From: Salinispira sp.
GTDB taxonomy: Bacteria > Spirochaetota > Spirochaetia > DSM-27196 > Salinispiraceae
Assembly: GCA_965602015.1 (NCBI GenBank)
Contig: OZ271918.1
Span: forward strand, 2,880,001 to 2,944,000
Reading direction: 5' to 3'
Length of the DNA: 64,000 nucleotides
The translations under genes and the position numbers were made by a program. The first letter of the stretch is position 1; every line of letters starts with the position of its first letter. Below are positions 1-64,000 of the stretch, in pieces. Under the pieces are notes generated by a model. It searched no databases. It saw only the letters and a program-made list of their open reading frames with translations, and had not been told where the DNA came from.

Positions 1-765
1 CAGCTCGGAGTCTGCTTTTTTTATCATCTCACAAAAGCGCTTCGCATCTGGGTAGAGGATGTCGGCGCTTCCGGTCAACAGCAGTATCGGCGGAAGCCCT
101 GACAGCTCGCCGTACAGGGGACTGATCTTGGGGTGATCCAGGGCGAGCCCCCCGGCATACCAGCGGGCGAATTTAAGCAGATTCTGCCGCCCGAGAACCG
201 GGTCGCTTTTCTCGACTGCCATGATTTCCGGGTTACTCATGCTCAAATCAAGCCATGGCGAGAGCAGAACGGCCGCCTGGGGCGCCAGGAGAGGGGACCG
301 GGAAAAGCGCTGACTAAGGCGGAGGGCGAGATTACCCCCGGCGGAATCTCCCATCAGCATGATACACCGCCGCCTTCGCTCCAGGGCATATGAGGTGTAC
401 AATGCTTCCAGCTTGAGGAAAACATCGTCGGCATTGTGGGCCGGAGCCAGCGGGTATCGTGGAATAAAGACTTCGCAGCGAAGCTTGTCGACCAAATATC
501 TGATGAAGACCAGGTGGAGGGGATGAAGGCCGTTCACAAATGCTCCGCCGTGAAGGTAGAAGAGCGAGATATCTACCCGGTCCTTCTTGGGGCGAATGGT
601 AATACAGTTCACCTCTTCCCTGTCAAATCGTTCAATTGAATAAAAAAACTGCAATCCGGACAGCAGGCCCTCGATATTACTGGGGCCCCGGGGTTTTGCG
701 AGAAAGCGCTTGAACTTCAAACGGTGCATGAGATGATACAACATTGTGCTTTGCCAATTGGCCAT
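1..765 (-). CDS. alpha/beta hydrolase (HSL-like esterase/lipase), 3' end outside window
   Basis: Not in the ORF track because it is truncated. Manual translation from ATG at 765 gives LFYLHGGAFV (oxyanion motif) and MLMGDSAGGNLAL (GDSAG nucleophile motif). Confidence 0.85.
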   Translation of the reverse strand, partial: MANWQSTMLYHLMHRLKFKRFLAKPRGPSNIEGLLSGLQFFYSIERFDREEVNCITIRPKKDRVDISLFYLHGGAFVNGLHPLHLVFIRYLVDKLRCEVFIPRYPLAPAHNADDVFLKLEALYTSYALERRRRCIMLMGDSAGGNLALRLSQRFSRSPLLAPQAAVLLSPWLDLSMSNPEIMAVEKSDPVLGRQNLLKFARWYAGGLALDHPKISPLYGELSGLPPILLLTGSADILYPDAKRFCEMIKKADSEL

Positions 766-880
766 AGTGAGGTAAATATACTACAAACGCCGCGAAGTGG
801 GACCCGCAGTCCGGATAGAGTAAACGCGGGTGCCACAAAAACAGCTGATTTTCTGTCTCTACAACGAGTAAATCGCTTTT

Positions 881-1327
881 CTACTCCAGGGGGACGCTCA
901 TTATCAGTTCGCCGTCCTCTTCCAGGCCGGTTTCCCTGAAGCCCAGAGATTCGTAGAACTCCTTGGCGGACTTCTGGTCCGGGACATAGCTGGTGAGCAG
1001 TTCTTTCGCGTTGGGAAGGGTCTTAACAAAATCAATGACCTGAAGCATGGCCGCCTTTCCGTACCCCTTATGCTGATGGTCCTTGTCGATCATTAATCGC
1101 CAAAGGAAATATTCAGGTTTTTTGGGGTTCAGGGAGAGCATGACAAAGCCCACGGGATTATCGCCGGCATATATTGCCCGGAACCAGGCTTCGTGGGAAA
1201 AATGAGCCTGCGCAATGGACACCGCATTGGGGGCAACCAGGTGCTCCTGGTCCTTTGCAACCTTGAGTTCGAGCACCGATTTGAGGGTATCTTCGGTTAT
1301 TTCCTGCAGTGTTATTTGTTCCTTCAT
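881..1327 (-). CDS. GNAT family N-acetyltransferase (BltD/spermidine acetyltransferase-like)
   Basis: LWRLMIDKDHQHKGYG acetyl-CoA motif and FYESLGF; ATG at 1327 (MKEQITL) preferred. Confidence 0.85.
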   Translation of the reverse strand: MKEQITLQEITEDTLKSVLELKVAKDQEHLVAPNAVSIAQAHFSHEAWFRAIYAGDNPVGFVMLSLNPKKPEYFLWRLMIDKDHQHKGYGKAAMLQVIDFVKTLPNAKELLTSYVPDQKSAKEFYESLGFRETGLEEDGELIMSVPLE

Positions 1328-1388
1328 ATCCGCCTCTGCAAACAATTATATCCATACAAAGCCCGTTGAAAAGGAGTTTTTTCCTGTT

Positions 1389-2477
1389 TTAGCGGATTAC
1401 CCGGGCATTTCCCTCCCAAATGCTCCAAAGTTCATCCTCATTGACCGGCTGGGAGTAATCCGTAAGCAGGCTGGCAGCCAGAGCTCCGGCGGCCCAGCCG
1501 AAACGCATGCATTGCTTCCCGCTCCATGACCGGAGAATTCCATACAGCAATCCGCCGACAAAACCGTCGCCGCCGCCGATGCGGTCGAGCACTCCGATTT
1601 CCCGGGGCGGAGCACTGCGCCATTCGCCGTCGGCCCGGAGAACTGCGCCCCACAGGTGTTTGTTGGCGGAAATAACCTGCCGGAGTGTGGCGGCGATTAC
1701 CCGGGCCTGGGGAAGCTCATCACTCACCCGTTCCATCATCTGTTTATACCCGGCTATTTTTTCCCTGAGATCCTCGCCGCCGGTTGCCGGACCCTCAAAG
1801 CCGAGACAAAGCTGAAAATCTTCCTCATTGCCAACCAAAATATGGGCTTCCGACGCGATTTCCCGGAACACCTGTCGCAGTTCTTCACTCCGGTCTTGCC
1901 AGAACGATGCCCGATAATTGAGATCGAAGGATATAAGGCTGCCGTTGTTTTTCGCCGCCCGAAGGATTTCGAGACAAAACTGCCCGGACTTTTCTGAGAG
2001 GGCGGCGATGAGTCCCGACAGATGAACGATTTTAACCCCTTCGTCCCGGAAAATTCTATCGAAGTCAAAATCGTCAGACCTAAGCTCCCGGCCGACTTCT
2101 CCCGCTCTGTCATTGTGAACCCTGGGCCCCCGACCTCCGTAACCCGAATCTGCAACGTTAAACTGATGGCGGAAGCCCCATGGCCCGCCCTGCCGAAGCT
2201 CAGGCCCCTCGAAACTCATTCCACGCCTACGCAGATCGTCACGGATCAGACGTGAAACCGGGCTATCCTGTACGAAGTTGGTAAGAACCTTAACAGGCAT
2301 GCCCAGGCTCGCGGCGACAGACGCCGCATTGGTTTCGGCGCTGGTAACCTGCATGGTGAACTTTCCTCCGGCATGAACCGGCTGGCCGGCTTCCGGGGTA
2401 AGACGAACTCCCATGCTTGTGGGGACCAGGAGGGACCATCGCGCTTCTGATTTGAGATTCATCACCGGATCAGACAT
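1389..2477 (-). CDS. kdgK: PfkB-family sugar kinase, 2-keto-3-deoxygluconate kinase-like
   Basis: SFDLNYRASFW, GNEED and DRIGGGDGF motifs typical of KdgK; overlaps the gndA stop. Confidence 0.75.
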   Translation of the reverse strand: MSDPVMNLKSEARWSLLVPTSMGVRLTPEAGQPVHAGGKFTMQVTSAETNAASVAASLGMPVKVLTNFVQDSPVSRLIRDDLRRRGMSFEGPELRQGGPWGFRHQFNVADSGYGGRGPRVHNDRAGEVGRELRSDDFDFDRIFRDEGVKIVHLSGLIAALSEKSGQFCLEILRAAKNNGSLISFDLNYRASFWQDRSEELRQVFREIASEAHILVGNEEDFQLCLGFEGPATGGEDLREKIAGYKQMMERVSDELPQARVIAATLRQVISANKHLWGAVLRADGEWRSAPPREIGVLDRIGGGDGFVGGLLYGILRSWSGKQCMRFGWAAGALAASLLTDYSQPVNEDELWSIWEGNARVIR

Positions 2478-3927
2478 CGTAGGTGGATGAGGAGACCTGG
2501 CCGCCGCTTCCGGTCCAGTTAGTGTGGAAAAACTCGCCCCGCGGCTTGTCGATCCGCTCGTAGGTATGGGCGCCGAAGTAATCCCGTTGAGCCTGAAGCA
2601 GGTTGGCCGGCAGGCGCTCGCTTCGGTAACCGTCGAAAAACGCCAATGCGGTGCTTAAGGCCGGCACCGGGATGCCCGAAGAAACCGCGGCGGCCACAAC
2701 CCGGCGCAGGGCGTCCTGGCTGTCCAGGACCACCGATCGGAAGTACCCGTCCATCAGCAGGCTGCTGAGTTCGGGGTTTTTATCGTAGGCTGCCTTGATT
2801 TTGTCCAGGAAGGCCGACCGAATAATGCAGCCCTCCCGCCACATCAGCGCGATTGAACCGTAGTTGATTTTCCACCCGTTTTCCTTCGCAGCTTCGCGCA
2901 TAAGCATAAAGCCCTGGGTATAGGAGATGATTTTCGCAAATAACAAGGCTTTTTCCAGATCGTCGATAAAAGCGTCGCGGTCAACGTCGAAGGGCTTTCC
3001 GGGGCCCGGGAGAATAGCGGATGCCCGGGTCCTCTCTTCCTTTAAGGCGGAAAGGCAGCGGGAGAATACCGCCTCGCCGATGAGCGTGACCGGAACTCCC
3101 AAATCGAGGGCGGAAATACCGGTCCATTTCCCGGTTCCCTTTTGTCCCGCGCTGTCCAGGATTTTTTCCACCAGCGGCTGCCCGTCAGCATCCTTGAAAG
3201 CCATAATATCCCGGGTAATTTCAATGAGGTAGGAATCGAGGGGTCCCTCGTTGTATTTCGAGAACACCCGGTGCATTTCCTCGGCGTTGAGTCCCAAACC
3301 TTCTTTCATTAATTGATAAGCCTCGGTAATGAGCTGCATGTCTCCATATTCAATGCCGTTATGAACCATTTTCACATAGTGGCCGGAACCGGCGTCGCCG
3401 ACCCAGTCGCAGCATGCCTGCCCGTCTTTGGTTTTGGCGCTGATGTCCTGGAGGATATTTTTGACCTGAGGCCAGGCAGACTCATTGCCTCCGGGCATAA
3501 TGGACGGGCCATGCCGTGCCCCTTCCTCGCCTCCGGACACCCCGGTTCCCACGAACAGTATTCCCTTTTTCGCCAGGTCCCGTGTGCGGCGGTTGGAATC
3601 GGGGAAATGACTGTTTCCCCCGTCGATGATGATGTCCCCTTCTTCGAGATGGGGAAGCAGTTTTTCAATAAATATATCAACAACGTCGCCGGCTTTGACC
3701 ATGAGCATCACCCGCCGGGGCCGCTTCAGCGAGCCGACCAGTTCCTCGACGCTTCGCGCAGGGAAAATACTGTCTTCCCTGCCCGAGGCCGGACCCTTCA
3801 TAAAAGCGTCGGTTTTTTCGACGCTACGGTTGTATACCGCAACGCGGTAGCCGTGGTCATTCATGTTCAAAACCAGGTTTTGACCCATCACCGCCAGTCC
3901 GATCAGCCCTATATCAGCATTGCTCAT
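2470..3927 (-). CDS. gndA: 6-phosphogluconate dehydrogenase, decarboxylating (NADP+)
   Basis: IGLIGLAVMGQNL, VKMVHNGIEYGDMQ, AGQKGTGKW, QAQRDYFGAH; start corrected to MSNADIG at 3927. Confidence 0.97.
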   Translation of the reverse strand: MSNADIGLIGLAVMGQNLVLNMNDHGYRVAVYNRSVEKTDAFMKGPASGREDSIFPARSVEELVGSLKRPRRVMLMVKAGDVVDIFIEKLLPHLEEGDIIIDGGNSHFPDSNRRTRDLAKKGILFVGTGVSGGEEGARHGPSIMPGGNESAWPQVKNILQDISAKTKDGQACCDWVGDAGSGHYVKMVHNGIEYGDMQLITEAYQLMKEGLGLNAEEMHRVFSKYNEGPLDSYLIEITRDIMAFKDADGQPLVEKILDSAGQKGTGKWTGISALDLGVPVTLIGEAVFSRCLSALKEERTRASAILPGPGKPFDVDRDAFIDDLEKALLFAKIISYTQGFMLMREAAKENGWKINYGSIALMWREGCIIRSAFLDKIKAAYDKNPELSSLLMDGYFRSVVLDSQDALRRVVAAAVSSGIPVPALSTALAFFDGYRSERLPANLLQAQRDYFGAHTYERIDKPRGEFFHTNWTGSGGQVSSSTYDV

Positions 3928-3982
3928 CCGCTTCTCCCCGGGGATTCCCCCTCTTTTGTTCAACCACAGGCACTGGCCGTTA

Positions 3983-4879
3983 TTATGGCGCAGACCTCTC
4001 CCACGGCGGATTTTCCGGCAGAGCCTTGAGAAACTCCTCATTAATACGCCGCTGATACTCACCGGCGAAGTTCCCCTGGAAGAATCGGTCCAGCCCCTCA
4101 TCTGTCAGACGCTTCCAGGACTGTTCCTCCTTCCCGGGAATAATGGGAAAAAACAGCACTCCCGCAGCCTGCGCCGCCGCCAAATCGCCGGGAGCGTCGC
4201 CGATCATAAGCCGGGCATCGCCAGCATACTTGCCGCCGCTGGCTGACTCAAGACTGCTTTTCTTGGAGCCCGCTTCCTGTCCGGCCACATGGGCTACCAG
4301 CTTCAGCAGCCCCTGCTCTCCCCATTCCTTTTCAATCTGGGCGATGGGGGCGGAGCTGACGACCATGCAGTCCGCCTGACCGGACATCCTGGCCAGGGCG
4401 TTCCGTACTCCGCCAAAGGGATCGACTCCACGGACGACTTCCTCGATGGCCCGGTTGACCGCCACCGACCAATTCCTGACCTTCTCGAGCTGAGGTCCGG
4501 GTGTATTCCCCATTGCCTGCTCCAGGGATTGTATGTCGTGCACCTCAGTCCCGTCGACCCATTGCATAAAATCCCCAAGCTGGGGAACCGCAGCGGCGGA
4601 AGAAAGAACATCGGGATGTGCCGCCAGGTACTTCATACTCAACGCGAGACCCTTGAAGCGGTTTATTCCCCGGGTTCTGCTGTACAGGTTGGCAAACTCC
4701 CAGACCTGCCGGGCGGGTTCTGCTATTTCTCCGAGGTCAAATTCCCGTATATAGGCCGGGCAAAAACAGCGCTTATGTTTGATTTCCATGGTATCGAACA
4801 CGCAGCCGTCCGAATCAATGCCGATGAACCATTCATGCTGCGGCTGTATATCGCGAATCCGATTATGATGCTCGTTCAC
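3983..4879 (-). CDS. HAD-superfamily hydrolase
   Basis: DSDGCVFDTM (motif I), VSS (motif II), MIGDAPGD (motif IV). Confidence 0.85.
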   Translation of the reverse strand: MNEHHNRIRDIQPQHEWFIGIDSDGCVFDTMEIKHKRCFCPAYIREFDLGEIAEPARQVWEFANLYSRTRGINRFKGLALSMKYLAAHPDVLSSAAAVPQLGDFMQWVDGTEVHDIQSLEQAMGNTPGPQLEKVRNWSVAVNRAIEEVVRGVDPFGGVRNALARMSGQADCMVVSSAPIAQIEKEWGEQGLLKLVAHVAGQEAGSKKSSLESASGGKYAGDARLMIGDAPGDLAAAQAAGVLFFPIIPGKEEQSWKRLTDEGLDRFFQGNFAGEYQRRINEEFLKALPENPPWERSAP

Positions 4880-5040
4880 CCTGTATTCCTTTTCTTTTAA
4901 AACCGAGCATTCGCGGGGACTCCGCTACGCCCCCAAATGGAAGCTCGGATAGTTCTTCACTATACGATACATGGAAAAATCTTTCAGGGACAGGAGAAAC
5001 TCAGTAGATTGCCGCCGGTTTTTTATTGATGTAAAGAAGC

Positions 5041-5580
5041 TTACTCACGGCTGCGAAAGAGCAAATTAGCAGGTGGATACTGATTTCGATAGGTGAAGAG
5101 AATCTGAAGATTTACCATTTCACCGCCCCACTCTACATAGCTGTGCCGCCAGTCGACTGGCGCGCCATTGACGTGAATGTCGTACCGGCGTCGGTGGCCC
5201 GGCGGCATGGCCCGGTCGATGGCGACAAACCATGCATAGACCTCCTTGACGCTGAGAATTTCAGGAGGTCCCGCCCCGCCGTCGTCAATGAGCAGAAACC
5301 CTTCCAAACGGAGCAGATCGATTGCCGTTTGTGCTGCCTGGGCATCAAGGGTAAAGGGTTTGGGGCTGGGAAAAATGACTGAAGTACGCGGCGCCGGATG
5401 TATCGGAGGGCGTTCGGCGTCTGTCTGCCCAGTCTGGGCGGGCAATGCCGCCGGTGAAAGTGCAGGGAGCTCCTGGGCTTGAGATGGATAGGCGAGCAGC
5501 AGGAACATGGCCCCGGTCATCAGAGAAAGAAGGATTTGAGGAGCGATCAAATGTGCGCTGTGTGAGTGCCGAGTTTTCAA
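5041..5580 (-). CDS. hypothetical exported protein
   Basis: 179-aa ORF with a signal-peptide-like segment (…AYPSQA) and a Pro/Ala linker; start uncertain. Confidence 0.55.
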   Translation of the reverse strand: MKTRHSHSAHLIAPQILLSLMTGAMFLLLAYPSQAQELPALSPAALPAQTGQTDAERPPIHPAPRTSVIFPSPKPFTLDAQAAQTAIDLLRLEGFLLIDDGGAGPPEILSVKEVYAWFVAIDRAMPPGHRRRYDIHVNGAPVDWRHSYVEWGGEMVNLQILFTYRNQYPPANLLFRSRE

Positions 5581-5754
5581 ACCTCTCGTAACCTCCCTGT
5601 TACGTTAGATTCTATCGGCGTTGCGGCTGCTGCAGCTTAGTAATCCATTCTCCCGACAGTACGGTGACCTCCTACCATGCAGCCGGAAAATTTGCGTTTT
5701 GCCCGCAAATGCCCAATAGTTTAATAATCTGAATAGTGCAATCGAGGAATCAAC

Positions 5755-7371
5755 GTGGAGCGAATCGCTGGCCTCAGACGACGACGGGCGGCATTCATTT
5801 TTAGCATCCTTCTCTTTTTTACCGTATCGCTGTTGTTGCTGATCACGTTGATCAGAGAAAACAGAACCTCCATGGATGACGAACTTCAACAGGCAATCAG
5901 TATAGAAATACAGCAGATCTCCTCGAGCCTGGAGCAGGTATTCCGGGGGATTCGTTCGAATCTGGTTTCTGTTTCAGAGGCGTATAAATACGGACTGCGG
6001 GAACTGACTGATCTTTCAATCTGGCTGAATGATATCGCCGACTCCAGAGCCGATTTGCTACGGACGATTCTTATTGTCAATGACCGGGGAATCGTCATTG
6101 CCGAGTCCCGATTCGAGCGGAGCGCCCTGGGTTTTGATGTATCCGACAGGGATTACTTCCTGGCGCATCGAGATGGCAACGCAGATCAGGCAGTGTTTCT
6201 TCAAAGCGTGGTCAGCAGGGTCAACGGCGAGTGGTCGATGCCCGTATCAAAAGGAATTTATTCCTCCAACGGTGTTTTTCTCGGGGTTGCGGTAGCCTCC
6301 CTTGAACCGCGCTATGTGTCCCGGATTCTGGAGAGAATAAGTAATCCCCGTTTTGGAGGGAAGATCGTCCTTCATTCCAGGGAATCGGTTCTCACCTCGC
6401 TTCCGTACGACAGGGAAATCCTCGGCAGATCTATGAACGAAATCAGGCCTCAATCAGCTCATCCGGAGGATGATCGATTTGCGGCGGAACATCAGCTTGA
6501 CCTACCCTTCCCCCTGGTGTTTACCTATGTTCCGGATCGCTATGATTACTCACATATCGGATTTGATTTGGCCGCAGGTCTGACAGTGATAGTAATTGTC
6601 GTATCGCTGTTATCCTTCCTGGCATACCTGGATACCCGCAACCAGGAGAGGCTGGCCAGGTACGCCGCCGAGCTGGAGGGCCGTGACCGGGCACAGAAGA
6701 TATTATTAACTGAGCTGCAAAAGGCTCTGGCCGACCGCGACATCCTGCTCAGGGAGATATCCCATCGCACCCAGAACTCCATGGCAATCATCGCCGCAGT
6801 GTTGAATTTAAAGGCCGCCCGTCACGAAGGGAATTCCGCAGTTGGCGAACTGGTCTCCGATACGGAAAAACGCATTCAAGCCCTGAGCATGGTGTACGCC
6901 TTAACGGATAATCAGGTTAGCGGCGGCGCGGTCAACATAAAGCGCTTCCTCAAAAAGCTGGCTTCCCACGTATCGATTGCCTATGGCTCAAGCGAGTGCC
7001 GGGTAGTCGTTGCGGTGCAGTCACCGGCGATTCTACTGCCCATCGACCAGGCAGTTCCCCTGTCCCTGGTCCTCCACGAGCTTATCATCAACTCGATACA
7101 ACATGGTTTTACCGGCCGGAGCAGCGGGTCCATAGATATTTCTATTTCCCGGTCTTCAGGAGCCCTGACCTGCGACTACCGGGATGACGGAAGAGGCTTT
7201 GAAAATCCCGAAGCTGAAGTCAAGGGCATAGGACTGAGCACCATCTATCAGATTATCGAACTTCAGCTCGACGGCAGCTACGATTTTATTGACGGCAAAG
7301 GCGTGCATCTAAGGGTCACTTTTCCCTTGAACGCGCAGGTCACAATTAAAGCGGAAGGGGAAGGTCAATGA
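5755..7371 (+). CDS. membrane sensor histidine kinase (Cache sensor, HisKA_2 type)
   Basis: Two TM segments flank a Cache-like 'VSDRDYF…SRVNGEW' region; EISHRTQN H-box, HELIINSIQH N-box, DDGRGF, GIGL. Confidence 0.9.
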   Translation: MERIAGLRRRRAAFIFSILLFFTVSLLLLITLIRENRTSMDDELQQAISIEIQQISSSLEQVFRGIRSNLVSVSEAYKYGLRELTDLSIWLNDIADSRADLLRTILIVNDRGIVIAESRFERSALGFDVSDRDYFLAHRDGNADQAVFLQSVVSRVNGEWSMPVSKGIYSSNGVFLGVAVASLEPRYVSRILERISNPRFGGKIVLHSRESVLTSLPYDREILGRSMNEIRPQSAHPEDDRFAAEHQLDLPFPLVFTYVPDRYDYSHIGFDLAAGLTVIVIVVSLLSFLAYLDTRNQERLARYAAELEGRDRAQKILLTELQKALADRDILLREISHRTQNSMAIIAAVLNLKAARHEGNSAVGELVSDTEKRIQALSMVYALTDNQVSGGAVNIKRFLKKLASHVSIAYGSSECRVVVAVQSPAILLPIDQAVPLSLVLHELIINSIQHGFTGRSSGSIDISISRSSGALTCDYRDDGRGFENPEAEVKGIGLSTIYQIIELQLDGSYDFIDGKGVHLRVTFPLNAQVTIKAEGEGQ

Positions 7372-7721
7372 CGGTAATGCTTGTGGAGGACGAACCTATT
7401 CTGCTTCTGCTATTGAAGAAATTCATGAAGAGCCTGGATTGCCGCGTAAGCGCGGCGGTGATGAGCGGTGAAGAAGCCGTCGAAGCGGCCAGAAATACCA
7501 TTCCCGATGTAATTATTATGGACATCAGGCTCAAGGGAGCTATGGACGGAATCACCGCTGCGCTGACCATCAATTCAGGAATACCGGTGATTTTTACAAC
7601 CGCCTATGGCGACGACGAGATTCGAAAACGGGCGGCAAGCTGCAGCATGGCGGCCTTTATCAACAAACCATATGGAATAGAAGAAATTCGCGCCGCACTG
7701 GAAGCGGCGAATACAGGCTGA
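7368..7721 (+). CDS. single-domain response regulator
   Basis: VEDE, MDIRL (phospho-Asp), TAY and KP motifs; ATGA overlap with the kinase. Confidence 0.92.
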   Translation: MTVMLVEDEPILLLLLKKFMKSLDCRVSAAVMSGEEAVEAARNTIPDVIIMDIRLKGAMDGITAALTINSGIPVIFTTAYGDDEIRKRAASCSMAAFINKPYGIEEIRAALEAANTG

Positions 7722-7784
7722 ACTAGATAAAAAAGCCATCGGCAGCCTTAATTATTCGAGGCAGCCAATCAATAGGAGAGCAGA

Positions 7785-9638
7785 GTGAAAATCCGAGGCA
7801 TTCTGATTTTGGGCGTCAGCCTCTTGAGTCTTTTAATTGTGGCAACCTCAACGGTTTCAATCATTACGACCATAAATATCGCAGCCTTTGAACGGGAAAT
7901 CTATGAGATACGGCTGGTTTCCATAGATTACCTCATTCAATCGGACCGGGACGCTTATCAGTCGCATCTGGCGCTGGTGTACCTGCTGTGGGCCGGAAGC
8001 GCCGGTCGGGAACTGGACGGAGCCACGGAATCGGGCTATCTGGCAGATGTGCGGGACAATGCCGCCCAGGTGAGCGAGAGATTCGGGGTATTCGCCTCCC
8101 TCATGACCGATGCGGAACAGGAAACCGCCGAACGTATCGCGAACTTTGACGGAAAATACAACCGCTGGCTTCGGGTTGTGAACCAGGTGCTGGCTGCATA
8201 CGAAGCCGGGAATATAGAACAGGCGGTGGCGGTTTTTTCACGGGACTATGCATCCCCCTTTGATGATTTGAGAAATGACATCGATGTTCTCACGGAATTC
8301 AGCCAGAATGCCGCCGCTGCGGCGCACCAACAGGTGGAGGATTCGGTAATTTTTATCGAGATCGTCAATATCGCCCTCACCATTACCGGGGTCATCTCCT
8401 CGATAATTATCGTTATTCTAATAATCCGCCGTGTTCTCAGACCGATTTCCCAGGTGAGCATAAGCGCCGAGGAATTAAGTTCAGGCGAGGGCGATTTAAC
8501 CCAGCGTCTGCCCATGAAGGGCAGCGACGAGATGGCCATGCTCTCGGGGCATTTGAATGCCTTCATTGCAAAGACCGAAAAGATCCTTATAAGTCTGAGA
8601 AATACCGCGGAAGTGTCCAATGAAATAAAGGCGAGCCTGGTCGCCTCGGTGGAAGAGAACGCCGCGGGCGCCACCGAAATCTCCGCCAACATCGCCTCGA
8701 TCACCGATCAGATTTCAGGCCTGGATGGAAGCATCCGCTCGATCAGTTCAAACATGGAAGGAATGAAGCAGTCCATCGGCGTTTTCGAAGGCCAAGTGGG
8801 CGACCAGGCCGCGATGGTGGAAGAGTCTACCGCTTCGGTGACCGAAATGATCGCCTCGATTAACAATTTAGCCTCTATATCCCAAAAGCGGAAAGAAGCC
8901 ACCGAAGCCGTTCGGACAATTGTCCACGACGGGAATACTCGGGTCGCAGAATCCAACGACGCGGTCCAGGCCATCCACGCAGATATAGACAGTATTCTTG
9001 AAATGACCGGACTGATTGCCGGCATCGCTTCCCAAACCAATCTGCTGTCCATGAATGCGGCAATAGAAGCCGCCCATGCGGGAGATGCAGGCCGGGGGTT
9101 CTCCGTCGTCGCCGAGGAAATACGCAAACTGGCGGAAACAACCGGAACCCAGTCGCAATCGATAAATGAGGTATTGTCCCGGGTTGTACAGAATATAGAA
9201 ACCGCCTCCGAGGCCTCCCAGTTCACCAGCAATCTGTACGAGCAGATCATCAAGGAATTCAGCATGTTGATGGATGCATTCGAGGAAATTACCCAAAACA
9301 CCCTTGAGCTGAATACCGGAGGAAAGCAAATTCTGGAAGCCATGAACAATCTCTCCCGTCAGAGTTTGACGGTCAAAGAAGAAGCTGAAAGCATTCGCAA
9401 TGCCAATGTCAGCATAGGCGAAGAGATGAACCGCATTGCCGACAATTCGGTGTCGGTATCGAATGCGAGTACGGAAATCCGCCGGGGTATCGCCGAAATT
9501 TCCGGTTCATCGGAAGAAATGCGTGAACAGGCCACCCGTCTTGCGACGGCCATAGACCGGGCGGGCCAGCAGCTCCAGCAGTTCGTACTTTCCGATGAAG
9601 AAGCAGAGGAAATTGGAGAACCCGAGGACCGTGAGTGA
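7785..9638 (+). CDS. methyl-accepting chemotaxis protein
   Basis: TM-4HB-TM-HAMP layout, then QTNLLSMNAAIEAAHAGDAGRGFSVVAEEIRKLAE. Confidence 0.95.
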   Translation: MKIRGILILGVSLLSLLIVATSTVSIITTINIAAFEREIYEIRLVSIDYLIQSDRDAYQSHLALVYLLWAGSAGRELDGATESGYLADVRDNAAQVSERFGVFASLMTDAEQETAERIANFDGKYNRWLRVVNQVLAAYEAGNIEQAVAVFSRDYASPFDDLRNDIDVLTEFSQNAAAAAHQQVEDSVIFIEIVNIALTITGVISSIIIVILIIRRVLRPISQVSISAEELSSGEGDLTQRLPMKGSDEMAMLSGHLNAFIAKTEKILISLRNTAEVSNEIKASLVASVEENAAGATEISANIASITDQISGLDGSIRSISSNMEGMKQSIGVFEGQVGDQAAMVEESTASVTEMIASINNLASISQKRKEATEAVRTIVHDGNTRVAESNDAVQAIHADIDSILEMTGLIAGIASQTNLLSMNAAIEAAHAGDAGRGFSVVAEEIRKLAETTGTQSQSINEVLSRVVQNIETASEASQFTSNLYEQIIKEFSMLMDAFEEITQNTLELNTGGKQILEAMNNLSRQSLTVKEEAESIRNANVSIGEEMNRIADNSVSVSNASTEIRRGIAEISGSSEEMREQATRLATAIDRAGQQLQQFVLSDEEAEEIGEPEDRE

Positions 9639-9652
9639 CAGTTAGCTTTTCC

Positions 9653-9931
9653 TCAGAGAAATAGCAGGGCGAACAGCCCGTATCCCGCCGCCGCGGTAAC
9701 GAGAATCACCAGCACATAGGGAATAAGCACCCGAATCCCGATGATCACCATGAGGAACACCTCGGACATGGGCAGGTTCTTTCGGGCATCGGACCGGCGG
9801 CTCAACCCGGAAGCCTCAGAGGCTTTCCGGGAATCCTCCGCCGCCCCGGTGTCGGCAGACGAAGCATTCTGAGGGTCCCGTGACTTCCGGGGCTCTTGCG
9901 TTTTTGTGTGCCGGCGGGATTCTTCTCTCAC
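9653..9931 (-). CDS. small membrane protein, last gene of the peptide ABC operon
   Basis: GTGA overlap with the oppF-like stop; polar N-terminus and hydrophobic C-terminus. Confidence 0.55.
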   Translation of the reverse strand: MREESRRHTKTQEPRKSRDPQNASSADTGAAEDSRKASEASGLSRRSDARKNLPMSEVFLMVIIGIRVLIPYVLVILVTAAAGYGLFALLFL

Positions 9932-11055
9932 GGTTCGCCGGCTCGCCCGGCGGTCGAGGGCTGTGCGCCGGCTTGCCCGGCGGTCGAGGGCTGTGCGCCG
10001 GACTTGGCCTCTTCCGGCGGATTCACCCGATGACAGGCCACCTGCCGTCCGTCCTCCCCGGTGATAAGTCTGGGGGTCAGGGACTTACATACATCCATGG
10101 CCACCGGACAGCGGGTGTGGAAGGCGCAGCCCGATGGAGGATTTGCCGGGCTGGGCACATCCCCCGAGAGCACGCTTCGCTCCCGCCGCTGAGACGGATG
10201 GCTCACCGGGACCGCGGACAAAAGGGACTGGCTGTATGGATGCCGGGGGTTTTCAAAAAACGATGCGGTTTCACCAACCTCCACCAGCTTACCGAGGTAC
10301 ATGACTCCCACTCTGTCGCCGATATGCTTCACCACGCTGAGGTCATGGCTGACGAACAAGTAGGTGAGGCCGAGTTCAGCCTGAAGGTCCTGCAGCAGAT
10401 TGATGATTTGGCTTTGAATGCTGACGTCCAGGGCCGAGATGGGCTCATCGGCCACAATCAAGGTCGGGTCCAGAGCCAGCGCCCGGGCAATCACCACCCG
10501 CTGACGTTGACCGCCGGAGAACTCATGGGGGTAGCGGTCGCCGTGGTAGGGCTGCAGCCCGCAGAGAGTCAACAGCTCGCCCACCCTCCTTCGGGCCGCC
10601 TCACCTTCGGCGATACCGTGAACCTTGAGTATTTCGGCGATGGCAGCCCCCACGGTCAGGCGGGGGTTCAGTGCGCTGTACGGGTCCTGGAACACGATCT
10701 GCATGTCTTTTCTAAGCTGGCGCATACGCGCCGGATCGGCTGCAATTATGTCTTCGCCCTTGAATCTAATGCTGCCCTCGGTGGCGCTGAGGAGCTTGAG
10801 AATGACCTGTCCGGTGGTGCTCTTGCCGCAGCCGCTTTCCCCCACCAGGGCGAAGGTCTCTCCGGGATAAATATCAAAGCTCACCCCGTCCACCGCCTTT
10901 ACCGCCCCCTGTACCCTGCCGAATACCCCTCCGCGGATGGGAAAGTGTTTTTTCAAATCGCGCACCGACAGAAGAGGTTCGGAGTTTTTTGGTATATCTT
11001 CGCGGCTGCTGTGGGGCACCCGGTCCAGCGCGGTTTTTTCTGCGGGATTACTCAT
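9928..11055 (-). CDS. oligopeptide/dipeptide ABC transporter ATP-binding protein (OppF/DppF-like)
   Basis: GESGCGKST, FSGGQRQR, DEPISALD and the C-terminal GCAFHTRCP domain. Confidence 0.95.
   Translation of the reverse strand: MSNPAEKTALDRVPHSSREDIPKNSEPLLSVRDLKKHFPIRGGVFGRVQGAVKAVDGVSFDIYPGETFALVGESGCGKSTTGQVILKLLSATEGSIRFKGEDIIAADPARMRQLRKDMQIVFQDPYSALNPRLTVGAAIAEILKVHGIAEGEAARRRVGELLTLCGLQPYHGDRYPHEFSGGQRQRVVIARALALDPTLIVADEPISALDVSIQSQIINLLQDLQAELGLTYLFVSHDLSVVKHIGDRVGVMYLGKLVEVGETASFFENPRHPYSQSLLSAVPVSHPSQRRERSVLSGDVPSPANPPSGCAFHTRCPVAMDVCKSLTPRLITGEDGRQVACHRVNPPEEAKSGAQPSTAGQAGAQPSTAGRAGEP
9936..10001. repeat. 30-bp tandem repeat (~2.2 copies) encoding the AGAQPSTAGx tail of the OppF-like ATPase
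   Basis: cgccggct(c/t)gcccggcggtcgagggctgtg at 9936 and 9966, partial third copy at 9996. Confidence 0.9.
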
Positions 11056-12091
11056 TATTCGCCTCCATTCGGGCCGAACCTGCGGCGGCTGCAGGGACCA
11101 GGGGCTGGCGGTCTTCCTGACTTAACTCTTCATGGAGCCAGCAGCGAACCGCATGGTGTTCGGCCAGCTCTCGCCGGGGCGGCATCTGAGACTTGCAGAT
11201 GCTCATTGCGTTGGGGCATCGGGGATGAAAGGGGCATCCGCCGGGCATTTCCAGGGGGTTGGGAACATTGCCGGGAATAAAACCCAGGCGGTCCTGCACC
11301 TCGCCGAAGCTCGGCCGGCTGGCAATGAGTCCTCTGGTGTACGGATGGGCCGCATTGTCGAACAGGGCAAACACGTCAGCCTCTTCAACCACCTTGCCGG
11401 CATACATAACCAGAACCCGGTCGGCCATTTCGGCGATGACGCTCAAGTCGTGGGTTATAAACAGAACTGCGGTGTTTATCCGGTCTTTGAGGTCGCGCAT
11501 AAGCCGCAGAATCTGTGCCTGTATGGTGACGTCCAGCGCAGTGGTCGGCTCGTCGGCGATGAGCAGTTTCGGGTTGCAGCTCAATGCCATGGCGATCATG
11601 GCGCGCTGGCGCATGCCGCCGGAAAACCGGTGGGGATATTCGTCGATGACCTCTTCGGCCCGGGGTATGCCCACCAGTTTGAGCATTTCAATCGCCCGGG
11701 TCCTGGCGTCCTGCTGATTCAGTTTCTGATGCAGAACTATCGCCTCGATGAGCTGATTTCCGATGGTAAAGACCGGATTGAGGCTGGTCATGGGCTCCTG
11801 GAAGATCATGGCGATCTCGTTGCCCCGGATTTTTCGAAGATCTTCATCATTGAGTTTGAGAAGATCGACTCCGTCGAAGAGGATTTCGCCTCCGTCAATT
11901 GACGCCGGCGGGCTGGGCAACAGGCGGAGGATGCTCAGCGAGGTAACGGTTTTGCCGCAGCCGCTTTCTCCCACCAGGCCGACTACCTCCCCCGCCCCGA
12001 TGCTGAGGGACACGTCGTCCACGGCCTGAACGATTCCGTCGTCGGTGCGGAAGCTGGTTTTTAAGTTTTTTATTTCTACAAGATCTTTCAT
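11048..12091 (-). CDS. oligopeptide/dipeptide ABC transporter ATP-binding protein (OppD/DppD-like)
   Basis: GESGCGKT, MIFQEPMTSLNP, FSGGMRQR, GCPFHPRC. Confidence 0.95.
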   Translation of the reverse strand: MKDLVEIKNLKTSFRTDDGIVQAVDDVSLSIGAGEVVGLVGESGCGKTVTSLSILRLLPSPPASIDGGEILFDGVDLLKLNDEDLRKIRGNEIAMIFQEPMTSLNPVFTIGNQLIEAIVLHQKLNQQDARTRAIEMLKLVGIPRAEEVIDEYPHRFSGGMRQRAMIAMALSCNPKLLIADEPTTALDVTIQAQILRLMRDLKDRINTAVLFITHDLSVIAEMADRVLVMYAGKVVEEADVFALFDNAAHPYTRGLIASRPSFGEVQDRLGFIPGNVPNPLEMPGGCPFHPRCPNAMSICKSQMPPRRELAEHHAVRCWLHEELSQEDRQPLVPAAAAGSARMEANNE

Positions 12092-12110
12092 GGTTCCTCT
12101 TTGCCTGTGC

Positions 12111-13025
12111 CTAACGGGTTTTCGGGTCGAGGGCGTCGCGCAAGCCGTCGCCCAGCAAATTGAATCCGATGACCATAAACAGTATGGCCAGCCCCGGATA
12201 CGTGGTCAGGTGATGGGCTGTGCGAATGTACTCCCGTCCGTTGGACAGAATGGCTCCCCATTCGGGCGTCGGTGCCTGGGCCCCGAGCCCCAGAAATCCC
12301 AGGCCGGCGGCCCAGAGAATTGCGGTGGCGATCTGAAACGTGCTCTGTACGATGATGGGAGCCAGAGTATTGGGCAGGATGTGGCGGAAGATAATGCTGA
12401 AATCGCCGACTCCAGCGGCCTTGGCGGCGGTGACGTAACTCTGTTCTTTGGCGGCCAGCATGGATCCCCGGACAAGCCGGGCGTAAATCGGAACGCTGGC
12501 GATGCCGGTGGCTATCATCACATTGCTCACGCCAACCCCCAGTACCGTCACCACGACAATCGCCAGGAGGATTCCCGGAAAGGCGATCATGATATCGATG
12601 CCGCGCTGGACGATCATATCGAACCTGCCGCCGTAGTACCCGCTCACCGCTCCCAGGGGAACCCCGATGCTGATGCCGATGGCCACGGAAATCAGGCCGA
12701 TTCCCAGGGAAATCCGTCCGCCGTAGAGCATCCGGGTAAACAGATCCCGGCCGAGCTCATCGGTGCCCAGCAAATGCTGACCGCTGGGTCCCTGAAGCCG
12801 GTTCAGCAGGTTGACCCCGACGGGATCCTGGCTGCTGATGAGAGGAGCGCCGACGGAGACCGCGATAAACAGGGCAATGATAACCAACCCGATAACCGCG
12901 CCTCGATTTCGCAGAAGATGCCGCACGACGGTGCGCAGCTCGCTGTAATTCGAACCCGGCTCATTATTCTTGCCTTCGATGGATTGCTCCCCGCCGGGGT
13001 TTTGCTCTTGTATGACTTCGCTCAT
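12111..13025 (-). CDS. peptide ABC transporter permease (OppC/DppC/GsiD-like)
   Basis: HLLGTDELGRD, EAA-like loop, PTPEWG, NLLGDGLRDALDPK. Confidence 0.95.
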   Translation of the reverse strand: MSEVIQEQNPGGEQSIEGKNNEPGSNYSELRTVVRHLLRNRGAVIGLVIIALFIAVSVGAPLISSQDPVGVNLLNRLQGPSGQHLLGTDELGRDLFTRMLYGGRISLGIGLISVAIGISIGVPLGAVSGYYGGRFDMIVQRGIDIMIAFPGILLAIVVVTVLGVGVSNVMIATGIASVPIYARLVRGSMLAAKEQSYVTAAKAAGVGDFSIIFRHILPNTLAPIIVQSTFQIATAILWAAGLGFLGLGAQAPTPEWGAILSNGREYIRTAHHLTTYPGLAILFMVIGFNLLGDGLRDALDPKTR

Positions 13026-13041
13026 TCGGTTTCTCTCCAGA

Positions 13042-13968
13042 TCAGGATGATTGATAGTGGATGCGGGGATCCAGGTAGGCGTAGATAATGTCGACCACCA
13101 GGTTTATCAGCACGAACAAAAAGGCGAGCAGCATGACTGTCCCCTGAACCACCGGGTAGTCCCGCCGTAAGATCGCGTCCACAAGGAGCCGGCCCACACC
13201 CGGCCAGGCGAACACCGTCTCCGTAAGGACCGCGCCGCCCAGGAGGATGCCGAACTGCAGTCCCAACACGGTAACCACAGGAATGAGGGCATTTTTCAGG
13301 GCATGCTTGTAGATGACCATCCGCTCGGATACCCCCTTTGCCCGGGCGGTGGTGATGAATTCCTGGCGAAGCACCTCGAGTACGCTCGAACGGGTTATCC
13401 GCGCCATCAGGGCCGCGCTTGCCATTCCCAAGGTTATGCTGGGAAGAATCAGGTGGCGTATTCCCCCGATTCCCGTGGCCGGCAGTATGCGCAACTGGAC
13501 CGCGAACAGAAGCTGGAGCATCAGGGCCATCCAAAACACCGGAGCCGCTACCCCGACCAATGCGACAAACATGCTGGTGTTGTCGAATATTGAGTTCCGT
13601 CTGGTCGCCGACACAATGCCCGCCGAAACGCCGATTACCGTCGCCAATAATAGCGACACGCTGGCCAGCAACAGGGTGCGGGGAAACCGCTCCCCGATCT
13701 CCACGCTCACCGGGCGCTTGCTGAAAACCGACTGACCAAGGTCTCCCTGGACCAGATCGATCATGAAACGTCCGTATTGAACGATAATTGGGTCATCAAG
13801 CCCGTACTGGTCCCGCACCTGCTGGATATACTCGGGCGTCGCGTTCACCCCGGCAATTGCTATTGCAGGATCTCCGGGAATAAGACGGATGATGGAAAAC
13901 ACGATAATTGAGACGCCGATGACCACCGGAATGGTGAGCAAAAGGCGCCGCAGGATGTATTGATACAA
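13042..13968 (-). CDS. peptide ABC transporter permease (OppB/GsiC-like)
   Basis: IPGDPA, TARAKGV, ETVFAWPGVG, RDYPVVQG, LDPRI. Confidence 0.95.
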   Translation of the reverse strand: MYQYILRRLLLTIPVVIGVSIIVFSIIRLIPGDPAIAIAGVNATPEYIQQVRDQYGLDDPIIVQYGRFMIDLVQGDLGQSVFSKRPVSVEIGERFPRTLLLASVSLLLATVIGVSAGIVSATRRNSIFDNTSMFVALVGVAAPVFWMALMLQLLFAVQLRILPATGIGGIRHLILPSITLGMASAALMARITRSSVLEVLRQEFITTARAKGVSERMVIYKHALKNALIPVVTVLGLQFGILLGGAVLTETVFAWPGVGRLLVDAILRRDYPVVQGTVMLLAFLFVLINLVVDIIYAYLDPRIHYQSS

Positions 13969-14029
13969 CGCAAGCCTCCTGGAATGGATAATCCCTTCCC
14001 GCAGCGGTCGGCCAAAGCAGACCGTTCCG

Positions 14030-14113
14030 GGAAAAGAAGCCGGCGCTCCTTATGGGAGCGCCGGATACGCACAAAAAAGAACGGCAATGCATTCAGTTAC
14101 GGCTGCATGGCCG
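14030..14113 (-). terminator. two terminator-like hairpins between the binding-protein and permease genes
   Basis: Perfect 10-bp stem CCGGCGCTCC/GGAGCGCCGG (14040-14064) followed by CTTCTTTT on minus; second stem 14082-14113 (one mismatch) followed by TTCTTTTTT on minus. Confidence 0.65.
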
Positions 14114-14127
14114 AATGTAAAGAACCC

Positions 14128-15687
14128 CTACTCGAAGCTCGCTTCCCATGCGCTCAGGTTTTCCAGGGGATGATGGATGAGCCCGTCCACATAAGTCCAG
14201 TTCGCGTTAACCTGACCCTGGTTGTACAGGTAAATCCAGGGAGCGTCTTCCCAAATGAGGGCGATCGCCTCGCCGTACAGAGCCGCTCGGGCCGCCTGGT
14301 CGGTGGTTACCCGTGCCTCGTCGAGGATTTCATCGACCCGGTCATTGCGGTAAAAACCCCGGTTGTTGCCGTTGGGGTTCCACTGATTGCTGTGAAGCAG
14401 GGCATACAGGCCGTAGTCAGCGTCCAGGGTGACGGTTCCCCATCCGAGCATAAATGCGTCGTATTCTGCGGCCTCCGGAGGCTGGGCGGTGAACTGCAGA
14501 TAGCTCGACCATTCCCGGGTTTCCAGGGTGACGTCGATGCCCACTTCGGCGAGCTGGCTCTGGAGAACTTCCGCCACGGTAGCATCCAGAGGATAGCGGC
14601 CGGTGGGATGGTGGATGGTCATGGAGAAGCCGTCGGGGAATCCGGCCTCGGCAAGTAGCTCCCTGGCCAAATCGGGATCGTAGTCGTAGGGCCCGACGGA
14701 CGCATGACCGAATACCGCGGGAACCACCGGCGCGTCAGCAACGGAGAAGCCCTCGAACAGGCTGTTGACGATGGCTTCCTTGTCGATTGCGTAGTTCAGC
14801 GCCTGGCGGACCACAGGATTGTTAAAGGGCTCGCGCTCGTTATTAAACCCGATGTAAATCTGGCGGACGCTGTTTTCCCGGACAATCTCGATATTGGGAT
14901 CGGCCTCGAGACGGGCAACTTCCTGGGGGGGTACCCGCATCATGGCGTCTACTTCGCCGGTTTCAAGGGCGACAATCAGGGCCGAGGATTCGGGAATGAA
15001 TCGGAAGTTGACATTGGGAATGGCGGGAATGTCTCCGTAGTAGTCTTCATTGACCGTCAGGGAAATACTCTCGCCCCGGTTCCACTCGGTAATCACATAG
15101 GGACCGGTTCCCACGGGAAGCTCGAAGCTGTCCTGAGGTCCCAGTTCCGCCAACTGTGCGGGGGACACAATGCCCACAAAGGAATGGGACAGGTGGGAAA
15201 GAATCGGCGCAAAGGGCTGGCTCAGAGTGAGCTGCAGAGTGAACTCCCCGATCGCCTCGATGTCCGTTACCGTACCCAGCAGGAAGGCGTAGGCCGCACC
15301 CACTTCGGGGTCGACAAACCGGTTCAGGTTGACGGCGACGGCCTCGGCATTCAGCGGAGTGCCGTCGTGGAAGGTACCGCCCTGGCGGATCTCAAAAGTC
15401 CACACAGTACTGTCGGCGCTGGCGCTCCAGCTGGTCGCCAGCATGGGAGTCAGACTGCCGTCTTCTTCCATGTAGATGAGACGCTCGACGACGTGCTCGC
15501 CGACGGTCGCCGCCGGAGCGCTGGTCATGTTGACCGGGTCGAGGGACTCGGGTTCGGCACCCATTCCGATTGTCAGGGTGTCCCGCACTTCAGGTTCGGC
15601 TTCAGCGCCGCCCGCTGCAAAAAGCGCTGCAGTCATGATAAACATCATCAACAGCGAAAGTTTCAGGATATGCATAGTTTTACGCAT
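14128..15687 (-). CDS. peptide/glutathione ABC transporter substrate-binding protein (family 5, GsiB-like)
   Basis: Signal peptide; FHDGTPLNAEAV, PVGTGPY, VRQALNYAIDKE. Confidence 0.92.
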   Translation of the reverse strand: MRKTMHILKLSLLMMFIMTAALFAAGGAEAEPEVRDTLTIGMGAEPESLDPVNMTSAPAATVGEHVVERLIYMEEDGSLTPMLATSWSASADSTVWTFEIRQGGTFHDGTPLNAEAVAVNLNRFVDPEVGAAYAFLLGTVTDIEAIGEFTLQLTLSQPFAPILSHLSHSFVGIVSPAQLAELGPQDSFELPVGTGPYVITEWNRGESISLTVNEDYYGDIPAIPNVNFRFIPESSALIVALETGEVDAMMRVPPQEVARLEADPNIEIVRENSVRQIYIGFNNEREPFNNPVVRQALNYAIDKEAIVNSLFEGFSVADAPVVPAVFGHASVGPYDYDPDLARELLAEAGFPDGFSMTIHHPTGRYPLDATVAEVLQSQLAEVGIDVTLETREWSSYLQFTAQPPEAAEYDAFMLGWGTVTLDADYGLYALLHSNQWNPNGNNRGFYRNDRVDEILDEARVTTDQAARAALYGEAIALIWEDAPWIYLYNQGQVNANWTYVDGLIHHPLENLSAWEASFE

Positions 15688-15829
15688 ACTACCTCCTTAA
15701 GTGTATAAATATAGATAAAAGCCGAGTGATTAAGCAAGGAACTAGCGGGCAAAAAACCCGCATTCATCGGGACTTTGGCAATTGTCCTTGACCCGGCGTC
15801 CATGGCAAAAAGGGAGAATCGGAGGATTT

Positions 15830-16624
15830 ATGAAAAAGTACAGCGGAGCCGCGCTTATAACGGGCTCTACTTCGGGAATCGGTTTTTATTTCAGCCAGCT
15901 GTTGGCCTCAAGGGGTTACGACCTGATCCTGGTTTCGAGAAACGCTGACAAGCTGGAAAGCCTCAAGGCGGAGCTGGAGGGGCAGTACTCCGTGGCGGTG
16001 TCGGTCATTACCTGTGACCTTGCCCGGGCGGACGCGGCCGAAACGGTGTACCGCAAGCTTAAGGCGATTAACAAGCCCGTCGGCCTGCTGATTCAGAATG
16101 CCGGAGGATTCGATTCCGCGCCCTTTCTCACAGCCGAAATCCCGGCCCACGAGTACCTGATACATCTCCATGTGAACTTTCCAGTGAAATTTGCACGCCT
16201 TCTGCTCCCGGAAATGATAGAAAACGGCGGCGGCGGAATGATAGTCATGGCCGCGGCGAATGCGATTGTACCCATACCCTGGTTTTCCATCGATTCGGGA
16301 ACCAAGGCCTTCGTAGACGCCTGGGCAGGTTCCCTGTACGGCGAGCTCAAGGGCCGGGGAATTGACGTGTTGTCGGTCTGCCCGGGCCCCACCAACACCG
16401 ACATACACCTGAGCTCCGGCGTGAGCCCGGAAGATAAATCGCGGCTCCACTCCCCGCAGGCCGTCGCCCGCCAGGCCCTGAAGGCAATCGGAAAAACACC
16501 GCGAATCGTAACCGGACCGTCGACAAAACTGCAGATTTTCGCCGCCCGGTTCGCCCCGCGGGCACTTCAGCTGATGATTTCGAAACTGGTAACAAAGAAA
16601 CTGTTTAGAATAACGGCATCCTGA
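15830..16624 (+). CDS. SDR family oxidoreductase, atypical active site
   Basis: TGSTSGIG, NAG, CPGPT; GGAGG RBS before ATG 15830; YxxxK is replaced by DSGTK. Confidence 0.88.
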   Translation: MKKYSGAALITGSTSGIGFYFSQLLASRGYDLILVSRNADKLESLKAELEGQYSVAVSVITCDLARADAAETVYRKLKAINKPVGLLIQNAGGFDSAPFLTAEIPAHEYLIHLHVNFPVKFARLLLPEMIENGGGGMIVMAAANAIVPIPWFSIDSGTKAFVDAWAGSLYGELKGRGIDVLSVCPGPTNTDIHLSSGVSPEDKSRLHSPQAVARQALKAIGKTPRIVTGPSTKLQIFAARFAPRALQLMISKLVTKKLFRITAS

Positions 16625-16668
16625 GGGTGAATCAGAAATTGCCGATGTGTAAGGGAGCATTAATGTAA

Positions 16669-16697
16669 AACGGGGCGACCTTTTTGGCCGCCCCGTT
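16669..16697. terminator. probable bidirectional intrinsic terminator
   Basis: AACGGGGCG-A-CC/GG-C-CGCCCCGTT stem between convergent genes. Confidence 0.65.
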
Positions 16698-16717
16698 CTA
16701 TTGTGCATTTGGATAGA

Positions 16718-18760
16718 TTAATTACTGAAGTGAGATCTCCAAGTGGTATATAAACCTTGCGCAGAGGCGACGCCGTCCCGGTAGGCGACGATGTAAAAAC
16801 GGTATTCGCCAAATTCATTCAAGCCAGGATCAAAACCAACATCACGAACAGTGAAATTACCATTACCAGTAACATCATTGATGAGATGACCGGCGAGATC
16901 AGGTGCCCCATTGAAGTCTGTATCGACCTGTAAATGAACTTCGTACCAGTCGGATCCGGGCTTAGACCCCCAAGTGATATGAAAGAAATATCCGTTCTGG
17001 GATGTATACTCTCTCACAACCGAGGGTGCCGGCGGGGCGATTCCCCAGGTTCGGCCCTGATCGGGGTCGCTCATGGGATAGGTATCGGTTCCAACGGTGG
17101 CGCTGACCCGGTAGTAATAAGTCGATGCCGAGCTCAGAGATGAGTCGACGTAACTTTCTGCCACAGCGGTACCGATTTCCGTGTAGCTGCCGCCCTCAGA
17201 GGTGGATCGGTAAACTGTGTAGGAATCGGCGCCCGGAAAGGCGTCCCAGCTGATATGTATCTCATAGAGTTCGGTTTCGTTGCTCGCCGAAACTCCGCCG
17301 ACCTTTCCGGTGATGGTGGTATCCGCCGAATCGGTAAATGTCTCACCGACACCGTCCACGAAGGTCACCCGGTAGACATAGCTGCCGCCGATGACCGCCG
17401 TGTCATCGGTGAAGCTCCGGGTGCTGGCATCAACGGTTCCCAAAACGCTGTACGACGGCGTCACGAATGCCAGCGTACGCTCAATTCGCGCTTGAACCGA
17501 GGAAGGCCATGTGCTGCTGTAATACCAGGAAACTTCGGCTGTCCCTCCGGACTCGCCGACGGCGACGTCCTCAGGCGCGGTGAGAACCCGTCCGGCAGCG
17601 GTACTGCTGGCGGACGATTCCCGACTGCCCAGGACCGTAATAACCTTGTAATACCGCCGGTCGCCCGGTGCAGGTTCAGTATCAATAAAAGAGGGGCTGT
17701 CCACCGTCGCCACAAGGTAGGAACTGGAAGTGCTCACATAGGACGAGGTGTTCCGGTAAATCTCGTAGCTTACCCCCGGTTCGTCGATACCCGTCCAGGA
17801 AAGCATGAGGTCCTTGCCGTCAGCGCTGGTGTTCACCATCAGGTCGGTGGGCACGGGAACTACCGGGAAGGTCACCTGAATCGACGAGGACATGGAACTC
17901 GAGTCGCCGTTGGCCCGGTACGCCCGTACCGCATAATAGGCCCTGGTGCCGCCTGGCAGGGCAGTATCGGTAAAGCTGGTGCCGGAAACATCGGCCATCA
18001 ACAGGTCTGATTCGGAAAGCGAAGAATAGCTGTCCCGGTAGACCGAATAGCTCACCGCTCCGTCAACCGGATCCCAGCTTAGTTCGACCTCGGAGTAACT
18101 GGCGCTGACCTCTACGAGATTTTGGGGCCGGGGAAGGGCGCTCATGCTCCCGTCAACTCTGTCGCTGGCATCCCCTTCCTGGTCGCCGGCGAATGCGCTG
18201 ACCGCATAGTAGTATGTCGATTGGCTGGCGCCGTAGATAACGTACTCGGGTGAGGTTACCTCGGCAATGAAACTGTAATTATCTTCATTGGTCCATGAGC
18301 TTGAGCTGCCGGCTACCCGGTAACCCGAAACGCCGCTTATGCTGTCCCAGCTGAGATGGACATCGCTGCCGATAATTTCGGCGGTGAGCCCGGTAACCTG
18401 GGGGATCCTGGGTGATGCCGACACTGTCTCACTGGCTGCGCTCTCGAAGCCTCCCGAATATGCAGTGATGTAATAATGGTACTCCGAGCCGATACTCACT
18501 TCCGTATCTTCATAGTACTCTTCCCAGGAATCCAGGGTCTGCAGCAATGAGTAGGACCCGTCGGTTCCCGCAGAGCGGTACACATAATAGCCTTCGCTCT
18601 GGTAGTCGCCATACCAGGACAGATAAATAGCCCCCTCCCGGGCTTCGGCATACACGCTGTATGGGGCTTCGAGCTCGACCAGGTCGGGCAATAGAAAGTT
18701 ACATCCTGCGGACATAAATGCCCCAAGGGCAAAGAGAAAGAGGAAAAATCTGGATTTCAT
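16718..18760 (-). CDS. lipoprotein with tandem fibronectin type III domains
   Basis: Lipobox MSAGC; about six repeats of the form 'LSW…Y.VYR…YYY.V.A'. Confidence 0.85.
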   Translation of the reverse strand: MKSRFFLFLFALGAFMSAGCNFLLPDLVELEAPYSVYAEAREGAIYLSWYGDYQSEGYYVYRSAGTDGSYSLLQTLDSWEEYYEDTEVSIGSEYHYYITAYSGGFESAASETVSASPRIPQVTGLTAEIIGSDVHLSWDSISGVSGYRVAGSSSSWTNEDNYSFIAEVTSPEYVIYGASQSTYYYAVSAFAGDQEGDASDRVDGSMSALPRPQNLVEVSASYSEVELSWDPVDGAVSYSVYRDSYSSLSESDLLMADVSGTSFTDTALPGGTRAYYAVRAYRANGDSSSMSSSIQVTFPVVPVPTDLMVNTSADGKDLMLSWTGIDEPGVSYEIYRNTSSYVSTSSSYLVATVDSPSFIDTEPAPGDRRYYKVITVLGSRESSASSTAAGRVLTAPEDVAVGESGGTAEVSWYYSSTWPSSVQARIERTLAFVTPSYSVLGTVDASTRSFTDDTAVIGGSYVYRVTFVDGVGETFTDSADTTITGKVGGVSASNETELYEIHISWDAFPGADSYTVYRSTSEGGSYTEIGTAVAESYVDSSLSSASTYYYRVSATVGTDTYPMSDPDQGRTWGIAPPAPSVVREYTSQNGYFFHITWGSKPGSDWYEVHLQVDTDFNGAPDLAGHLINDVTGNGNFTVRDVGFDPGLNEFGEYRFYIVAYRDGVASAQGLYTTWRSHFSN

Positions 18761-18790
18761 GGGGTACCGTTCCTTGTTTCTGTTTTTTAG

Positions 18791-18819
18791 ATAGTACCAG
18801 TGGAGTAAATGCCCGTCAA
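18791..18819 (-). promoter_or_regulatory. sigma70-type promoter of the Fn3 lipoprotein gene
   Basis: TTGACG-17bp-TACTAT on minus. Confidence 0.6.
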
Positions 18820-18832
18820 CTATTGAGCGAAC

Positions 18833-19201
18833 TTATTCGTCGGGGTCGACGCAGCCCGGATCTTCGGGCTGAAACAGCCCTTCGAGGAAGCGGATGATCT
18901 GCAGTATGCGGTCGTCCTTCAACCGGTAATGAATCTGTTTGCCCCGGCGTTCTTTATCCAGGTAGCCCGCCATCCACATCATCTTTAATTGCTGGCTGAC
19001 GTTGGATGTATTGGCTCCGCAGATCTCCACCAGCTGGGAAACCGTGAAGGGCTGCTCGGACAGGGCGCAGAGAATGTGGAAGCGCACCGGATTTGACATG
19101 GTCCCGATGACCTGTTCAACCCGTGAGCAGCGAATGTCCGCAAAGCGCGCCTTTATATGCTTAATCACATTCCCCGCGTCACCTGTCTGATTTACTTCCA
19201 T
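18833..19201 (-). CDS. ArsR/SmtB family transcriptional regulator
   Basis: SNPVRFHILCAL, SNVSQQL, RRGKQIHYRL; start overlaps the nfnB stop. Confidence 0.9.
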   Translation of the reverse strand: MEVNQTGDAGNVIKHIKARFADIRCSRVEQVIGTMSNPVRFHILCALSEQPFTVSQLVEICGANTSNVSQQLKMMWMAGYLDKERRGKQIHYRLKDDRILQIIRFLEGLFQPEDPGCVDPDE

Positions 19202-20715
19202 TTTCCATCCTTGAGATCCCGGGTAATTGCCTCCGCAGCCCGGCGACCTTCGCCCATGGCGAGGATTACCGTCGCTGCTCCCAGGACAATGTCGCCTCCG
19301 GCATACACGCGGTCCATGGTGCTGCGGTTCTCTTCATCGACCACAATATTGCCCCATTTATTGGTACCCAGATCCTCTGTGGTCTGCCGGATAAGGGGGT
19401 TGCTCACATTGCCGAGGGCGGGGATGACCGTATCCATTTCAAGCTCGAATTCGCTGTTTTCAATCGGCACGGGCCGACGCCGGCCGGAGTCATCGGGTTC
19501 GCCGAGCTCGTACTTTTGAACCTCTATGGCCCGGACCTTGCCCTCTTCGTCGCCGAGAATCCGGGTGGGGTTGTGGAGAAAGTGGAAGCGTATACCCTCT
19601 TCCATGGCATGCTCAATCTCCTCGGCGCGGGCGGGCATTTCTTTCCTGGTTCTACGGTAAATCACATTGACCTCTTCGGCTCCCAGGCGAAGGGCCATTC
19701 GGGCGGCGTCCATGGCGACATTGCCTCCGCCGAGCACCGCAACCTTTTTCGACGGATAAATCGGCGTGTCCACGTGATCCCTGTCATAGGCCTTCATGAG
19801 ATTGCTGCGGGTGAGGTACTCGTTTGCGGAAAAAACCCCGACCAGGTTTTCACCGGGAATGTTCATAAACCGCGGCAGTCCTGCGCCGGAGCCGATAAAA
19901 ATCGCATCAAATCCGTCCTTTTTTATCAGATCTTCAATAGTGCGGGTTCTGCCGATGAGAAAATTCAGGTGAAAGGTGACGCCCATAGCCTCCAGGGTGG
20001 CGATTTCCTTCTCCACTATGGCCTTGGGCAGACGAAACTCGGGAATTCCGTAGATCATGACCCCGCCGGGTTTGTGGAAGGCCTCGAAAATTTCAACCTG
20101 GTGTCCCGCCTTGCGAAGATCCGCCGCCGCCGTGAGTCCCGCGGGTCCCGATCCCACAACCCCGACCTTGAAGCCCGTGTCGGGGCCGGTTTCAGGAACG
20201 CTGACCGTACCATGCTCCCGTTCCCAATCCGCAACATAGCGCTCGATGCGACCGATGGCCACGGACTTCATCGGATCTTTGAGACTCTTGCCGACGGTGC
20301 AGTACTCCATGCATTGAACTTCCTGCGGACAGACCCGGCCGCAGATTGCCGGGAGTAGGCTGCTGGCCTTTATGGCGTTAACAGACCCCTGGAAGTCGCC
20401 GTCCAGAGCCTTTTGAATGAAGGCCGGAATGTCGATGGAAACCGGGCAGCCCTTTATGCAGGGGGCGGTCTTGCACTGGAGGCAGCGGAGGGCTTCAACC
20501 TTCACCTGGTCTTCAAAATAGCCCAGGGCAACCTCGCTTTGGTTTTTCCCCCGCTCTACCGGGTCCTGGGCGGGCATGTCCATCTGGGGCAGCGAGATTC
20601 GGTCCTTTACCTTCAGCTCGTCCTGACGGCCGCCGAACTCGCTCCAGAGTTTTTTCGCCTCTCCGGCAAGGGCTTCAGGGGTTTTATATTCGTGGCTTTC
20701 CATTGCAGTGCTCAT
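19192..20715 (-). CDS. nfnB: NfnB/SudA large subunit of NADH-dependent Fd:NADP+ oxidoreductase (often annotated gltA)
   Basis: RCLQCKTAPCIKGCP, CGRVCPQEVQC, IGRIERY, GIPEFRLPK, GGGNVAMDAAR, GAATVILAMGEG; paired with nfnA. Confidence 0.9.
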   Translation of the reverse strand: MSTAMESHEYKTPEALAGEAKKLWSEFGGRQDELKVKDRISLPQMDMPAQDPVERGKNQSEVALGYFEDQVKVEALRCLQCKTAPCIKGCPVSIDIPAFIQKALDGDFQGSVNAIKASSLLPAICGRVCPQEVQCMEYCTVGKSLKDPMKSVAIGRIERYVADWEREHGTVSVPETGPDTGFKVGVVGSGPAGLTAAADLRKAGHQVEIFEAFHKPGGVMIYGIPEFRLPKAIVEKEIATLEAMGVTFHLNFLIGRTRTIEDLIKKDGFDAIFIGSGAGLPRFMNIPGENLVGVFSANEYLTRSNLMKAYDRDHVDTPIYPSKKVAVLGGGNVAMDAARMALRLGAEEVNVIYRRTRKEMPARAEEIEHAMEEGIRFHFLHNPTRILGDEEGKVRAIEVQKYELGEPDDSGRRRPVPIENSEFELEMDTVIPALGNVSNPLIRQTTEDLGTNKWGNIVVDEENRSTMDRVYAGGDIVLGAATVILAMGEGRRAAEAITRDLKDGKWK

Positions 20716-20793
20716 TATTATGTTCCTCTTTTGAACGCGCCGAAAGGTCGGTAGGCAATGCTCCGGCCGGCTCGGCATCTGTTGTCCGCCGGA

Positions 20794-21684
20794 TTATCCG
20801 GCGTTACCCGCTGCGGCAGGGGATTTTCCCGCTTCGATCCTGCCCTCCGCATTGCCCTTGAGCCCGATATTGCATTTATGGGCCGCTTCCTGCTCGTGCT
20901 TCTTGTAGGCTTTCTGACGGAGCATCATGTTGTCGAAATCAACAAGGTGAGCGTCGAATTCGGGCCCGTCGACGCAGACGAACTTTGTCTCCTCACCGAC
21001 GGTAACCCGGCAGCCCCCGCACATTCCCGTGCCGTCGACCATAATCGTATTGAGGGAGACCAAGGTGTGGACTCCAAAGGGCCGGGTGGTTTCGGCGCAG
21101 AATTTCATCATTATCGGAGGGCCGATGGCGACCACTTCAGCCGGAACGCCGGCTTCGCAGAGCTCCTTGAGGGGCTCGGTCACCAAAGCTTTTCGGCCGT
21201 AGCTACCGTCATCGGTGCAAATAATCACCTCGTCCGACCAGGTATTCATCTCGTCTTCCATGATCAACAGGTCGCGATTCCTGGCGCCCATGATGGTGAT
21301 GACCTTGTTGCCAGCTTTTTTATAGGCCTGAACGATGGGATGCATGGGCGCAACGCCTATTCCGCCGCCCACGCAGACCACGGTCCCCAGCTTTTCTATT
21401 TTCGTCGGGGTGCCCAGGGGACCGAGAACGTTTTTGATATGATCGCCTTCGTTCAGGGCCGCCAGGTTCATGGTGGTCTTGCCAACCGCCTGGAAAATAA
21501 TCGTGATGGTGCCGGCGTTTTCGTCGGCATCAGCGATGGTAAGGGGGATGCGCTCCCCGAAATTAGTGTCGAGCTGAATAATGAGGAATTGCCCGGCTTT
21601 CCGGCCTTCGGCGATAAACGGCGCTTCAAACACCATTTTGAATACGTCGGCGGAAAGCTGTTCCTTTTTTACGATCTTGTTCAT
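20794..21684 (-). CDS. nfnA: NfnA/SudB small subunit (FAD, [2Fe-2S])
   Basis: GERIPLT, GPLG, GGGIG, MVDGTGMCGGCRV…CVDGPEFD. Confidence 0.92.
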   Translation of the reverse strand: MNKIVKKEQLSADVFKMVFEAPFIAEGRKAGQFLIIQLDTNFGERIPLTIADADENAGTITIIFQAVGKTTMNLAALNEGDHIKNVLGPLGTPTKIEKLGTVVCVGGGIGVAPMHPIVQAYKKAGNKVITIMGARNRDLLIMEDEMNTWSDEVIICTDDGSYGRKALVTEPLKELCEAGVPAEVVAIGPPIMMKFCAETTRPFGVHTLVSLNTIMVDGTGMCGGCRVTVGEETKFVCVDGPEFDAHLVDFDNMMLRQKAYKKHEQEAAHKCNIGLKGNAEGRIEAGKSPAAAGNAG

Positions 21685-21800
21685 ATGATCCCTTGCCTCC
21701 TGTGAGGTTTCCCGGACCCTGGTTCCTGGTACGCAAATCCAGCCGGGGAAACCGCCGGTCTCTCGGTTAGAGTAACACGGCCCGGAAAACTGCGCCCCAA

Positions 21801-23594
21801 CTATTTGATAGGCCTATTTGTCAGGTATAAATCAATTCCCTTGGCGGCCGAGTGTCCGTTGGCGATGGCGCTGATGGCATCCCGTTTCCAGTTGGTTATG
21901 TCCCCCCCGGCGAAAATCTTTTCATCGCCGGTGCGTTTATACTCGTCAACTTCGACTATTCCGCCTTTGGGAAAGACCAGATTCGCCGCAATCTCCTCGG
22001 GGATAAAGCTGTAATCCGCCGCCTGGCCGATGGCCGGAATCACCGTATCGCATTCGATGAGCTCTTCGCTGCCCTCGATGAGTTGGGGCCGCGGCCGTCC
22101 GCCGCGGGGATCGGCGACCATTTCAGCCTTGCCCCAGTAGAGTTTGAGTCGGGTCCCGCCCTGAGTCGGATCACCCTTTTCAATCCTCAAGGGAATGGCC
22201 TGGGTGGTGAGAACACAGCCCTCTCCCTGACTTTCGTGAATTTCCTCTTCATCGGCGGGCATGTCTTCCTCCCGCCGGCGGTACAGGATGGTAACCTCGG
22301 CGCCGTACCGTCGACTGGTGCGTGCAGCGTCCATCGCCACGTTACCTCCACCAACCACCACGACGGATTTTCCGATGTCGGGGGTGACGCCGTTGGTCAC
22401 ATCGTCGAGGATCTTTAAACCGGAAATCACCCCTTTGTTTTCCTCACCGGCGATATTCAATCCGTAGGGGTCGTTAAGGCCCGTCGAAAAAAAGATCGCG
22501 TCGTGCTTATCGTAGATATCCTTGAAATCCACATCGACGCCGATGCGCAGATTTTGCTCAATGACAACTCCCAGGCTTCGGATATACTCAACATCCTTGT
22601 CCACCTGATCATAGGGTAGCCGGTACTCCGGGATGCCGTAGCGAAGCATGCCGCCGGCTTTTTCGTTGGCGTCGTACACTGTTACGTCATAGCCCAGAAG
22701 CCGCAGGTAGTATGCCGCCGCCAGACCGCCCGGTCCCGAACCGACGACTCCGATATGCTTTCCGTTGGGCTTCTCTCCGCTTTCCAGAATGCCCTGGTAA
22801 TCATTGAGATAGATTTGATCGACGATGTATCGCTTGAGCCATCGAATACTGATGGCTTCGCCCTTGTGTTTTACCGTGCAGACGTGTTCGCAGGAATGGG
22901 AACACACCCGTCCGCAGCTTGCCGGAAGAGGATTGGCGTTGTACACCACTTTCAAACCTTCGCCCATATCGTCCTTCCTGATTGCATCGATGTACGCCGG
23001 AACGTCCATGTGGGCCGGACAGGTGGCGATGCAGATACCGCAGGCTATGCAGCGGTCGGCCTCTTCCATGGCCTGTTCCTTACTGTACCCCTGCACCATT
23101 TCGACAAAGCTCTTTTGGCTTTCTTCGAAGGAGAGCATGGGCATTTCAACCCGCTTGCCTTCGAGAAGTTCGTAGCCCGGAGCCCGAAAGTAACCTTTCT
23201 CGTCGTTATCCCAGGGCTTGGCGTCATGGCCGGGAACAAAGCGGAACACTTCGGGGTCGCTGTCTATCCAGACATACTCATTGCTCATGCCCAGGCTGCC
23301 GGTGGGGCAAACATCCACGCAGAGGGCGCACCAGCAGCAGCGGCCGTAATCTACCTTCGGGCGCAAACCGGAGTCGCCATGCCGGGCATCCCTGACCGGA
23401 ACCAGATCGATGGCCTCGTTCTGACAGATAGTTTCGCAGGTGCCGCAGCCGACGCATTTGTCGATATCATTTTGATGAAAGCCCCGGTACCGGTCTGCTC
23501 CGGGACGGGTTTCAAGCGGCCGGCGGTTTGTATAGGGCTTGGCAAAGGCGCGCTTCCACACGGAAAACGGCGCAACTATATCTTTCAAACTCAT
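21801..23594 (-). CDS. mbxN: MbxN/NuoI-like 2x[4Fe-4S] domain fused to a GltD-like FAD/NADPH oxidoreductase
   Basis: N-terminal YRGFH, CVGCGTCETIC and CCWCALCVDVCP; then RCIACGICIATCP, CGRVC, GSGPGG, GIPEYRLP, GGGNVAMD, YRRR. Confidence 0.85.
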   Translation of the reverse strand: MSLKDIVAPFSVWKRAFAKPYTNRRPLETRPGADRYRGFHQNDIDKCVGCGTCETICQNEAIDLVPVRDARHGDSGLRPKVDYGRCCWCALCVDVCPTGSLGMSNEYVWIDSDPEVFRFVPGHDAKPWDNDEKGYFRAPGYELLEGKRVEMPMLSFEESQKSFVEMVQGYSKEQAMEEADRCIACGICIATCPAHMDVPAYIDAIRKDDMGEGLKVVYNANPLPASCGRVCSHSCEHVCTVKHKGEAISIRWLKRYIVDQIYLNDYQGILESGEKPNGKHIGVVGSGPGGLAAAYYLRLLGYDVTVYDANEKAGGMLRYGIPEYRLPYDQVDKDVEYIRSLGVVIEQNLRIGVDVDFKDIYDKHDAIFFSTGLNDPYGLNIAGEENKGVISGLKILDDVTNGVTPDIGKSVVVVGGGNVAMDAARTSRRYGAEVTILYRRREEDMPADEEEIHESQGEGCVLTTQAIPLRIEKGDPTQGGTRLKLYWGKAEMVADPRGGRPRPQLIEGSEELIECDTVIPAIGQAADYSFIPEEIAANLVFPKGGIVEVDEYKRTGDEKIFAGGDITNWKRDAISAIANGHSAAKGIDLYLTNRPIK

Positions 23595-23685
23595 GTGCTT
23601 ATCTCCTCGTATCTACAGGCTCGATGCCTGAGGGTTGGGGAACCGGACCCCGATGGGCATTCGCCGCAGCGGCCGGAAACCCGCC

Positions 23686-24879
23686 TCAACGCTCAACCTC
23701 GGGCGGATAGGTGTGCAGGGACACCATAAGGCCCGCGGTATCGGCGATGTTCACACCGATGGACAGCCGCTCCATGAGGGCAACCGCATGGGTGTAGCTG
23801 GGTCCGCGAACGTAGATCCTCCGGGGTTTGTCGCTACCGTCTGTGTTCAAATAAAATCCGTACTCCCCCCTGGTACATTCAGCCTTGCGGTAGGTCTGGC
23901 CGGCTTCGATGCGCCAGTGAAGCACGTTGGGAAGCTGGGTATGGAACTCTCCCTGCCCTGAGCGACTGTCGAGGTGATCCATGATTTGGCGCATAAGATC
24001 GATCGACTGGTACATTTCCCGCAGCCGGACCCGGGCGCGGGCGAAGGCGTCGCCGCCGTCCTCGGTAATTATGTCAAAATCGAGGCGGTCGTATACGCCG
24101 TAGGGCTGGTCCTTCCTCAGGTCGCGGCGGATGCCCGAAGCCCGGGCATTGGGGCCGGTTATTCCGTAGGCGTCGATCATTTCCGGTTCGATGATGCCGA
24201 GTTTCTTCGCCCGGGCCTTAAATACCGCATTGTGGAACATGGCCAGTTCCACATCGTCCAGGGTGCCCTGGACAGTATCCAGAGTTTCCCGCAGACGCTT
24301 GGTCCAACCGATGGGCAGGTCGGCCCGGACGCCGCCGGGAATCATGTACATATGATAAATCCGGCCACCGGAGACTTCCTCGAAGCGGTCCAGCATGTAG
24401 TCCCGCATGGTGACCGTCCATTGGCCCAGGGTTCCCATACCGAATGAACCGGCCTGACCGCCAAGCCACATGAGGAAACTGGTCAGCCGGGACATTTCGA
24501 GTTGGAGGGTCCTTATCCATTTGGCGCGCTCGGGAATCGAAACCCCGGCGAGCTCTTCGGTGACCTCCGCAAAGAGGTACTCGTTAAAGTCCGGCTCGGG
24601 TACTGCGATGCGGCACACGATGGGAAAGCACTGAATGAATTTTCGCCGCTCCATCAGCTTCTCGAAACCCCGGTGCAGATAGCCGACGTGGGTGGTGCAT
24701 TCGACGATTTCCTCGCCGCAGGTGACCAGCTCCAGGCTCATATTGCCGGTAATGCCCGGGTGTTGGGGTCCCTGCCAGACCTTGAGATACTTGCCGCTCT
24801 CCAGGTCGAAGCTCGCCTTTCCGTTTACCAAAGGCGGCAATTTGGGATCGCTATTTATATTCGCCAGATTACTTACCAT
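23686..24879 (-). CDS. mbxL: MbxL/NuoD-like subunit (hydrogenase large-subunit homologue without NiFe ligands)
   Basis: GPQHPG, GYLHRGFEKL, PGGVR, RGE, RGPS; RIAVPE and HTYPPEVER in place of the CxxC motifs. Confidence 0.88.
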   Translation of the reverse strand: MVSNLANINSDPKLPPLVNGKASFDLESGKYLKVWQGPQHPGITGNMSLELVTCGEEIVECTTHVGYLHRGFEKLMERRKFIQCFPIVCRIAVPEPDFNEYLFAEVTEELAGVSIPERAKWIRTLQLEMSRLTSFLMWLGGQAGSFGMGTLGQWTVTMRDYMLDRFEEVSGGRIYHMYMIPGGVRADLPIGWTKRLRETLDTVQGTLDDVELAMFHNAVFKARAKKLGIIEPEMIDAYGITGPNARASGIRRDLRKDQPYGVYDRLDFDIITEDGGDAFARARVRLREMYQSIDLMRQIMDHLDSRSGQGEFHTQLPNVLHWRIEAGQTYRKAECTRGEYGFYLNTDGSDKPRRIYVRGPSYTHAVALMERLSIGVNIADTAGLMVSLHTYPPEVER

Positions 24880-25415
24880 TTCTCAGCCTCCGAGGGGTAC
24901 AGTTCTTTCCTCATGTGTTCCCGGGGGTCGTGGGTTACCCGTCCGGGACGCTCGTAAAAGGTCTCTTCGGAATACTTCCGGGTATCGAAGTCCCTCCGCA
25001 TTGGAGGCAGGCCCTCCCAGCCCTCGAGAATGAAATTCTCGCCCACCCTCGGACTGCCGGGAAAATTGACGCCGAACATCTCAAACAATTCCTGCTCATA
25101 TGTGACTGCAGCGGGCCAAAGATGATGTATGCTGTCCGCCTCTGCCCGCTCCCTGTCGATGGGCACGGTGATGCAGAGGTCAAGTTTGGCGTCATAACTA
25201 TGGAGCATGTACTTCAGATCGAACTTCCCCTCCTCGATGCGGTCGACCGCAGAGAAAAAACTCAAATGGGTGAAGCCCTCAAGCTGCTTCAGGTGAGTGA
25301 TCAGAGCCACAGCATCGGACTGATCGACGACGATGAAGGCCTGATCCTCCCGCTGGCGGTGCACCTGGGTGATTCCGAAGCGCAGCGCCAGCCTGTTGAA
25401 AAATTCCTGTTTCAT
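24873..25415 (-). CDS. mbxK: MbxK/NuoC-like subunit
   Basis: SIHHLWPAA, YEQELFEMFGVNFPG, PPMRRDF. Confidence 0.88.
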   Translation of the reverse strand: MKQEFFNRLALRFGITQVHRQREDQAFIVVDQSDAVALITHLKQLEGFTHLSFFSAVDRIEEGKFDLKYMLHSYDAKLDLCITVPIDRERAEADSIHHLWPAAVTYEQELFEMFGVNFPGSPRVGENFILEGWEGLPPMRRDFDTRKYSEETFYERPGRVTHDPREHMRKELYPSEAEKW

Positions 25416-25436
25416 ATCCGGTTCTCCTCGCTCCGC

Positions 25437-26291
25437 CTACCAGTTGTAGTCCGGCATATTCCAGTCTTTGATGATCCGCTTCTGGTTGGCTTTGTACCAA
25501 TCGAAATTCTCGGCGTAGAGGTTCGCCCCCTCGCCCTTGCCGTCGCGGATCCTGTTCTTTAGCTGATTGATTCCCGCAAGGAGCGCCTCGGGACGGGGCA
25601 TGCAGCCGGTGACGTACACGTCCACCGGTATGTAGTGATCCAAACGGTTTACCGTATTGTAGCTGTCCCAGTACATTCCGCCGTTAATGGTGCAGCTTCC
25701 AAGGCCCATGACGAATTTCGGTCCCTGCATCTGCTCATAGGATCGGACGATGCGCTTCATGGTTTTTACGCTGGCATATCCGCCGATGATAAACAGGCCG
25801 GACTGACGGGGAGTGGGCCGGGCCTGGACCCCGTACTGATACATGTCGAAGCGGCTGGTCATCAGGGGGCGCAATTCGATTGCGCCGCATCCCGTTCCGA
25901 AGCCCAGAATCCACAGGGATTCGCTCCGCGCCCAGTTCAGGAAGTTTTCCCAGATGCCCCGGAAGGGCTTGGCGACTTCGGGCTTTTGGTCGCAGAAATG
26001 CATGCGGTCCCAGTCGGGCAGGTCCCGGTTCAGCAGGCGGCCGTTTTCATCATAGAGAGGAACGTTTTCACCGCCGGCTGCCCAGAGGTCGGCCTGTCGG
26101 GACCGATGGTCGGCGGAATTGCCGTCGGCCCATTTTTTCGGCAGGGTCCTCAGGTCGGGGTTTTCCACCGGGGTTCCCAGGTAGTTTGTCATATCGGGAA
26201 TGCGGGAACCGTGGACCTCGGGGGTTGCCAGGGGATTGCCCGCTTTGCTCAGACGCTGTCCGTCATGGTCTTTTACCAGTTCAGTACTCAC
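25437..26291 (-). CDS. mbxJ: MbxJ/NuoB-like Fe-S subunit with N-terminal extension
   Basis: GTGCGAIE, RFD, TPRQ, YEQMQGPKFVMGLGSC, PVDVYVTGCMPRPE. Confidence 0.88.
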   Translation of the reverse strand: MSTELVKDHDGQRLSKAGNPLATPEVHGSRIPDMTNYLGTPVENPDLRTLPKKWADGNSADHRSRQADLWAAGGENVPLYDENGRLLNRDLPDWDRMHFCDQKPEVAKPFRGIWENFLNWARSESLWILGFGTGCGAIELRPLMTSRFDMYQYGVQARPTPRQSGLFIIGGYASVKTMKRIVRSYEQMQGPKFVMGLGSCTINGGMYWDSYNTVNRLDHYIPVDVYVTGCMPRPEALLAGINQLKNRIRDGKGEGANLYAENFDWYKANQKRIIKDWNMPDYNW

Positions 26292-26301
26292 ATTTCACTC
26301 C

Positions 26302-27276
26302 TTAAATCATCTGCAGGACCACCGCGGCGATTCCTATGAGGGTCGGAACCCCGAGGAAGAAGCGGATGGACTGGTCGGTGCGGAACCGGGGGAAGCTGGC
26401 TCCCACGATGACGGTGTAGAGATAAATCAGGAAGGTCTTGAGGATCATAATCCCCAGGCCTCCGACGACATTCATAAAGGCCCAGCCTCCCTCGAACAGG
26501 GTCAGCACCGGCGCCCCGCCCCAGAACAGGTTCATAAAAAGCACCAGTTTTGCGCCTTGGAAAACCGCCCGGTTGGTTTGAAGCATTCCCAGAAAGCTGG
26601 ACTGCATTTCCGTAGGAGGACCAATGGGGATTTCCTGGGGGGCGATGACGACGCTGAAAGGGTTGCCCATACTCATCCCGAGGAAGGCAAGCATGCCGGC
26701 GGCCATGGCCAGGGGATTGGTAAACGCGGTCCACCTTGTCACGTCCAGGACTCCCGAGCCCTGCTGGGCAGCGACGATCTCGGTAATGTTGAAGCTGCCG
26801 TACTGGGCGACAATGGCGATCACCGCAAGCGCGAAGGGCAGCTCGAAAGCGGTCATCTGTGCAAGCCCGCGGCTGACTCCGATTGGGCTGTAGGGGTGGC
26901 CGCTCTCGCTGGCGCCCAGAGCCATCCCCAGCTGTCCGAAGAAAATAAAATACATCACCAACAGCAGATCGCCGGAAAAAGACAGATTGGCGAACAGCGC
27001 CGACCCGTAGATCACCGGAATGAACATATATGTACCGATCCCGCCGGCCAGGCGGAAGACCGGGCCCAAATAGAACATGACGCCGTGATTGATGGCGTGG
27101 CGCCGGGCGTTATTCTTTATGATATCGATGTACGGCTGATACACCGGCTGACCGATTCGGCCCTGGACCTTGGCCCGAACCCGGGCCATGGTACCCATCA
27201 AGAGCAGACCGTAGTTGAGCACCACGAAGAGACTAATCGCGGCGTAGAGTATTTTTATCGGAATTTGACCGATCAT
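26302..27276 (-). CDS. mbxM: MbxM/NuoH-like membrane subunit
   Basis: AKVQGRIG, QPYIDIIK, PF…APQEI..GP.TE, FPRFR.DQ. Confidence 0.9.
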   Translation of the reverse strand: MIGQIPIKILYAAISLFVVLNYGLLLMGTMARVRAKVQGRIGQPVYQPYIDIIKNNARRHAINHGVMFYLGPVFRLAGGIGTYMFIPVIYGSALFANLSFSGDLLLVMYFIFFGQLGMALGASESGHPYSPIGVSRGLAQMTAFELPFALAVIAIVAQYGSFNITEIVAAQQGSGVLDVTRWTAFTNPLAMAAGMLAFLGMSMGNPFSVVIAPQEIPIGPPTEMQSSFLGMLQTNRAVFQGAKLVLFMNLFWGGAPVLTLFEGGWAFMNVVGGLGIMILKTFLIYLYTVIVGASFPRFRTDQSIRFFLGVPTLIGIAAVVLQMI

Positions 27277-30200
27277 TTACATCCCTCCTCTGGTGAACAG
27301 AAACACCAGCAGCAGATACAGCAGAATCTGGAAACCGTAGGTCTGGGCATTGCCGGTATTCCACCGGCGAAGTCCGTCGCCCAGCGACTTCGTCACATCG
27401 CCCAGGCCGGACCAGAAGCGGGTGGCCCATGGCGAAGCCAGGAAACCCAGGGCTTTTTGGTAATGGGAGAAAAAGTTGAATGCGTAATGGGTTGTTTCCG
27501 GCTTGTAGGGCCGTTCTGCGGAGTATACGATGTTGAACTGTTTTACCTTCACGAGTTTTTTGCCCGAGTTTGCCACGAGAAGCAGAACGAGCGGCAGGGC
27601 GAAGACTCCCATGGTGACGTACATGACCGCATTGCCGTTCCAGTAACCCAGGCTTGAAATGACCTCATAGCCATTCCAGCTCACGGTGGCGGCGAACAGG
27701 GGTTCGACGGCGGCCTGGAGCGGCTTGATGATGAGATTGGGATACATGGAGACGGCCATAATTCCCGCCATGAAGATGAACTGGGGAATGAGTTGAATCA
27801 CCGGAGCTTCCTTTACATGTACAAGATTGTCTTTTGGCTGCCCGAGGAAGATTGAGTGTATCAGCCGGTACAGGTAGAGAAAGGCGACCCCTGAAGAAAA
27901 CATGGCGACGGCGGCCTGAAGGTACCAGCCCTTTTCCATGAGGGCGGTGTAAATGAGCCACTTACCGCCGAATCCGCTCAGCGGGGGAACCCCCGACACG
28001 GCGATAATCGCGAACAGCACCGAGAGGAAACTGAAGGGCATTGTTTTAATCAGCCCGCCCATCTTGTACATCAGCCGGGTTCCGGTACGTTGGATGACTC
28101 CCAGTACCGCGAGCCAGAGCATTCCCTTGAACATCAGGTGAGTGATGGCCAAATAGAGGCTTGCCACATAACCCATGTGACTCATGGTGGCCATTGCAAG
28201 GACGATGTAGCCCACCTGACCCATGGACGAATACGCCAGGGTATACTTTATATCTTCCTGAAAGAGGGCCATAAGGGCTCCGGCGACGGCGGTTATCGCC
28301 CCGATCCACCCCAGAAGAGAAGCCATTGGTATGCCGGCCGTGGCATTGCCCGACCATGCGGGAACCAACCTGGATGCCAGAACTCCCCCAAAGAGCATCA
28401 GAAGGAAAATGCCGGCCTTGCTGAGCACCGAGGAAAGCAGGGCGCTGACATCGTCCTCAGCCTCGGCGTAGCCTGCGGGGAGCCACAGATGGAGGCCGAT
28501 TCCGCCCAGTTTTATCAGGGCGGCCAGCCCGATCATAAGGGCGGCAAGGCGAACCCCCGGCGCATTTTCTATTCCGCTTCCGGCAAATGCCATTATCCAG
28601 GGATTGCCGCCGGAAAATGCTCCGGCGACCTGCAGAATGAGTATTCCCGCCAACAGGGCATAGGCGGAAAACAGGGAGAAAACGATGTAGCGCATGGCCC
28701 CTGCGGCGGCTTTGTTTCCGCGCACAATGAGGAAAAAGCTGGTTACGGTCATCATTTCCCAGGCGAAGAAGAGTTCGAGGCCGGTTCTGGCCATTACCAG
28801 CGCGGCAAGCGAGGTACTCAAGCCCGCAATAAGGGCCATGAGCCCGTCGCCCCTGCCCTTGCGGGTCAGGAAGGCCGGTAGCTGCACAGCGGTTCCCCCC
28901 AGGAAAACAATCATAAAAATCTGCGGAAGACCGCCCAGACCCGGAACCGTGAGGTACCCCAGGGCTCCGATTCCGATAATAGCCAGGATAATCTGCAGCT
29001 TCTGGGGAATTCGAAAGAGATCAAGCAGGGCAAAAACCAGAACTGCCGCTACGGGCAACAGGATCCATGGCGCAATGCTGAACAGCGACATCCACAGCCC
29101 GTAGCCCGCAAGCAGGGCTGAGGAAACCGCAGGGATTCCCGCCGCCCACCGGGAGCGAGCCCGGCCCTCAATGGCAGGCGCACCGGCGGCGGCGGTATCA
29201 TCGGCGGTGAAGTCGGCGGGTACTGATTCGCCCAGGGTTGCGCCGTCATCGGCTTCGCTGCGGGCCAGCGACAGGAACCACTTGAACAGGTAAACCGCTT
29301 CTATCAGCGACCCCAGCAGGATAACGGCGGTGTAAGCCCAGCCGCCGGAAGCTATGAGGTTTTGAATAACCGTCCACTTCACCCAAAACGACGGGAAGGG
29401 AGGAAGGCCGATCAGGGCTAAAATTGAGATCGCCATTAGTATTAATAGGAAGGGCCGGCGGCGCAGGCTTCCCGTTGAAGAGGATGCATCGGCGCCGATC
29501 ATCTCGGATACCCAGAAAAGCCCCGCCTTCGCCAGGGCGTGATTAAGAAGGAGGAAAACTGCAAGTGCCACCACCGACTCGGGAACAACCGAGAGCACCA
29601 AAAGAACCAGCCCGGTCTGGGCGATGGATGACAGTCCCAGCATTCTGCGCAGATTCGGCTGATTGATGGCCATGAGTCCGGAAACGATGAATCCGATTGC
29701 GCCGAGAATTCCGATGACCCTCGTGAGAGCCGGCGCCGCATGGGAGACCAGGGGCATGGCTTTGATAAGCACGCTCACCATTGCCGTGGTAAAAACCGAA
29801 CTGAGAAGGGCGCCGATTCCCGGGTCCGCGGCCTGGTAGGTATCCAGAGCCCACCCGTTCGCGAAAGCCGGCTTGAGTTCTATAACAACCCCGGTGATAA
29901 AAAACACCATAGCCAGCAGTCCGGTCAGGCCGGCGAAAATTCCCGCATCGGTGGCGAGCATGGCCTCGAGATTAAGGGTGCCGCTGATTCGATACAGGAA
30001 GGCCACCCCAATGAGATAGAAGGTGGAGGCAAGACCCCCGGCTATCATGTATTTAAATCCCGCTTCATAGCTTCGGACATCCCGACTGGTGGACAGGAGG
30101 CCGTACAGGGCTATGGAGGTGATTTCCATAAACACAAAAATATTAAACAGATCGCGGGTAAGCACCAGGCCGTTCGCCCCGAGTATCATGACAAAAAACA

Positions 30201-30534
30201 GCACGACCTGCTTGCCCTTCCAGGGCTGTTCAACGTGATACTGCTGCCAGGCGAGGGCCAGCAGCCCGATGAGATTCATCACGGCGATGATTACCGCCTC
30301 GTTCTGACCAACCATCAGGTTTATCGAGAGGGGAGCGGAAAAACCGGCGGTCTGCACGACGATAGGCGCAGCGCCTGCGCCGAGCTGCAGGTACCACAGA
30401 ACTCCTGCGGCGGTAAAACCGGTCATGACCAGAAGCCCGAGAGCCGTAGCGATGTGTCTTCCGAGTTTCTCTATCAAGGGATAGAGAAAGGCGAAGCCCA
30501 GGGCCGTTGCGATAAGAAGAATCGGGCTTACCAT
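27277..30534 (-). CDS. mbxH: fused double MrpD/NuoN-L-type ion-translocating subunit (MbxH-MbxH' fusion)
   Basis: Two antiporter-like domains in one 1085-aa ORF. First: DLFNIFVFMEI, GFKYM, NHALAKA, GLPPF. Second: FFAWEMM, HLWLP, LAYSSMGQVG, HLMFKG, GVPPLSGF. Start MVSPILL at 30534. Confidence 0.88.
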   Translation of the reverse strand: MVSPILLIATALGFAFLYPLIEKLGRHIATALGLLVMTGFTAAGVLWYLQLGAGAAPIVVQTAGFSAPLSINLMVGQNEAVIIAVMNLIGLLALAWQQYHVEQPWKGKQVVLFFVMILGANGLVLTRDLFNIFVFMEITSIALYGLLSTSRDVRSYEAGFKYMIAGGLASTFYLIGVAFLYRISGTLNLEAMLATDAGIFAGLTGLLAMVFFITGVVIELKPAFANGWALDTYQAADPGIGALLSSVFTTAMVSVLIKAMPLVSHAAPALTRVIGILGAIGFIVSGLMAINQPNLRRMLGLSSIAQTGLVLLVLSVVPESVVALAVFLLLNHALAKAGLFWVSEMIGADASSSTGSLRRRPFLLILMAISILALIGLPPFPSFWVKWTVIQNLIASGGWAYTAVILLGSLIEAVYLFKWFLSLARSEADDGATLGESVPADFTADDTAAAGAPAIEGRARSRWAAGIPAVSSALLAGYGLWMSLFSIAPWILLPVAAVLVFALLDLFRIPQKLQIILAIIGIGALGYLTVPGLGGLPQIFMIVFLGGTAVQLPAFLTRKGRGDGLMALIAGLSTSLAALVMARTGLELFFAWEMMTVTSFFLIVRGNKAAAGAMRYIVFSLFSAYALLAGILILQVAGAFSGGNPWIMAFAGSGIENAPGVRLAALMIGLAALIKLGGIGLHLWLPAGYAEAEDDVSALLSSVLSKAGIFLLMLFGGVLASRLVPAWSGNATAGIPMASLLGWIGAITAVAGALMALFQEDIKYTLAYSSMGQVGYIVLAMATMSHMGYVASLYLAITHLMFKGMLWLAVLGVIQRTGTRLMYKMGGLIKTMPFSFLSVLFAIIAVSGVPPLSGFGGKWLIYTALMEKGWYLQAAVAMFSSGVAFLYLYRLIHSIFLGQPKDNLVHVKEAPVIQLIPQFIFMAGIMAVSMYPNLIIKPLQAAVEPLFAATVSWNGYEVISSLGYWNGNAVMYVTMGVFALPLVLLLVANSGKKLVKVKQFNIVYSAERPYKPETTHYAFNFFSHYQKALGFLASPWATRFWSGLGDVTKSLGDGLRRWNTGNAQTYGFQILLYLLLVFLFTRGGM

Positions 30535-30887
30535 TTGAGCTCCTTGTTTCTGTCGATCATCAGCGATCGCTTGTGATAAAACATTTTTACCGCGTAGCTG
30601 AGCATCAGCGCGGTAACCGCCAACCCGATTACGATAGCCGTAAGCACGAGAGCCGACGGCACCGGATCGACGGCCCACGCCAGGGCTTCCGACGGCGCCA
30701 GATCTCCGTCGAAAATCGGTGCGGTGCCGCCCCTGCGGTATCCGACGGCCACCAGCAGCACATGAATGCCGGTGTCAAGCAGGGTGAATCCGAGAATGAT
30801 CTTTATCAGATGACGTCGGGTCAGAAGTCCCCAGATGCCCAGGAGCATCAAGGCCGACGCTATGATTATCATGATCTGGGTTATCAT
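30528..30887 (-). CDS. mbxG: MnhC/MbxG subunit
   Basis: TAPI…VDPVPSALVLTAIVIG; start corrected to MITQI at 30887. Confidence 0.9.
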   Translation of the reverse strand: MITQIMIIIASALMLLGIWGLLTRRHLIKIILGFTLLDTGIHVLLVAVGYRRGGTAPIFDGDLAPSEALAWAVDPVPSALVLTAIVIGLAVTALMLSYAVKMFYHKRSLMIDRNKELKW

Positions 30888-31618
30888 GCTTTTCTCCTCA
30901 TGACGTCGATGACGCCTGAAAGCTCTGAGCCGACCTTTATACCCACCAGCGAGTAGATCACCGGGATTGCTCCGGCGCTGAACAGCTGCCCGAAGCTCCC
31001 GGCGGGCAAAAACCGGGGGTCCAGAAAACCCGCCGCAAGCCAAATCCCCAAAAGGCCGATGGCCACATAGCCCGCCCCTGCAAACATTTCCAGGACATTC
31101 ACTGCAGAATGATTCAGTTCGTGAAGGGTGCCCGAGAGAAAGGCGAGCAGGATTGCCGAGGCGATGACGACCCCGCCCTGAAAGCCGCCGCCGGGGGTCA
31201 GATGTCCATGGGCGAAAATGTACACCCCGAACAGTAGAAACAGGGGAAGCAGAATTCCGCTGGCAGTCTTTAAAATTTCACTTGCTTCTATGCGGCAGGG
31301 CAGTTCTTCCCACCCGCAGCCCTCGCTGGGCTCGCTGGTATGACTATCAGCGGGGGATTGCCGGATAAACTGGAATACCAAAGCGATGCCTGCGGCGGCG
31401 GCGAAGAGCACCGTGACCTCGCCCAGGGTGTCCAGCCCACGGTAGGTGACGACCACAGATGTCACCAGGTTCGCAGCGCCGAGGTCATTATCGCCGTTCT
31501 CCAGGTAACGGGCGGCCAGTTCTCCCACTTCATCGCGGTCCTCCATGCTCTGCATCAGGGGGAAAAAGGATGCCGCCAGGGCGACCATCAGTGCGATGGT
31601 TAACAGACGCTTAAGCAT
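30884..31618 (-). CDS. mbxF: MnhB/MbxF subunit
   Basis: NLVTSVVVTYRGLDTLGE, GHLTPGGGFQGG, GIKVG. Confidence 0.9.
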   Translation of the reverse strand: MLKRLLTIALMVALAASFFPLMQSMEDRDEVGELAARYLENGDNDLGAANLVTSVVVTYRGLDTLGEVTVLFAAAAGIALVFQFIRQSPADSHTSEPSEGCGWEELPCRIEASEILKTASGILLPLFLLFGVYIFAHGHLTPGGGFQGGVVIASAILLAFLSGTLHELNHSAVNVLEMFAGAGYVAIGLLGIWLAAGFLDPRFLPAGSFGQLFSAGAIPVIYSLVGIKVGSELSGVIDVMRRKA

Positions 31619-31964
31619 TGCCACCCTCCTGATTTTCCGTGAGTTTTTGGTTCTGATTCACATCAGGGTCGACGGAAATGCCTCCCGCGGTGTCGCTGTC
31701 GGTCTCCGGAATCGCGTCGGCGTCCCTCAGCCGTTTTATCCGGCTCCAGGCAAACAGGAAGACTACCGTCGTCAGACCCGAACCGATGGCGGCTTCAGTC
31801 ATCGCCACATCCGGAGCCCCGGCAATTAAATAGACAATGCTGGCCATGAGGGATACCACGCCGGATGCGATTATCGCGCCGACGATGTCCTTGCTGAGAA
31901 TGACCATAACGCCGCTACCGAGAATCATGATTCCCATAATTATCAAGGCGATTTCCACAATCAC
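31611..31964 (-). CDS. mbxD: MbxD/MbhD (DUF4040-like) subunit
   Basis: APDVAMTEAAIG motif. Confidence 0.88.
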   Translation of the reverse strand: MIVEIALIIMGIMILGSGVMVILSKDIVGAIIASGVVSLMASIVYLIAGAPDVAMTEAAIGSGLTTVVFLFAWSRIKRLRDADAIPETDSDTAGGISVDPDVNQNQKLTENQEGGNA

Positions 31965-32350
31965 TGTACACCTCCGCTATTATCAGGCCCCAGGACTCCC
32001 TGTTCATCTTTCCACTGACGAAGCTGATCAGCCCCGTGGAGTTCCCGGCCTTTCACCTTGATATCCAGGGGATCGACTCCCAGATAATGGGCTGAACGGC
32101 TGAGGGCATGTGATGAAACGGGGTTTGTCATCAGGACAAAAATCCCCAGCAGCAGGAGCTTGGCCCAGGAAGCGGGCGCGACGAATATGAGTCCCAGCAC
32201 CACCAGCATGGTGCCCAGGGTGGTGGCCTTGGTTCCCGCCTGCATGCGGCTATATACATCGGGCATACGAATAAGGCCGAGAGACGCCAGGAAAAGAAAC
32301 AGCGAACCGATGAGGGCGATTGCCGCCCCGATAAATGCCAATCCTTCCAT
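31961..32350 (-). CDS. mbxC: MnhG/MbxC subunit
   Basis: GLIRMPDVYSRMQAGTKATTLG, NPVSSH. Confidence 0.9.
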   Translation of the reverse strand: MEGLAFIGAAIALIGSLFLFLASLGLIRMPDVYSRMQAGTKATTLGTMLVVLGLIFVAPASWAKLLLLGIFVLMTNPVSSHALSRSAHYLGVDPLDIKVKGRELHGADQLRQWKDEQGVLGPDNSGGVQ

Positions 32351-32619
32351 TACAGTTCTCCTTCGCCGAATCGGGCCACTGCCACGACCCCGAGAAAACT
32401 CAGGAGGCCATACACGAGTGCCACATCCAGATACAGCATTCTTCCGAGGAAGTGGGAAAGAATGGCTATTGCGGACAGCGACATGATGGTCATGGCGTCG
32501 AAGGCCACCACCCGGTTTATGTATCCCGGTCCGATAAGAAAGCGCACGAAACTGATCAGCATGGACAGGAGTGTTATGGCCCCGGAAACATAGAGCAGGG
32601 CCTGTGTTGCACTAGCCAA
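32350..32619 (-). CDS. mbxB: MnhF/MbxB subunit
   Basis: RFLIGP…RVVAFD…YLDVALVYGLLSF; TTG start after GGAGG inferred. Confidence 0.85.
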   Translation of the reverse strand: MASATQALLYVSGAITLLSMLISFVRFLIGPGYINRVVAFDAMTIMSLSAIAILSHFLGRMLYLDVALVYGLLSFLGVVAVARFGEGEL

Positions 32620-33124
32620 AGATAACCTCCAGATATTTTTCGAAGCCGCCAACGATTTTCTCGCTGTTCTCATCAACGTCGCAGCATGTTCCATCGGCAT
32701 CATCGATGCTCAACCAATGGATAAAGAGCTCGTCGCCGTGGATGTCCACGGTAATGGTTCCCGGCGTCAGGGTGATCGAGTTGGCCAGGATCAGTCGGCC
32801 CAGAGGGGATTTGAGTCTCGTTTTGACCTTCACGATGCCCGGGTTGATGGGCAGACGGGGATGAAGCACCCGGAAGGCCACGTCGATATTCGACTTGATT
32901 ACCGCCCACAAAAACACCAACAGGTAGATAAACGCATAGCCCAATCTTTTGGGCATAAGCGAGATGTCGCCGTACGCCGACATCGCCGGCAATGGCAGAA
33001 CGGCGATTAAAAGGGCTACCGCCGAGCCGAGTATCAGTTCCTGCAGGGAAAACGGAGCGGTAAGCAGGAGCCAGAGCCCCAGCAGTATGGCGAAAAGAAT
33101 TACGCTCATTCCCAGTCGCTTCAT
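32612..33124 (-). CDS. mbxA: MnhE/MbxA subunit
   Basis: PGIVKVKT, LANSITLTPGT, LFIHW. Confidence 0.92.
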   Translation of the reverse strand: MKRLGMSVILFAILLGLWLLLTAPFSLQELILGSAVALLIAVLPLPAMSAYGDISLMPKRLGYAFIYLLVFLWAVIKSNIDVAFRVLHPRLPINPGIVKVKTRLKSPLGRLILANSITLTPGTITVDIHGDELFIHWLSIDDADGTCCDVDENSEKIVGGFEKYLEVIFG

Positions 33125-33168
33125 GCAGCCTCCTCGATTTTTTTTTCTGATTTATTGAACGAATTATC

Positions 33169-33222
33169 TATAAACTTTTATAGTTTATAATTTATTAAAG
33201 TATTGAATTTAAAATCTGTCAA
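33169..33222 (-). promoter_or_regulatory. promoter of the mbx-nfn-arsR operon with an overlapping palindromic operator
   Basis: TTGACA (33222-33217)-17bp-TTTAAT (33199-33194); perfect inverted repeat TATAAACT-N5-AGTTTATA at 33169-33189. Confidence 0.65.
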
Positions 33223-33312
33223 GATAATTAATGCAGGTTTATTATGAGTGTTTTTATCAGGTATTCGGTTGATGCCGGCACAGGGACGGTCCCCGTGATT
33301 CCGCGCAAGCGC

Positions 33313-33469
33313 TGACCGGCGCGGGTCTGCCCTGGCTTGCCGCGCCATGACCGGCGCGCACCTGCTTTGCTCCGCCTCGCCCCGCGTTCGCGGGCCTGGA
33401 CCGGTTTTCCGCGGCATGACCGACGCGGACCTGCCCTGGCTTGATGCGCCATGACCGGCGCGCACCTGC
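33313..33469. repeat. GC-rich intergenic direct repeat (53 bp x2, built from ~35-bp sub-units)
   Basis: 33313-33365 closely matches 33417-33469; core tgaccg(g/a)cgcg at 33313, 33348, 33417 and 33452. Confidence 0.8.
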
Positions 33470-33486
33470 CGTGATAGGATCAGCCG

Positions 33487-34299
33487 ATGATACGATTGAT
33501 AGCCACCGATCTGGACGACACCTTGTTGAACAGCAATCTTGAAATACCGGCGGAAAACATTGCAGCTATCCGCCGCGCCGAGGCCCGGGGTACTAAGGTG
33601 GTGCTCGCATCCGGCCGGGCCCCGGCCGCCATGAAACGCTTCGCCGAGACCCTGCTATTGCATCAGCGGGACGGTTACCTCATAGCGGATAACGGCGCCA
33701 CCGTCCTGTCCACCAGGGACTGGCAGATCATCCGGCGCTTCACCCTGAGCGCCGATATCGCAGTCAGGGCATGGAAACTCGCCCAGCGTGAAGGCCTGCC
33801 CATGCAGTACTATGAGGACGGTGCAATCCGCTCATCTCCTGATATAAACGAATACTCCGAGCTGGATACCCGGCTCACCGGCATACCAATGAGTATCGCT
33901 CAAGACTTTGCATCCGATCTGAAAATACCCCGGAAAAAACTCGTCATCCCCGGTGACCCTGAGAAGCTGAAGCACATGGCAGCCCTGCTTACCCGGGAGT
34001 TCGGCGATGCGGCGAATGTGTTTATTTCGAAACCGTTTTTTCTCGAGATTCTCAATCCGCAGGCAGACAAGGGTCATGCCCTGGAATGGATTGCCGGCGA
34101 GACCGGGTTAGACTCCCGGGATGTTGTTGCCATCGGGGACTCAATGAACGACCTGGGCATGCTTACCTTCGCCGGCCACCCGGTGGCCATTGCCAACGCC
34201 AGGGAAGAAATCAAGCAGGCGGCGGAGTACATCACCACCCGGAATCACGATCAGGCCGGCGTGGCCGAGGCCATCGAGCGCTACCTTCCCGACGAATAG
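33487..34299 (+). CDS. Cof-type HAD-IIB hydrolase
   Basis: DLDDTLL, ASGR, NGA, KGHAL, IGDSMND. Confidence 0.93.
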   Translation: MIRLIATDLDDTLLNSNLEIPAENIAAIRRAEARGTKVVLASGRAPAAMKRFAETLLLHQRDGYLIADNGATVLSTRDWQIIRRFTLSADIAVRAWKLAQREGLPMQYYEDGAIRSSPDINEYSELDTRLTGIPMSIAQDFASDLKIPRKKLVIPGDPEKLKHMAALLTREFGDAANVFISKPFFLEILNPQADKGHALEWIAGETGLDSRDVVAIGDSMNDLGMLTFAGHPVAIANAREEIKQAAEYITTRNHDQAGVAEAIERYLPDE

Positions 34300-34303
34300 T
34301 CTT

Positions 34304-36412
34304 TCAACCCATCATCCACCAGGCAAGTACCAGGGTGCCCATGGCGAACGAGAAAAAGAGCCCGTGGAAGGCCCTCTGACGCTCCCGTACCAGTTCGAGG
34401 CCGCGGCTAACCGGTGCGAGCCTGGTAGCCCCATAGAGCAGTATTCCGCCGGCCAGGATGATGAGGCTTGTCTGCAGGTTGTCCCTGCCGTAAAACCCCG
34501 GCAGCCTGGCCATGGCGCCGTCATACGACCTTCCGGCAGCTGCTCCTGAAGAGAGCATGATGTGGACCCAGCGGGTTATCCGCCCGCCGGCAAGTCCGGT
34601 ACCCAGCACCCCGGCCCCCAGCAGGATCTGAGCGATCCATACCGATGCAGGCATCAGCTCGGGCCGGGACGCCGCCCGGTAAGAATCCGCCGCCGGGTTT
34701 GCGTTCGCCGCCGGGTTTGCATTCGGCACCTGGTCGGAATCCGCCGGCCGGTTTGCGTTCGCCGCCGGGTTTGCGTTCGCCGCCCGGTCGGTATCCGCCG
34801 GCCGGTTTGCGTTCGCCGCCGGGTTTGCGTTCGCCGCCCGGTCAGAATCCGCCGGCCGGTTTGCGTTCGCCGCCCGGTTTGCGTTCGGCGCCCGGTCGGT
34901 ATCCGCCGGCCGGTTTGCGTTTGCTGCCCGGTCGGTATCCGCCGGCCGGTTTGCGTTCGGCACAGGCCCGAAAAATATTCGCGAGAGCTTGATAAATGAG
35001 GCGGTGGTTCCCAGAGCAGCGGCATAGAGGGCCGCATACATCCAGCTGCCCTTGAGGCCATAGCTGATGAGCTGTTTGCTGATGTATCCGTTGAAGGGCG
35101 GCAGCGCGGTAATGGCCAGGGCTGCCGCGGCGAAGCATATAAATGTTACGGGAACCCTTTCCCCGGCGGTTCGGAGCCTGGCGATGCCGCCCCTGAGCCG
35201 GTACACGTTCCGTTCGCCCGCCGCATCGCTGACGCTTCCGACCGTCAGAAAGAGCAGCCCCTTGAACATTGCGTGAAAAAAGGCGTGGAGAAAGGCGGCG
35301 GTCATCAACAGGGATCCCCCGGGGCTTGAGGGGCCCAGGGCCAGGGCGGTGCCCCAGGCCGCGACGATGTACCCGATCTGGCTGACGCTATGGTAGGCCA
35401 ACAGGCGCTTGGCGTCTTTCTGACTGAGGGCGACGATTACCGCCAGTACGGCCGTCAAGGCACCCGCCCAGCCCAGGAGCTGACCGGCCCGCTGGGCCAT
35501 ACCGATGAGCCCTCCAGCCCCGGCGGGCAACGCCGCCTGGGCCGCATCGGCGAAATATGCGCCGGCATCGGGGGCAACTGCAGCGCCGCCAAGAGCCCGA
35601 TTGGGAATCATGAGAATAACCCGTGTGAGGGCGAACAACGGCGTCTTGATCAGGACGCCGGAGAGTACCGCGGATATTCCGTGGGGAGCAAGGGCGTGGG
35701 CGTCGGGAAGCCAGCCGTACACCGGCATCACCGCTACCCGGATGGCGACGGCGCCGATAATCAGGGCGAACGACACCAATGCGCTTAAACCGCCGCCGTC
35801 CGAAAGCGCCGCAAGCCCCGCCCGGATACCCTCGTAGGAGAGGGATCCGGTCAGACGGTACAGGCCGTAGATCCCCAATAGAAAGAACACCATGGCGGTG
35901 GCGCTTACCATCAGGTAGCTGAACGCCGCCAGGAAGGCTCCGGGTTTTTCCGACGACGCCACCAGAACGTAACTGGCGATTCCCATAATCTCAAGGCAGA
36001 CGAAAAGGTTGAACAAATCGGCGGTCAGGCTGGTGGCCGCAAGGGCCGAGGTCTGGATAAGGAAGACCGAGGTAAATGCCGGACCCTTGGGTCCCTTGCC
36101 GAGGGTGTAGATATAGGCCGCTCCGGCTAAAAGATAGCCCAAAACATTGACCAGCCAGGCCAGGCCGTCGAAGCGGTAGGCAATTCCCACCCGGGAGGTC
36201 CACCCTCCGATGATGCCGTCATAGACTGCGCCTTGTATCATGGCTCCGGCGCTAAGTCCCAGAACTACCCATGGCAGCATCAGGCCGATGAACGTAGCGC
36301 TACCGATTATAACGGCGGCAGTCCGGCCTTTTGTCAGTTTTGAGAGAAGGGCAAGGGCTGCGCCGAGAAGCGGCAGTCCCACCAGGGCGAAGACCATATC
36401 AGAGGGACCCAC
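34304..36412 (-). CDS. mnhD: MrpD/MnhD-like proton-conducting membrane subunit with repeat insertion
   Basis: DLFNLFVCLE, WLPDAH, KRLLAYHSVSQIG, HAMFKGLLFL, PPFNGY.SK; GTG start after AGGAGG. Confidence 0.85.
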   Translation of the reverse strand: MGPSDMVFALVGLPLLGAALALLSKLTKGRTAAVIIGSATFIGLMLPWVVLGLSAGAMIQGAVYDGIIGGWTSRVGIAYRFDGLAWLVNVLGYLLAGAAYIYTLGKGPKGPAFTSVFLIQTSALAATSLTADLFNLFVCLEIMGIASYVLVASSEKPGAFLAAFSYLMVSATAMVFFLLGIYGLYRLTGSLSYEGIRAGLAALSDGGGLSALVSFALIIGAVAIRVAVMPVYGWLPDAHALAPHGISAVLSGVLIKTPLFALTRVILMIPNRALGGAAVAPDAGAYFADAAQAALPAGAGGLIGMAQRAGQLLGWAGALTAVLAVIVALSQKDAKRLLAYHSVSQIGYIVAAWGTALALGPSSPGGSLLMTAAFLHAFFHAMFKGLLFLTVGSVSDAAGERNVYRLRGGIARLRTAGERVPVTFICFAAAALAITALPPFNGYISKQLISYGLKGSWMYAALYAAALGTTASFIKLSRIFFGPVPNANRPADTDRAANANRPADTDRAPNANRAANANRPADSDRAANANPAANANRPADTDRAANANPAANANRPADSDQVPNANPAANANPAADSYRAASRPELMPASVWIAQILLGAGVLGTGLAGGRITRWVHIMLSSGAAAGRSYDGAMARLPGFYGRDNLQTSLIILAGGILLYGATRLAPVSRGLELVRERQRAFHGLFFSFAMGTLVLAWWMMG
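34673..34960. repeat. in-frame tandem repeat, 16 x 18 bp (hexapeptides ANANRP/ANANPA/ADTDRA)
   Basis: Directly visible array of gcgttcgccgccgggttt-like and gtatccgccggccggttt-like units. Confidence 0.95.
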
Positions 36413-36755
36413 GGGATTCCTCCTGGCGAAGCTGTCGGTATATCTCATCGATGTTAAAACTGCCGGTTTTGCGGTACAGCCGAAAGGCGAGGGCGAGGGC
36501 AAGGGCCGTTATGCATACGCCGATTACGATGGCGGTGAGCATCAGGGCCTGGGGCACCGGATCGACGATGAACCGCACCCCGTCGCTGAGTATCGGCGAA
36601 TCGCCACCGGCTTCAGCTCCTCCCAGCACGAAGAGGATAACCGCAGCAGTATTGAGGATGGTCAGCCCAAAAATCTTTTTTATGATATTGCGGTGGGCCA
36701 CCACTCCGGCGAATCCCAGGAGAAAAATCATTCCCAAGAGTATGCGCTCGATCAA
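36399..36755 (-). CDS. mnhC: MnhC subunit
   Basis: NIIKKI, VDPVPQALMLTAIVIG; TTG start overlapping the mnhB stop inferred. Confidence 0.88.
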   Translation of the reverse strand: MIERILLGMIFLLGFAGVVAHRNIIKKIFGLTILNTAAVILFVLGGAEAGGDSPILSDGVRFIVDPVPQALMLTAIVIGVCITALALALAFRLYRKTGSFNIDEIYRQLRQEESRGSL

Positions 36756-37606
36756 TGATCCACCCTCCCGAGCATGGCGATGCACATAAAGCCGATGCCC
36801 GCGCCGACCTTAATGCCGATAACCGCGTTGAGCAGGATGATAAAAGCAACCGACGGGAGACCGGCCAGCTCGAGGACATTGGCGAAAAAGCCCCCGCCGG
36901 TGACGATTCCCGCCAAGCCCGCCAACACCAAAAGCAGGAATCCCGCGCCTTCCAGGGCGGCCAGAACCGTCGGCTCCGTCAGCCGGGTGGAAGCGCCTTT
37001 GCGGCCCCCCAGGGCCAAAAACACGATACCCGAGGCAATGACCACGCCGCCCTGAAATCCGCCGCCCGGCGAAAGATGACCATAGAGCATCACGTAGATG
37101 CCGAAAACCAGTACCACGGGACCAAGCTTGCCGGTCACCACTTCGAGCAGGACGGTGCGCAGCCGGCGATGTACCGGTTGAATTTTAGGTTTTGCGTCCG
37201 CTTCTGGGAACGACGGCGCCCGGCTGCCCATGCCGACCGATATCCCCGTGGCCTTCGATTCTTCTGCGCCAGAATGGTTACGGCCGGCAGCACTGCCTTG
37301 AGCGTCCAGATTTTCGTATCCCCGGGCCAGCGCTGCTCCGGCCTGGGCGATGATGCCGATGGTCCCGCTCACCGCAACCAACAGGACTATGGTTTCACCC
37401 AGGGTGTCGAACACCCGGTAGCCAAGATAAATGGCGCTGACGGTATTCCTGGCGCCGGTATCCTCTATTGCCGACTCCTGGAGATAGTCGGCGGCTATGC
37501 GGGGCCAGGGAGAGGATTCGAGAATCAAGGGCAGAAGAAGAAGGGCGCCCGCCGCCAGGGTGAGGGCAAGGTACAATGCCGAAGCGATTCGTCTGATTCG
37601 ATTCAA
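36752..37606 (-). CDS. mnhB: MnhB subunit
   Basis: NTVSAIYLGYRVFDTLGE, GHLSPGGGFQGG, GIKVG. Confidence 0.88.
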   Translation of the reverse strand: MNRIRRIASALYLALTLAAGALLLLPLILESSPWPRIAADYLQESAIEDTGARNTVSAIYLGYRVFDTLGETIVLLVAVSGTIGIIAQAGAALARGYENLDAQGSAAGRNHSGAEESKATGISVGMGSRAPSFPEADAKPKIQPVHRRLRTVLLEVVTGKLGPVVLVFGIYVMLYGHLSPGGGFQGGVVIASGIVFLALGGRKGASTRLTEPTVLAALEGAGFLLLVLAGLAGIVTGGGFFANVLELAGLPSVAFIILLNAVIGIKVGAGIGFMCIAMLGRVDH

Positions 37607-37833
37607 TTTCCGCCCCTCTCAGTAGACTTAATGGCCCAGACGAAGATAACCGTGGAAACTCCCGCCCCCACCGCCGCCTCGGTAATGGCAACATCCGGCG
37701 CCTGAAGATAGAAAAACAAGAGGGCGGAGATGAGGCTGATTCCCGAAAGGGCGATTACTCCATGCAGCAGATCGCCGCTGAACAGGGCGTATGCGGCCAT
37801 GGCAAAAATGAGCAGAAGCAGAGCAATAACCAT
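37603..37833 (-). CDS. DUF4040/MbhD-like small subunit
   Basis: APDVAITEAAVGAG; real start MVIALL at 37833, inside the longer ORF. Confidence 0.85.
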   Translation of the reverse strand: MVIALLLLIFAMAAYALFSGDLLHGVIALSGISLISALLFFYLQAPDVAITEAAVGAGVSTVIFVWAIKSTERGGN

Positions 37834-38270
37834 CAGGCTTCTCCGTCCGTCCGCGCGCCGGGGCCCCGGCGGCGCCTCCGTTTTGGCGGCGCTCCACCCC
37901 TCCGGTCGCCGCTTCGGAGTACACCTCGGGGTCGCCAGGGCTGTATTCCCGAGTTCCAGGTGAAGCGGGCCACAATATGACCGCCGGTGGGCGAGGACAA
38001 CAGAAAGAACACGATAATAATAAAAATTCTCAGAGCCATCGCCACAGTCGGAGCCATCAGCAGCCCCGCAATAAAAAACGACATCGCGCCGGTGGTTCCC
38101 GCCAGCGAACCGGCCTGAAGCCGGGAGTATGGATCGGGGAAGCGGAACAGGCCTATCAGACCGCCTATGGTAAAAATCACTCCGGCAGCCAGAAAGCCCG
38201 CTGCAAGCCACTCGGCGGCGAGGCTCAGGATATCCCCCAGGCTTCGAGCGGATTCAAGGGCATTAGTCAT
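37833..38270 (-). CDS. mnhG: MnhG subunit
   Basis: GLFRFPDPYSRLQA, SPTGGH; Arg-rich C-terminal tail. Confidence 0.85.
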   Translation of the reverse strand: MTNALESARSLGDILSLAAEWLAAGFLAAGVIFTIGGLIGLFRFPDPYSRLQAGSLAGTTGAMSFFIAGLLMAPTVAMALRIFIIIVFFLLSSPTGGHIVARFTWNSGIQPWRPRGVLRSGDRRGGAPPKRRRRRGPGARTDGEA

Positions 38271-38553
38271 CGGCATCCTCCTCTTCCCCCATCCGGTCGC
38301 GCAGGAACCGGGCAATGGCCAGAAAGCCGAGAAAACCGAAAATGTCGTAGACCAGGGCAACATCGAGATAGAGCACCCGCGCCTCGCTTACTCCGCGAAT
38401 TACCAGAAAGGCCAACGCAAGGCCCGACAGGACATTGAGGGCCACCAATCGGTCGGCCGAGCTCGGACCGATGATCAAACGGATAATGCTTACGGCCCCC
38501 GCTGCGGCGATAAACCACTGGACCCACTCCAACAGCTGCCCGGTCATTGCCAT
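38263..38553 (-). CDS. mnhF: MnhF subunit
   Basis: RLIIGPSSADRLVAL, YLDVALVY. Confidence 0.9.
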   Translation of the reverse strand: MAMTGQLLEWVQWFIAAAGAVSIIRLIIGPSSADRLVALNVLSGLALAFLVIRGVSEARVLYLDVALVYDIFGFLGFLAIARFLRDRMGEEEDADD

Positions 38554-39056
38554 ACCTTCCGAAGCAGTTTCTCCATCGGACCCTTTACGGCCTCTCCGGC
38601 GGCCCGGGAGTTTGCAGTGTCGCAGAAAAACCAGTGGACAATCAGGTGGTCGTCGTTGAGGTCGAGGGTGATGGTTCCCGGGGTGAAGGTGATCGAATTG
38701 GACAGTACCATCCTGCCCAGGTCGGACTTCATGCGGGTGCGGAAATGAACGATTCGGGGATTTACCCTGCCGCTGAAAACCGCCAGAAGCATAATAAAGG
38801 AGGAGCGGTACATCGCCCCCATCAGGTAGAAAATATAGATAATGAGGAAAAAGGGCCGGGGCATAAATGAATTAAGCGAAGCCTCATGGGGCGCGATAAA
38901 CTCATCATAGGTCAGGGCAGCAATAAGAACTGCGCCGAGAGCCCCGCTGACAAGCGAAAAGGGATTAAAGCTCGCGGTAAACACCAGCCATACGGAGAAC
39001 AGGGCTCCGGCGGTCAACAGGAATCGGATGAGCCGCCACATTTGACGGGACTGCAT
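38544..39056 (-). CDS. mnhE: MnhE subunit
   Basis: PRIVHFRT, LSNSITFTPGT, LIVHW. Confidence 0.9.
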   Translation of the reverse strand: MQSRQMWRLIRFLLTAGALFSVWLVFTASFNPFSLVSGALGAVLIAALTYDEFIAPHEASLNSFMPRPFFLIIYIFYLMGAMYRSSFIMLLAVFSGRVNPRIVHFRTRMKSDLGRMVLSNSITFTPGTITLDLNDDHLIVHWFFCDTANSRAAGEAVKGPMEKLLRKVWQ

Positions 39057-39058
39057 TG

Positions 39059-39517
39059 CTACTCATCTCCGCCGCAGAGCGCGGAATAGAAATCCTCGGG
39101 ACTGCCGGCCTCCAGAAGGGCGGCGCGGGTATTTCCGTCGTGAAGCAGCCGGGCGAGTTTGGAAAGCACCTTCAAATGCAGGCCGGTGTTCTGCTTGGGC
39201 CCCACCATGAGGAAGACCAGGGTAACCTCGGAGCCGTCCTCCGCAGCGAAATCCAGTCCGCCTGAAAACCGTCCGGCGGATATTATGGTTTCCTTCACGC
39301 CGTCCGAATGGGCATGGGGCACCGCGCAGCCCGAACCGAGGGCCGTCGATGAGAGCTTCTCCCGGGCGATTACATCGGAAAAAAGTACTTCGCTGTCGGT
39401 AACCGTTCCGCTCAATTCGAGGGCGGCGACCAGCTGCCTGAGGCAATCCTCCTTGTTTTCCGCAGCAGCGTCGAGTTTAATCCGCTCCGGTTGAATCATT
39501 CTGCACATCGCACCCAT
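39059..39517 (-). CDS. PTS EIIA (Ntr/fructose-type) protein
   Basis: REKLSSTALGSGCAVPHA with the phospho-acceptor His; HLKVLSKLARLL. Confidence 0.9.
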   Translation of the reverse strand: MGAMCRMIQPERIKLDAAAENKEDCLRQLVAALELSGTVTDSEVLFSDVIAREKLSSTALGSGCAVPHAHSDGVKETIISAGRFSGGLDFAAEDGSEVTLVFLMVGPKQNTGLHLKVLSKLARLLHDGNTRAALLEAGSPEDFYSALCGGDE

Positions 39518-39519
39518 GG

Positions 39520-39867
39520 CTACACCTCTTCATCTTCGGGAACCAGTCCCGCTGCCCAGTCTACAGGAACGGTAAACATTATGCCGGTACCCGGATTCTC
39601 AATTCCTCCGACCACCCGGTCTACCAGTTCCTTTACGCGGCTGACGACTGAATCGTTTTTAATAACGGAAATTATCGTTTTGTTATACGGCTTATTGCCC
39701 TTCATAAATTCCTTGAAGCTGGCGAACAGGGGAACCTCGTATGCCAGAAATCGCCCCATACCTTCGGAATCCAGGAGGGTCGCCCCGGCCACCCCGGCTT
39801 CCACATAGGCCTCGAGCACATCTTCGAGAAATTCTTCCTTGTTCAAAACGAAAACCAGCAGCTTCAT
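39520..39867 (-). CDS. PII-like signalling protein
   Basis: 115 aa; MKLLVFVLN…GVAGAT…GMG…GTGIMFTVPV, a ferredoxin-fold PII pattern. Confidence 0.75.
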   Translation of the reverse strand: MKLLVFVLNKEEFLEDVLEAYVEAGVAGATLLDSEGMGRFLAYEVPLFASFKEFMKGNKPYNKTIISVIKNDSVVSRVKELVDRVVGGIENPGTGIMFTVPVDWAAGLVPEDEEV

Positions 39868-39884
39868 GAAACTCTCCGGTCAAC

Positions 39885-39913
39885 ATGGTAGGTTCGCTCG
39901 GTTCCGTTGTCAA
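39885..39913 (-). promoter_or_regulatory. sigma70-type promoter of the PII-EIIA-mnh operon
   Basis: TTGACA-17bp-TACCAT on minus. Confidence 0.65.
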
Positions 39914-39948
39914 GATTGGGGATTACCTCAAAAAATACCGGACAGGCC

Positions 39949-39976
39949 TTGCAATCCATCTTTTGAGTGATACAAT
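39949..39976 (+). promoter_or_regulatory. possible sigma70 promoter of the divergent lipoprotein gene
   Basis: TTGCAA-16bp-TACAAT with an extended -10 TG. Confidence 0.5.
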
Positions 39977-40094
39977 TAGTATTGTTAATTCTGTTTAACG
40001 GATAATTAATATTAACTTATCGGATCCCTCGAGGGTTCTGCTTCCCTGTGTCCCGCACCGCATTGTTTACCGAGAGGTATCCCGGGGAGGCAAC

Positions 40095-42563
40095 ATGAAG
40101 TCATTAAAACCCTCAGTCCGGATTCTTCGCAGGATTTCCCTGCTCCTGATTGCCGGAATCACCCTCTTTGCCGGCTGCGATTTGCTCGGTCCGATCGTAA
40201 ACGGGGACGATCCTGATCCCCCCGACGCCCCGTTCAACGTCCAGCTCCAGGTCTTGTCTTCCACCCAAATACGGATTAACTGGGAAAGCGACGGTCGGGA
40301 CCTGGACGGCTTCGTCATCAGGCGGCGCATGGATCAGACGAATTTTCAAACCATCGGTCAGCCCGGAAAGGACGACCGCTTTTTTATCGACGGAACCCTG
40401 GACCCGGAAACCGAATACTTCTACCAGATCCAAGCCACGGGACCCGGAGGTGAAAGCGAATTCACTCCTGTTCCCGAGCTTTCCGCTGTTACCCTGGTCG
40501 ACGGGGGAATGCCGGCCTTCCTGGCACAGGATACCGAGATGTATCCGAACCAGGGCACCCTGGGAAACAACATTATTGAGCTGCTGATCCCCGGTCAGCA
40601 ATACGATGTGGAGATAATGATCAACACCCTCGACTGGCTGCAATTTCCCGTGCAACCCAACGGGGATGTGTACTGCGAACTCGATGAGTTCGAACTGCTG
40701 GAGGGTGAGAACTCCATACTCTTTCGCTACCGCCATCCCGATACCGGACAGACCGGCGACGCGGGAGAGCTGATCGTCCACCGGGGTTTCATCGACCTCG
40801 GCAGGGATTTCGAGGATTCGGGTTTTGATATTCCTCAGGTTCGCCTGCAGGCTGATGTGGTCAACGACGGGGTGTTCACCCTCTATGAGCGGGACCCCAT
40901 GTCAAGCGATCCTTATGCTCCGGTAGCCGGTCATCTGCTTATTCCCCACTCGGACGGTTCGATGGCGGTGGCCAACGGCGGGGATGTACTCCTGGGGCTC
41001 GAACTGGAAAGCGCATCGCTCGAGTACGCCTACCTTGCGCTGTTCAACTATAATTTCTACACGCAGAATTTCGAACTGGCGGTAAATACCGGAGCCAGCC
41101 TCTCAGGCGCCTTGTACAAGATTGTAAACAATGTCGACTCTCCCCTCGTCCCTGGCGACGGAGCGGACTTCATTTCAGTCTTGAGTTTCGAAGACGGCGA
41201 CGGCAACCGGATATACAGCCATCCGGGCATCCAGCTGGATGGCAGCCACCCGGATTTTGACCCGTCAACCGGAGACTTCATCTTCGAAGGTTTATCAGGA
41301 GGACATGACTATCACCTTGAGACCCTGTGGAACAGCGAAGAGTATCATATGTTCTGGCGGGAACATCCGGTTCCGGTCTCTGGAAATCAGGACGTGGGAA
41401 CATGGTACTACGACCTGGATCGGCCGGTTATCCTCATTCAGCACCATGGCTGGGGGCATTACGACTGGGTCGCTGAAATGAACCAATACGTCAGTGACAA
41501 CACGGCAGCATTCGGGAATATTGACTGGATACGCAACGAATACCGGGAGTTCGATGAAATCGTCAACATCCTCTCGGACAACAGCCATCCGCTTCACGGC
41601 AAAACCGTTATGACGTTCACGAACTATCACATTGATTACGGCGGCGGAACGGTGGTGAATCTCACAGACCTCATTACCTCAGGCAGATTTCGGGAACTGG
41701 GCGCCTTGGGCATTGTGGAAGCGGATTATCAGCCGGCCTACCAGCATCCCAGCGGCTTCTACGGCATGCCTTTTTACACGGGAAATCATCTTATGCTCTA
41801 CTACAATAGCTCGCTGATCAGCCAGGTTGATGTTCCCATCAATTCCGCGGAACTTCTCGCCCTTGACCCGTCAGCGACACCGGCGGGAAGCAGCCACTGG
41901 CTTGCCTATAATTATTTTGAACCATTCTGGCTCATTCCCTGGATTACCGGCTCCGCCGGGTTCCCCCTGGACGCAGCGGAAAACAAGGACCTCAACACCG
42001 CGGAAATGATTAACGCCCTGGGCTTTGTGGATTCCCTGCTCTCCGACGGCATACTCGCCCCTGATACGGATTACACGGCGGCGGACGATATGTTCCGCAA
42101 CGGCGAAGTGCCGATGATAATCAACGGCGACTGGACCTTCGATTCCTACCGTGAACATTTCGGACCCGACCTTGGCGTCGCAGCCCTTCCGGCCCTTGAA
42201 GCCCCGTCGGTTCCGTTCACCGAATCATTGAATTTCTACATCGTGGATCGGGGCGATCCGAGCTTTGAGCAGGCTTTGGCCGATATGCTTCTTGCCCTTC
42301 AGGATGAGACCGCAATCGAATCGGCCTACGCCGGTGTGACCGACGTCATTCAAATACCGAGGATTCCCGCCCTCCTGTTGACCCACGACAATCTGGGCGA
42401 TGCGTTGTACCAGGACATGGTAAATCTGCTTCCGGCGGATAATCCCCTGCCCCGATCGCAGGGAATGGATGACGCGTGGCAGGCCATGCTTAACGTCTAC
42501 CCCGACTTCCTGAACGGCACCTTGACGGCAACCGAAGCGGCCGCCGCCATGCAGGCCTACTAA
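40095..42563 (+). CDS. lipoprotein: Fn3 domain, unknown middle region, C-terminal sugar-type solute-binding domain
   Basis: Lipobox LFAGC; Fn3 motif (INW…LDPETEYFYQIQA); MalE-like C-terminus (YGMPF…LMLYYN, FRNGEVPMIINGDW, LGVAALP). Confidence 0.75.
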   Translation: MKSLKPSVRILRRISLLLIAGITLFAGCDLLGPIVNGDDPDPPDAPFNVQLQVLSSTQIRINWESDGRDLDGFVIRRRMDQTNFQTIGQPGKDDRFFIDGTLDPETEYFYQIQATGPGGESEFTPVPELSAVTLVDGGMPAFLAQDTEMYPNQGTLGNNIIELLIPGQQYDVEIMINTLDWLQFPVQPNGDVYCELDEFELLEGENSILFRYRHPDTGQTGDAGELIVHRGFIDLGRDFEDSGFDIPQVRLQADVVNDGVFTLYERDPMSSDPYAPVAGHLLIPHSDGSMAVANGGDVLLGLELESASLEYAYLALFNYNFYTQNFELAVNTGASLSGALYKIVNNVDSPLVPGDGADFISVLSFEDGDGNRIYSHPGIQLDGSHPDFDPSTGDFIFEGLSGGHDYHLETLWNSEEYHMFWREHPVPVSGNQDVGTWYYDLDRPVILIQHHGWGHYDWVAEMNQYVSDNTAAFGNIDWIRNEYREFDEIVNILSDNSHPLHGKTVMTFTNYHIDYGGGTVVNLTDLITSGRFRELGALGIVEADYQPAYQHPSGFYGMPFYTGNHLMLYYNSSLISQVDVPINSAELLALDPSATPAGSSHWLAYNYFEPFWLIPWITGSAGFPLDAAENKDLNTAEMINALGFVDSLLSDGILAPDTDYTAADDMFRNGEVPMIINGDWTFDSYREHFGPDLGVAALPALEAPSVPFTESLNFYIVDRGDPSFEQALADMLLALQDETAIESAYAGVTDVIQIPRIPALLLTHDNLGDALYQDMVNLLPADNPLPRSQGMDDAWQAMLNVYPDFLNGTLTATEAAAAMQAY

Positions 42564-42613
42564 GCCCCGCTTTTGGGACTGCTGCGCCGCCTGTTTATTG
42601 AGGCGGCGCAGCC

Positions 42614-43372
42614 TTAGGCAAATGTCCCCGACCGGCTGATCCAGGGGCATATCAGGATTTCCAGCCGGTCGAGCAGGGCCAACAGGGCCGCTGCGGTAAT
42701 GCCGAGGGCAAGAATGCCGGCGAACATCATCCGGTAATCGGCCATAATCCAGCTGTTCATCACGAAGTACCCCAGGCCGTACTCGGTGGCATAGTTCTCC
42801 GCGAAAAAGAGCACCGCCATGCCGATGCCCACGGACACCCTGAGGGCCGAGAATAAGCCCGGCATGGCCGCCGGCAGGTACATCTTCCAGAGCCTGCGCC
42901 GCTTTGTCAGCCCCAGACTAAACGCCGCCCGGTGATACTCCGGCGGGATGGCCTTCATGGAATCCCGAACCGCCAGGCTAATCTGAAATATCATAACCGC
43001 AAATACCAGAATGACTTTGGACAGGTCGCCCAGTCCGAACAACAGCATAAACAAGGGCAAAAAGGCGATTTTCGGGAGGGGATATAACAGATACAGCAGA
43101 GGGGACAGGCTCCGGTCGGCCGCGGCGTTCACTCCCAATACGATGCCGATGGGTAGCCCGGCGAGAACTGCAGCGCCAATGCCGCCGAACAGCCTCAGCA
43201 GGCTGGCAAGGGCATGGGATGGAAGGCTTCCGTCGGCAGTCAGTTTTATGAACTGACCTATCACCGCCGGTGGCGCAGGCACCAGCGCCGGACCGATAAT
43301 CAGGCTCGCTACCCACCAGAGGGCCGTCAGAGCCAGTATTCCGTAGATAATCCGCAGCGCCCGGCCCTTCAC
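42614..43372 (-). CDS. ABC transporter permease (SsuC/TauC/NitT family)
   Basis: YPLPKIAFLP, LPAAMP, FAE…GLGY. Confidence 0.9.
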   Translation of the reverse strand: MKGRALRIIYGILALTALWWVASLIIGPALVPAPPAVIGQFIKLTADGSLPSHALASLLRLFGGIGAAVLAGLPIGIVLGVNAAADRSLSPLLYLLYPLPKIAFLPLFMLLFGLGDLSKVILVFAVMIFQISLAVRDSMKAIPPEYHRAAFSLGLTKRRRLWKMYLPAAMPGLFSALRVSVGIGMAVLFFAENYATEYGLGYFVMNSWIMADYRMMFAGILALGITAAALLALLDRLEILICPWISRSGTFA

Positions 43373-44232
43373 TCTGCCCCCCGTGTTTTTTCACCGTAGG
43401 ACCGGCGCTCTGTGCCCTCCCGCTCTTTTATCGGATACCCTATTTTTGACGCCCCTGCACCGCCTCCTGCGGATGCGCTGCTGTGTCCGCCGAGAAGTTT
43501 CCGCAGCTCCACGGCGCGCCGGTAGAAGTCCCCGTGTTCCCGGGCCTGAGGGTCGGGAAACAGGGGATTATCGTATTCCGCCGCCAGGCGCCCCCGTTCC
43601 ATGACGTATACCCGGGGCGCCAGGAACAGGGCCTCTTCGATTCCGTGGGTGACGTATATGCAGGTTACCTTCCGCTCCTGCTGCACCGCGAGAAGAAGGT
43701 CCTGCAGGGATTCCCGGGTAAACGCGTCCAGGGCGGCGCTGGGTTCATCGAGGAGTAATATTTCGGGGCTGTTCATCAGGCTGCGGGCCAGGGAAACCCG
43801 CTGCCGCTCACCGCCGCTCATCTGGCCCGGGTAGCGGGAGGCGCAATGTCCCACTCCCAGTTCTTCCAGCAGCTCACCGGCCCGGCCGGTCTCCCGGGGC
43901 GCGGGCAGCAGCACATTGCCAAGGCCCGTAAGCCAGGGGAAAAGGGCGTCGCTTTGCTGAACCAGGCCCGGCCGCCGGGTAAGCTGTGGCCGAAGGGCAG
44001 CGCCGGCGGTGACGGGATTGGCATTGTCAGATCCCGTCGGCTTCCCTGATGACGTCTCAATGCTGCCGGATTGGGGAGTGATGAGCCCGGCAATGAGGTG
44101 AAGCATGGTGGTCTTGCCGCAGCCCGATGACCCGATTACCGAGCAGGCTCCGCCGCTTGGAATATCCAGGTCTATTCCCGAGACGCCACCGCCGCCGGGG
44201 TACTCGTATCGAAGACTGCGCAGACGGATCAA
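43369..44232 (-). CDS. ABC transporter ATP-binding protein (SsuB/TauB-like)
   Basis: GSSGCGKTT, LFPWLT, MSGGERQR, LDEPSAALD. Confidence 0.92.
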   Translation of the reverse strand: MIRLRSLRYEYPGGGGVSGIDLDIPSGGACSVIGSSGCGKTTMLHLIAGLITPQSGSIETSSGKPTGSDNANPVTAGAALRPQLTRRPGLVQQSDALFPWLTGLGNVLLPAPRETGRAGELLEELGVGHCASRYPGQMSGGERQRVSLARSLMNSPEILLLDEPSAALDAFTRESLQDLLLAVQQERKVTCIYVTHGIEEALFLAPRVYVMERGRLAAEYDNPLFPDPQAREHGDFYRRAVELRKLLGGHSSASAGGGAGASKIGYPIKEREGTERRSYGEKTRGAE

Positions 44233-45212
44233 TTGCGCTCTGCTCCCTCCAGCAGTTCCGGGGCAATGAGATCCCCGGGGGTCACATTGAGGTTCCGTCC
44301 GAGAATGCCGGAGGTCCAGTCGATAATGCTTTGGAGGTACGCTCCGTCGGGAAGCCGCGCCGGATGGTAGCTGGGCAGGATGATATTGTCCCGCAGCTGT
44401 GGGGGAAGATTGGGTATGTATTCAATGAGCATGTCCCTGGCAAGGCTGGGGTCCTGATTGATATCAGCCACCGCCCGGTTATATGCCCGGATAAATGCGC
44501 CGATAGCCTCACGGCGACCCCCAAGGGCAGCAGAGGTAAACGCCATGACGTCGGGACTAAATCCTCCGGGAGCTTCAAATAGCCATTTTTCCAACCCCCT
44601 GGCCTCTCCGATGCTGGCAAAGGGTTCGGGAAAGATTCCCGCGTCGAGCCGTCCGGCCAGCACCGCTTCAAGACGCACAGGGATGGCGTTGACATAGGTT
44701 TTTTCCAGCTCGTAGTCGCCGGCGAGCCAGGAATCGACGAGGAAGTTGGTCACCGATACTTCCATGAGGCCAACCTGCAAAACATCCCGGTCTTCGCTTC
44801 CCGCCCGGACCAGAACCGGGAAGACGCCGTCGGTGAGCATGGGAGCCCGGAGTTCGAACCCCGCATCATTGTTGACCGCAAGGGCAACCAGGTCGGTCAT
44901 GGCGCCGTCGACCTGACCGGTCTGGAGGGCGCTCTGGCGATCCTGTCCGCTGGTAAACAGGGTTATCTCCACATCAAGCCCCTCAGCGCTGAAGTAGCCC
45001 CGGTGGGCGGCGAGATACATCGGCGCGCTGTCCACTGCGGGCATAAGGCCGATCCGCAGTTCCATAAGCGGCGTCGCCGCTTCTGCTTCCGCCGCGGCGG
45101 AACCGGCTACTCCCGAGGGCTCTCCGGCGCCGCGGGCAAACAGAGCGGCTGCGGTAAAAATGCATATAATAGAAACGAGAGATCTGCGAAAGATCGCTGA
45201 TTGCTTTTTCAT
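44229..45212 (-). CDS. ABC transporter substrate-binding protein (SsuA/NMT1-like)
   Basis: Signal peptide; LRIGLMPAVDSAP, GYFSAEGL, PEPF. Confidence 0.85.
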   Translation of the reverse strand: MKKQSAIFRRSLVSIICIFTAAALFARGAGEPSGVAGSAAAEAEAATPLMELRIGLMPAVDSAPMYLAAHRGYFSAEGLDVEITLFTSGQDRQSALQTGQVDGAMTDLVALAVNNDAGFELRAPMLTDGVFPVLVRAGSEDRDVLQVGLMEVSVTNFLVDSWLAGDYELEKTYVNAIPVRLEAVLAGRLDAGIFPEPFASIGEARGLEKWLFEAPGGFSPDVMAFTSAALGGRREAIGAFIRAYNRAVADINQDPSLARDMLIEYIPNLPPQLRDNIILPSYHPARLPDGAYLQSIIDWTSGILGRNLNVTPGDLIAPELLEGAERN

Positions 45213-45405
45213 ATTCCTGAGGATAGCAGGGACTCCCCCGGGGCTCAAGACGGGAAGGGGTCGGGTAAATATCGCCGTTTATTTCCCAAAAAGATTGTCG
45301 CCGGCAGCGGAATTTGCGATGCTATAGATATAGAACGATCGTTCTTTTATTTTTTTGCCCTTCAGCCGCTCGGGGGGTGCTCGGGCACAAGCCCTGGAGA
45401 TTTCC

Positions 45406-46656
45406 GTGATAAAAAAGATCATTCCGGTGCTGATCATCGTCGTCCTGGTCGGCATCGTCGCCATACGCTTCATCAGCCAAAGCCTGGCGGAAGAACCCGA
45501 AGTACCGGCTACGCCGGTGCGGGTAGGTGGACCCCTGCTGGGAGATATCAGCATGAGGCTGAGCTATAACGGCAACCTGAGACCTGAGCGGACCACCATG
45601 GTTATGCCCCTGGTCAGCGGGGAGATTCTGGACATCCCAGTCGGGAGGAATCAGCTTGTCGAAAAAGGGCAGCTTTTGGCCAGCCTGGACGATGAGGTAG
45701 TCCGGCTCCAGGCGGAACAGGCCCGGGCAAACTGGGCCGCCGCCGACGCTCAGCTTCGCAAGGCCCGGCAGGGAGCCCGCCCCGAGGAACTGGAAAGCGC
45801 CCAGGCCAGCCTTTCCCAGGCCGGGACCGAGCTGGAGACCGCGCGCAGCAATCTTGAGAGGACGAGGAATCTCTTCGAAGCGGGCACCATCTCCCGAAGC
45901 GAGTACGAAAACGCCCGGAATGCCGTCAGCGCCGCGGAAACCGAGCTGGAAAACGCCCGCCGCACGGTGCGCCTGATGGAAGAAGGCGCCCGGCCGGAGG
46001 ATATCGAAATGGCCCAGGCCCAGGCCGACGCCGCCCGGCAGCAGCTGGAACTGGCCCAGCTTCAGATCGAGTACGCCAGCATCACCAGCCCGGTAGACGG
46101 CAGAATTATCGATATCTACAGCGACGAGGGAAACACCGCGGCTCCGGGTAATCCGCTGATGGCCATCGTGAGCGACGATCTGATCTATGCGAGGATTGCC
46201 ATCCCGGAAAAACACTACGGACTGTTCAGGACCCGGCAGGACGACATCAACGCCCTGATCTCACCAATCGCCTACCCGGACAACCCGCCCTTCCCGGGCT
46301 ACATCACCAGCATAGCGGAAGTTATCAACGCCGGAAGCCGGACCTTCGAGGTCGACGTCGCAGTCGATAACATCGGCTCCCTGTTGAAACCCGGAATGTT
46401 CGTCACTGTGGACTTCCTGATGAGCGAGCTCACCGACGTCGTCAAAGTTCCCAATTCGGCAATCGTCTACCGGGACGGTCAGCCGGTGGTGTTCCTCTAC
46501 AATGAGGACGGGACGGTCAGCCTCAGGAATGTGGATCCGGGGATGAGCGACGGGCTGGCCAGTGAAATTCGCTCGGGCATCTCCATTGACGATCAGATTG
46601 TGGTGGAGGGAAACTCATTTTTGGAAGACGGACAGCAGGTCCGGCCGGTGCAGTAG
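45406..46656 (+). CDS. RND efflux periplasmic adaptor (MFP)
   Basis: N-terminal TM, lipoyl halves (VSGEI…VEKGQLL; ITSPVDG), long hairpin, LKPGMF; GTG start at 45406 inferred. Confidence 0.92.
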   Translation: MIKKIIPVLIIVVLVGIVAIRFISQSLAEEPEVPATPVRVGGPLLGDISMRLSYNGNLRPERTTMVMPLVSGEILDIPVGRNQLVEKGQLLASLDDEVVRLQAEQARANWAAADAQLRKARQGARPEELESAQASLSQAGTELETARSNLERTRNLFEAGTISRSEYENARNAVSAAETELENARRTVRLMEEGARPEDIEMAQAQADAARQQLELAQLQIEYASITSPVDGRIIDIYSDEGNTAAPGNPLMAIVSDDLIYARIAIPEKHYGLFRTRQDDINALISPIAYPDNPPFPGYITSIAEVINAGSRTFEVDVAVDNIGSLLKPGMFVTVDFLMSELTDVVKVPNSAIVYRDGQPVVFLYNEDGTVSLRNVDPGMSDGLASEIRSGISIDDQIVVEGNSFLEDGQQVRPVQ

Positions 46657-46665
46657 GAGGCCTCT

Positions 46666-49600
46666 GTGAGCATACCACGCCTGGCGGTCAAGCATCCGGT
46701 AACCACCACCATGGTTTTCGCCGCCTTTTTCGTCCTGGGAATCCTGTCCCTGACCCGCATCGGTCAGGAGCTGTTTCCCGAGGTCAATCTACCCACCGCC
46801 ATCGTTTTCACCACCAGCCCCGGGGTCGGCCCCTTCGAGATTGAAAGCGGGGTAAGCCGGCCCATTGAGGGAGCCTTCGCCAGCCTCGACGGCGTTGAGA
46901 GCATCAGTTCCCAATCTTACGAAAGCATGTCCATCGTCCAGGTGGGGTTTGTCTCGTCAACCGACTTGAACAGCGTGATTCCCGAAATTCGCGAGGCCCT
47001 CAACTCCGTGAGCTCCTCATTTCCCGAGGGGACCGAGAGGCCCCTGGTATTCAAGTTTTCCAGCAACACCCTTCCTTCCCTGCGGATAAATGCCTTTACC
47101 GAGAGCAGCGGAATCAACATCAGGGATCTCATAAAATCAGAGGTGGTTCCCCAGCTCGAGCGCATCCCCGGAGTCGCCCAGGTGGACTATTTCGGCGGCC
47201 GGGAAGCGGCGGTGATGATCCGCCTGGACCTGGAGAGCCTGGTCAAGCTTCAGATACCCATTCCCCAGCTGATCCAGATTTTCCAGGGTGAGAACGTCAG
47301 CCTTCCCGGGGGCAGCATCACTGCCGACGACAGAACGATCATCATCAGGACCATCGGCGAGTACGAGACAACCGAGGACATCGGAAACACTCTGGTCGGC
47401 TACCGGGACGATGTTCCGGTGTACCTGAAGGATCTGGCGGACATCGAATTCGACTACCGGCCCCAGGAGGAATACGTCTACGTCGAGGGCTTCGAGGGGA
47501 TAAACCTCGCCATACAAAAGCAATCGGGCTTTAATACGGTGGACGTGAACCAGGGCGTGCTCGACCGCATAGAGGAGCTCAGGTCCCGGCTCCCCCCGTC
47601 AATAAAGTTCGAGGTGCAGTACGACCAGGCCCGGCAGGTCCGGGGCAGCATCGGGGGCGTGGCAAACACCGCATGGCAGGGAGGCCTCCTGGCCATCATC
47701 GTTCTGATGATCTTTCTCAGGAACATCCGTTCAACGGTAATCGTATCCATGGCCATACCGGTTTCCGTCATTGCCACCTTCAGCCTTATCGACTTCGGCG
47801 GCATGACGCTGAACATCACCAGCCTGCTGGGCATCACCCTTGCCATCGGGATGTTTGTGGACAATGCCATTGTCGTGCTTGAGGCGATCTACCGCAAACA
47901 GCTTCAGGGCCTCAACCGCCACGACGCGGCCATCGAAGGAGCCGAGGAGGTCAATACGGCGGTCATCGCCTCAACCCTGACAACCATGGCGGTCTTCGTC
48001 CCCATGCTCTTTGTGGAGGGACTGGCGGGCCATTTGTTCAGGGATTTAAGCCTCACCATCAGCTTCTCCCTGGGCATGAGCCTCATCACCGCCCTTGCTC
48101 TAATTCCCATGCTCTCCTCGCGCTTCCTCAAGGTGGAAAAACTCACCGGCCTCCACCCCGACAAGCTTCACGAACTGTCCCTTGCGGACGTCACCACCCA
48201 CACGGGAAACAAATTTCTCGACTGGCTCGGCGCCCGAATTCAGGCGGGACTTCACTGGCTCGATGAGAGCTATGAAGCGGTAATCCGGTGGAGCATACAG
48301 CATGGCTGGACCGTGGTTATTTCCGCCCTGCTGCTATTGGCCTTCTCGTTGGGCTCGATTCTTCTTTTAGGTATGGAGTTCCTGCCGGAAGCCGATGAGG
48401 GAACCTTTGAAATTTCAATCGAGACCCGCACTGGTTCGCATTACAGCCTGACCACGGAAAAGGTGCGGGCGCTGGAAGAAATTATCCGGGAGGAGGCTTC
48501 CGGCGCCATCGAAACCATGTCAACCCGGGTGGGGGACGGGGGCAGCAATTTCGCCAACGTCGATGTGGCCCTGATCGGCAAGGATGACCGCAGCGAGGAT
48601 ATCTGGACCATCACCCGCCGGATAAACCGCCGCATCAGCGCGGAGATTCTGGATATCCGGCACAACCTGACCATCACCGGTATGAGTTCCCTGGCGGGTC
48701 AGGCGAGCGGCGGCGGCAGCCCCCTGGTGGTTCGCCTCACCGGAGACGATCTGCCGGCGATGCAGGATCATGCGGACAGCGTCATTGCCCGGCTCGAGGG
48801 CATAGAGGGCACCAGGAACTTCCGATCGAGTTTTTCCAGCGGAAGGCCCGAACTGCAGTTCCGCATAAAACGGGAGCAGACTGTCAGCCTCGGCCTCAGC
48901 CCCCTGGAAGTGGCGGCCACCATCCGGGCGGCATACAACGGGTATACCGTCAGCCGCTTCGCCCGGGCGGGAGAGGATTACGATGTGGTTCTCATTCTCA
49001 ACGACGCCGATCGGAACAATCTCGATAAAATCACCAACCTGGTTTTTATCAATCCGGCGGGCTCGGCCATTCCCATGGAGAATGTAATCGACATTGTGGA
49101 GGAACAGGGGCCTGTGGGCATCATCCGCCAGGACCGCAGCAGGGTGGTCGACATCCGGGGGAATACCGACGGAAGCCGTCCGCTCAGCCGGGTGGTGGAC
49201 GACATGGAGCTCCTTCTGGAGGCCGCCGGACCGCCCCCGGTGGGCATCGACCGGGAAATCGGCGGTTCTGCCTCGGAGATGAACGAGTCATTCTCGAGCC
49301 TTCTTTTCGCCCTGGCCCTGGCGGTCAGTCTGGTGTACATGGTTATGGCCAGTCAGTTCGAAGACTTCCTCAATCCCCTGATTGTCATGTTCTCAGTGCC
49401 GTTTTCTATTTTCGGTCTGGTGGCGGCCCTTCTGATCACCAATACCACCTTTAACATATTGAGCTTCACCGGAGCCATTCTGCTCACGGGCATCGTGGTA
49501 AACAATGCCATAGTGCTCATCGATTATATAGATCAGTTGCGCCACAAGGGGCTCGATTTGGCCTCGGCGATCATCCGCGGCGGAACCACCAGGCTTAAAC

Positions 49601-49830
49601 CCATACTCATGACAACCGCCACTACCCTCCTCGGCCTCATTCCTATGGCAATGGGTTACGGAACCGGGTCCGAGCTTCGGGCGCCTATGGCGAAGGCGGT
49701 GGTGGGCGGTCTGACCACATCGACCCTAATTACCCTCATACTCATTCCGACGGTATACTGGCTCATCGAGTCCTACCGGCTTCGGAGAAAGGAAAAAATG
49801 CATGAAGAACACAGTGGTATCAACGAGTAA
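46666..49830 (+). CDS. RND efflux permease (AcrB/AcrD/AcrF family)
   Basis: AIPVS, GMFVDNAIVVLE, ASTLTT, GIVVNNAIVL, RLKPILMT. Confidence 0.95.
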   Translation: MSIPRLAVKHPVTTTMVFAAFFVLGILSLTRIGQELFPEVNLPTAIVFTTSPGVGPFEIESGVSRPIEGAFASLDGVESISSQSYESMSIVQVGFVSSTDLNSVIPEIREALNSVSSSFPEGTERPLVFKFSSNTLPSLRINAFTESSGINIRDLIKSEVVPQLERIPGVAQVDYFGGREAAVMIRLDLESLVKLQIPIPQLIQIFQGENVSLPGGSITADDRTIIIRTIGEYETTEDIGNTLVGYRDDVPVYLKDLADIEFDYRPQEEYVYVEGFEGINLAIQKQSGFNTVDVNQGVLDRIEELRSRLPPSIKFEVQYDQARQVRGSIGGVANTAWQGGLLAIIVLMIFLRNIRSTVIVSMAIPVSVIATFSLIDFGGMTLNITSLLGITLAIGMFVDNAIVVLEAIYRKQLQGLNRHDAAIEGAEEVNTAVIASTLTTMAVFVPMLFVEGLAGHLFRDLSLTISFSLGMSLITALALIPMLSSRFLKVEKLTGLHPDKLHELSLADVTTHTGNKFLDWLGARIQAGLHWLDESYEAVIRWSIQHGWTVVISALLLLAFSLGSILLLGMEFLPEADEGTFEISIETRTGSHYSLTTEKVRALEEIIREEASGAIETMSTRVGDGGSNFANVDVALIGKDDRSEDIWTITRRINRRISAEILDIRHNLTITGMSSLAGQASGGGSPLVVRLTGDDLPAMQDHADSVIARLEGIEGTRNFRSSFSSGRPELQFRIKREQTVSLGLSPLEVAATIRAAYNGYTVSRFARAGEDYDVVLILNDADRNNLDKITNLVFINPAGSAIPMENVIDIVEEQGPVGIIRQDRSRVVDIRGNTDGSRPLSRVVDDMELLLEAAGPPPVGIDREIGGSASEMNESFSSLLFALALAVSLVYMVMASQFEDFLNPLIVMFSVPFSIFGLVAALLITNTTFNILSFTGAILLTGIVVNNAIVLIDYIDQLRHKGLDLASAIIRGGTTRLKPILMTTATTLLGLIPMAMGYGTGSELRAPMAKAVVGGLTTSTLITLILIPTVYWLIESYRLRRKEKMHEEHSGINE

Positions 49831-50977
49831 ATCCCCGCTGCTCCCCGCCGAGCGCCCTCTACCGGTCAGCGGTTTTCCCTGGAACCTAGTGCCCATGGGC
49901 CGATGGCTCCTGGCGCTGGCGGCAACCCTGGCATTCCTCAGCGCCTGCGGCAACTTTTACCGTGCGGAGGTACAGGGCTACCTGAGGGACTCGGAAAACG
50001 ACGGGGGGATCAACGGCGCCACGGTGTATTTCTATCAGAACGCACCGGATTCCGCCGGCGAGGACGGCTGGTTCGCAAAAACCTCCACGGCGGATTTCAA
50101 CGGCAACCCGGGCTATTACACGAGCCGGGTGTACTGGCAGAGCTTCATCAGCGAGTTCGGCCCCGAAGGGGACAGCGGCGAACTTCACCTGGGAATCACC
50201 CATCCGGATTACGCCGATGAAATCCTGTTGATAACCGGTGTATTTTCCGACAGCACCAACAACCTGGAAGACATTCTGCTGACGAGAACGACCTTTCGAT
50301 CGCCCTCGGTATCCGGAAGGGTGGTAAACGCCGCCGGCGAGGGGGTAAACGGAGTGCGCCTGGTGCTGGACCTCTCCTCAACCCCTGACGATGGCGAGGA
50401 TTACGTGGCATTCACCGGCACCGTCGACGGCGAACCGGGGCGCTTTGAGTTCGACGATGTGACCTGGAGCGACGAAAACGCAAGCGACAGCAGCAGTGAA
50501 TCCGTAACTATCAGCGTAGACGATAACGAATGGGAATCCGCCCAGACCCGAACCCTGACACTGAGTTCAGATGAGGAAAGCGACGTGAGTCCCGACATCC
50601 CCGTTGCACGGATTCCCCGCACCAATTTCCAACTGACGGTCCGGGGTGTCATTGAAGACCGCACCGCCGAAGGAAGTATAATCCCCTTTGAGGGGATATT
50701 CGTACAGCTCGAATATGTTGATCCCGACGGCACCCAGACGGTAACGGATTTCAGCGGGGCGAACGGCGCCTATGAGTTCGTCATCCAGTGGGATGAGGCC
50801 GCTGCGGTGGACGAATCGTCAATAACCATCAATCGAATCGATTTCGATATGAACAGCGACGGCACCCTGGCCGGAGGGGCTCCTGACGGCGCCTTCGACT
50901 GGAGCGGATCCGGCGGACGGGAGGTCAGCTCCTTAAGCGGCTTGCATAATCTGCCCCGCTTCGATCCGAATCCCTGA
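49802..50977 (+). CDS. hypothetical acidic lipoprotein with carboxypeptidase-regulatory-like beta domains
   Basis: Lipobox FLSAC; three 'V.G.(L/V/I).D/N…G..V' prealbumin-like units; start uncertain. Confidence 0.65.
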   Translation: MKNTVVSTSKSPLLPAERPLPVSGFPWNLVPMGRWLLALAATLAFLSACGNFYRAEVQGYLRDSENDGGINGATVYFYQNAPDSAGEDGWFAKTSTADFNGNPGYYTSRVYWQSFISEFGPEGDSGELHLGITHPDYADEILLITGVFSDSTNNLEDILLTRTTFRSPSVSGRVVNAAGEGVNGVRLVLDLSSTPDDGEDYVAFTGTVDGEPGRFEFDDVTWSDENASDSSSESVTISVDDNEWESAQTRTLTLSSDEESDVSPDIPVARIPRTNFQLTVRGVIEDRTAEGSIIPFEGIFVQLEYVDPDGTQTVTDFSGANGAYEFVIQWDEAAAVDESSITINRIDFDMNSDGTLAGGAPDGAFDWSGSGGREVSSLSGLHNLPRFDPNP

Positions 50978-50981
50978 CGTT

Positions 50982-52430
50982 ATGGCATATACGCGAAGAC
51001 CCGTCGCCGCCGCCCTCGCAGCGCTTGTCGTTCTCAGGGCGCTGCCGGTTTCTGCCCAGAGCCTTGGGGAGATCATTGAGGCGGCCTTGAGTGAAAACCT
51101 CCGGATAGCATCGGCCGATCTGGCTGTGCGGTCAGCCGAATTGGAAGCAGACAATGCCCAATCCGCCCGGCTTCCGGAGATTCGGTTTCAGGGAAGCGCC
51201 AGCTATCTGACCAATCCGCCGGAGGGAATCCGGCTTGAGGAAGGAAGCTTCGGCAGCACCGCCGCCCCCGGCAGCCTGTTTCCGACGCCCATTCCCGATG
51301 AGCCGGTGGTGCTGGTCCCGGACCCCGAACCGACGTTTTTCCAGCTCAAGGCAACGGTGAGCCAGCCGGTTTTTACCTGGGGAAAGCTGGAAAACGCCAG
51401 CCACATTGCCGAGCTCCAGCGCGCCCAAAGCCGTGTGGAGGCCAATGCCGCCCGGAGTGAGGTTGTGCGCGATATCCGCTCAGCCTGGGCGGCGCTGCGG
51501 ATGCTCGAAGGAAGCCTTGAGCTCATCGACCGAATGGCCCAAATATACGGGGAAATAGTCAATGACAAGGACGTTAATTTCGAGCAAGGCCTGATTAATT
51601 TCCAGGAAGTTCTGGAAGCCCGTTACCGGCTTGCGGGAATTGAGAGCAGACGGACTGAAATCCGCGAGTCCCGGGCAAGCGCCATTAACGCCCTCGAAGC
51701 TGCTTCCGGCCTCGGCCTCGATAATTTGGAGCCCCGATTCACGCCTCTTGACCTGGAAGAAATGGAGGGGGCGTATGACGAAACCGGTCAGATTTCCATG
51801 CCGGCGGCCGGAGAGTACGCCATCAGCAGCAGCGATGAAGGGGAACTATTCAGCCTCCTTGAGACGGAAAATGGAGAGATCCTCAGCCTCGAACTGTCCG
51901 CCAGGATGGCCTCCCTCAATGAAAAAATCAGCGAGGCATCGAGGCTCCTTCGGCCCGACGTCGGGCTGAACATTGAGATCGAAACCTCCGGCCAGCGCAT
52001 CCCGTTCAGTCCGAACTGGCGGGAAACCTGGGACAGCTCGGCCACCATTTCGCTGGGGGTCAGCGGCGGATTGTGGGACTGGGGACAGTCGGAAAATGAC
52101 GCCCTGTCCGCATCCATACAAAGCCGCCGGGCCGAAAACGGTCTGGCCCTGCTGCGTCAGGGGCAGCAGCTCAGCCTGCGGAACCTGGTGCAGCGCCATA
52201 ACCTTGCAGTGGCGCGCTACGCAGAGAATCTGGCAAACCGGCGGTATCTGGACGAGCAGTTCAAAAACGCCAGAGTCAGTTTTGACAACGATCTACTCAC
52301 CCGTGAAGAGCTTCTGGGCAGCGAACTGCTGTCAATCGGCGCCCGCCTCGAAGGGTTGGCGCAGCTCCTGGAGTATGAAACCGTCCGGGCTGAAATCGAT
52401 TTTCTCACCGGGGCAGATTTTGACGGATAG
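50982..52430 (+). CDS. TolC family outer membrane protein
   Basis: Signal peptide; two OEP repeats (RLPEI…SQPVFTWG; RPDV…LWDWG); in the RND operon. Confidence 0.88.
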   Translation: MAYTRRPVAAALAALVVLRALPVSAQSLGEIIEAALSENLRIASADLAVRSAELEADNAQSARLPEIRFQGSASYLTNPPEGIRLEEGSFGSTAAPGSLFPTPIPDEPVVLVPDPEPTFFQLKATVSQPVFTWGKLENASHIAELQRAQSRVEANAARSEVVRDIRSAWAALRMLEGSLELIDRMAQIYGEIVNDKDVNFEQGLINFQEVLEARYRLAGIESRRTEIRESRASAINALEAASGLGLDNLEPRFTPLDLEEMEGAYDETGQISMPAAGEYAISSSDEGELFSLLETENGEILSLELSARMASLNEKISEASRLLRPDVGLNIEIETSGQRIPFSPNWRETWDSSATISLGVSGGLWDWGQSENDALSASIQSRRAENGLALLRQGQQLSLRNLVQRHNLAVARYAENLANRRYLDEQFKNARVSFDNDLLTREELLGSELLSIGARLEGLAQLLEYETVRAEIDFLTGADFDG

Positions 52431-52437
52431 CCGCAGG

Positions 52438-52650
52438 TCATCGGGAGGCGCCTTCCGCCCGGTAGATAAACACCTTCTCAATCGGCAGTGAAAAAACCGC
52501 CGCTACCTTGAACCCCATCTCAAGGGAAGGTATGTAGCGGTTTTTTTCAAGCGATATAATAGTCTGCCGGGTTACTTCCAGGGCTGAAGCCAGCTCCGCC
52601 TGGGTCATCCCGGACTCAAGGCGGAGCTCCTGTACACGGTTTTCTATCAT
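52438..52650 (-). CDS. XRE/Cro-family HTH regulator
   Basis: MTQAELASALEVTRQTIISLEKNRYIPSL. Confidence 0.93.
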   Translation of the reverse strand: MIENRVQELRLESGMTQAELASALEVTRQTIISLEKNRYIPSLEMGFKVAAVFSLPIEKVFIYRAEGASR

Positions 52651-53045
52651 CCTTCGGACCGAAGAATATAAAGATATGCGCCTGAGAAAATCAGGATGCT
52701 AATAAAAACCGCAATCCAGATGCCCATGGAGATGTATCGAAGGGCTGAAGGGTCGGGAAAAACAAACATGCCGACTATCCCAAGTGTAAGTAGGAACGGG
52801 AAGGCAATCCGCCCGGTAATCCAGAGCGCATTTTTATTATTTCGGGCGACCCGCTCATCGCTTATCGGCTCCTTCAGCCTGATTTTCAACCGGCCGGAAA
52901 AAAGGAAAACAAGGCCTGAGCCCAACGCCGCAAGAGCGATCATCCAGTTTCCGATTTCCGGACGAAGCTGCCCCACAATCATGAGGACGACAACCGTCAC
53001 CGCCATGGCTGCGAGAGTTACTCCGATAAATCTGTTTCTGTACAT
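52647..53045 (-). CDS. DUF2178-like membrane protein
   Basis: Four TM segments with a central DER motif; ATGA-coupled to the XRE gene. Confidence 0.7.
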   Translation of the reverse strand: MYRNRFIGVTLAAMAVTVVVLMIVGQLRPEIGNWMIALAALGSGLVFLFSGRLKIRLKEPISDERVARNNKNALWITGRIAFPFLLTLGIVGMFVFPDPSALRYISMGIWIAVFISILIFSGAYLYILRSEG

Positions 53046-53054
53046 TTCGCCTCC

Positions 53055-53099
53055 AATGTAAAATCTCTTTTACATTTTTAGTGTAAAACATGTTTTACA
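53055..53099. promoter_or_regulatory. tandem palindromic operators TGTAAAA-N4-TTTTACA
   Basis: AATGTAAAA-TCTC-TTTTACATT (53055-53076) and TGTAAAA-CATG-TTTTACA (53082-53099). Confidence 0.8.
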
Positions 53100-53165
53100 T
53101 TGTTGCAAGATTTTTCGTGGAAGGATCGGCAAAAACCATTTATTCTTAGTAGCTGAGGAGATCAA

Positions 53166-54152
53166 ATGAAACGGCCGGTACAAATCCTGTCTGTCATGAT
53201 TCTATTACTAATAAGCGCATCGATTCACGCGCAGGTTATAAAAATCGCATCGATGGCCCCGGAAGCATCGCCGTGGGGCGTGGCACTGAACCGCATGGCG
53301 GCGGACTGGTCGAGAGTTACCAACGGGCGGGTCCGGGTACAAATTTATCACGGGGCAATCGCCGGCAGCGACGAAGACACGATCCGCAAAATGCGCCTCG
53401 GGCAGATCCACGGAACGGTTATCACCAGCGCGGGATTAGCCCTGCTTATGCCCGAGTTTATTTCCTTTTCCATTCCCGGGGTCATCCGCAACGAAGACGA
53501 GCTGGATTTTGTGCTGTCAGAAATGGAGCCCTTCCTCGATGAAAAAGTACAAGAAGCCGGGTACCAGGTTCTGACCTGGGGCAAACTCGGTTGGCTGCAG
53601 TTTTTCAGTAATGCGGATATCCGCACACCCGACGACCTGCCGGGCAGAAAAGTGGCAACCGGAACACTTCCCGAGGAAGTGACGTTTATATTCCGGGAAT
53701 TTGGCATGACCCCCGTCGCGGTTTCAACCCGGGATACCCTGGGCTCGTTGAACAGCGGCGTAATCGATACCGTCGTGTATCCTCCGCTGGGTGTGGCGGG
53801 TTACCAATGGTTCGGCATCAGCAATCACATGCTGGAGTACCAGATTTCCCCGATTATCGGCTGCGTACTCATCGATTCCCGGGCCTGGAACCGCATCCCC
53901 CGGCGCTATCACCAGGAATTGCTGGCCATATCCCGGGAAGTGGGAGTTGAAATGAACCGTGAGCTCTACGAGCTTGAGCAGGAGGCCCTGTCCCTCATGC
54001 AGGAATACGGCCTGGATGTGCACCAGGTTTCCGCCCCGGACCGCCTGCTCTGGCAGGAAACCTTCGACGCTCAAACTGACAAGTTTTCCCGGGACACGCT
54101 GCAATCCGACATAATGCGCAATCTCGTCGAACTACTTGAAGAATACCGATGA
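53166..54152 (+). CDS. dctP: TRAP/TPAT substrate-binding protein DctP
   Basis: IKIASMAPEASPW, GRV.VQIY.G, RKMRLGQIHG, IRTPDDL.G.K. Confidence 0.85.
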   Translation: MKRPVQILSVMILLLISASIHAQVIKIASMAPEASPWGVALNRMAADWSRVTNGRVRVQIYHGAIAGSDEDTIRKMRLGQIHGTVITSAGLALLMPEFISFSIPGVIRNEDELDFVLSEMEPFLDEKVQEAGYQVLTWGKLGWLQFFSNADIRTPDDLPGRKVATGTLPEEVTFIFREFGMTPVAVSTRDTLGSLNSGVIDTVVYPPLGVAGYQWFGISNHMLEYQISPIIGCVLIDSRAWNRIPRRYHQELLAISREVGVEMNRELYELEQEALSLMQEYGLDVHQVSAPDRLLWQETFDAQTDKFSRDTLQSDIMRNLVELLEEYR

Positions 54153-54745
54153 ACCGGTCTTCCCTCCCGCGCCGGCTCCCCGTGCTCATTGCTGTGCTCC
54201 TCGCGAGCTCTCCTATAGCGGGAATCGATTTTGACGCCATGCTGGGAGGGGCGGAGTACGAAATTATATATGAGGCACTCGTACCCCGCGAACATGAGGA
54301 CGGCAGGTACTTTACCGGGGGCATGGGGGTGAGAAGCGTGCCCGGGTCAGTTCTGCGGGCCCCGGTGTCGAGCCGTATCGTAATGGCTGCCTCGGATAAT
54401 GTTATCCCTCCGGAAATTCTCACCAGCGGCCCGATTTTTACATCAGACCGGGTGACTACCTTGGTGGTGCTTCAGATCGACGAACAACGGGCCCTTGCAT
54501 TCTACAATATCGATATCCGGCATATAGAGACCGGACATACAATCCGGGACGGAGAACCCCTCGGTGAAATCCTGTATTCCGATCCTCCAGGCTATCCGTT
54601 CTTTCAAATCGGCGCGTTTGAACTGGAAAACCACCGGGGAGACATGGAGCAAGATGCCCTCAGCTGGCTGTTCCTCCCGGACGGGAATACAAGCGGGGAG
54701 CTAAGCCCCGCCGTGCTCTTCAGCCCCCGGGTTCTTCTGGATTGA
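54149..54745 (+). CDS. exported protein, probable degenerate M23/LytM-like fold
   Basis: Signal peptide; GSVLRAPVSSRIV and TGHTIRDGEPLG patterns without His ligands. Confidence 0.5.
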   Translation: MNRSSLPRRLPVLIAVLLASSPIAGIDFDAMLGGAEYEIIYEALVPREHEDGRYFTGGMGVRSVPGSVLRAPVSSRIVMAASDNVIPPEILTSGPIFTSDRVTTLVVLQIDEQRALAFYNIDIRHIETGHTIRDGEPLGEILYSDPPGYPFFQIGAFELENHRGDMEQDALSWLFLPDGNTSGELSPAVLFSPRVLLD

Positions 54746-54760
54746 GGCATGCTTTTGGCA

Positions 54761-56926
54761 CTATTCCGGCCAAAAAAACAAGGTAAATTGCTCATAGTTG
54801 TTCAAGCTCAACGCTCTTCGATTGTCAAAATCCGGGAGGCGCGGAGTCAGTTCGATCGTGGGATGTATCGGGAAATTTGCTTCAGCCTGCCATTGAACTG
54901 AGCCCCTCGAATCCAGAACAATTATCCGCTGTTGTGCAGGCGAATCTTCATCACTGAAATATCCGCCGTCGCTGCTTGGACTCATGAGGATGGTTTGCTG
55001 TATGAGGACGATATCCGTCATCCCGTCGACATTCCAGTCGTCCACAACCACATCAACTCTCGTGTCGGGCACAAGATTTGCCGCCGACAGCTCGCCGGGA
55101 GGAACCTTGACAGCCCATAACAATTCTCCGCTTTCAGAAACAAGCAGCAGGCTGCTCTCCCGGGTATCATCGAACCTGTTGGTTTTCCGTTCGAGGATAA
55201 GGAAATTGAGCATACCGTCGGCATCTCCCTCAAAAACCGACAACAGCTCTAACCACGCGTTTCCAGAAACCCACGGCACACTCAAGGAAAAGATTTCATT
55301 TCCAATAACCGAATAGGCGCTGATAGTAAGACTTTGAGATATGCGGTCATGTGCCCTGACGTAATCATCGATGCCGTCAGAATCGATATCAAAACGGAGG
55401 TCAGACGAGGGATTTATATTCCGGCTGCCTCTGATTAGCTCACCGGAATAGCCGGAAACAACCGCGCTGTTGCGATCGATGATCGATACGTCCGTGACGG
55501 GAGTTTGTCTGCGGACTTCCGTCAGCGCCCGGGCCCTGGCAACCCCTGCCGGGTCGAAAAGATCTTCCCCTGCTGCTAGCCGTTCAAGCTGCTCAATCAC
55601 TGAGTCTGATCCCGAATACCAGCTTGGCATGGCCTGAAACACACCATTCTCATCGAGCAGAATGGCCAGCTGATCATAGCGCTCGAGCCAAGCTTCTGCC
55701 AGATCGCTCTGCCGGCTGAAGCGGGTAACCATGCCGCTGCCGGGAAAACGGGCAAGATACTCTTCTATGGAAATCTCTTCCATCCTCCTGCTCCCCGGTA
55801 CATCAAACACCATCCGTACAATGCTCAACTGGTCGGCGGTGAACTCCCGTCGCAACTCTGAGAGAAGGCGATTGCTATATTCGAGGTTGTGGCTTGCCAA
55901 GCTCTCAATCATGAGGAGCGTCGGATTGCCGTCGAATTCCCGAAGGCTGAGTTCATTTCCCTCGAGGGAGATAAATCCCGGATCAGGTAATACTGAACCC
56001 AATTGAGCATGCAGGTCCGCTTCAAGCTCATAGCGGTCATAGACGTAGAGTACTTCCCTGCTGCCCTGCGGGGGATTGTAGGTAAATTCATCCGCTGCGA
56101 ACGAAGGATCGATCTCGATGGCAGTGAAATCGTACTCTACCCACTCGTTTTTCTTGAGGTCATTTAAATCCGCAGCCCTGCTGAACGGACCGTAGTACAC
56201 CCCGAATCGTTGGATCAGAAGCGTCGCCGGATCCACCCAAAGCCGCGAAAGAGCGTATCCGTTGCGCGGATTTTTATCCCAATCAAACAGCAGGTCGATG
56301 CGGCTGGACTGTTTTCCGTCCAGGACATCAGCCTCGACCGAAATAAAATCATACAGTCCCGGCAGGATGTGAGTGAAATCATCTCCGTTGATGAGCTGAG
56401 CTATCGTCACCGGATGGAATGTCAAAATCGGGAAGCTCTCAATTTCTATATCTTCATCCTCTTCATCATCGTCATCATCATCATCGAATAGTTCGGCAAC
56501 ATATTCGGAAAAATCTCTCTGCGAATAGCGCAGCAGATAGCCGTCTTCAAACCATATTGTCCGGCCGTCACTGACAACCCTGCGATAGTCGTCATTCCTG
56601 GTAAAACGGGCGCCCTCAGATATCCGGTATCTGATTCGGTTTGTTTCAGCAACTTCCGTTACCAGGGATTCTTCTCCGTTTTCATAAACGGAGTATGTCT
56701 GGGGTCGACGCTCCATGACCACATCGCTATATGACTCAAGTGCCTGATAGTTTTCAACGACTTCAAGAAACAGGGCCCTCGCCGCTTCCCTCGACTCAGC
56801 ATCAATTGGAATCTGGTAGTATCGGCCTCCGGCCGAGGTTGCGCAGCTTGAAAAACCCGTTCCGAGCACGAGAAGCGCTAATAAAAAAAAGGGCTTAGTT
56901 GTTTTTAGAGTTTTCAATATATTCAT
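54761..56926 (-). CDS. multidomain lipoprotein (LolA-like, thioredoxin-like, FG-GAP-like)
   Basis: Lipobox FSSC after start MNILK (56926); VVSDGRTIW, LWVDP, FTYNPP; PDPGFISLEG…SLREFDG; DIDSDGIDD. Confidence 0.6.
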   Translation of the reverse strand: MNILKTLKTTKPFFLLALLVLGTGFSSCATSAGGRYYQIPIDAESREAARALFLEVVENYQALESYSDVVMERRPQTYSVYENGEESLVTEVAETNRIRYRISEGARFTRNDDYRRVVSDGRTIWFEDGYLLRYSQRDFSEYVAELFDDDDDDDEEDEDIEIESFPILTFHPVTIAQLINGDDFTHILPGLYDFISVEADVLDGKQSSRIDLLFDWDKNPRNGYALSRLWVDPATLLIQRFGVYYGPFSRAADLNDLKKNEWVEYDFTAIEIDPSFAADEFTYNPPQGSREVLYVYDRYELEADLHAQLGSVLPDPGFISLEGNELSLREFDGNPTLLMIESLASHNLEYSNRLLSELRREFTADQLSIVRMVFDVPGSRRMEEISIEEYLARFPGSGMVTRFSRQSDLAEAWLERYDQLAILLDENGVFQAMPSWYSGSDSVIEQLERLAAGEDLFDPAGVARARALTEVRRQTPVTDVSIIDRNSAVVSGYSGELIRGSRNINPSSDLRFDIDSDGIDDYVRAHDRISQSLTISAYSVIGNEIFSLSVPWVSGNAWLELLSVFEGDADGMLNFLILERKTNRFDDTRESSLLLVSESGELLWAVKVPPGELSAANLVPDTRVDVVVDDWNVDGMTDIVLIQQTILMSPSSDGGYFSDEDSPAQQRIIVLDSRGSVQWQAEANFPIHPTIELTPRLPDFDNRRALSLNNYEQFTLFFWPE

Positions 56927-57011
56927 CCTTAATACTGTTATATTACATAAGAATAGAATAAGAAAGCCTTGAAATGCAATATGCATTATATTGTGAATGA
57001 GGAGCTGTGAA

Positions 57012-57440
57012 GTGACATATGAAATGATCCGCCCGGCGGGTAATGGCAATCTGCTGGTGATGCTTTTAATAATCGCCTTTCTGTTTTTTTTGACCCTTGT
57101 TGTCGTGGTAATGTTTATCTCGTCCCGCACCTACACCATGCGCATTGATGCCGACAGGGTGAGAATACGGTCTGTATTCTACAATACCTCGATCTCCCGG
57201 GGGGACATCAGAACGGATGAACTGCGCATGGTCAAATACAGTGACCTCGGGGTATCGCTACGGACTAACGGCTTGGCCCTGCCGGGATTGCACATTGGCT
57301 GGTTCAGGGGAAACGGGGAGAAATACAAGCTCTATGTTACAGACGAGGAACACATCCTGCTGATCCCCACGAACTTAGGCTACGCAATTGCCTTCAGCAC
57401 GAGGGACGGAGATGAAATTATCGCCGAGCTGCGGGAATGA
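57012..57440 (+). CDS. bacterial PH-domain membrane protein
   Basis: One TM, then LRTNGLALPGLHIGWF motif; start uncertain (56997-57024). Confidence 0.7.
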   Translation: MTYEMIRPAGNGNLLVMLLIIAFLFFLTLVVVVMFISSRTYTMRIDADRVRIRSVFYNTSISRGDIRTDELRMVKYSDLGVSLRTNGLALPGLHIGWFRGNGEKYKLYVTDEEHILLIPTNLGYAIAFSTRDGDEIIAELRE

Positions 57441-57531
57441 AGCTTAGACATCAGTTCTGAGGGAGATCAAAAGTCTGATGAAAAAAACTAAATATTGGGA
57501 AAGATCCTGTTCCGAGGCGCAGGGCATCTCC

Positions 57532-58443
57532 CTACACCGCAATCTTCCGGACATCCTTGGGAGCCACGCCGTAAAAGCGCTTAAACTCCCGGGAAAACTG
57601 GCTGACGCTTTCGTATCCGACTTCACCCGCAGCCTCATTAACCCTGTAGCCTTCATCTGATAGGTATGATTTCGCCCGGTCGAGTCTGATTTTTTTGATG
57701 TATTGCAGAGGGGATGTTGCGGTGACCTCCTTGAAGACCTGATGAAAGGAGGAAGAGCTCATGCTTACCATTTTTGCCAGATCATCAATCTGATGGGCCT
57801 TTTGATAGTGCTGGTGAATTTCCCTCAAGGCGGTTTCTATTTTCCAAATATTGCTGTTCTTGATGGTGAGGCCTATGAGGGCCCCGGCGTGTTCGGTCTT
57901 CAGCAAGGTATATAAAAGCTCCCGGTAAATACCCTCGCCCAAAATCCGGCTCTGCTCTTCACTCTGCAGTACCCTTAGCAGCCTTCCCAGTATGTCCGTA
58001 ATCTCCGGAGTCAGGGCCGTTGTATAGAGACCGGATGTGCTTGCCGCAGCGGATTGGGGAGCCGGAGCCTTTCCGAGTTGCTGAATAATTTGAGCCAGTA
58101 CCGGTATGCTCAGGTCGATGGTCAGGCTCAACAGCGGCTTGTTTCTTTCCAGCACAATTGCCCGTTCCAAGGGCAGGGGCACCGCTGCCACCATATATGT
58201 ATCTTTGTCATAGGCGTATTCCCGGTCATTCCAGAAAATGTGTTTGGCTCCCTGGACACAAAAAAATGCCCTCTGATGATAGAAAAACGGCTCCCTGGGA
58301 GCGGGAGCGCTCGCCCGGTACAGGCCAACCTGTTCGAGGTGACTGGGGTTGTAGCCCTCAATCGGGGCAAGAGCTTCTACTAATGCAATCAAGTCTGTCA
58401 TCGATATCATCCTCAATACTATATCTACGGCTTTACTGATCAT
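57532..58443 (-). CDS. AraC family regulator (YqhC-like N-terminal domain)
   Basis: VQGAK, MSSSSFHQVFK…SPLQYIK, VGYESVSQFSREFKRFYG. Confidence 0.93.
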   Translation of the reverse strand: MISKAVDIVLRMISMTDLIALVEALAPIEGYNPSHLEQVGLYRASAPAPREPFFYHQRAFFCVQGAKHIFWNDREYAYDKDTYMVAAVPLPLERAIVLERNKPLLSLTIDLSIPVLAQIIQQLGKAPAPQSAAASTSGLYTTALTPEITDILGRLLRVLQSEEQSRILGEGIYRELLYTLLKTEHAGALIGLTIKNSNIWKIETALREIHQHYQKAHQIDDLAKMVSMSSSSFHQVFKEVTATSPLQYIKKIRLDRAKSYLSDEGYRVNEAAGEVGYESVSQFSREFKRFYGVAPKDVRKIAV

Positions 58444-58564
58444 CTGAAAAGGGTACGAATGGTGATTTCAGAGGATTAGGCATAAAACACCGAGAAATGA
58501 GTATTCATACTCTTCCGTGTCAGGTTTAATTTGATACAACGATAGTACGTAAAGGAGAAAACAC

Positions 58565-59539
58565 ATGAAAAAGCAAACCCTGCATTTGGATACCGTCATC
58601 CGGGATTATTCCGGAGATATGACGGGAAAGATAGTAGCGATCACCGGAACCACCACCGGAACCGGATTTGTTGCTGCCCGGGAGATCGCCAGGAAAGGAG
58701 CGGAAGTCCTGCTGCTTAACCGCGAAAGCGAACGGGCCAGCCAGTCCCTGGAAAAACTCCGCAAGCAGGTCCCCGGAGGCAAGTTCGTGCCTGTCGAATG
58801 CGACCTCCAGTCCTCAACGAGTGTTGAAAAAGCGATAGCTCAAATCAAAGCCAGGTATTCGGTACTGGACGTCCTCTGCAATAACGCCGCAGTGATGGCC
58901 TTGGGTGATTACCCAACGGTTGACGGATATGACGTGCAGATGCAGACAAATGCCCTGTCCCATTTCCTTCTGGTAAAGGGCCTCATGCCCCTATTAAGGG
59001 CCAGTGAGGAAGCAAGAATTGTGAATCACACATCACGAGCCCGATTAGGCGGGCCGCTCGAAGCCAGGTATTTCGGAAAAAACAGCGGCAATCTGGGAGG
59101 CGACGGCACAAAAGAAGACAGCGCCAACTTCAGCGGTCCCCGCTGGGAACGCTATCATCAAACAAAACTAGCCAACTTTGTTTTCACCTATGCCCTCAAC
59201 GATCGCCTGGCCGAGGCGGGCATCGCGAACATAGCCGCCTTCGCAGCCCATCCAGGTCTGTCCGCCACCAACCTGCAGGTTACCACCGCTGCGGCAGGCG
59301 GAATGGAAGCAAACTCCCCGCTGATGGAAAACGCCCAAAGTGCAGAAGACGGGGCGACGGGAATAATCCGGGCCAGCACCGATCCCGCCGCCGAAAGCGG
59401 CGACTTCTTCGGGCCGTTGGAGTGGACGGGATTTCCGGAAAAACTCACCCCGGAAGCCGATCTGTTGACCGAATCCAACAAGGAAATTTTTTGGCATGGT
59501 TGCGAAGCCGCTGTCGGCGCAATGGACTTTTATGCATAG
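58565..59539 (+). CDS. SDR family oxidoreductase (retinol-DH/WWOX-like)
   Basis: TGTTTGTG, NNAAVM, DGYDVQMQTN, YHQTK, HPG. Confidence 0.92.
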   Translation: MKKQTLHLDTVIRDYSGDMTGKIVAITGTTTGTGFVAAREIARKGAEVLLLNRESERASQSLEKLRKQVPGGKFVPVECDLQSSTSVEKAIAQIKARYSVLDVLCNNAAVMALGDYPTVDGYDVQMQTNALSHFLLVKGLMPLLRASEEARIVNHTSRARLGGPLEARYFGKNSGNLGGDGTKEDSANFSGPRWERYHQTKLANFVFTYALNDRLAEAGIANIAAFAAHPGLSATNLQVTTAAAGGMEANSPLMENAQSAEDGATGIIRASTDPAAESGDFFGPLEWTGFPEKLTPEADLLTESNKEIFWHGCEAAVGAMDFYA

Positions 59540-59558
59540 ACTGGGGATGCTCGTTATT

Positions 59559-59657
59559 ACAGAAGAAAGCCCCCATGCCGGGGGCTTTCTTCTATTCTCC
59601 ATGCGTTCCTCGCCCCTTCGGGCCTCTGGTACGCATGGTTAGCGACCGATGGGAATC
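59559..59657. repeat. exact 99-bp direct repeat of 59832-59930 (tRNA 3' 17 nt, hairpin and terminator)
   Basis: Base-by-base identity at offset 273. Confidence 0.92.
59561..59593. terminator. bidirectional intrinsic terminator (copy 1)
   Basis: Perfect 14-bp stem AGAAGAAAGCCCCC/GGGGGCTTTCTTCT. Confidence 0.8.
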
Positions 59658-59833
59658 CTCTACAGTCGGCTGCCTCCTGCAGCCTCTTTTCGAGCCGCCT
59701 CCGTCGCTGAAAAGACATCCTGTCTTTTCGCGCTCGCAGCGCTCGCGCCGCTCCATTCGGGATCGTTCCTCGTCCCTGCAGGCCTCCGGTACGACCCGAT
59801 TTCCGGTTCGATTCCCATCGGACACATTTAAAC

Positions 59834-59866
59834 AGAAGAAAGCCCCCATGCCGGGGGCTTTCTTCT
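59834..59866 (-). terminator. intrinsic terminator downstream of tRNA-Gly (copy 2)
   Basis: Same 14-bp stem as copy 1. Confidence 0.8.
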
Positions 59867-59913
59867 ATTCTCCATGCGTTCCTCGCCCCTTCGGGCCTCT
59901 GGTACGCATGGTT

Positions 59914-59984
59914 AGCGACCGATGGGAATCGAACCCACGTCACCAGCTTGGGAAGCTGGGGTAATGCCATTATACGACGGTCGC
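59914..59984 (-). tRNA. tRNA-Gly (anticodon CCC), CCA not encoded
   Basis: GCGACCG/CGGTCGC acceptor stem, D-arm GTATAATGGCATTAC, anticodon arm CCAGC-TTCCCAA-GCTGG, T-arm GTGGG-TTCGATT-CCCAT, discriminator U. Confidence 0.95.
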
Positions 59985-60100
59985 GCGCTTGTGCTTTAGT
60001 ATAGTTCAATCGGCAGCGCTGGTAAATCTCCGCGGCAGGGAGTTTATTCATTATACTTCCGGAAGCGGGCAATGTGCCCATGTCGGGGCAAGGGGGTAAT

Positions 60101-60607
60101 ATGGCTGAACTGTGGGATGTTTACGACCGCGATGGCGCGATGACCGGTGAGGTAATTGAGAGAGGGCGGAAGCTTCCTTCGGGAAAATATCATCTAATCG
60201 TTCATCTATGGCTGAAGGACCCTGATGGCCGGCTGCTTATCCAGCAGCGCAATAAGCCCGGCGGACCGACTCACGAATTATGGGCCCCAACTGCCGGTTC
60301 GATAACTTCTGGGGAAACAAGCAAGGTCGGGGTGATTCGGGAATGCCTGGAGGAGATCGGCCTCGATCTTCCGGAGTCCGAGCTTGTTTTTCACGAGCGG
60401 GAGTTCATCGCAGACTTCATTCAGGACGTATGGTTCGCTCCATGGGACGGCATTGTTCAAACTTTGACGGCGGATCCCGTCGAAGTCCTTGCCCTGCGAT
60501 CAGTTAGTTGGGATGAAATGATGACCCTGCTAAGGGAAAAGCGGTTTATCGCCTACGGAGAAGACTACTTCCAGCGATTAAAAACCGCATTGTCGGACAT
60601 GGGGTGA
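60101..60607 (+). CDS. NUDIX hydrolase
   Basis: ELWDVYD, HLIVHLW, Nudix box GSITSGETSKVGVIRECLEEIGL. Confidence 0.9.
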   Translation: MAELWDVYDRDGAMTGEVIERGRKLPSGKYHLIVHLWLKDPDGRLLIQQRNKPGGPTHELWAPTAGSITSGETSKVGVIRECLEEIGLDLPESELVFHEREFIADFIQDVWFAPWDGIVQTLTADPVEVLALRSVSWDEMMTLLREKRFIAYGEDYFQRLKTALSDMG

Positions 60608-60759
60608 ACAAAACCGGAATTGCATGTGCGCTGGCATTGATAGCCTGACTGTCGGAACTTTTTGTGTCCATGTGCGGCTTTTGGGCTCCAGGGAAATAGC
60701 CCAAAGCATGCATGCAGAGTACACTTTTTATATATCGTAGAAGATAGAAGGAGATCGCC

Positions 60760-61254
60760 GTGAGAGAAAATGTTGCCCTGCTGATCATTGATATGCAGAA
60801 CACCTTTATTGAGGAGATCGACAAACCCGACGCGGTCACCCGATGCTGCGCAGTGATTAACTATGTGGCCGAAATGTTTCGCAGTGCAAAACAGCCGGTA
60901 ATTCATATAAAAGATATGGAAGAAGCCGAGGAATTAAGTGAAAAAGAACTGGAGATCATCCCGGAAATAACCCGTGACAAGGACGACCTGCTGGTGGAAA
61001 AGAAATTTTCAAACGCCTTTTGGCAGACCGATCTTCAAAGGCGCCTGGAGGACCTGGGCACAAAATTTCTCGTTCTGGCCGGTCAGGCGGCGGAACACTG
61101 CGTGCTCTTTACCTATAACGGCGCCCGGGAACGGGGCTACACGCCGGTCATGCTTCAGGACGGAATCCTCAGCGGAGATCCCCAAAATATTCAAAACGCC
61201 ATGGCAAACCGCAACTTTATATCCTGGGCGGCGGTAGCCGAACTACTGCGTTAG
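60760..61254 (+). CDS. isochorismatase-family cysteine hydrolase
   Basis: ALLIIDMQN, K..SNAF, AEHCV (Asp-Lys-Cys triad). Confidence 0.9.
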   Translation: MRENVALLIIDMQNTFIEEIDKPDAVTRCCAVINYVAEMFRSAKQPVIHIKDMEEAEELSEKELEIIPEITRDKDDLLVEKKFSNAFWQTDLQRRLEDLGTKFLVLAGQAAEHCVLFTYNGARERGYTPVMLQDGILSGDPQNIQNAMANRNFISWAAVAELLR

Positions 61255-64000
61255 GGAGCCCAGGCAGTAAACCTCAATTCAGTAAATGCGCTGTCGGCGG
61301 CGTCGGCGCGGTTTCCGTCACCATCGTTTTCTTCAAACAGGCGGTGGCTTTGGGCTATACGCGCGTCGAGCTCGACCGCCCGGTCATAACTTTCCCGGGC
61401 CGCTGCCACATTCCCGTTTTCAATAAGCAGCAGAGCCTTTGACAGCAGAAGATAGGGGTTTTCCGGCTGCTGGGCCTCTGCCCTGGCAAAATAGTCTTCC
61501 GCAGTCTGTTTATCCCCGCGGATAAGTGCGAGCTTTGCCAGGTTGATAAGCGCCGGCCCGTATTCCCCGTCGGCCAAGGCCGACAGGAAATCATCTTCCG
61601 CATCTTCATAAAACCCGAACCTGGCGCGGATGATTCCCCGCCTGTTGTATTCTCTGGGCGAATCGGCTCCCGTCAGACCGCCCGCATCGATAAGCGCCGC
61701 GCTGTGAACGCTCCGAAGCTGACCAAGCTGGCGGCTCAGCGGTGAAATCTGGCCAGACCTCAGGCCGGAAACCTCCGCAGGATCGTCGAAGTCCGCCGGA
61801 GGGTACGTCTGCCAGGCATCCGAAGTGATATACATCTGCGCTTCACCTGCGCCGGCATGCCGCCGCCAAAGCTGGGCAGCGCTGATCCATGCCTGGGTAA
61901 AATCTGCGTCGAGCAGAGTACTTTCCACCGGTATCCAAATCCGCCCGTCGCGTTCGATCAGTCGGCTTCTATCGGGAAAATACTCGCCGGCCTGCCGTAC
62001 CTCTATCCCCGAATCGAAGGCGGGGAAGATATGGCCGGGTACGGTAATCAGGGCGCTGGGAATGCCCGAAGCCTCCAGGAGTGACGCATAGAGAACCGAG
62101 AGGTCGTCGCAGTCTCCCGAACCGTACAATAGAGTCTCCGCGGGAAACTGCAGAAAATCGATTGCTCCCCGGTCGGCGGAAACCCGCTCGTACGGCGTTG
62201 CCGGATCGATTCGGTAGCTGATATCCGAGGAGACCAAAGCCTGGAATAGCCCAAGAGCCGTGGCGAAGTTTGCCGGGAGGCCCCGGCGCTCAAGCCCGGC
62301 CAGCGAGGCGAGGACGGTTCCGGAGGTTTCCATGACGGCGGGGGATTGGATGCTGGTAATCATGGCGGCAGCTTTGCGGTCGTCATCCCATCTAATCGCA
62401 TTGGTATTCATCCGCCTCAGAGGTACTCGTATCTCCTCGTTTTCCCTGACCCCGGCGAAGGTGAAAGTAACGTCGAGGATGAGCGGCACAATATCGCCCC
62501 CATCCGGATCGAGTATGCTCCGGCTCAAAAACGCTCCGGCGGCCAGGTTGAGACTTTGCCCCGCCGGAAGATCCTCGGAATGTACCACAACCAGACGTTC
62601 TCCGTTCTCGCCGATCCTGCTGCGAATGCTGATGTTCTCCATCGGGAGATCCCGAAGATTCTGCAGACGGGCTTCCAGCAGAGGGATATTGCGATAGCTT
62701 CGGTAAAGCGAAGGGAACAATTCCGGCGCATCGATGTCCGTCAGCAGGATCTGCCGGGCGATTTCCATCGGGGGGATATTCGCCCGGTGCTCCGAACTGA
62801 TGCGCCCGCTCAAAGGGTCGGCCTCAAACAGCAGGGGATAGCTGCGGCCGCTAACCGGATGTCGCAAACTCCAGGAATACCACTGACCTTCCCTGGTAGC
62901 CACTGCCGAAGCATCCTGCCATGAGAGAAAGAGATCCCGGGCGTTGGCCGGTGAGATGGACAGCCGAGCCGGAGCTCCTGCGGCCCGGATAAAATAAAGC
63001 TCATCGTCAATTTCATACCTCCCCTGCTCCTCAACCGGGAAGCGGATTTCGTCTCCCTCCTGACTGGCTTCGAACTGCCTGACTACTTCCTGGATGATCA
63101 GCTCATCGGCCCGCCGGGCGGCCGCCTCAAGACGGCGCTCATATTGGTCGGCGGATTCAAACATGTCCCGGGGGGCAGTGGCATCAGTCCCCAAAGATTC
63201 CAGCAATTCCACCGCAAAGGCTTCATCGAGCACTGCAATCTGGGCAGGGCCGGGGTTTACGCCACCGTTGATGCTTTTGAGCAGGGCGGAGGCCAGGCTG
63301 ACCGGACCGGCCCCGACTTCTTCCAGACGCCAGAACACCAGACCGTTTTCCGTGATGCTTATGGTAGCCAGGCGGCTCCCGTCGGGATGAACCGCCAGAT
63401 CGGCAATGTATCCCTGACCGGCGGAAAAGGTCGATTCATAGGACCACAATTGCGGGAAATCTCCCCGTGCGAGGGATTCCGCGGCGGCTCCTGCGGCTCC
63501 GAGCTCCCGGGCATCCGGTCTGACGGCGGATCCTCCGTCATCACCAAGCCGCCAGACTGAAATAACGCTTCCTCCGAAGCCGGTGAAAAGGGTTTTGCTG
63601 TCAGGAGCGAAGGTGAGCGAGTAAATATTCCCCTCTTCAATGTCGGGGATCACCTGCCAAAGTTCGGCCTCCCGATTTTCGATTCTGTATATAGTCAGTT
63701 CCTTTCGCACCCCGACTGCCAGCCAGCGGCCATCGGGGGAAAACTGCAGGCCGTCGAGATAACCGGTATTGCTGTAATACTGGGTAGGACGAAGTTCGCC
63801 TGCGGGAAGCAGACGATGATTTTCCCCATCGATTGCATATAGACTGATGTAATCGTCGCTGTTACCGAGGGCAAGGAGCCGGGAATCTGGTGATATTGAA
63901 AGAGCAGTGACCCTCAGTTCGCCGGGGTTGATTTCATGAACCAGTTCCAGGCCGGCGCTGCCGATCCGCCACAGAAACAGTTCGCCTTCGGCAAAACTCA
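61251..64000 (-). CDS. large WD40 + transglutaminase-like + TPR protein, 5' end outside window
   Basis: Frame stays open from 63710 to the window edge (VTALSISPDSRLLALG, GLQFSPDGRWLAVG); GDCDDLSVLYASLLE…PGHIF; C-terminal TPRs (YNRRGII…, ALINLAKL…). Confidence 0.8.
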   Translation of the reverse strand, partial: SFAEGELFLWRIGSAGLELVHEINPGELRVTALSISPDSRLLALGNSDDYISLYAIDGENHRLLPAGELRPTQYYSNTGYLDGLQFSPDGRWLAVGVRKELTIYRIENREAELWQVIPDIEEGNIYSLTFAPDSKTLFTGFGGSVISVWRLGDDGGSAVRPDARELGAAGAAAESLARGDFPQLWSYESTFSAGQGYIADLAVHPDGSRLATISITENGLVFWRLEEVGAGPVSLASALLKSINGGVNPGPAQIAVLDEAFAVELLESLGTDATAPRDMFESADQYERRLEAAARRADELIIQEVVRQFEASQEGDEIRFPVEEQGRYEIDDELYFIRAAGAPARLSISPANARDLFLSWQDASAVATREGQWYSWSLRHPVSGRSYPLLFEADPLSGRISSEHRANIPPMEIARQILLTDIDAPELFPSLYRSYRNIPLLEARLQNLRDLPMENISIRSRIGENGERLVVVHSEDLPAGQSLNLAAGAFLSRSILDPDGGDIVPLILDVTFTFAGVRENEEIRVPLRRMNTNAIRWDDDRKAAAMITSIQSPAVMETSGTVLASLAGLERRGLPANFATALGLFQALVSSDISYRIDPATPYERVSADRGAIDFLQFPAETLLYGSGDCDDLSVLYASLLEASGIPSALITVPGHIFPAFDSGIEVRQAGEYFPDRSRLIERDGRIWIPVESTLLDADFTQAWISAAQLWRRHAGAGEAQMYITSDAWQTYPPADFDDPAEVSGLRSGQISPLSRQLGQLRSVHSAALIDAGGLTGADSPREYNRRGIIRARFGFYEDAEDDFLSALADGEYGPALINLAKLALIRGDKQTAEDYFARAEAQQPENPYLLLSKALLLIENGNVAAARESYDRAVELDARIAQSHRLFEENDGDGNRADAADSAFTELRFTAWAP

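What the first reader, a model, noticed from the sequence alone, without database searches (positions are those of the whole stretch)
18833..33222. Mbx/MBS-like ion-translocating complex linked to NADPH: mbxA-N(GltD fusion), nfnAB and ArsR in one apparent operon
Seen: 15 co-oriented, mostly overlapping genes encoding MnhE, F, G, DUF4040, B, C, a double MrpD fusion, NuoH, B, C, D, a NuoI-GltD fusion, NfnA, NfnB and ArsR. There is a promoter at the head, and the next gene has its own promoter. Established: this subunit order matches the Mbx/MBS complexes of Thermococcales and Thermotogae, and NfnAB is the electron-bifurcating NADH/ferredoxin:NADP+ oxidoreductase. Inference: Nfn and the membrane complex exchange NADPH, giving an Rnf-independent Na+/H+ energy-conserving circuit in a probable spirochaete. 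The reaction at the NuoB/NuoD site is unknown because the hydrogenase and MBS cysteines are missing. This is the best candidate for an undescribed system in the window.
Basis: partly seen in the sequence, partly recalled or inferred. Interest (0 to 1): 0.85.

Follow-up and report, generated by a model that had tools for sequence, protein, structure and literature searches.

The report
NADPH-fed sulfur-reductase operon with cysteine repressor
A spirochaete gene cluster joins a bacterial relative of the archaeal sulfur-respiring MBS ion pump, carrying a predicted NADPH port, to the genome's only Nfn transhydrogenase genes and a two-cysteine repressor, so the cell likely converts fermentation electrons to NADPH and would spend them on polysulfide to pump ions; the pump's layout is already known from genomes and none of this has been measured.

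Summary
Observation confirmed: 15 co-oriented genes (18833-33124), namely 12 mbx genes, the genome's only nfnAB and an ArsR. Every subunit searched matches Pyrococcus MBS best. The NuoI-GltD Mbx layout was described in 2015, and this scan has met it repeatedly on other DNA. Two first-reader claims fail. The genome encodes Rnf. The "missing" cysteines are those shown dispensable in MBS, while the three-cysteine catalytic cluster is kept (73/73 relatives), and quinone residues H38/Y87 are absent. Not found in the papers searched: nfnA follows mbxN in 16 of 27 other Mbx-bearing genomes of the order (8 unlinked, 3 undecidable); two relatives lost mbx but kept its promoter before nfnAB; MbxN has an NADP-type, StnC-like (likely non-bifurcating) port; and the BigR/SqrR-like ArsR has an invariant α1+α2 cysteine pair instead of α2+α5, with a palindrome over the promoter that tracks arsR (16/16 versus 0/27). 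Best reading (0.55): Nfn makes NADPH from NADH and reduced ferredoxin; the complex likely oxidises it to cleave polysulfide, moving about one ion per two electrons. Acceptor, direction, ion and inducer are untested. New variant of a known kind; interest 0.5.

The parts
33217..33222 (-). -35 hexamer TTGACA of the predicted operon promoter (-10-like TTTAAT at 33199-33194)
   Evidence: sequence; TTGACA lies 20-23 nt before the palindrome in 16 of 16 arsR-linked promoters
33181..33202 (.). candidate ArsR operator: palindrome of consensus TTYAA-N6-WTRAA overlapping the -10 region
   Evidence: top-scoring site of the 3.87 Mb genome (18.6 bits, next 17.3) with a matrix trained without this genus; leave-one-out 13.8-24.3 in 16/16 arsR-linked promoters, at most 4.4 in 27/27 others
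32612..33124 (-). mbxA (MnhE-like)
   Evidence: PF01899
32350..32619 (-). mbxB (MnhF-like)
   Evidence: PF04066; best PDB hit MBS 6u8y_B
31961..32350 (-). mbxC (MnhG-like)
   Evidence: PF03334; best PDB hit 6u8y_C
31611..31964 (-). mbxD (MbhD/DUF4040)
   Evidence: PF13244
30884..31624 (-). mbxE (MbhE + MnhB domains)
   Evidence: PF20501 + PF04039
30528..30887 (-). mbxG (MnhC-like)
   Evidence: PF00420
27277..30534 (-). mbxH-H' fusion, two antiporter-like units (1085 aa)
   Evidence: residues 5-420 match 6u8y_H, 495-1077 match 6u8y_X; a fused protein of about 1040-1180 aa is usual among complete loci
26302..27276 (-). mbxM (NuoH-like membrane anchor)
   Evidence: PF00146
25437..26291 (-). mbxJ (NuoB-like), with three cluster ligands C135, C200, C230 and Gly at the MbsJ C25 position
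   Evidence: 6u8y_J 212 bits against at most 129 for complex I/NDH and 80 for MBH; each ligand 73/73
24873..25415 (-). mbxK (NuoC-like)
   Evidence: PF00329
23686..24879 (-). mbxL (NuoD-like), without [NiFe] motifs or the quinone residues H38/Y87
   Evidence: 6u8y_L 301 bits against 208 for Nqo4 and 133 for MbhL; T44 aligns to H38 and V93 to Y87; only PF00346 hit in the genome
21801..23594 (-). mbxN: NuoI-like 2x[4Fe-4S] domain fused to a GltD/StnC-type FAD-NADP(H) domain
   Evidence: 6u8y_N for residues 8-123; Stn/Nfn-type flavoproteins for the rest; YRR motif and K254 = StnC K170
20794..21684 (-). nfnA (Asp/Cys3 [2Fe-2S] motif DGTGMCGGC); only copy in the genome
   Evidence: NF004862 above cut-off; single match at E<=1e-30
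19192..20715 (-). nfnB (open frame from 20778; likely start about 20715), with Glu158 at the cluster-ligand position
   Evidence: best PDB hits T. maritima NfnB 4ylf (535 bits) and P. furiosus NfnI 5jca (486 bits); TIGR01316 above cut-off
18833..19201 (-). ArsR-family regulator, BigR/SqrR-like, with invariant C25 (helix α1) and C45 (helix α2) and no conserved α5 cysteine
18791..18819 (-). promoter-like site of the next gene (680-aa fn3 protein); marks the probable 3' limit

Best explanation
The 12 mbx genes encode an MBS-type membrane complex with a fused flavoprotein, and it likely works as an NADPH:polysulfide oxidoreductase fed by the probably co-transcribed NfnAB and likely controlled by the cysteine-bearing ArsR. 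Step 1 (established Nfn chemistry, inferred here): NfnAB confurcates NADH and reduced ferredoxin from fermentation into 2 NADPH. Step 2 (inferred from motifs): NADPH reduces the FAD of the MbxN GltD domain, which passes electrons one at a time, without bifurcation, through its two [4Fe-4S] clusters and the two NuoI-type clusters to the three-cysteine cluster of MbxJ. Step 3 (inferred from MBS): the open iron of that cluster cleaves an internal S-S bond of polysulfide, and the M/H/H' arm with the Mrp-like module converts this into an H+/Na+ gradient. My estimate is about one ion per two electrons, half of what ferredoxin-fed MBS can pay for. Step 4 (inferred): ArsR binds the palindrome over the -10 region and is released when sulfane sulfur modifies C45 and C25. 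The circuit would run beside Rnf and the HydABC-type hydrogenase as an alternative electron sink when S0 is present.
For: MBS is the best solved relative of L, J, N(8-123), H, H', B and C. In a FastTree of 145 sequences the family is a 1.0-supported clade apart from [NiFe] large subunits and FpoD, next to two unnamed sequences with MBS-like motifs (0.85). Ligands C135/C200/C230 are kept in 73/73, with no fourth cysteine in the motif. The absent cysteines are dispensable in MBS, and H38/Y87 are absent. MbxN has YRR, as do 9 of the 10 nfn-linked loci among L001-L080; 29 of 74 homologues have another motif there, mostly acidic. K254 (74/74) matches StnC K170 of a non-bifurcating FAD site, while the operon's NfnB has Glu. 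nfnA directly follows mbxN in 16 of 27 other Mbx genomes of the order, in 4 other families. Two mbx deletion relics keep promoter, palindrome and nfnAB. The ArsR is nearest to BigR/YgaV by sequence and tied among BigR, HlyU, YgaV, SmtB and SqrR by fold; in SqrR the reactive cavity is lined by α2, α5 and α1'. T. maritima mbxA rises 4.36-fold with S0, and Mbs and Nfn share the SurR regulon in Thermococcales. The genome has YeeE transporters, 16 rhodanese-domain matches and a CoA-disulfide-reductase-rhodanese fusion, but no NrfD/PsrC.
Against: I found no activity measurement for a bacterial GltD-fused Mbx. The driving force is small: -10 kJ/mol at standard potentials and -19 to -31 kJ/mol with assumed in-vivo values, against -41 for ferredoxin, while the complex keeps two pump units (assumed potentials). 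The ArsR lacks the α5 cysteine that defines SqrR/BigR sensors and scores far below the BigR cut-off (51.6 against 155). The operator matrix finds no strong site before the YeeE, rhodanese or CoA-disulfide reductase genes (best 8.2 bits), and sulfur genes were not found beside the operon; outside this clade the common neighbour is rubrerythrin (16 of 60 ORFs scanned). The link is optional: 8 of 27 genomes are unlinked, 13 other spirochaete loci have mbxN-arsR without nfn, and nfnA is common without Mbx. The type species of the genus named for the nearest locus did not use S0 (PMC4511686 passages); the operon is patchy in the genus (1 of 2 other genomes), so that phenotype cannot be transferred. 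Two new near-invariant cysteines (MbxL C89 79/80, MbxJ C100 63/73) could indicate another substrate.
Confidence: 0.55

Rival explanations
1. Same architecture and NADPH input, but the acceptor is another S-S or oxidant species (organic persulfide or disulfide such as CoA-SS-R, or a peroxide route through rubrerythrin), so the complex serves redox defence or thiol balance more than S0 respiration.
For: Clade-specific cysteines MbxL C89 (79/80) and MbxJ C100 (63/73); rubrerythrin follows mbxN in 16 of 60 scanned downstream ORFs (also noted in PMC4758237); non-canonical ArsR cysteine pair; no sulfur genes found next to the operon.
Against: The MBS-type three-cysteine site is unchanged; MBS itself reduces an organic trisulfide in assays, so the two readings overlap; this operon has no rubrerythrin.
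Confidence: 0.17
2. The complex runs near equilibrium or backwards: an ion gradient made by Rnf or the V-ATPase drives electrons from sulfide or short polysulfide to NADP+, or ferredoxin still docks on the NuoI domain as the main donor and the GltD domain is a side port.
For: Small NADPH-to-S0 driving force against two pump units; Rnf and a V-type ATPase are present; many relatives are sulfur oxidisers such as Thiothrix and Chromatiaceae.
Against: Most of those oxidiser copies carry the acidic, NAD-type motif rather than YRR; the host carries a fermentative toolkit (group A6 [FeFe]-hydrogenase) and already makes NADPH with Nfn.
Confidence: 0.13
3. Older literature model: an ion-pumping ferredoxin:NADP+ oxidoreductase, with Nfn re-oxidising the NADPH.
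For: Proposed for Thermotoga, proteobacteria and Mesotoga (PMC4758237; bioRxiv 322537); an NADP(H) site is present.
Against: The proposal predates the MBS structure. Ferredoxin entering at the NuoI clusters would reach the fused FAD without passing the J/L/M interface where coupling is placed, so pumping would not follow, and the invariant three-cysteine site would have no role.
Confidence: 0.09
4. An NADPH:quinone oxidoreductase using a scavenged naphthoquinone.
For: Two MenA-like prenyltransferases, both below cut-off.
Against: H38 and Y87 equivalents absent, no tandem CC in MbxJ; no MenB over cut-off and no MqnA/D match.
Confidence: 0.06

Closest known systems
[quoted passage not shown]
   Same: Subunit set and order, Mrp-like module, two antiporter-like units, three-cysteine proximal cluster, no [NiFe] site.
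   Different: H and H' fused; N fused to a GltD-type NADP(H) domain instead of being ferredoxin-fed; C25, C85 and C385 equivalents absent; extra cysteines L-C89 and J-C100 and an N-terminal extension of about 110 aa on J; nfnAB and arsR in the same operon.
Bacterial mbx-like operons with a NuoI-GltD fusion (Thermotoga MBX, proteobacteria; PMC4758237, PMC9431562)
   Same: Same design, including the flavoprotein-fused last subunit; no enzyme assay in the passages read.
   Different: Ends in nfnAB-arsR rather than rubrerythrin; NADP-type YRR motif, whereas most proteobacterial copies here have an acidic motif. The Thermotoga proteins themselves were not compared.
NfnAB (T. maritima 4YLF, P. furiosus NfnI 5JCA)
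   Same: Best structural relatives; Asp/Cys3 [2Fe-2S] motif, Glu at the proximal-cluster position, the Arg next to FAD and the NADP motif are kept.
   Different: Only the genomic setting: sole copy, placed under the mbx promoter.
StnC GltD domain of Sporomusa ovata Stn (8OH5; PMC10482914)
   Same: Lys at the proximal-cluster ligand position (K254 = K170); NADPH entry module wired to an FeS chain.
   Different: Wired to a NuoI domain and a membrane arm, not to a HydBC-like module; Val at the C114 position.
SqrR/BigR/HlyU/YgaV persulfide-sensing ArsR repressors
   Same: Nearest by sequence and among the top tied folds; α2 cysteine kept (C45).
   Different: No conserved α5 cysteine; an invariant α1 cysteine (C25) instead; extra N-terminal helix; small family (54 clusters), spirochaete where named.

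Membership tests
MBS/Mbx | Mrp-like small subunits + two antiporter-like units + M, J, K, L, N in one operon | tested here: met
   (H and H' fused)
MBS/Mbx | Closest solved relative of the core subunits is MBS rather than complex I, MBH or FHL | tested here: met
   L 301 vs 208/133/91 bits, J 212 vs 129/80/58; also N, H, H', B, C; M, K, A, D, E, G not searched
MBS/Mbx | Proximal [4Fe-4S] with three cysteine ligands (MbsJ C28, C93, C123) | tested here: met
   C135, C200, C230 each in 73/73; sequence only, and C100 outside the aligned part is not excluded as a ligand
MBS/Mbx | Ferredoxin as donor on a stand-alone MbsN | tested here: not met
   N is fused to a FAD/NADP(H) domain, so this is the bacterial variant and not MBS in the strict sense; residual ferredoxin docking untested
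MBS/Mbx | Polysulfide/trisulfide reductase activity with ion translocation | not testable with these tools
   needs assay
MBS/Mbx | One clade with Thermococcales MbsL | tested here: inconclusive
   no named MbsL was in the trees; the sister group is two unnamed MBS-motif sequences, support 0.85
Group 4 [NiFe]-hydrogenase (MBH/Ech) | Two CxxC [NiFe] motifs in the large subunit | tested here: not met
   CRIAVPE and HTYPPE at those positions
Complex I / NDH / Fpo | Tandem CC ligation of N2 and quinone residues H38/Y87 | tested here: not met
   GCG instead of CC in 73/73; T44 and V93 at H38 and Y87
NfnAB | Adjacent small (FAD, Asp/Cys3 [2Fe-2S]) and large (FAD, 2x[4Fe-4S] with Glu ligand) subunits | tested here: met
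NfnAB | Electron bifurcation activity | not testable with these tools
   needs assay
MbxN as a bifurcating NfnB-type site | Glu at the proximal-cluster ligand position | tested here: not met
   Lys in 74/74, as in non-bifurcating StnC
SqrR/BigR persulfide sensors | Cysteine in α2 | tested here: met
   C45 in 53 of 53 sequences covering it
SqrR/BigR persulfide sensors | Partner cysteine in α5 | tested here: not met
   no Cys at the BigR C108 column in 54 sequences; a tail cysteine in only 20 of 54 (definition from PMC10054925)
SqrR/BigR persulfide sensors | Polysulfide bridge formation that releases DNA | not testable with these tools
   needs mass spectrometry and DNA-binding assays

The most novel reading that the evidence does not exclude
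A self-contained, sulfane-sulfur-switched respiratory branch in fermenting spirochaetes: a new kind of ArsR persulfide sensor, bridging an α2 cysteine to the α1 cysteine of the partner subunit, derepresses in one transcript an electron-confurcating Nfn and an NADPH-fed MBS pump, so that NADH, too weak on its own, is lifted by ferredoxin to NADPH and respired to polysulfide with ion pumping. The YRR versus acidic motif would further split bacterial Mbx into NADPH-fed fermenter enzymes and NADH-linked enzymes of sulfur oxidisers.
Probability: 0.25. Interest if true: 0.78.

Novelty: new variant of a known kind. Interest (0 to 1): 0.5.

Why it matters
What the widespread bacterial Mbx-GltD complex does is open: papers call it a ferredoxin:NADP+ oxidoreductase, a sulfur reductase, or of unknown function and direction. 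This operon names its likely electron supplier (Nfn, NADPH) and offers a dedicated regulator with a predicted operator, so the inducer can be found with one small soluble protein and a 22-bp DNA. A named species, Marispirochaeta aestuarii, has both the MbxL and this ArsR (its nfnAB linkage was not checked), and Pleomorphochaeta sp. DL1XJH-081 has mbx-arsR (L074). If right, it gives mesophilic fermenters a molybdenum- and quinone-free route to sulfur respiration and adds a new cysteine geometry to ArsR redox sensing.

Tried and rejected
Rnf-independence: rejected (rnfG was not scanned). NfnA pairing with MbxN as a membrane-bound bifurcating unit: considered and dropped because of K254 and the presence of a separate NfnB; no complex prediction was sent. 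Regulon scan: the operator matrix found no sulfur genes; the second and third sites (G000 685820, 2280356) precede unrelated genes. Terminator or unusual structure in the mbxN-nfnA gap, the mbxL-mbxN gap or after arsR: none listed, z-scores 0.23, 0.41 and -0.20. Genes upstream of mbxA: 40 of 91 candidate ORFs scanned, no conserved or sulfur-related neighbour; downstream: 60 of 110 scanned. The ArsR subfamily was not found in 400 other genomes sampled across the phylum but was found in 12 of 98 in the order. PDB search of the V-ATPase K subunit gave no hit, so Na+ versus H+ stays open. The careful tree did not finish; one search is a quick tree with a very long outgroup and was used only to map labels. 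Three look-ups by id found no paper: one was a DOI recalled for the MBS structure paper, later read by PMC id, and two were for Wu et al. 2018. Schut et al. 2013/2016 were not read. Earlier scan notes hold no match for this ArsR or for the nfnAB-arsR link.

Full report
OBSERVATION. The 15 genes are real, co-oriented on the minus strand and in the order given. With corrected starts, 8 of 14 junctions overlap, one abuts, and the largest gaps are 91 (L-N), 116 (N-nfnA) and 78 bp. No minus-strand promoter-like site was listed between 31979 and 18819, and no terminator in the gaps. The nearest locus (92% in MbxL) is titled uncultured Salinispira sp., so the spirochaete guess holds. The genome is one 3.87 Mb contig, 99.67% complete.

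WHAT THE COMPLEX IS. P. furiosus MBS (6U8Y) is the best solved relative of every subunit searched: L 301 bits (Nqo4 208, MbhL 133, HycE 91), J 212 (NDH 129, MbhJ 80), the first 123 residues of N, both halves of the 1085-aa protein, which is MbsH fused to MbsH', B and C. In a FastTree of 145 sequences (14 from the window and loci plus 133 of the 150 representatives went in; 2 gappy rows were dropped) the family is a clade of support 1.0, apart from [NiFe] large subunits and FpoD, beside two unnamed sequences with MBS-like motifs (0.85). No named MbsL was in the tree. The design is widespread: 417 stretches in species genomes encode a relative, and the best 80 include Spirochaetota, Cloacimonadota and sulfur-oxidising Pseudomonadota. 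It is in print: passages of PMC4758237 describe mbx-like operons of Thermotoga and proteobacteria in which NuoI is replaced by a gltD-related flavoprotein, often ending in rubrerythrin. This scan noted it before in other genomes (1 note, 8).

THE CATALYTIC SITE. Passages of PMC7684303 show that C25A MbsJ and C85A/C385A MbsL are as active as wild type, and place catalysis at the unligated iron of a cluster held by C28, C93 and C123 (also PMC8165549). The three ligands are C135, C200 and C230 here, each kept in 73 of 73 aligned relatives, with Gly at the C25 position in all 73. The quinone residues H38 and Y87 align to T44 and V93. MenB over cut-off and MqnA/D were not found; two MenA-like genes are below cut-off. 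Two unexplained cysteines are common in the family: MbxL C89 (79/80) and MbxJ C100 (63/73).

THE INPUT. MbxN keeps four FeS motifs, GGGNVAMD and YRR, the pattern that by established Rossmann-fold rules (recalled) favours NADP(H). Among 74 homologues 45 have YRR and 29 another motif, mostly acidic (ALED or SLET), the latter mainly in proteobacteria and some Cloacimonadota. All 74 have Lys at position 254, which aligns to K170 of StnC (alignment, counted by hand); passages of PMC10482914 report that StnC's FAD does not bifurcate and that NfnB has Glu there. The operon's NfnB has Glu158 and matches T. maritima and P. furiosus Nfn best. So MbxN is likely a plain NADPH port and NfnAB a normal bifurcating transhydrogenase.

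LINKAGE. nfnAB is the only copy in the genome. Of 98 other genomes of the order, 27 have an MbxL match. nfnA directly follows mbxN in 16 (four other families), is not linked in 8, and contig breaks leave 3 undecided. Among L001-L080, some of which are the same genomes, 9 spirochaete loci have mbxN-nfnA, 13 have mbxN-arsR without nfn, and one Marinimicrobia locus (L052) has mbxN-CBS-arsR followed by divergent nfnA/nfnB-like genes. Kin are not independent, and the quick tree shows nfn-linked copies in three spirochaete groups. Two relatives carry deletion relics: G044 joins the start of mbxA to mbxN residue 295 onward, then nfnAB and a truncated arsR; G056 keeps scraps of mbxA, mbxB and mbxN between the promoter and nfnAB. 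In G002 (same genus, complete, no mbx or arsR) nfnA is preceded by TTGACA and a weak box (10.5 bits). These suggest nfnAB is read from the mbx promoter and survives loss of the pump; misassembly of the two fragmented genomes is not excluded. No RNA data were available to test this.

RNF. rnfB, C, D, E and A pass NCBIfam cut-offs in one cluster (G000 2722407-2727398); a second rnfC/D-like cluster, a group A6 [FeFe]-hydrogenase with a NuoF-like partner and a V-type ATPase are present. The operon is an addition to Rnf, not a substitute.

THE REGULATOR. The ArsR is nearest to BigR and YgaV by sequence; by fold BigR, HlyU, YgaV, SmtB and SqrR are tied (Z 15.5-14.6). Among 54 homologue clusters C45 is kept in 53 of 53 and C25 in 52 of 52 that cover the position, and none has Cys at the α5 column. 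The model (pLDDT 89) puts C25 in α1 and C45 in α2. Passages of PMC10054925 define persulfide sensors by an α2/α5 pair, so this is not a member; passages of bioRxiv 2020.03.22.001966 say the SqrR cavity is formed by α2, α5 and α1', so an α1' cysteine could take the place of the α5 one (inference; no distance measured). A palindrome TTYAA-N6-WTRAA lies 20-23 nt after TTGACA in all 16 arsR-linked promoters examined. The pattern was first read by eye from these promoters, so the fixed-pattern count (14/16 against 2/27) is partly circular. Leave-one-out matrix scores are 13.8-24.3 for 16/16 against at most 4.4 for 27/27 loci without arsR, including two nfn-linked spirochaetes of the same clade (L008, L059); 10 loci with short downstream DNA were set aside and scored at most 4.7. 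A matrix trained without this genus ranks 33181-33202 first in the genome. One held-out promoter has the box (17.2) though arsR was not found in that 86% complete genome. No strong site precedes the YeeE, rhodanese or CoA-disulfide reductase genes.

MECHANISM. Most likely (0.55): NADH + reduced ferredoxin -> 2 NADPH (Nfn) -> MbxN FAD -> four FeS clusters -> three-cysteine cluster -> polysulfide cleavage, with ion pumping. With assumed potentials NADPH yields 10-31 kJ/mol per two electrons (0.6-2 ions), NADH 2-12 and ferredoxin 41-50, which explains why an NADPH-making Nfn would be useful and why the reaction may sit near equilibrium. Shown: genes, motifs, linkage, palindrome. Inferred: co-transcription, donor, acceptor, direction, ion, inducer. 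Outside support: S0 induction of T. maritima mbxA (PMC9431562 passages) and SurR sites before both Mbs and Nfn in Thermococcus (PMC8595942 passages). Against: no bacterial assay found, optional linkage, no sulfur genes nearby, the non-canonical ArsR, and no S0 use by the type species of the named genus (PMC4511686 passages), which cannot be transferred because the operon is patchy in the genus.

LITERATURE SCOPE. All papers were seen as search listings and keyword passages only; PMC6085437, PMC11636981 and bioRxiv 322537 were also seen as passages. No figures or supplements were read. Searches returned no description of an mbx-nfnAB-arsR operon or of an α1/α2 cysteine ArsR, but subscription papers are missing, Wu 2018 was not held, Schut 2013/2016 were not read, and operon figures or supplements could show the link.

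VERDICT. New variant of a known kind. The pump is known from genomes and untested; the Nfn coupling, the two input subtypes, the regulator and its operator are the additions and make the open question easier to test. Interest 0.5.

Noticed in passing
window 34304-39867 (-): A second, stand-alone Mrp-type antiporter cluster (MnhE, F, G, B, C, D hits) just upstream of the mbx operon, preceded by PTS EIIA and weak P-II-like genes; a third Mrp-like cluster lies at G000 3.582-3.588 Mb.
   Followed up: partly
G000:C1:2476684-2480878 (L085): Second, divergent rnfC/rnfD-like cluster besides the canonical rnf genes.
   Followed up: partly
L023-L025, L027, L031-L038, L040-L041, L043, L045, L048, L050-L052, L055-L056, L058, L060-L064, L076: MbxN homologues of Thiothrix, Chromatiaceae, Magnetospirillum and some Cloacimonadota replace YRR, mostly by an acidic motif (ALED/SLET; TRK in L031, L041, L058), suggesting an NAD(H)-linked subtype.
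   Followed up: partly
L034, L036, L040, L060, L061, L023, L024, L043 upstream of mbxA: Proteobacterial mbx promoters share a different AT-rich motif resembling GAATAT-N-ATTCTAAT, seen by eye only.
   Followed up: no
L052:11188-14288: Marinimicrobia locus with mbxN-CBS-arsR and divergent nfnA/nfnB-like genes (35%/46%); its ArsR belongs to another subfamily, which suggests an independent recruitment.
   Followed up: partly
L011:1-2211: nfnAB-like genes sit head to head with mbxA instead of downstream.
   Followed up: no
L102 (G044) and L099 (G056): Internal deletions of the mbx genes that keep promoter, palindrome and nfnAB.
   Followed up: yes
G000:C1:1691432-1694540 and 2674925-2676967: YeeE/TsuA-like transporter with two tandem-rhodanese genes, and a CoA-disulfide-reductase-rhodanese fusion: possible sulfur uptake and soluble polysulfide reduction.
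   Followed up: partly
L152 (G464:C18): A divergent Mbx-GltD copy (MbxL 45%) in a same-order genome, branching outside the main family.
   Followed up: partly
window 33240-33480: GC-rich imperfect repeated segments between the mbx promoter and the divergent HAD hydrolase gene.
   Followed up: no
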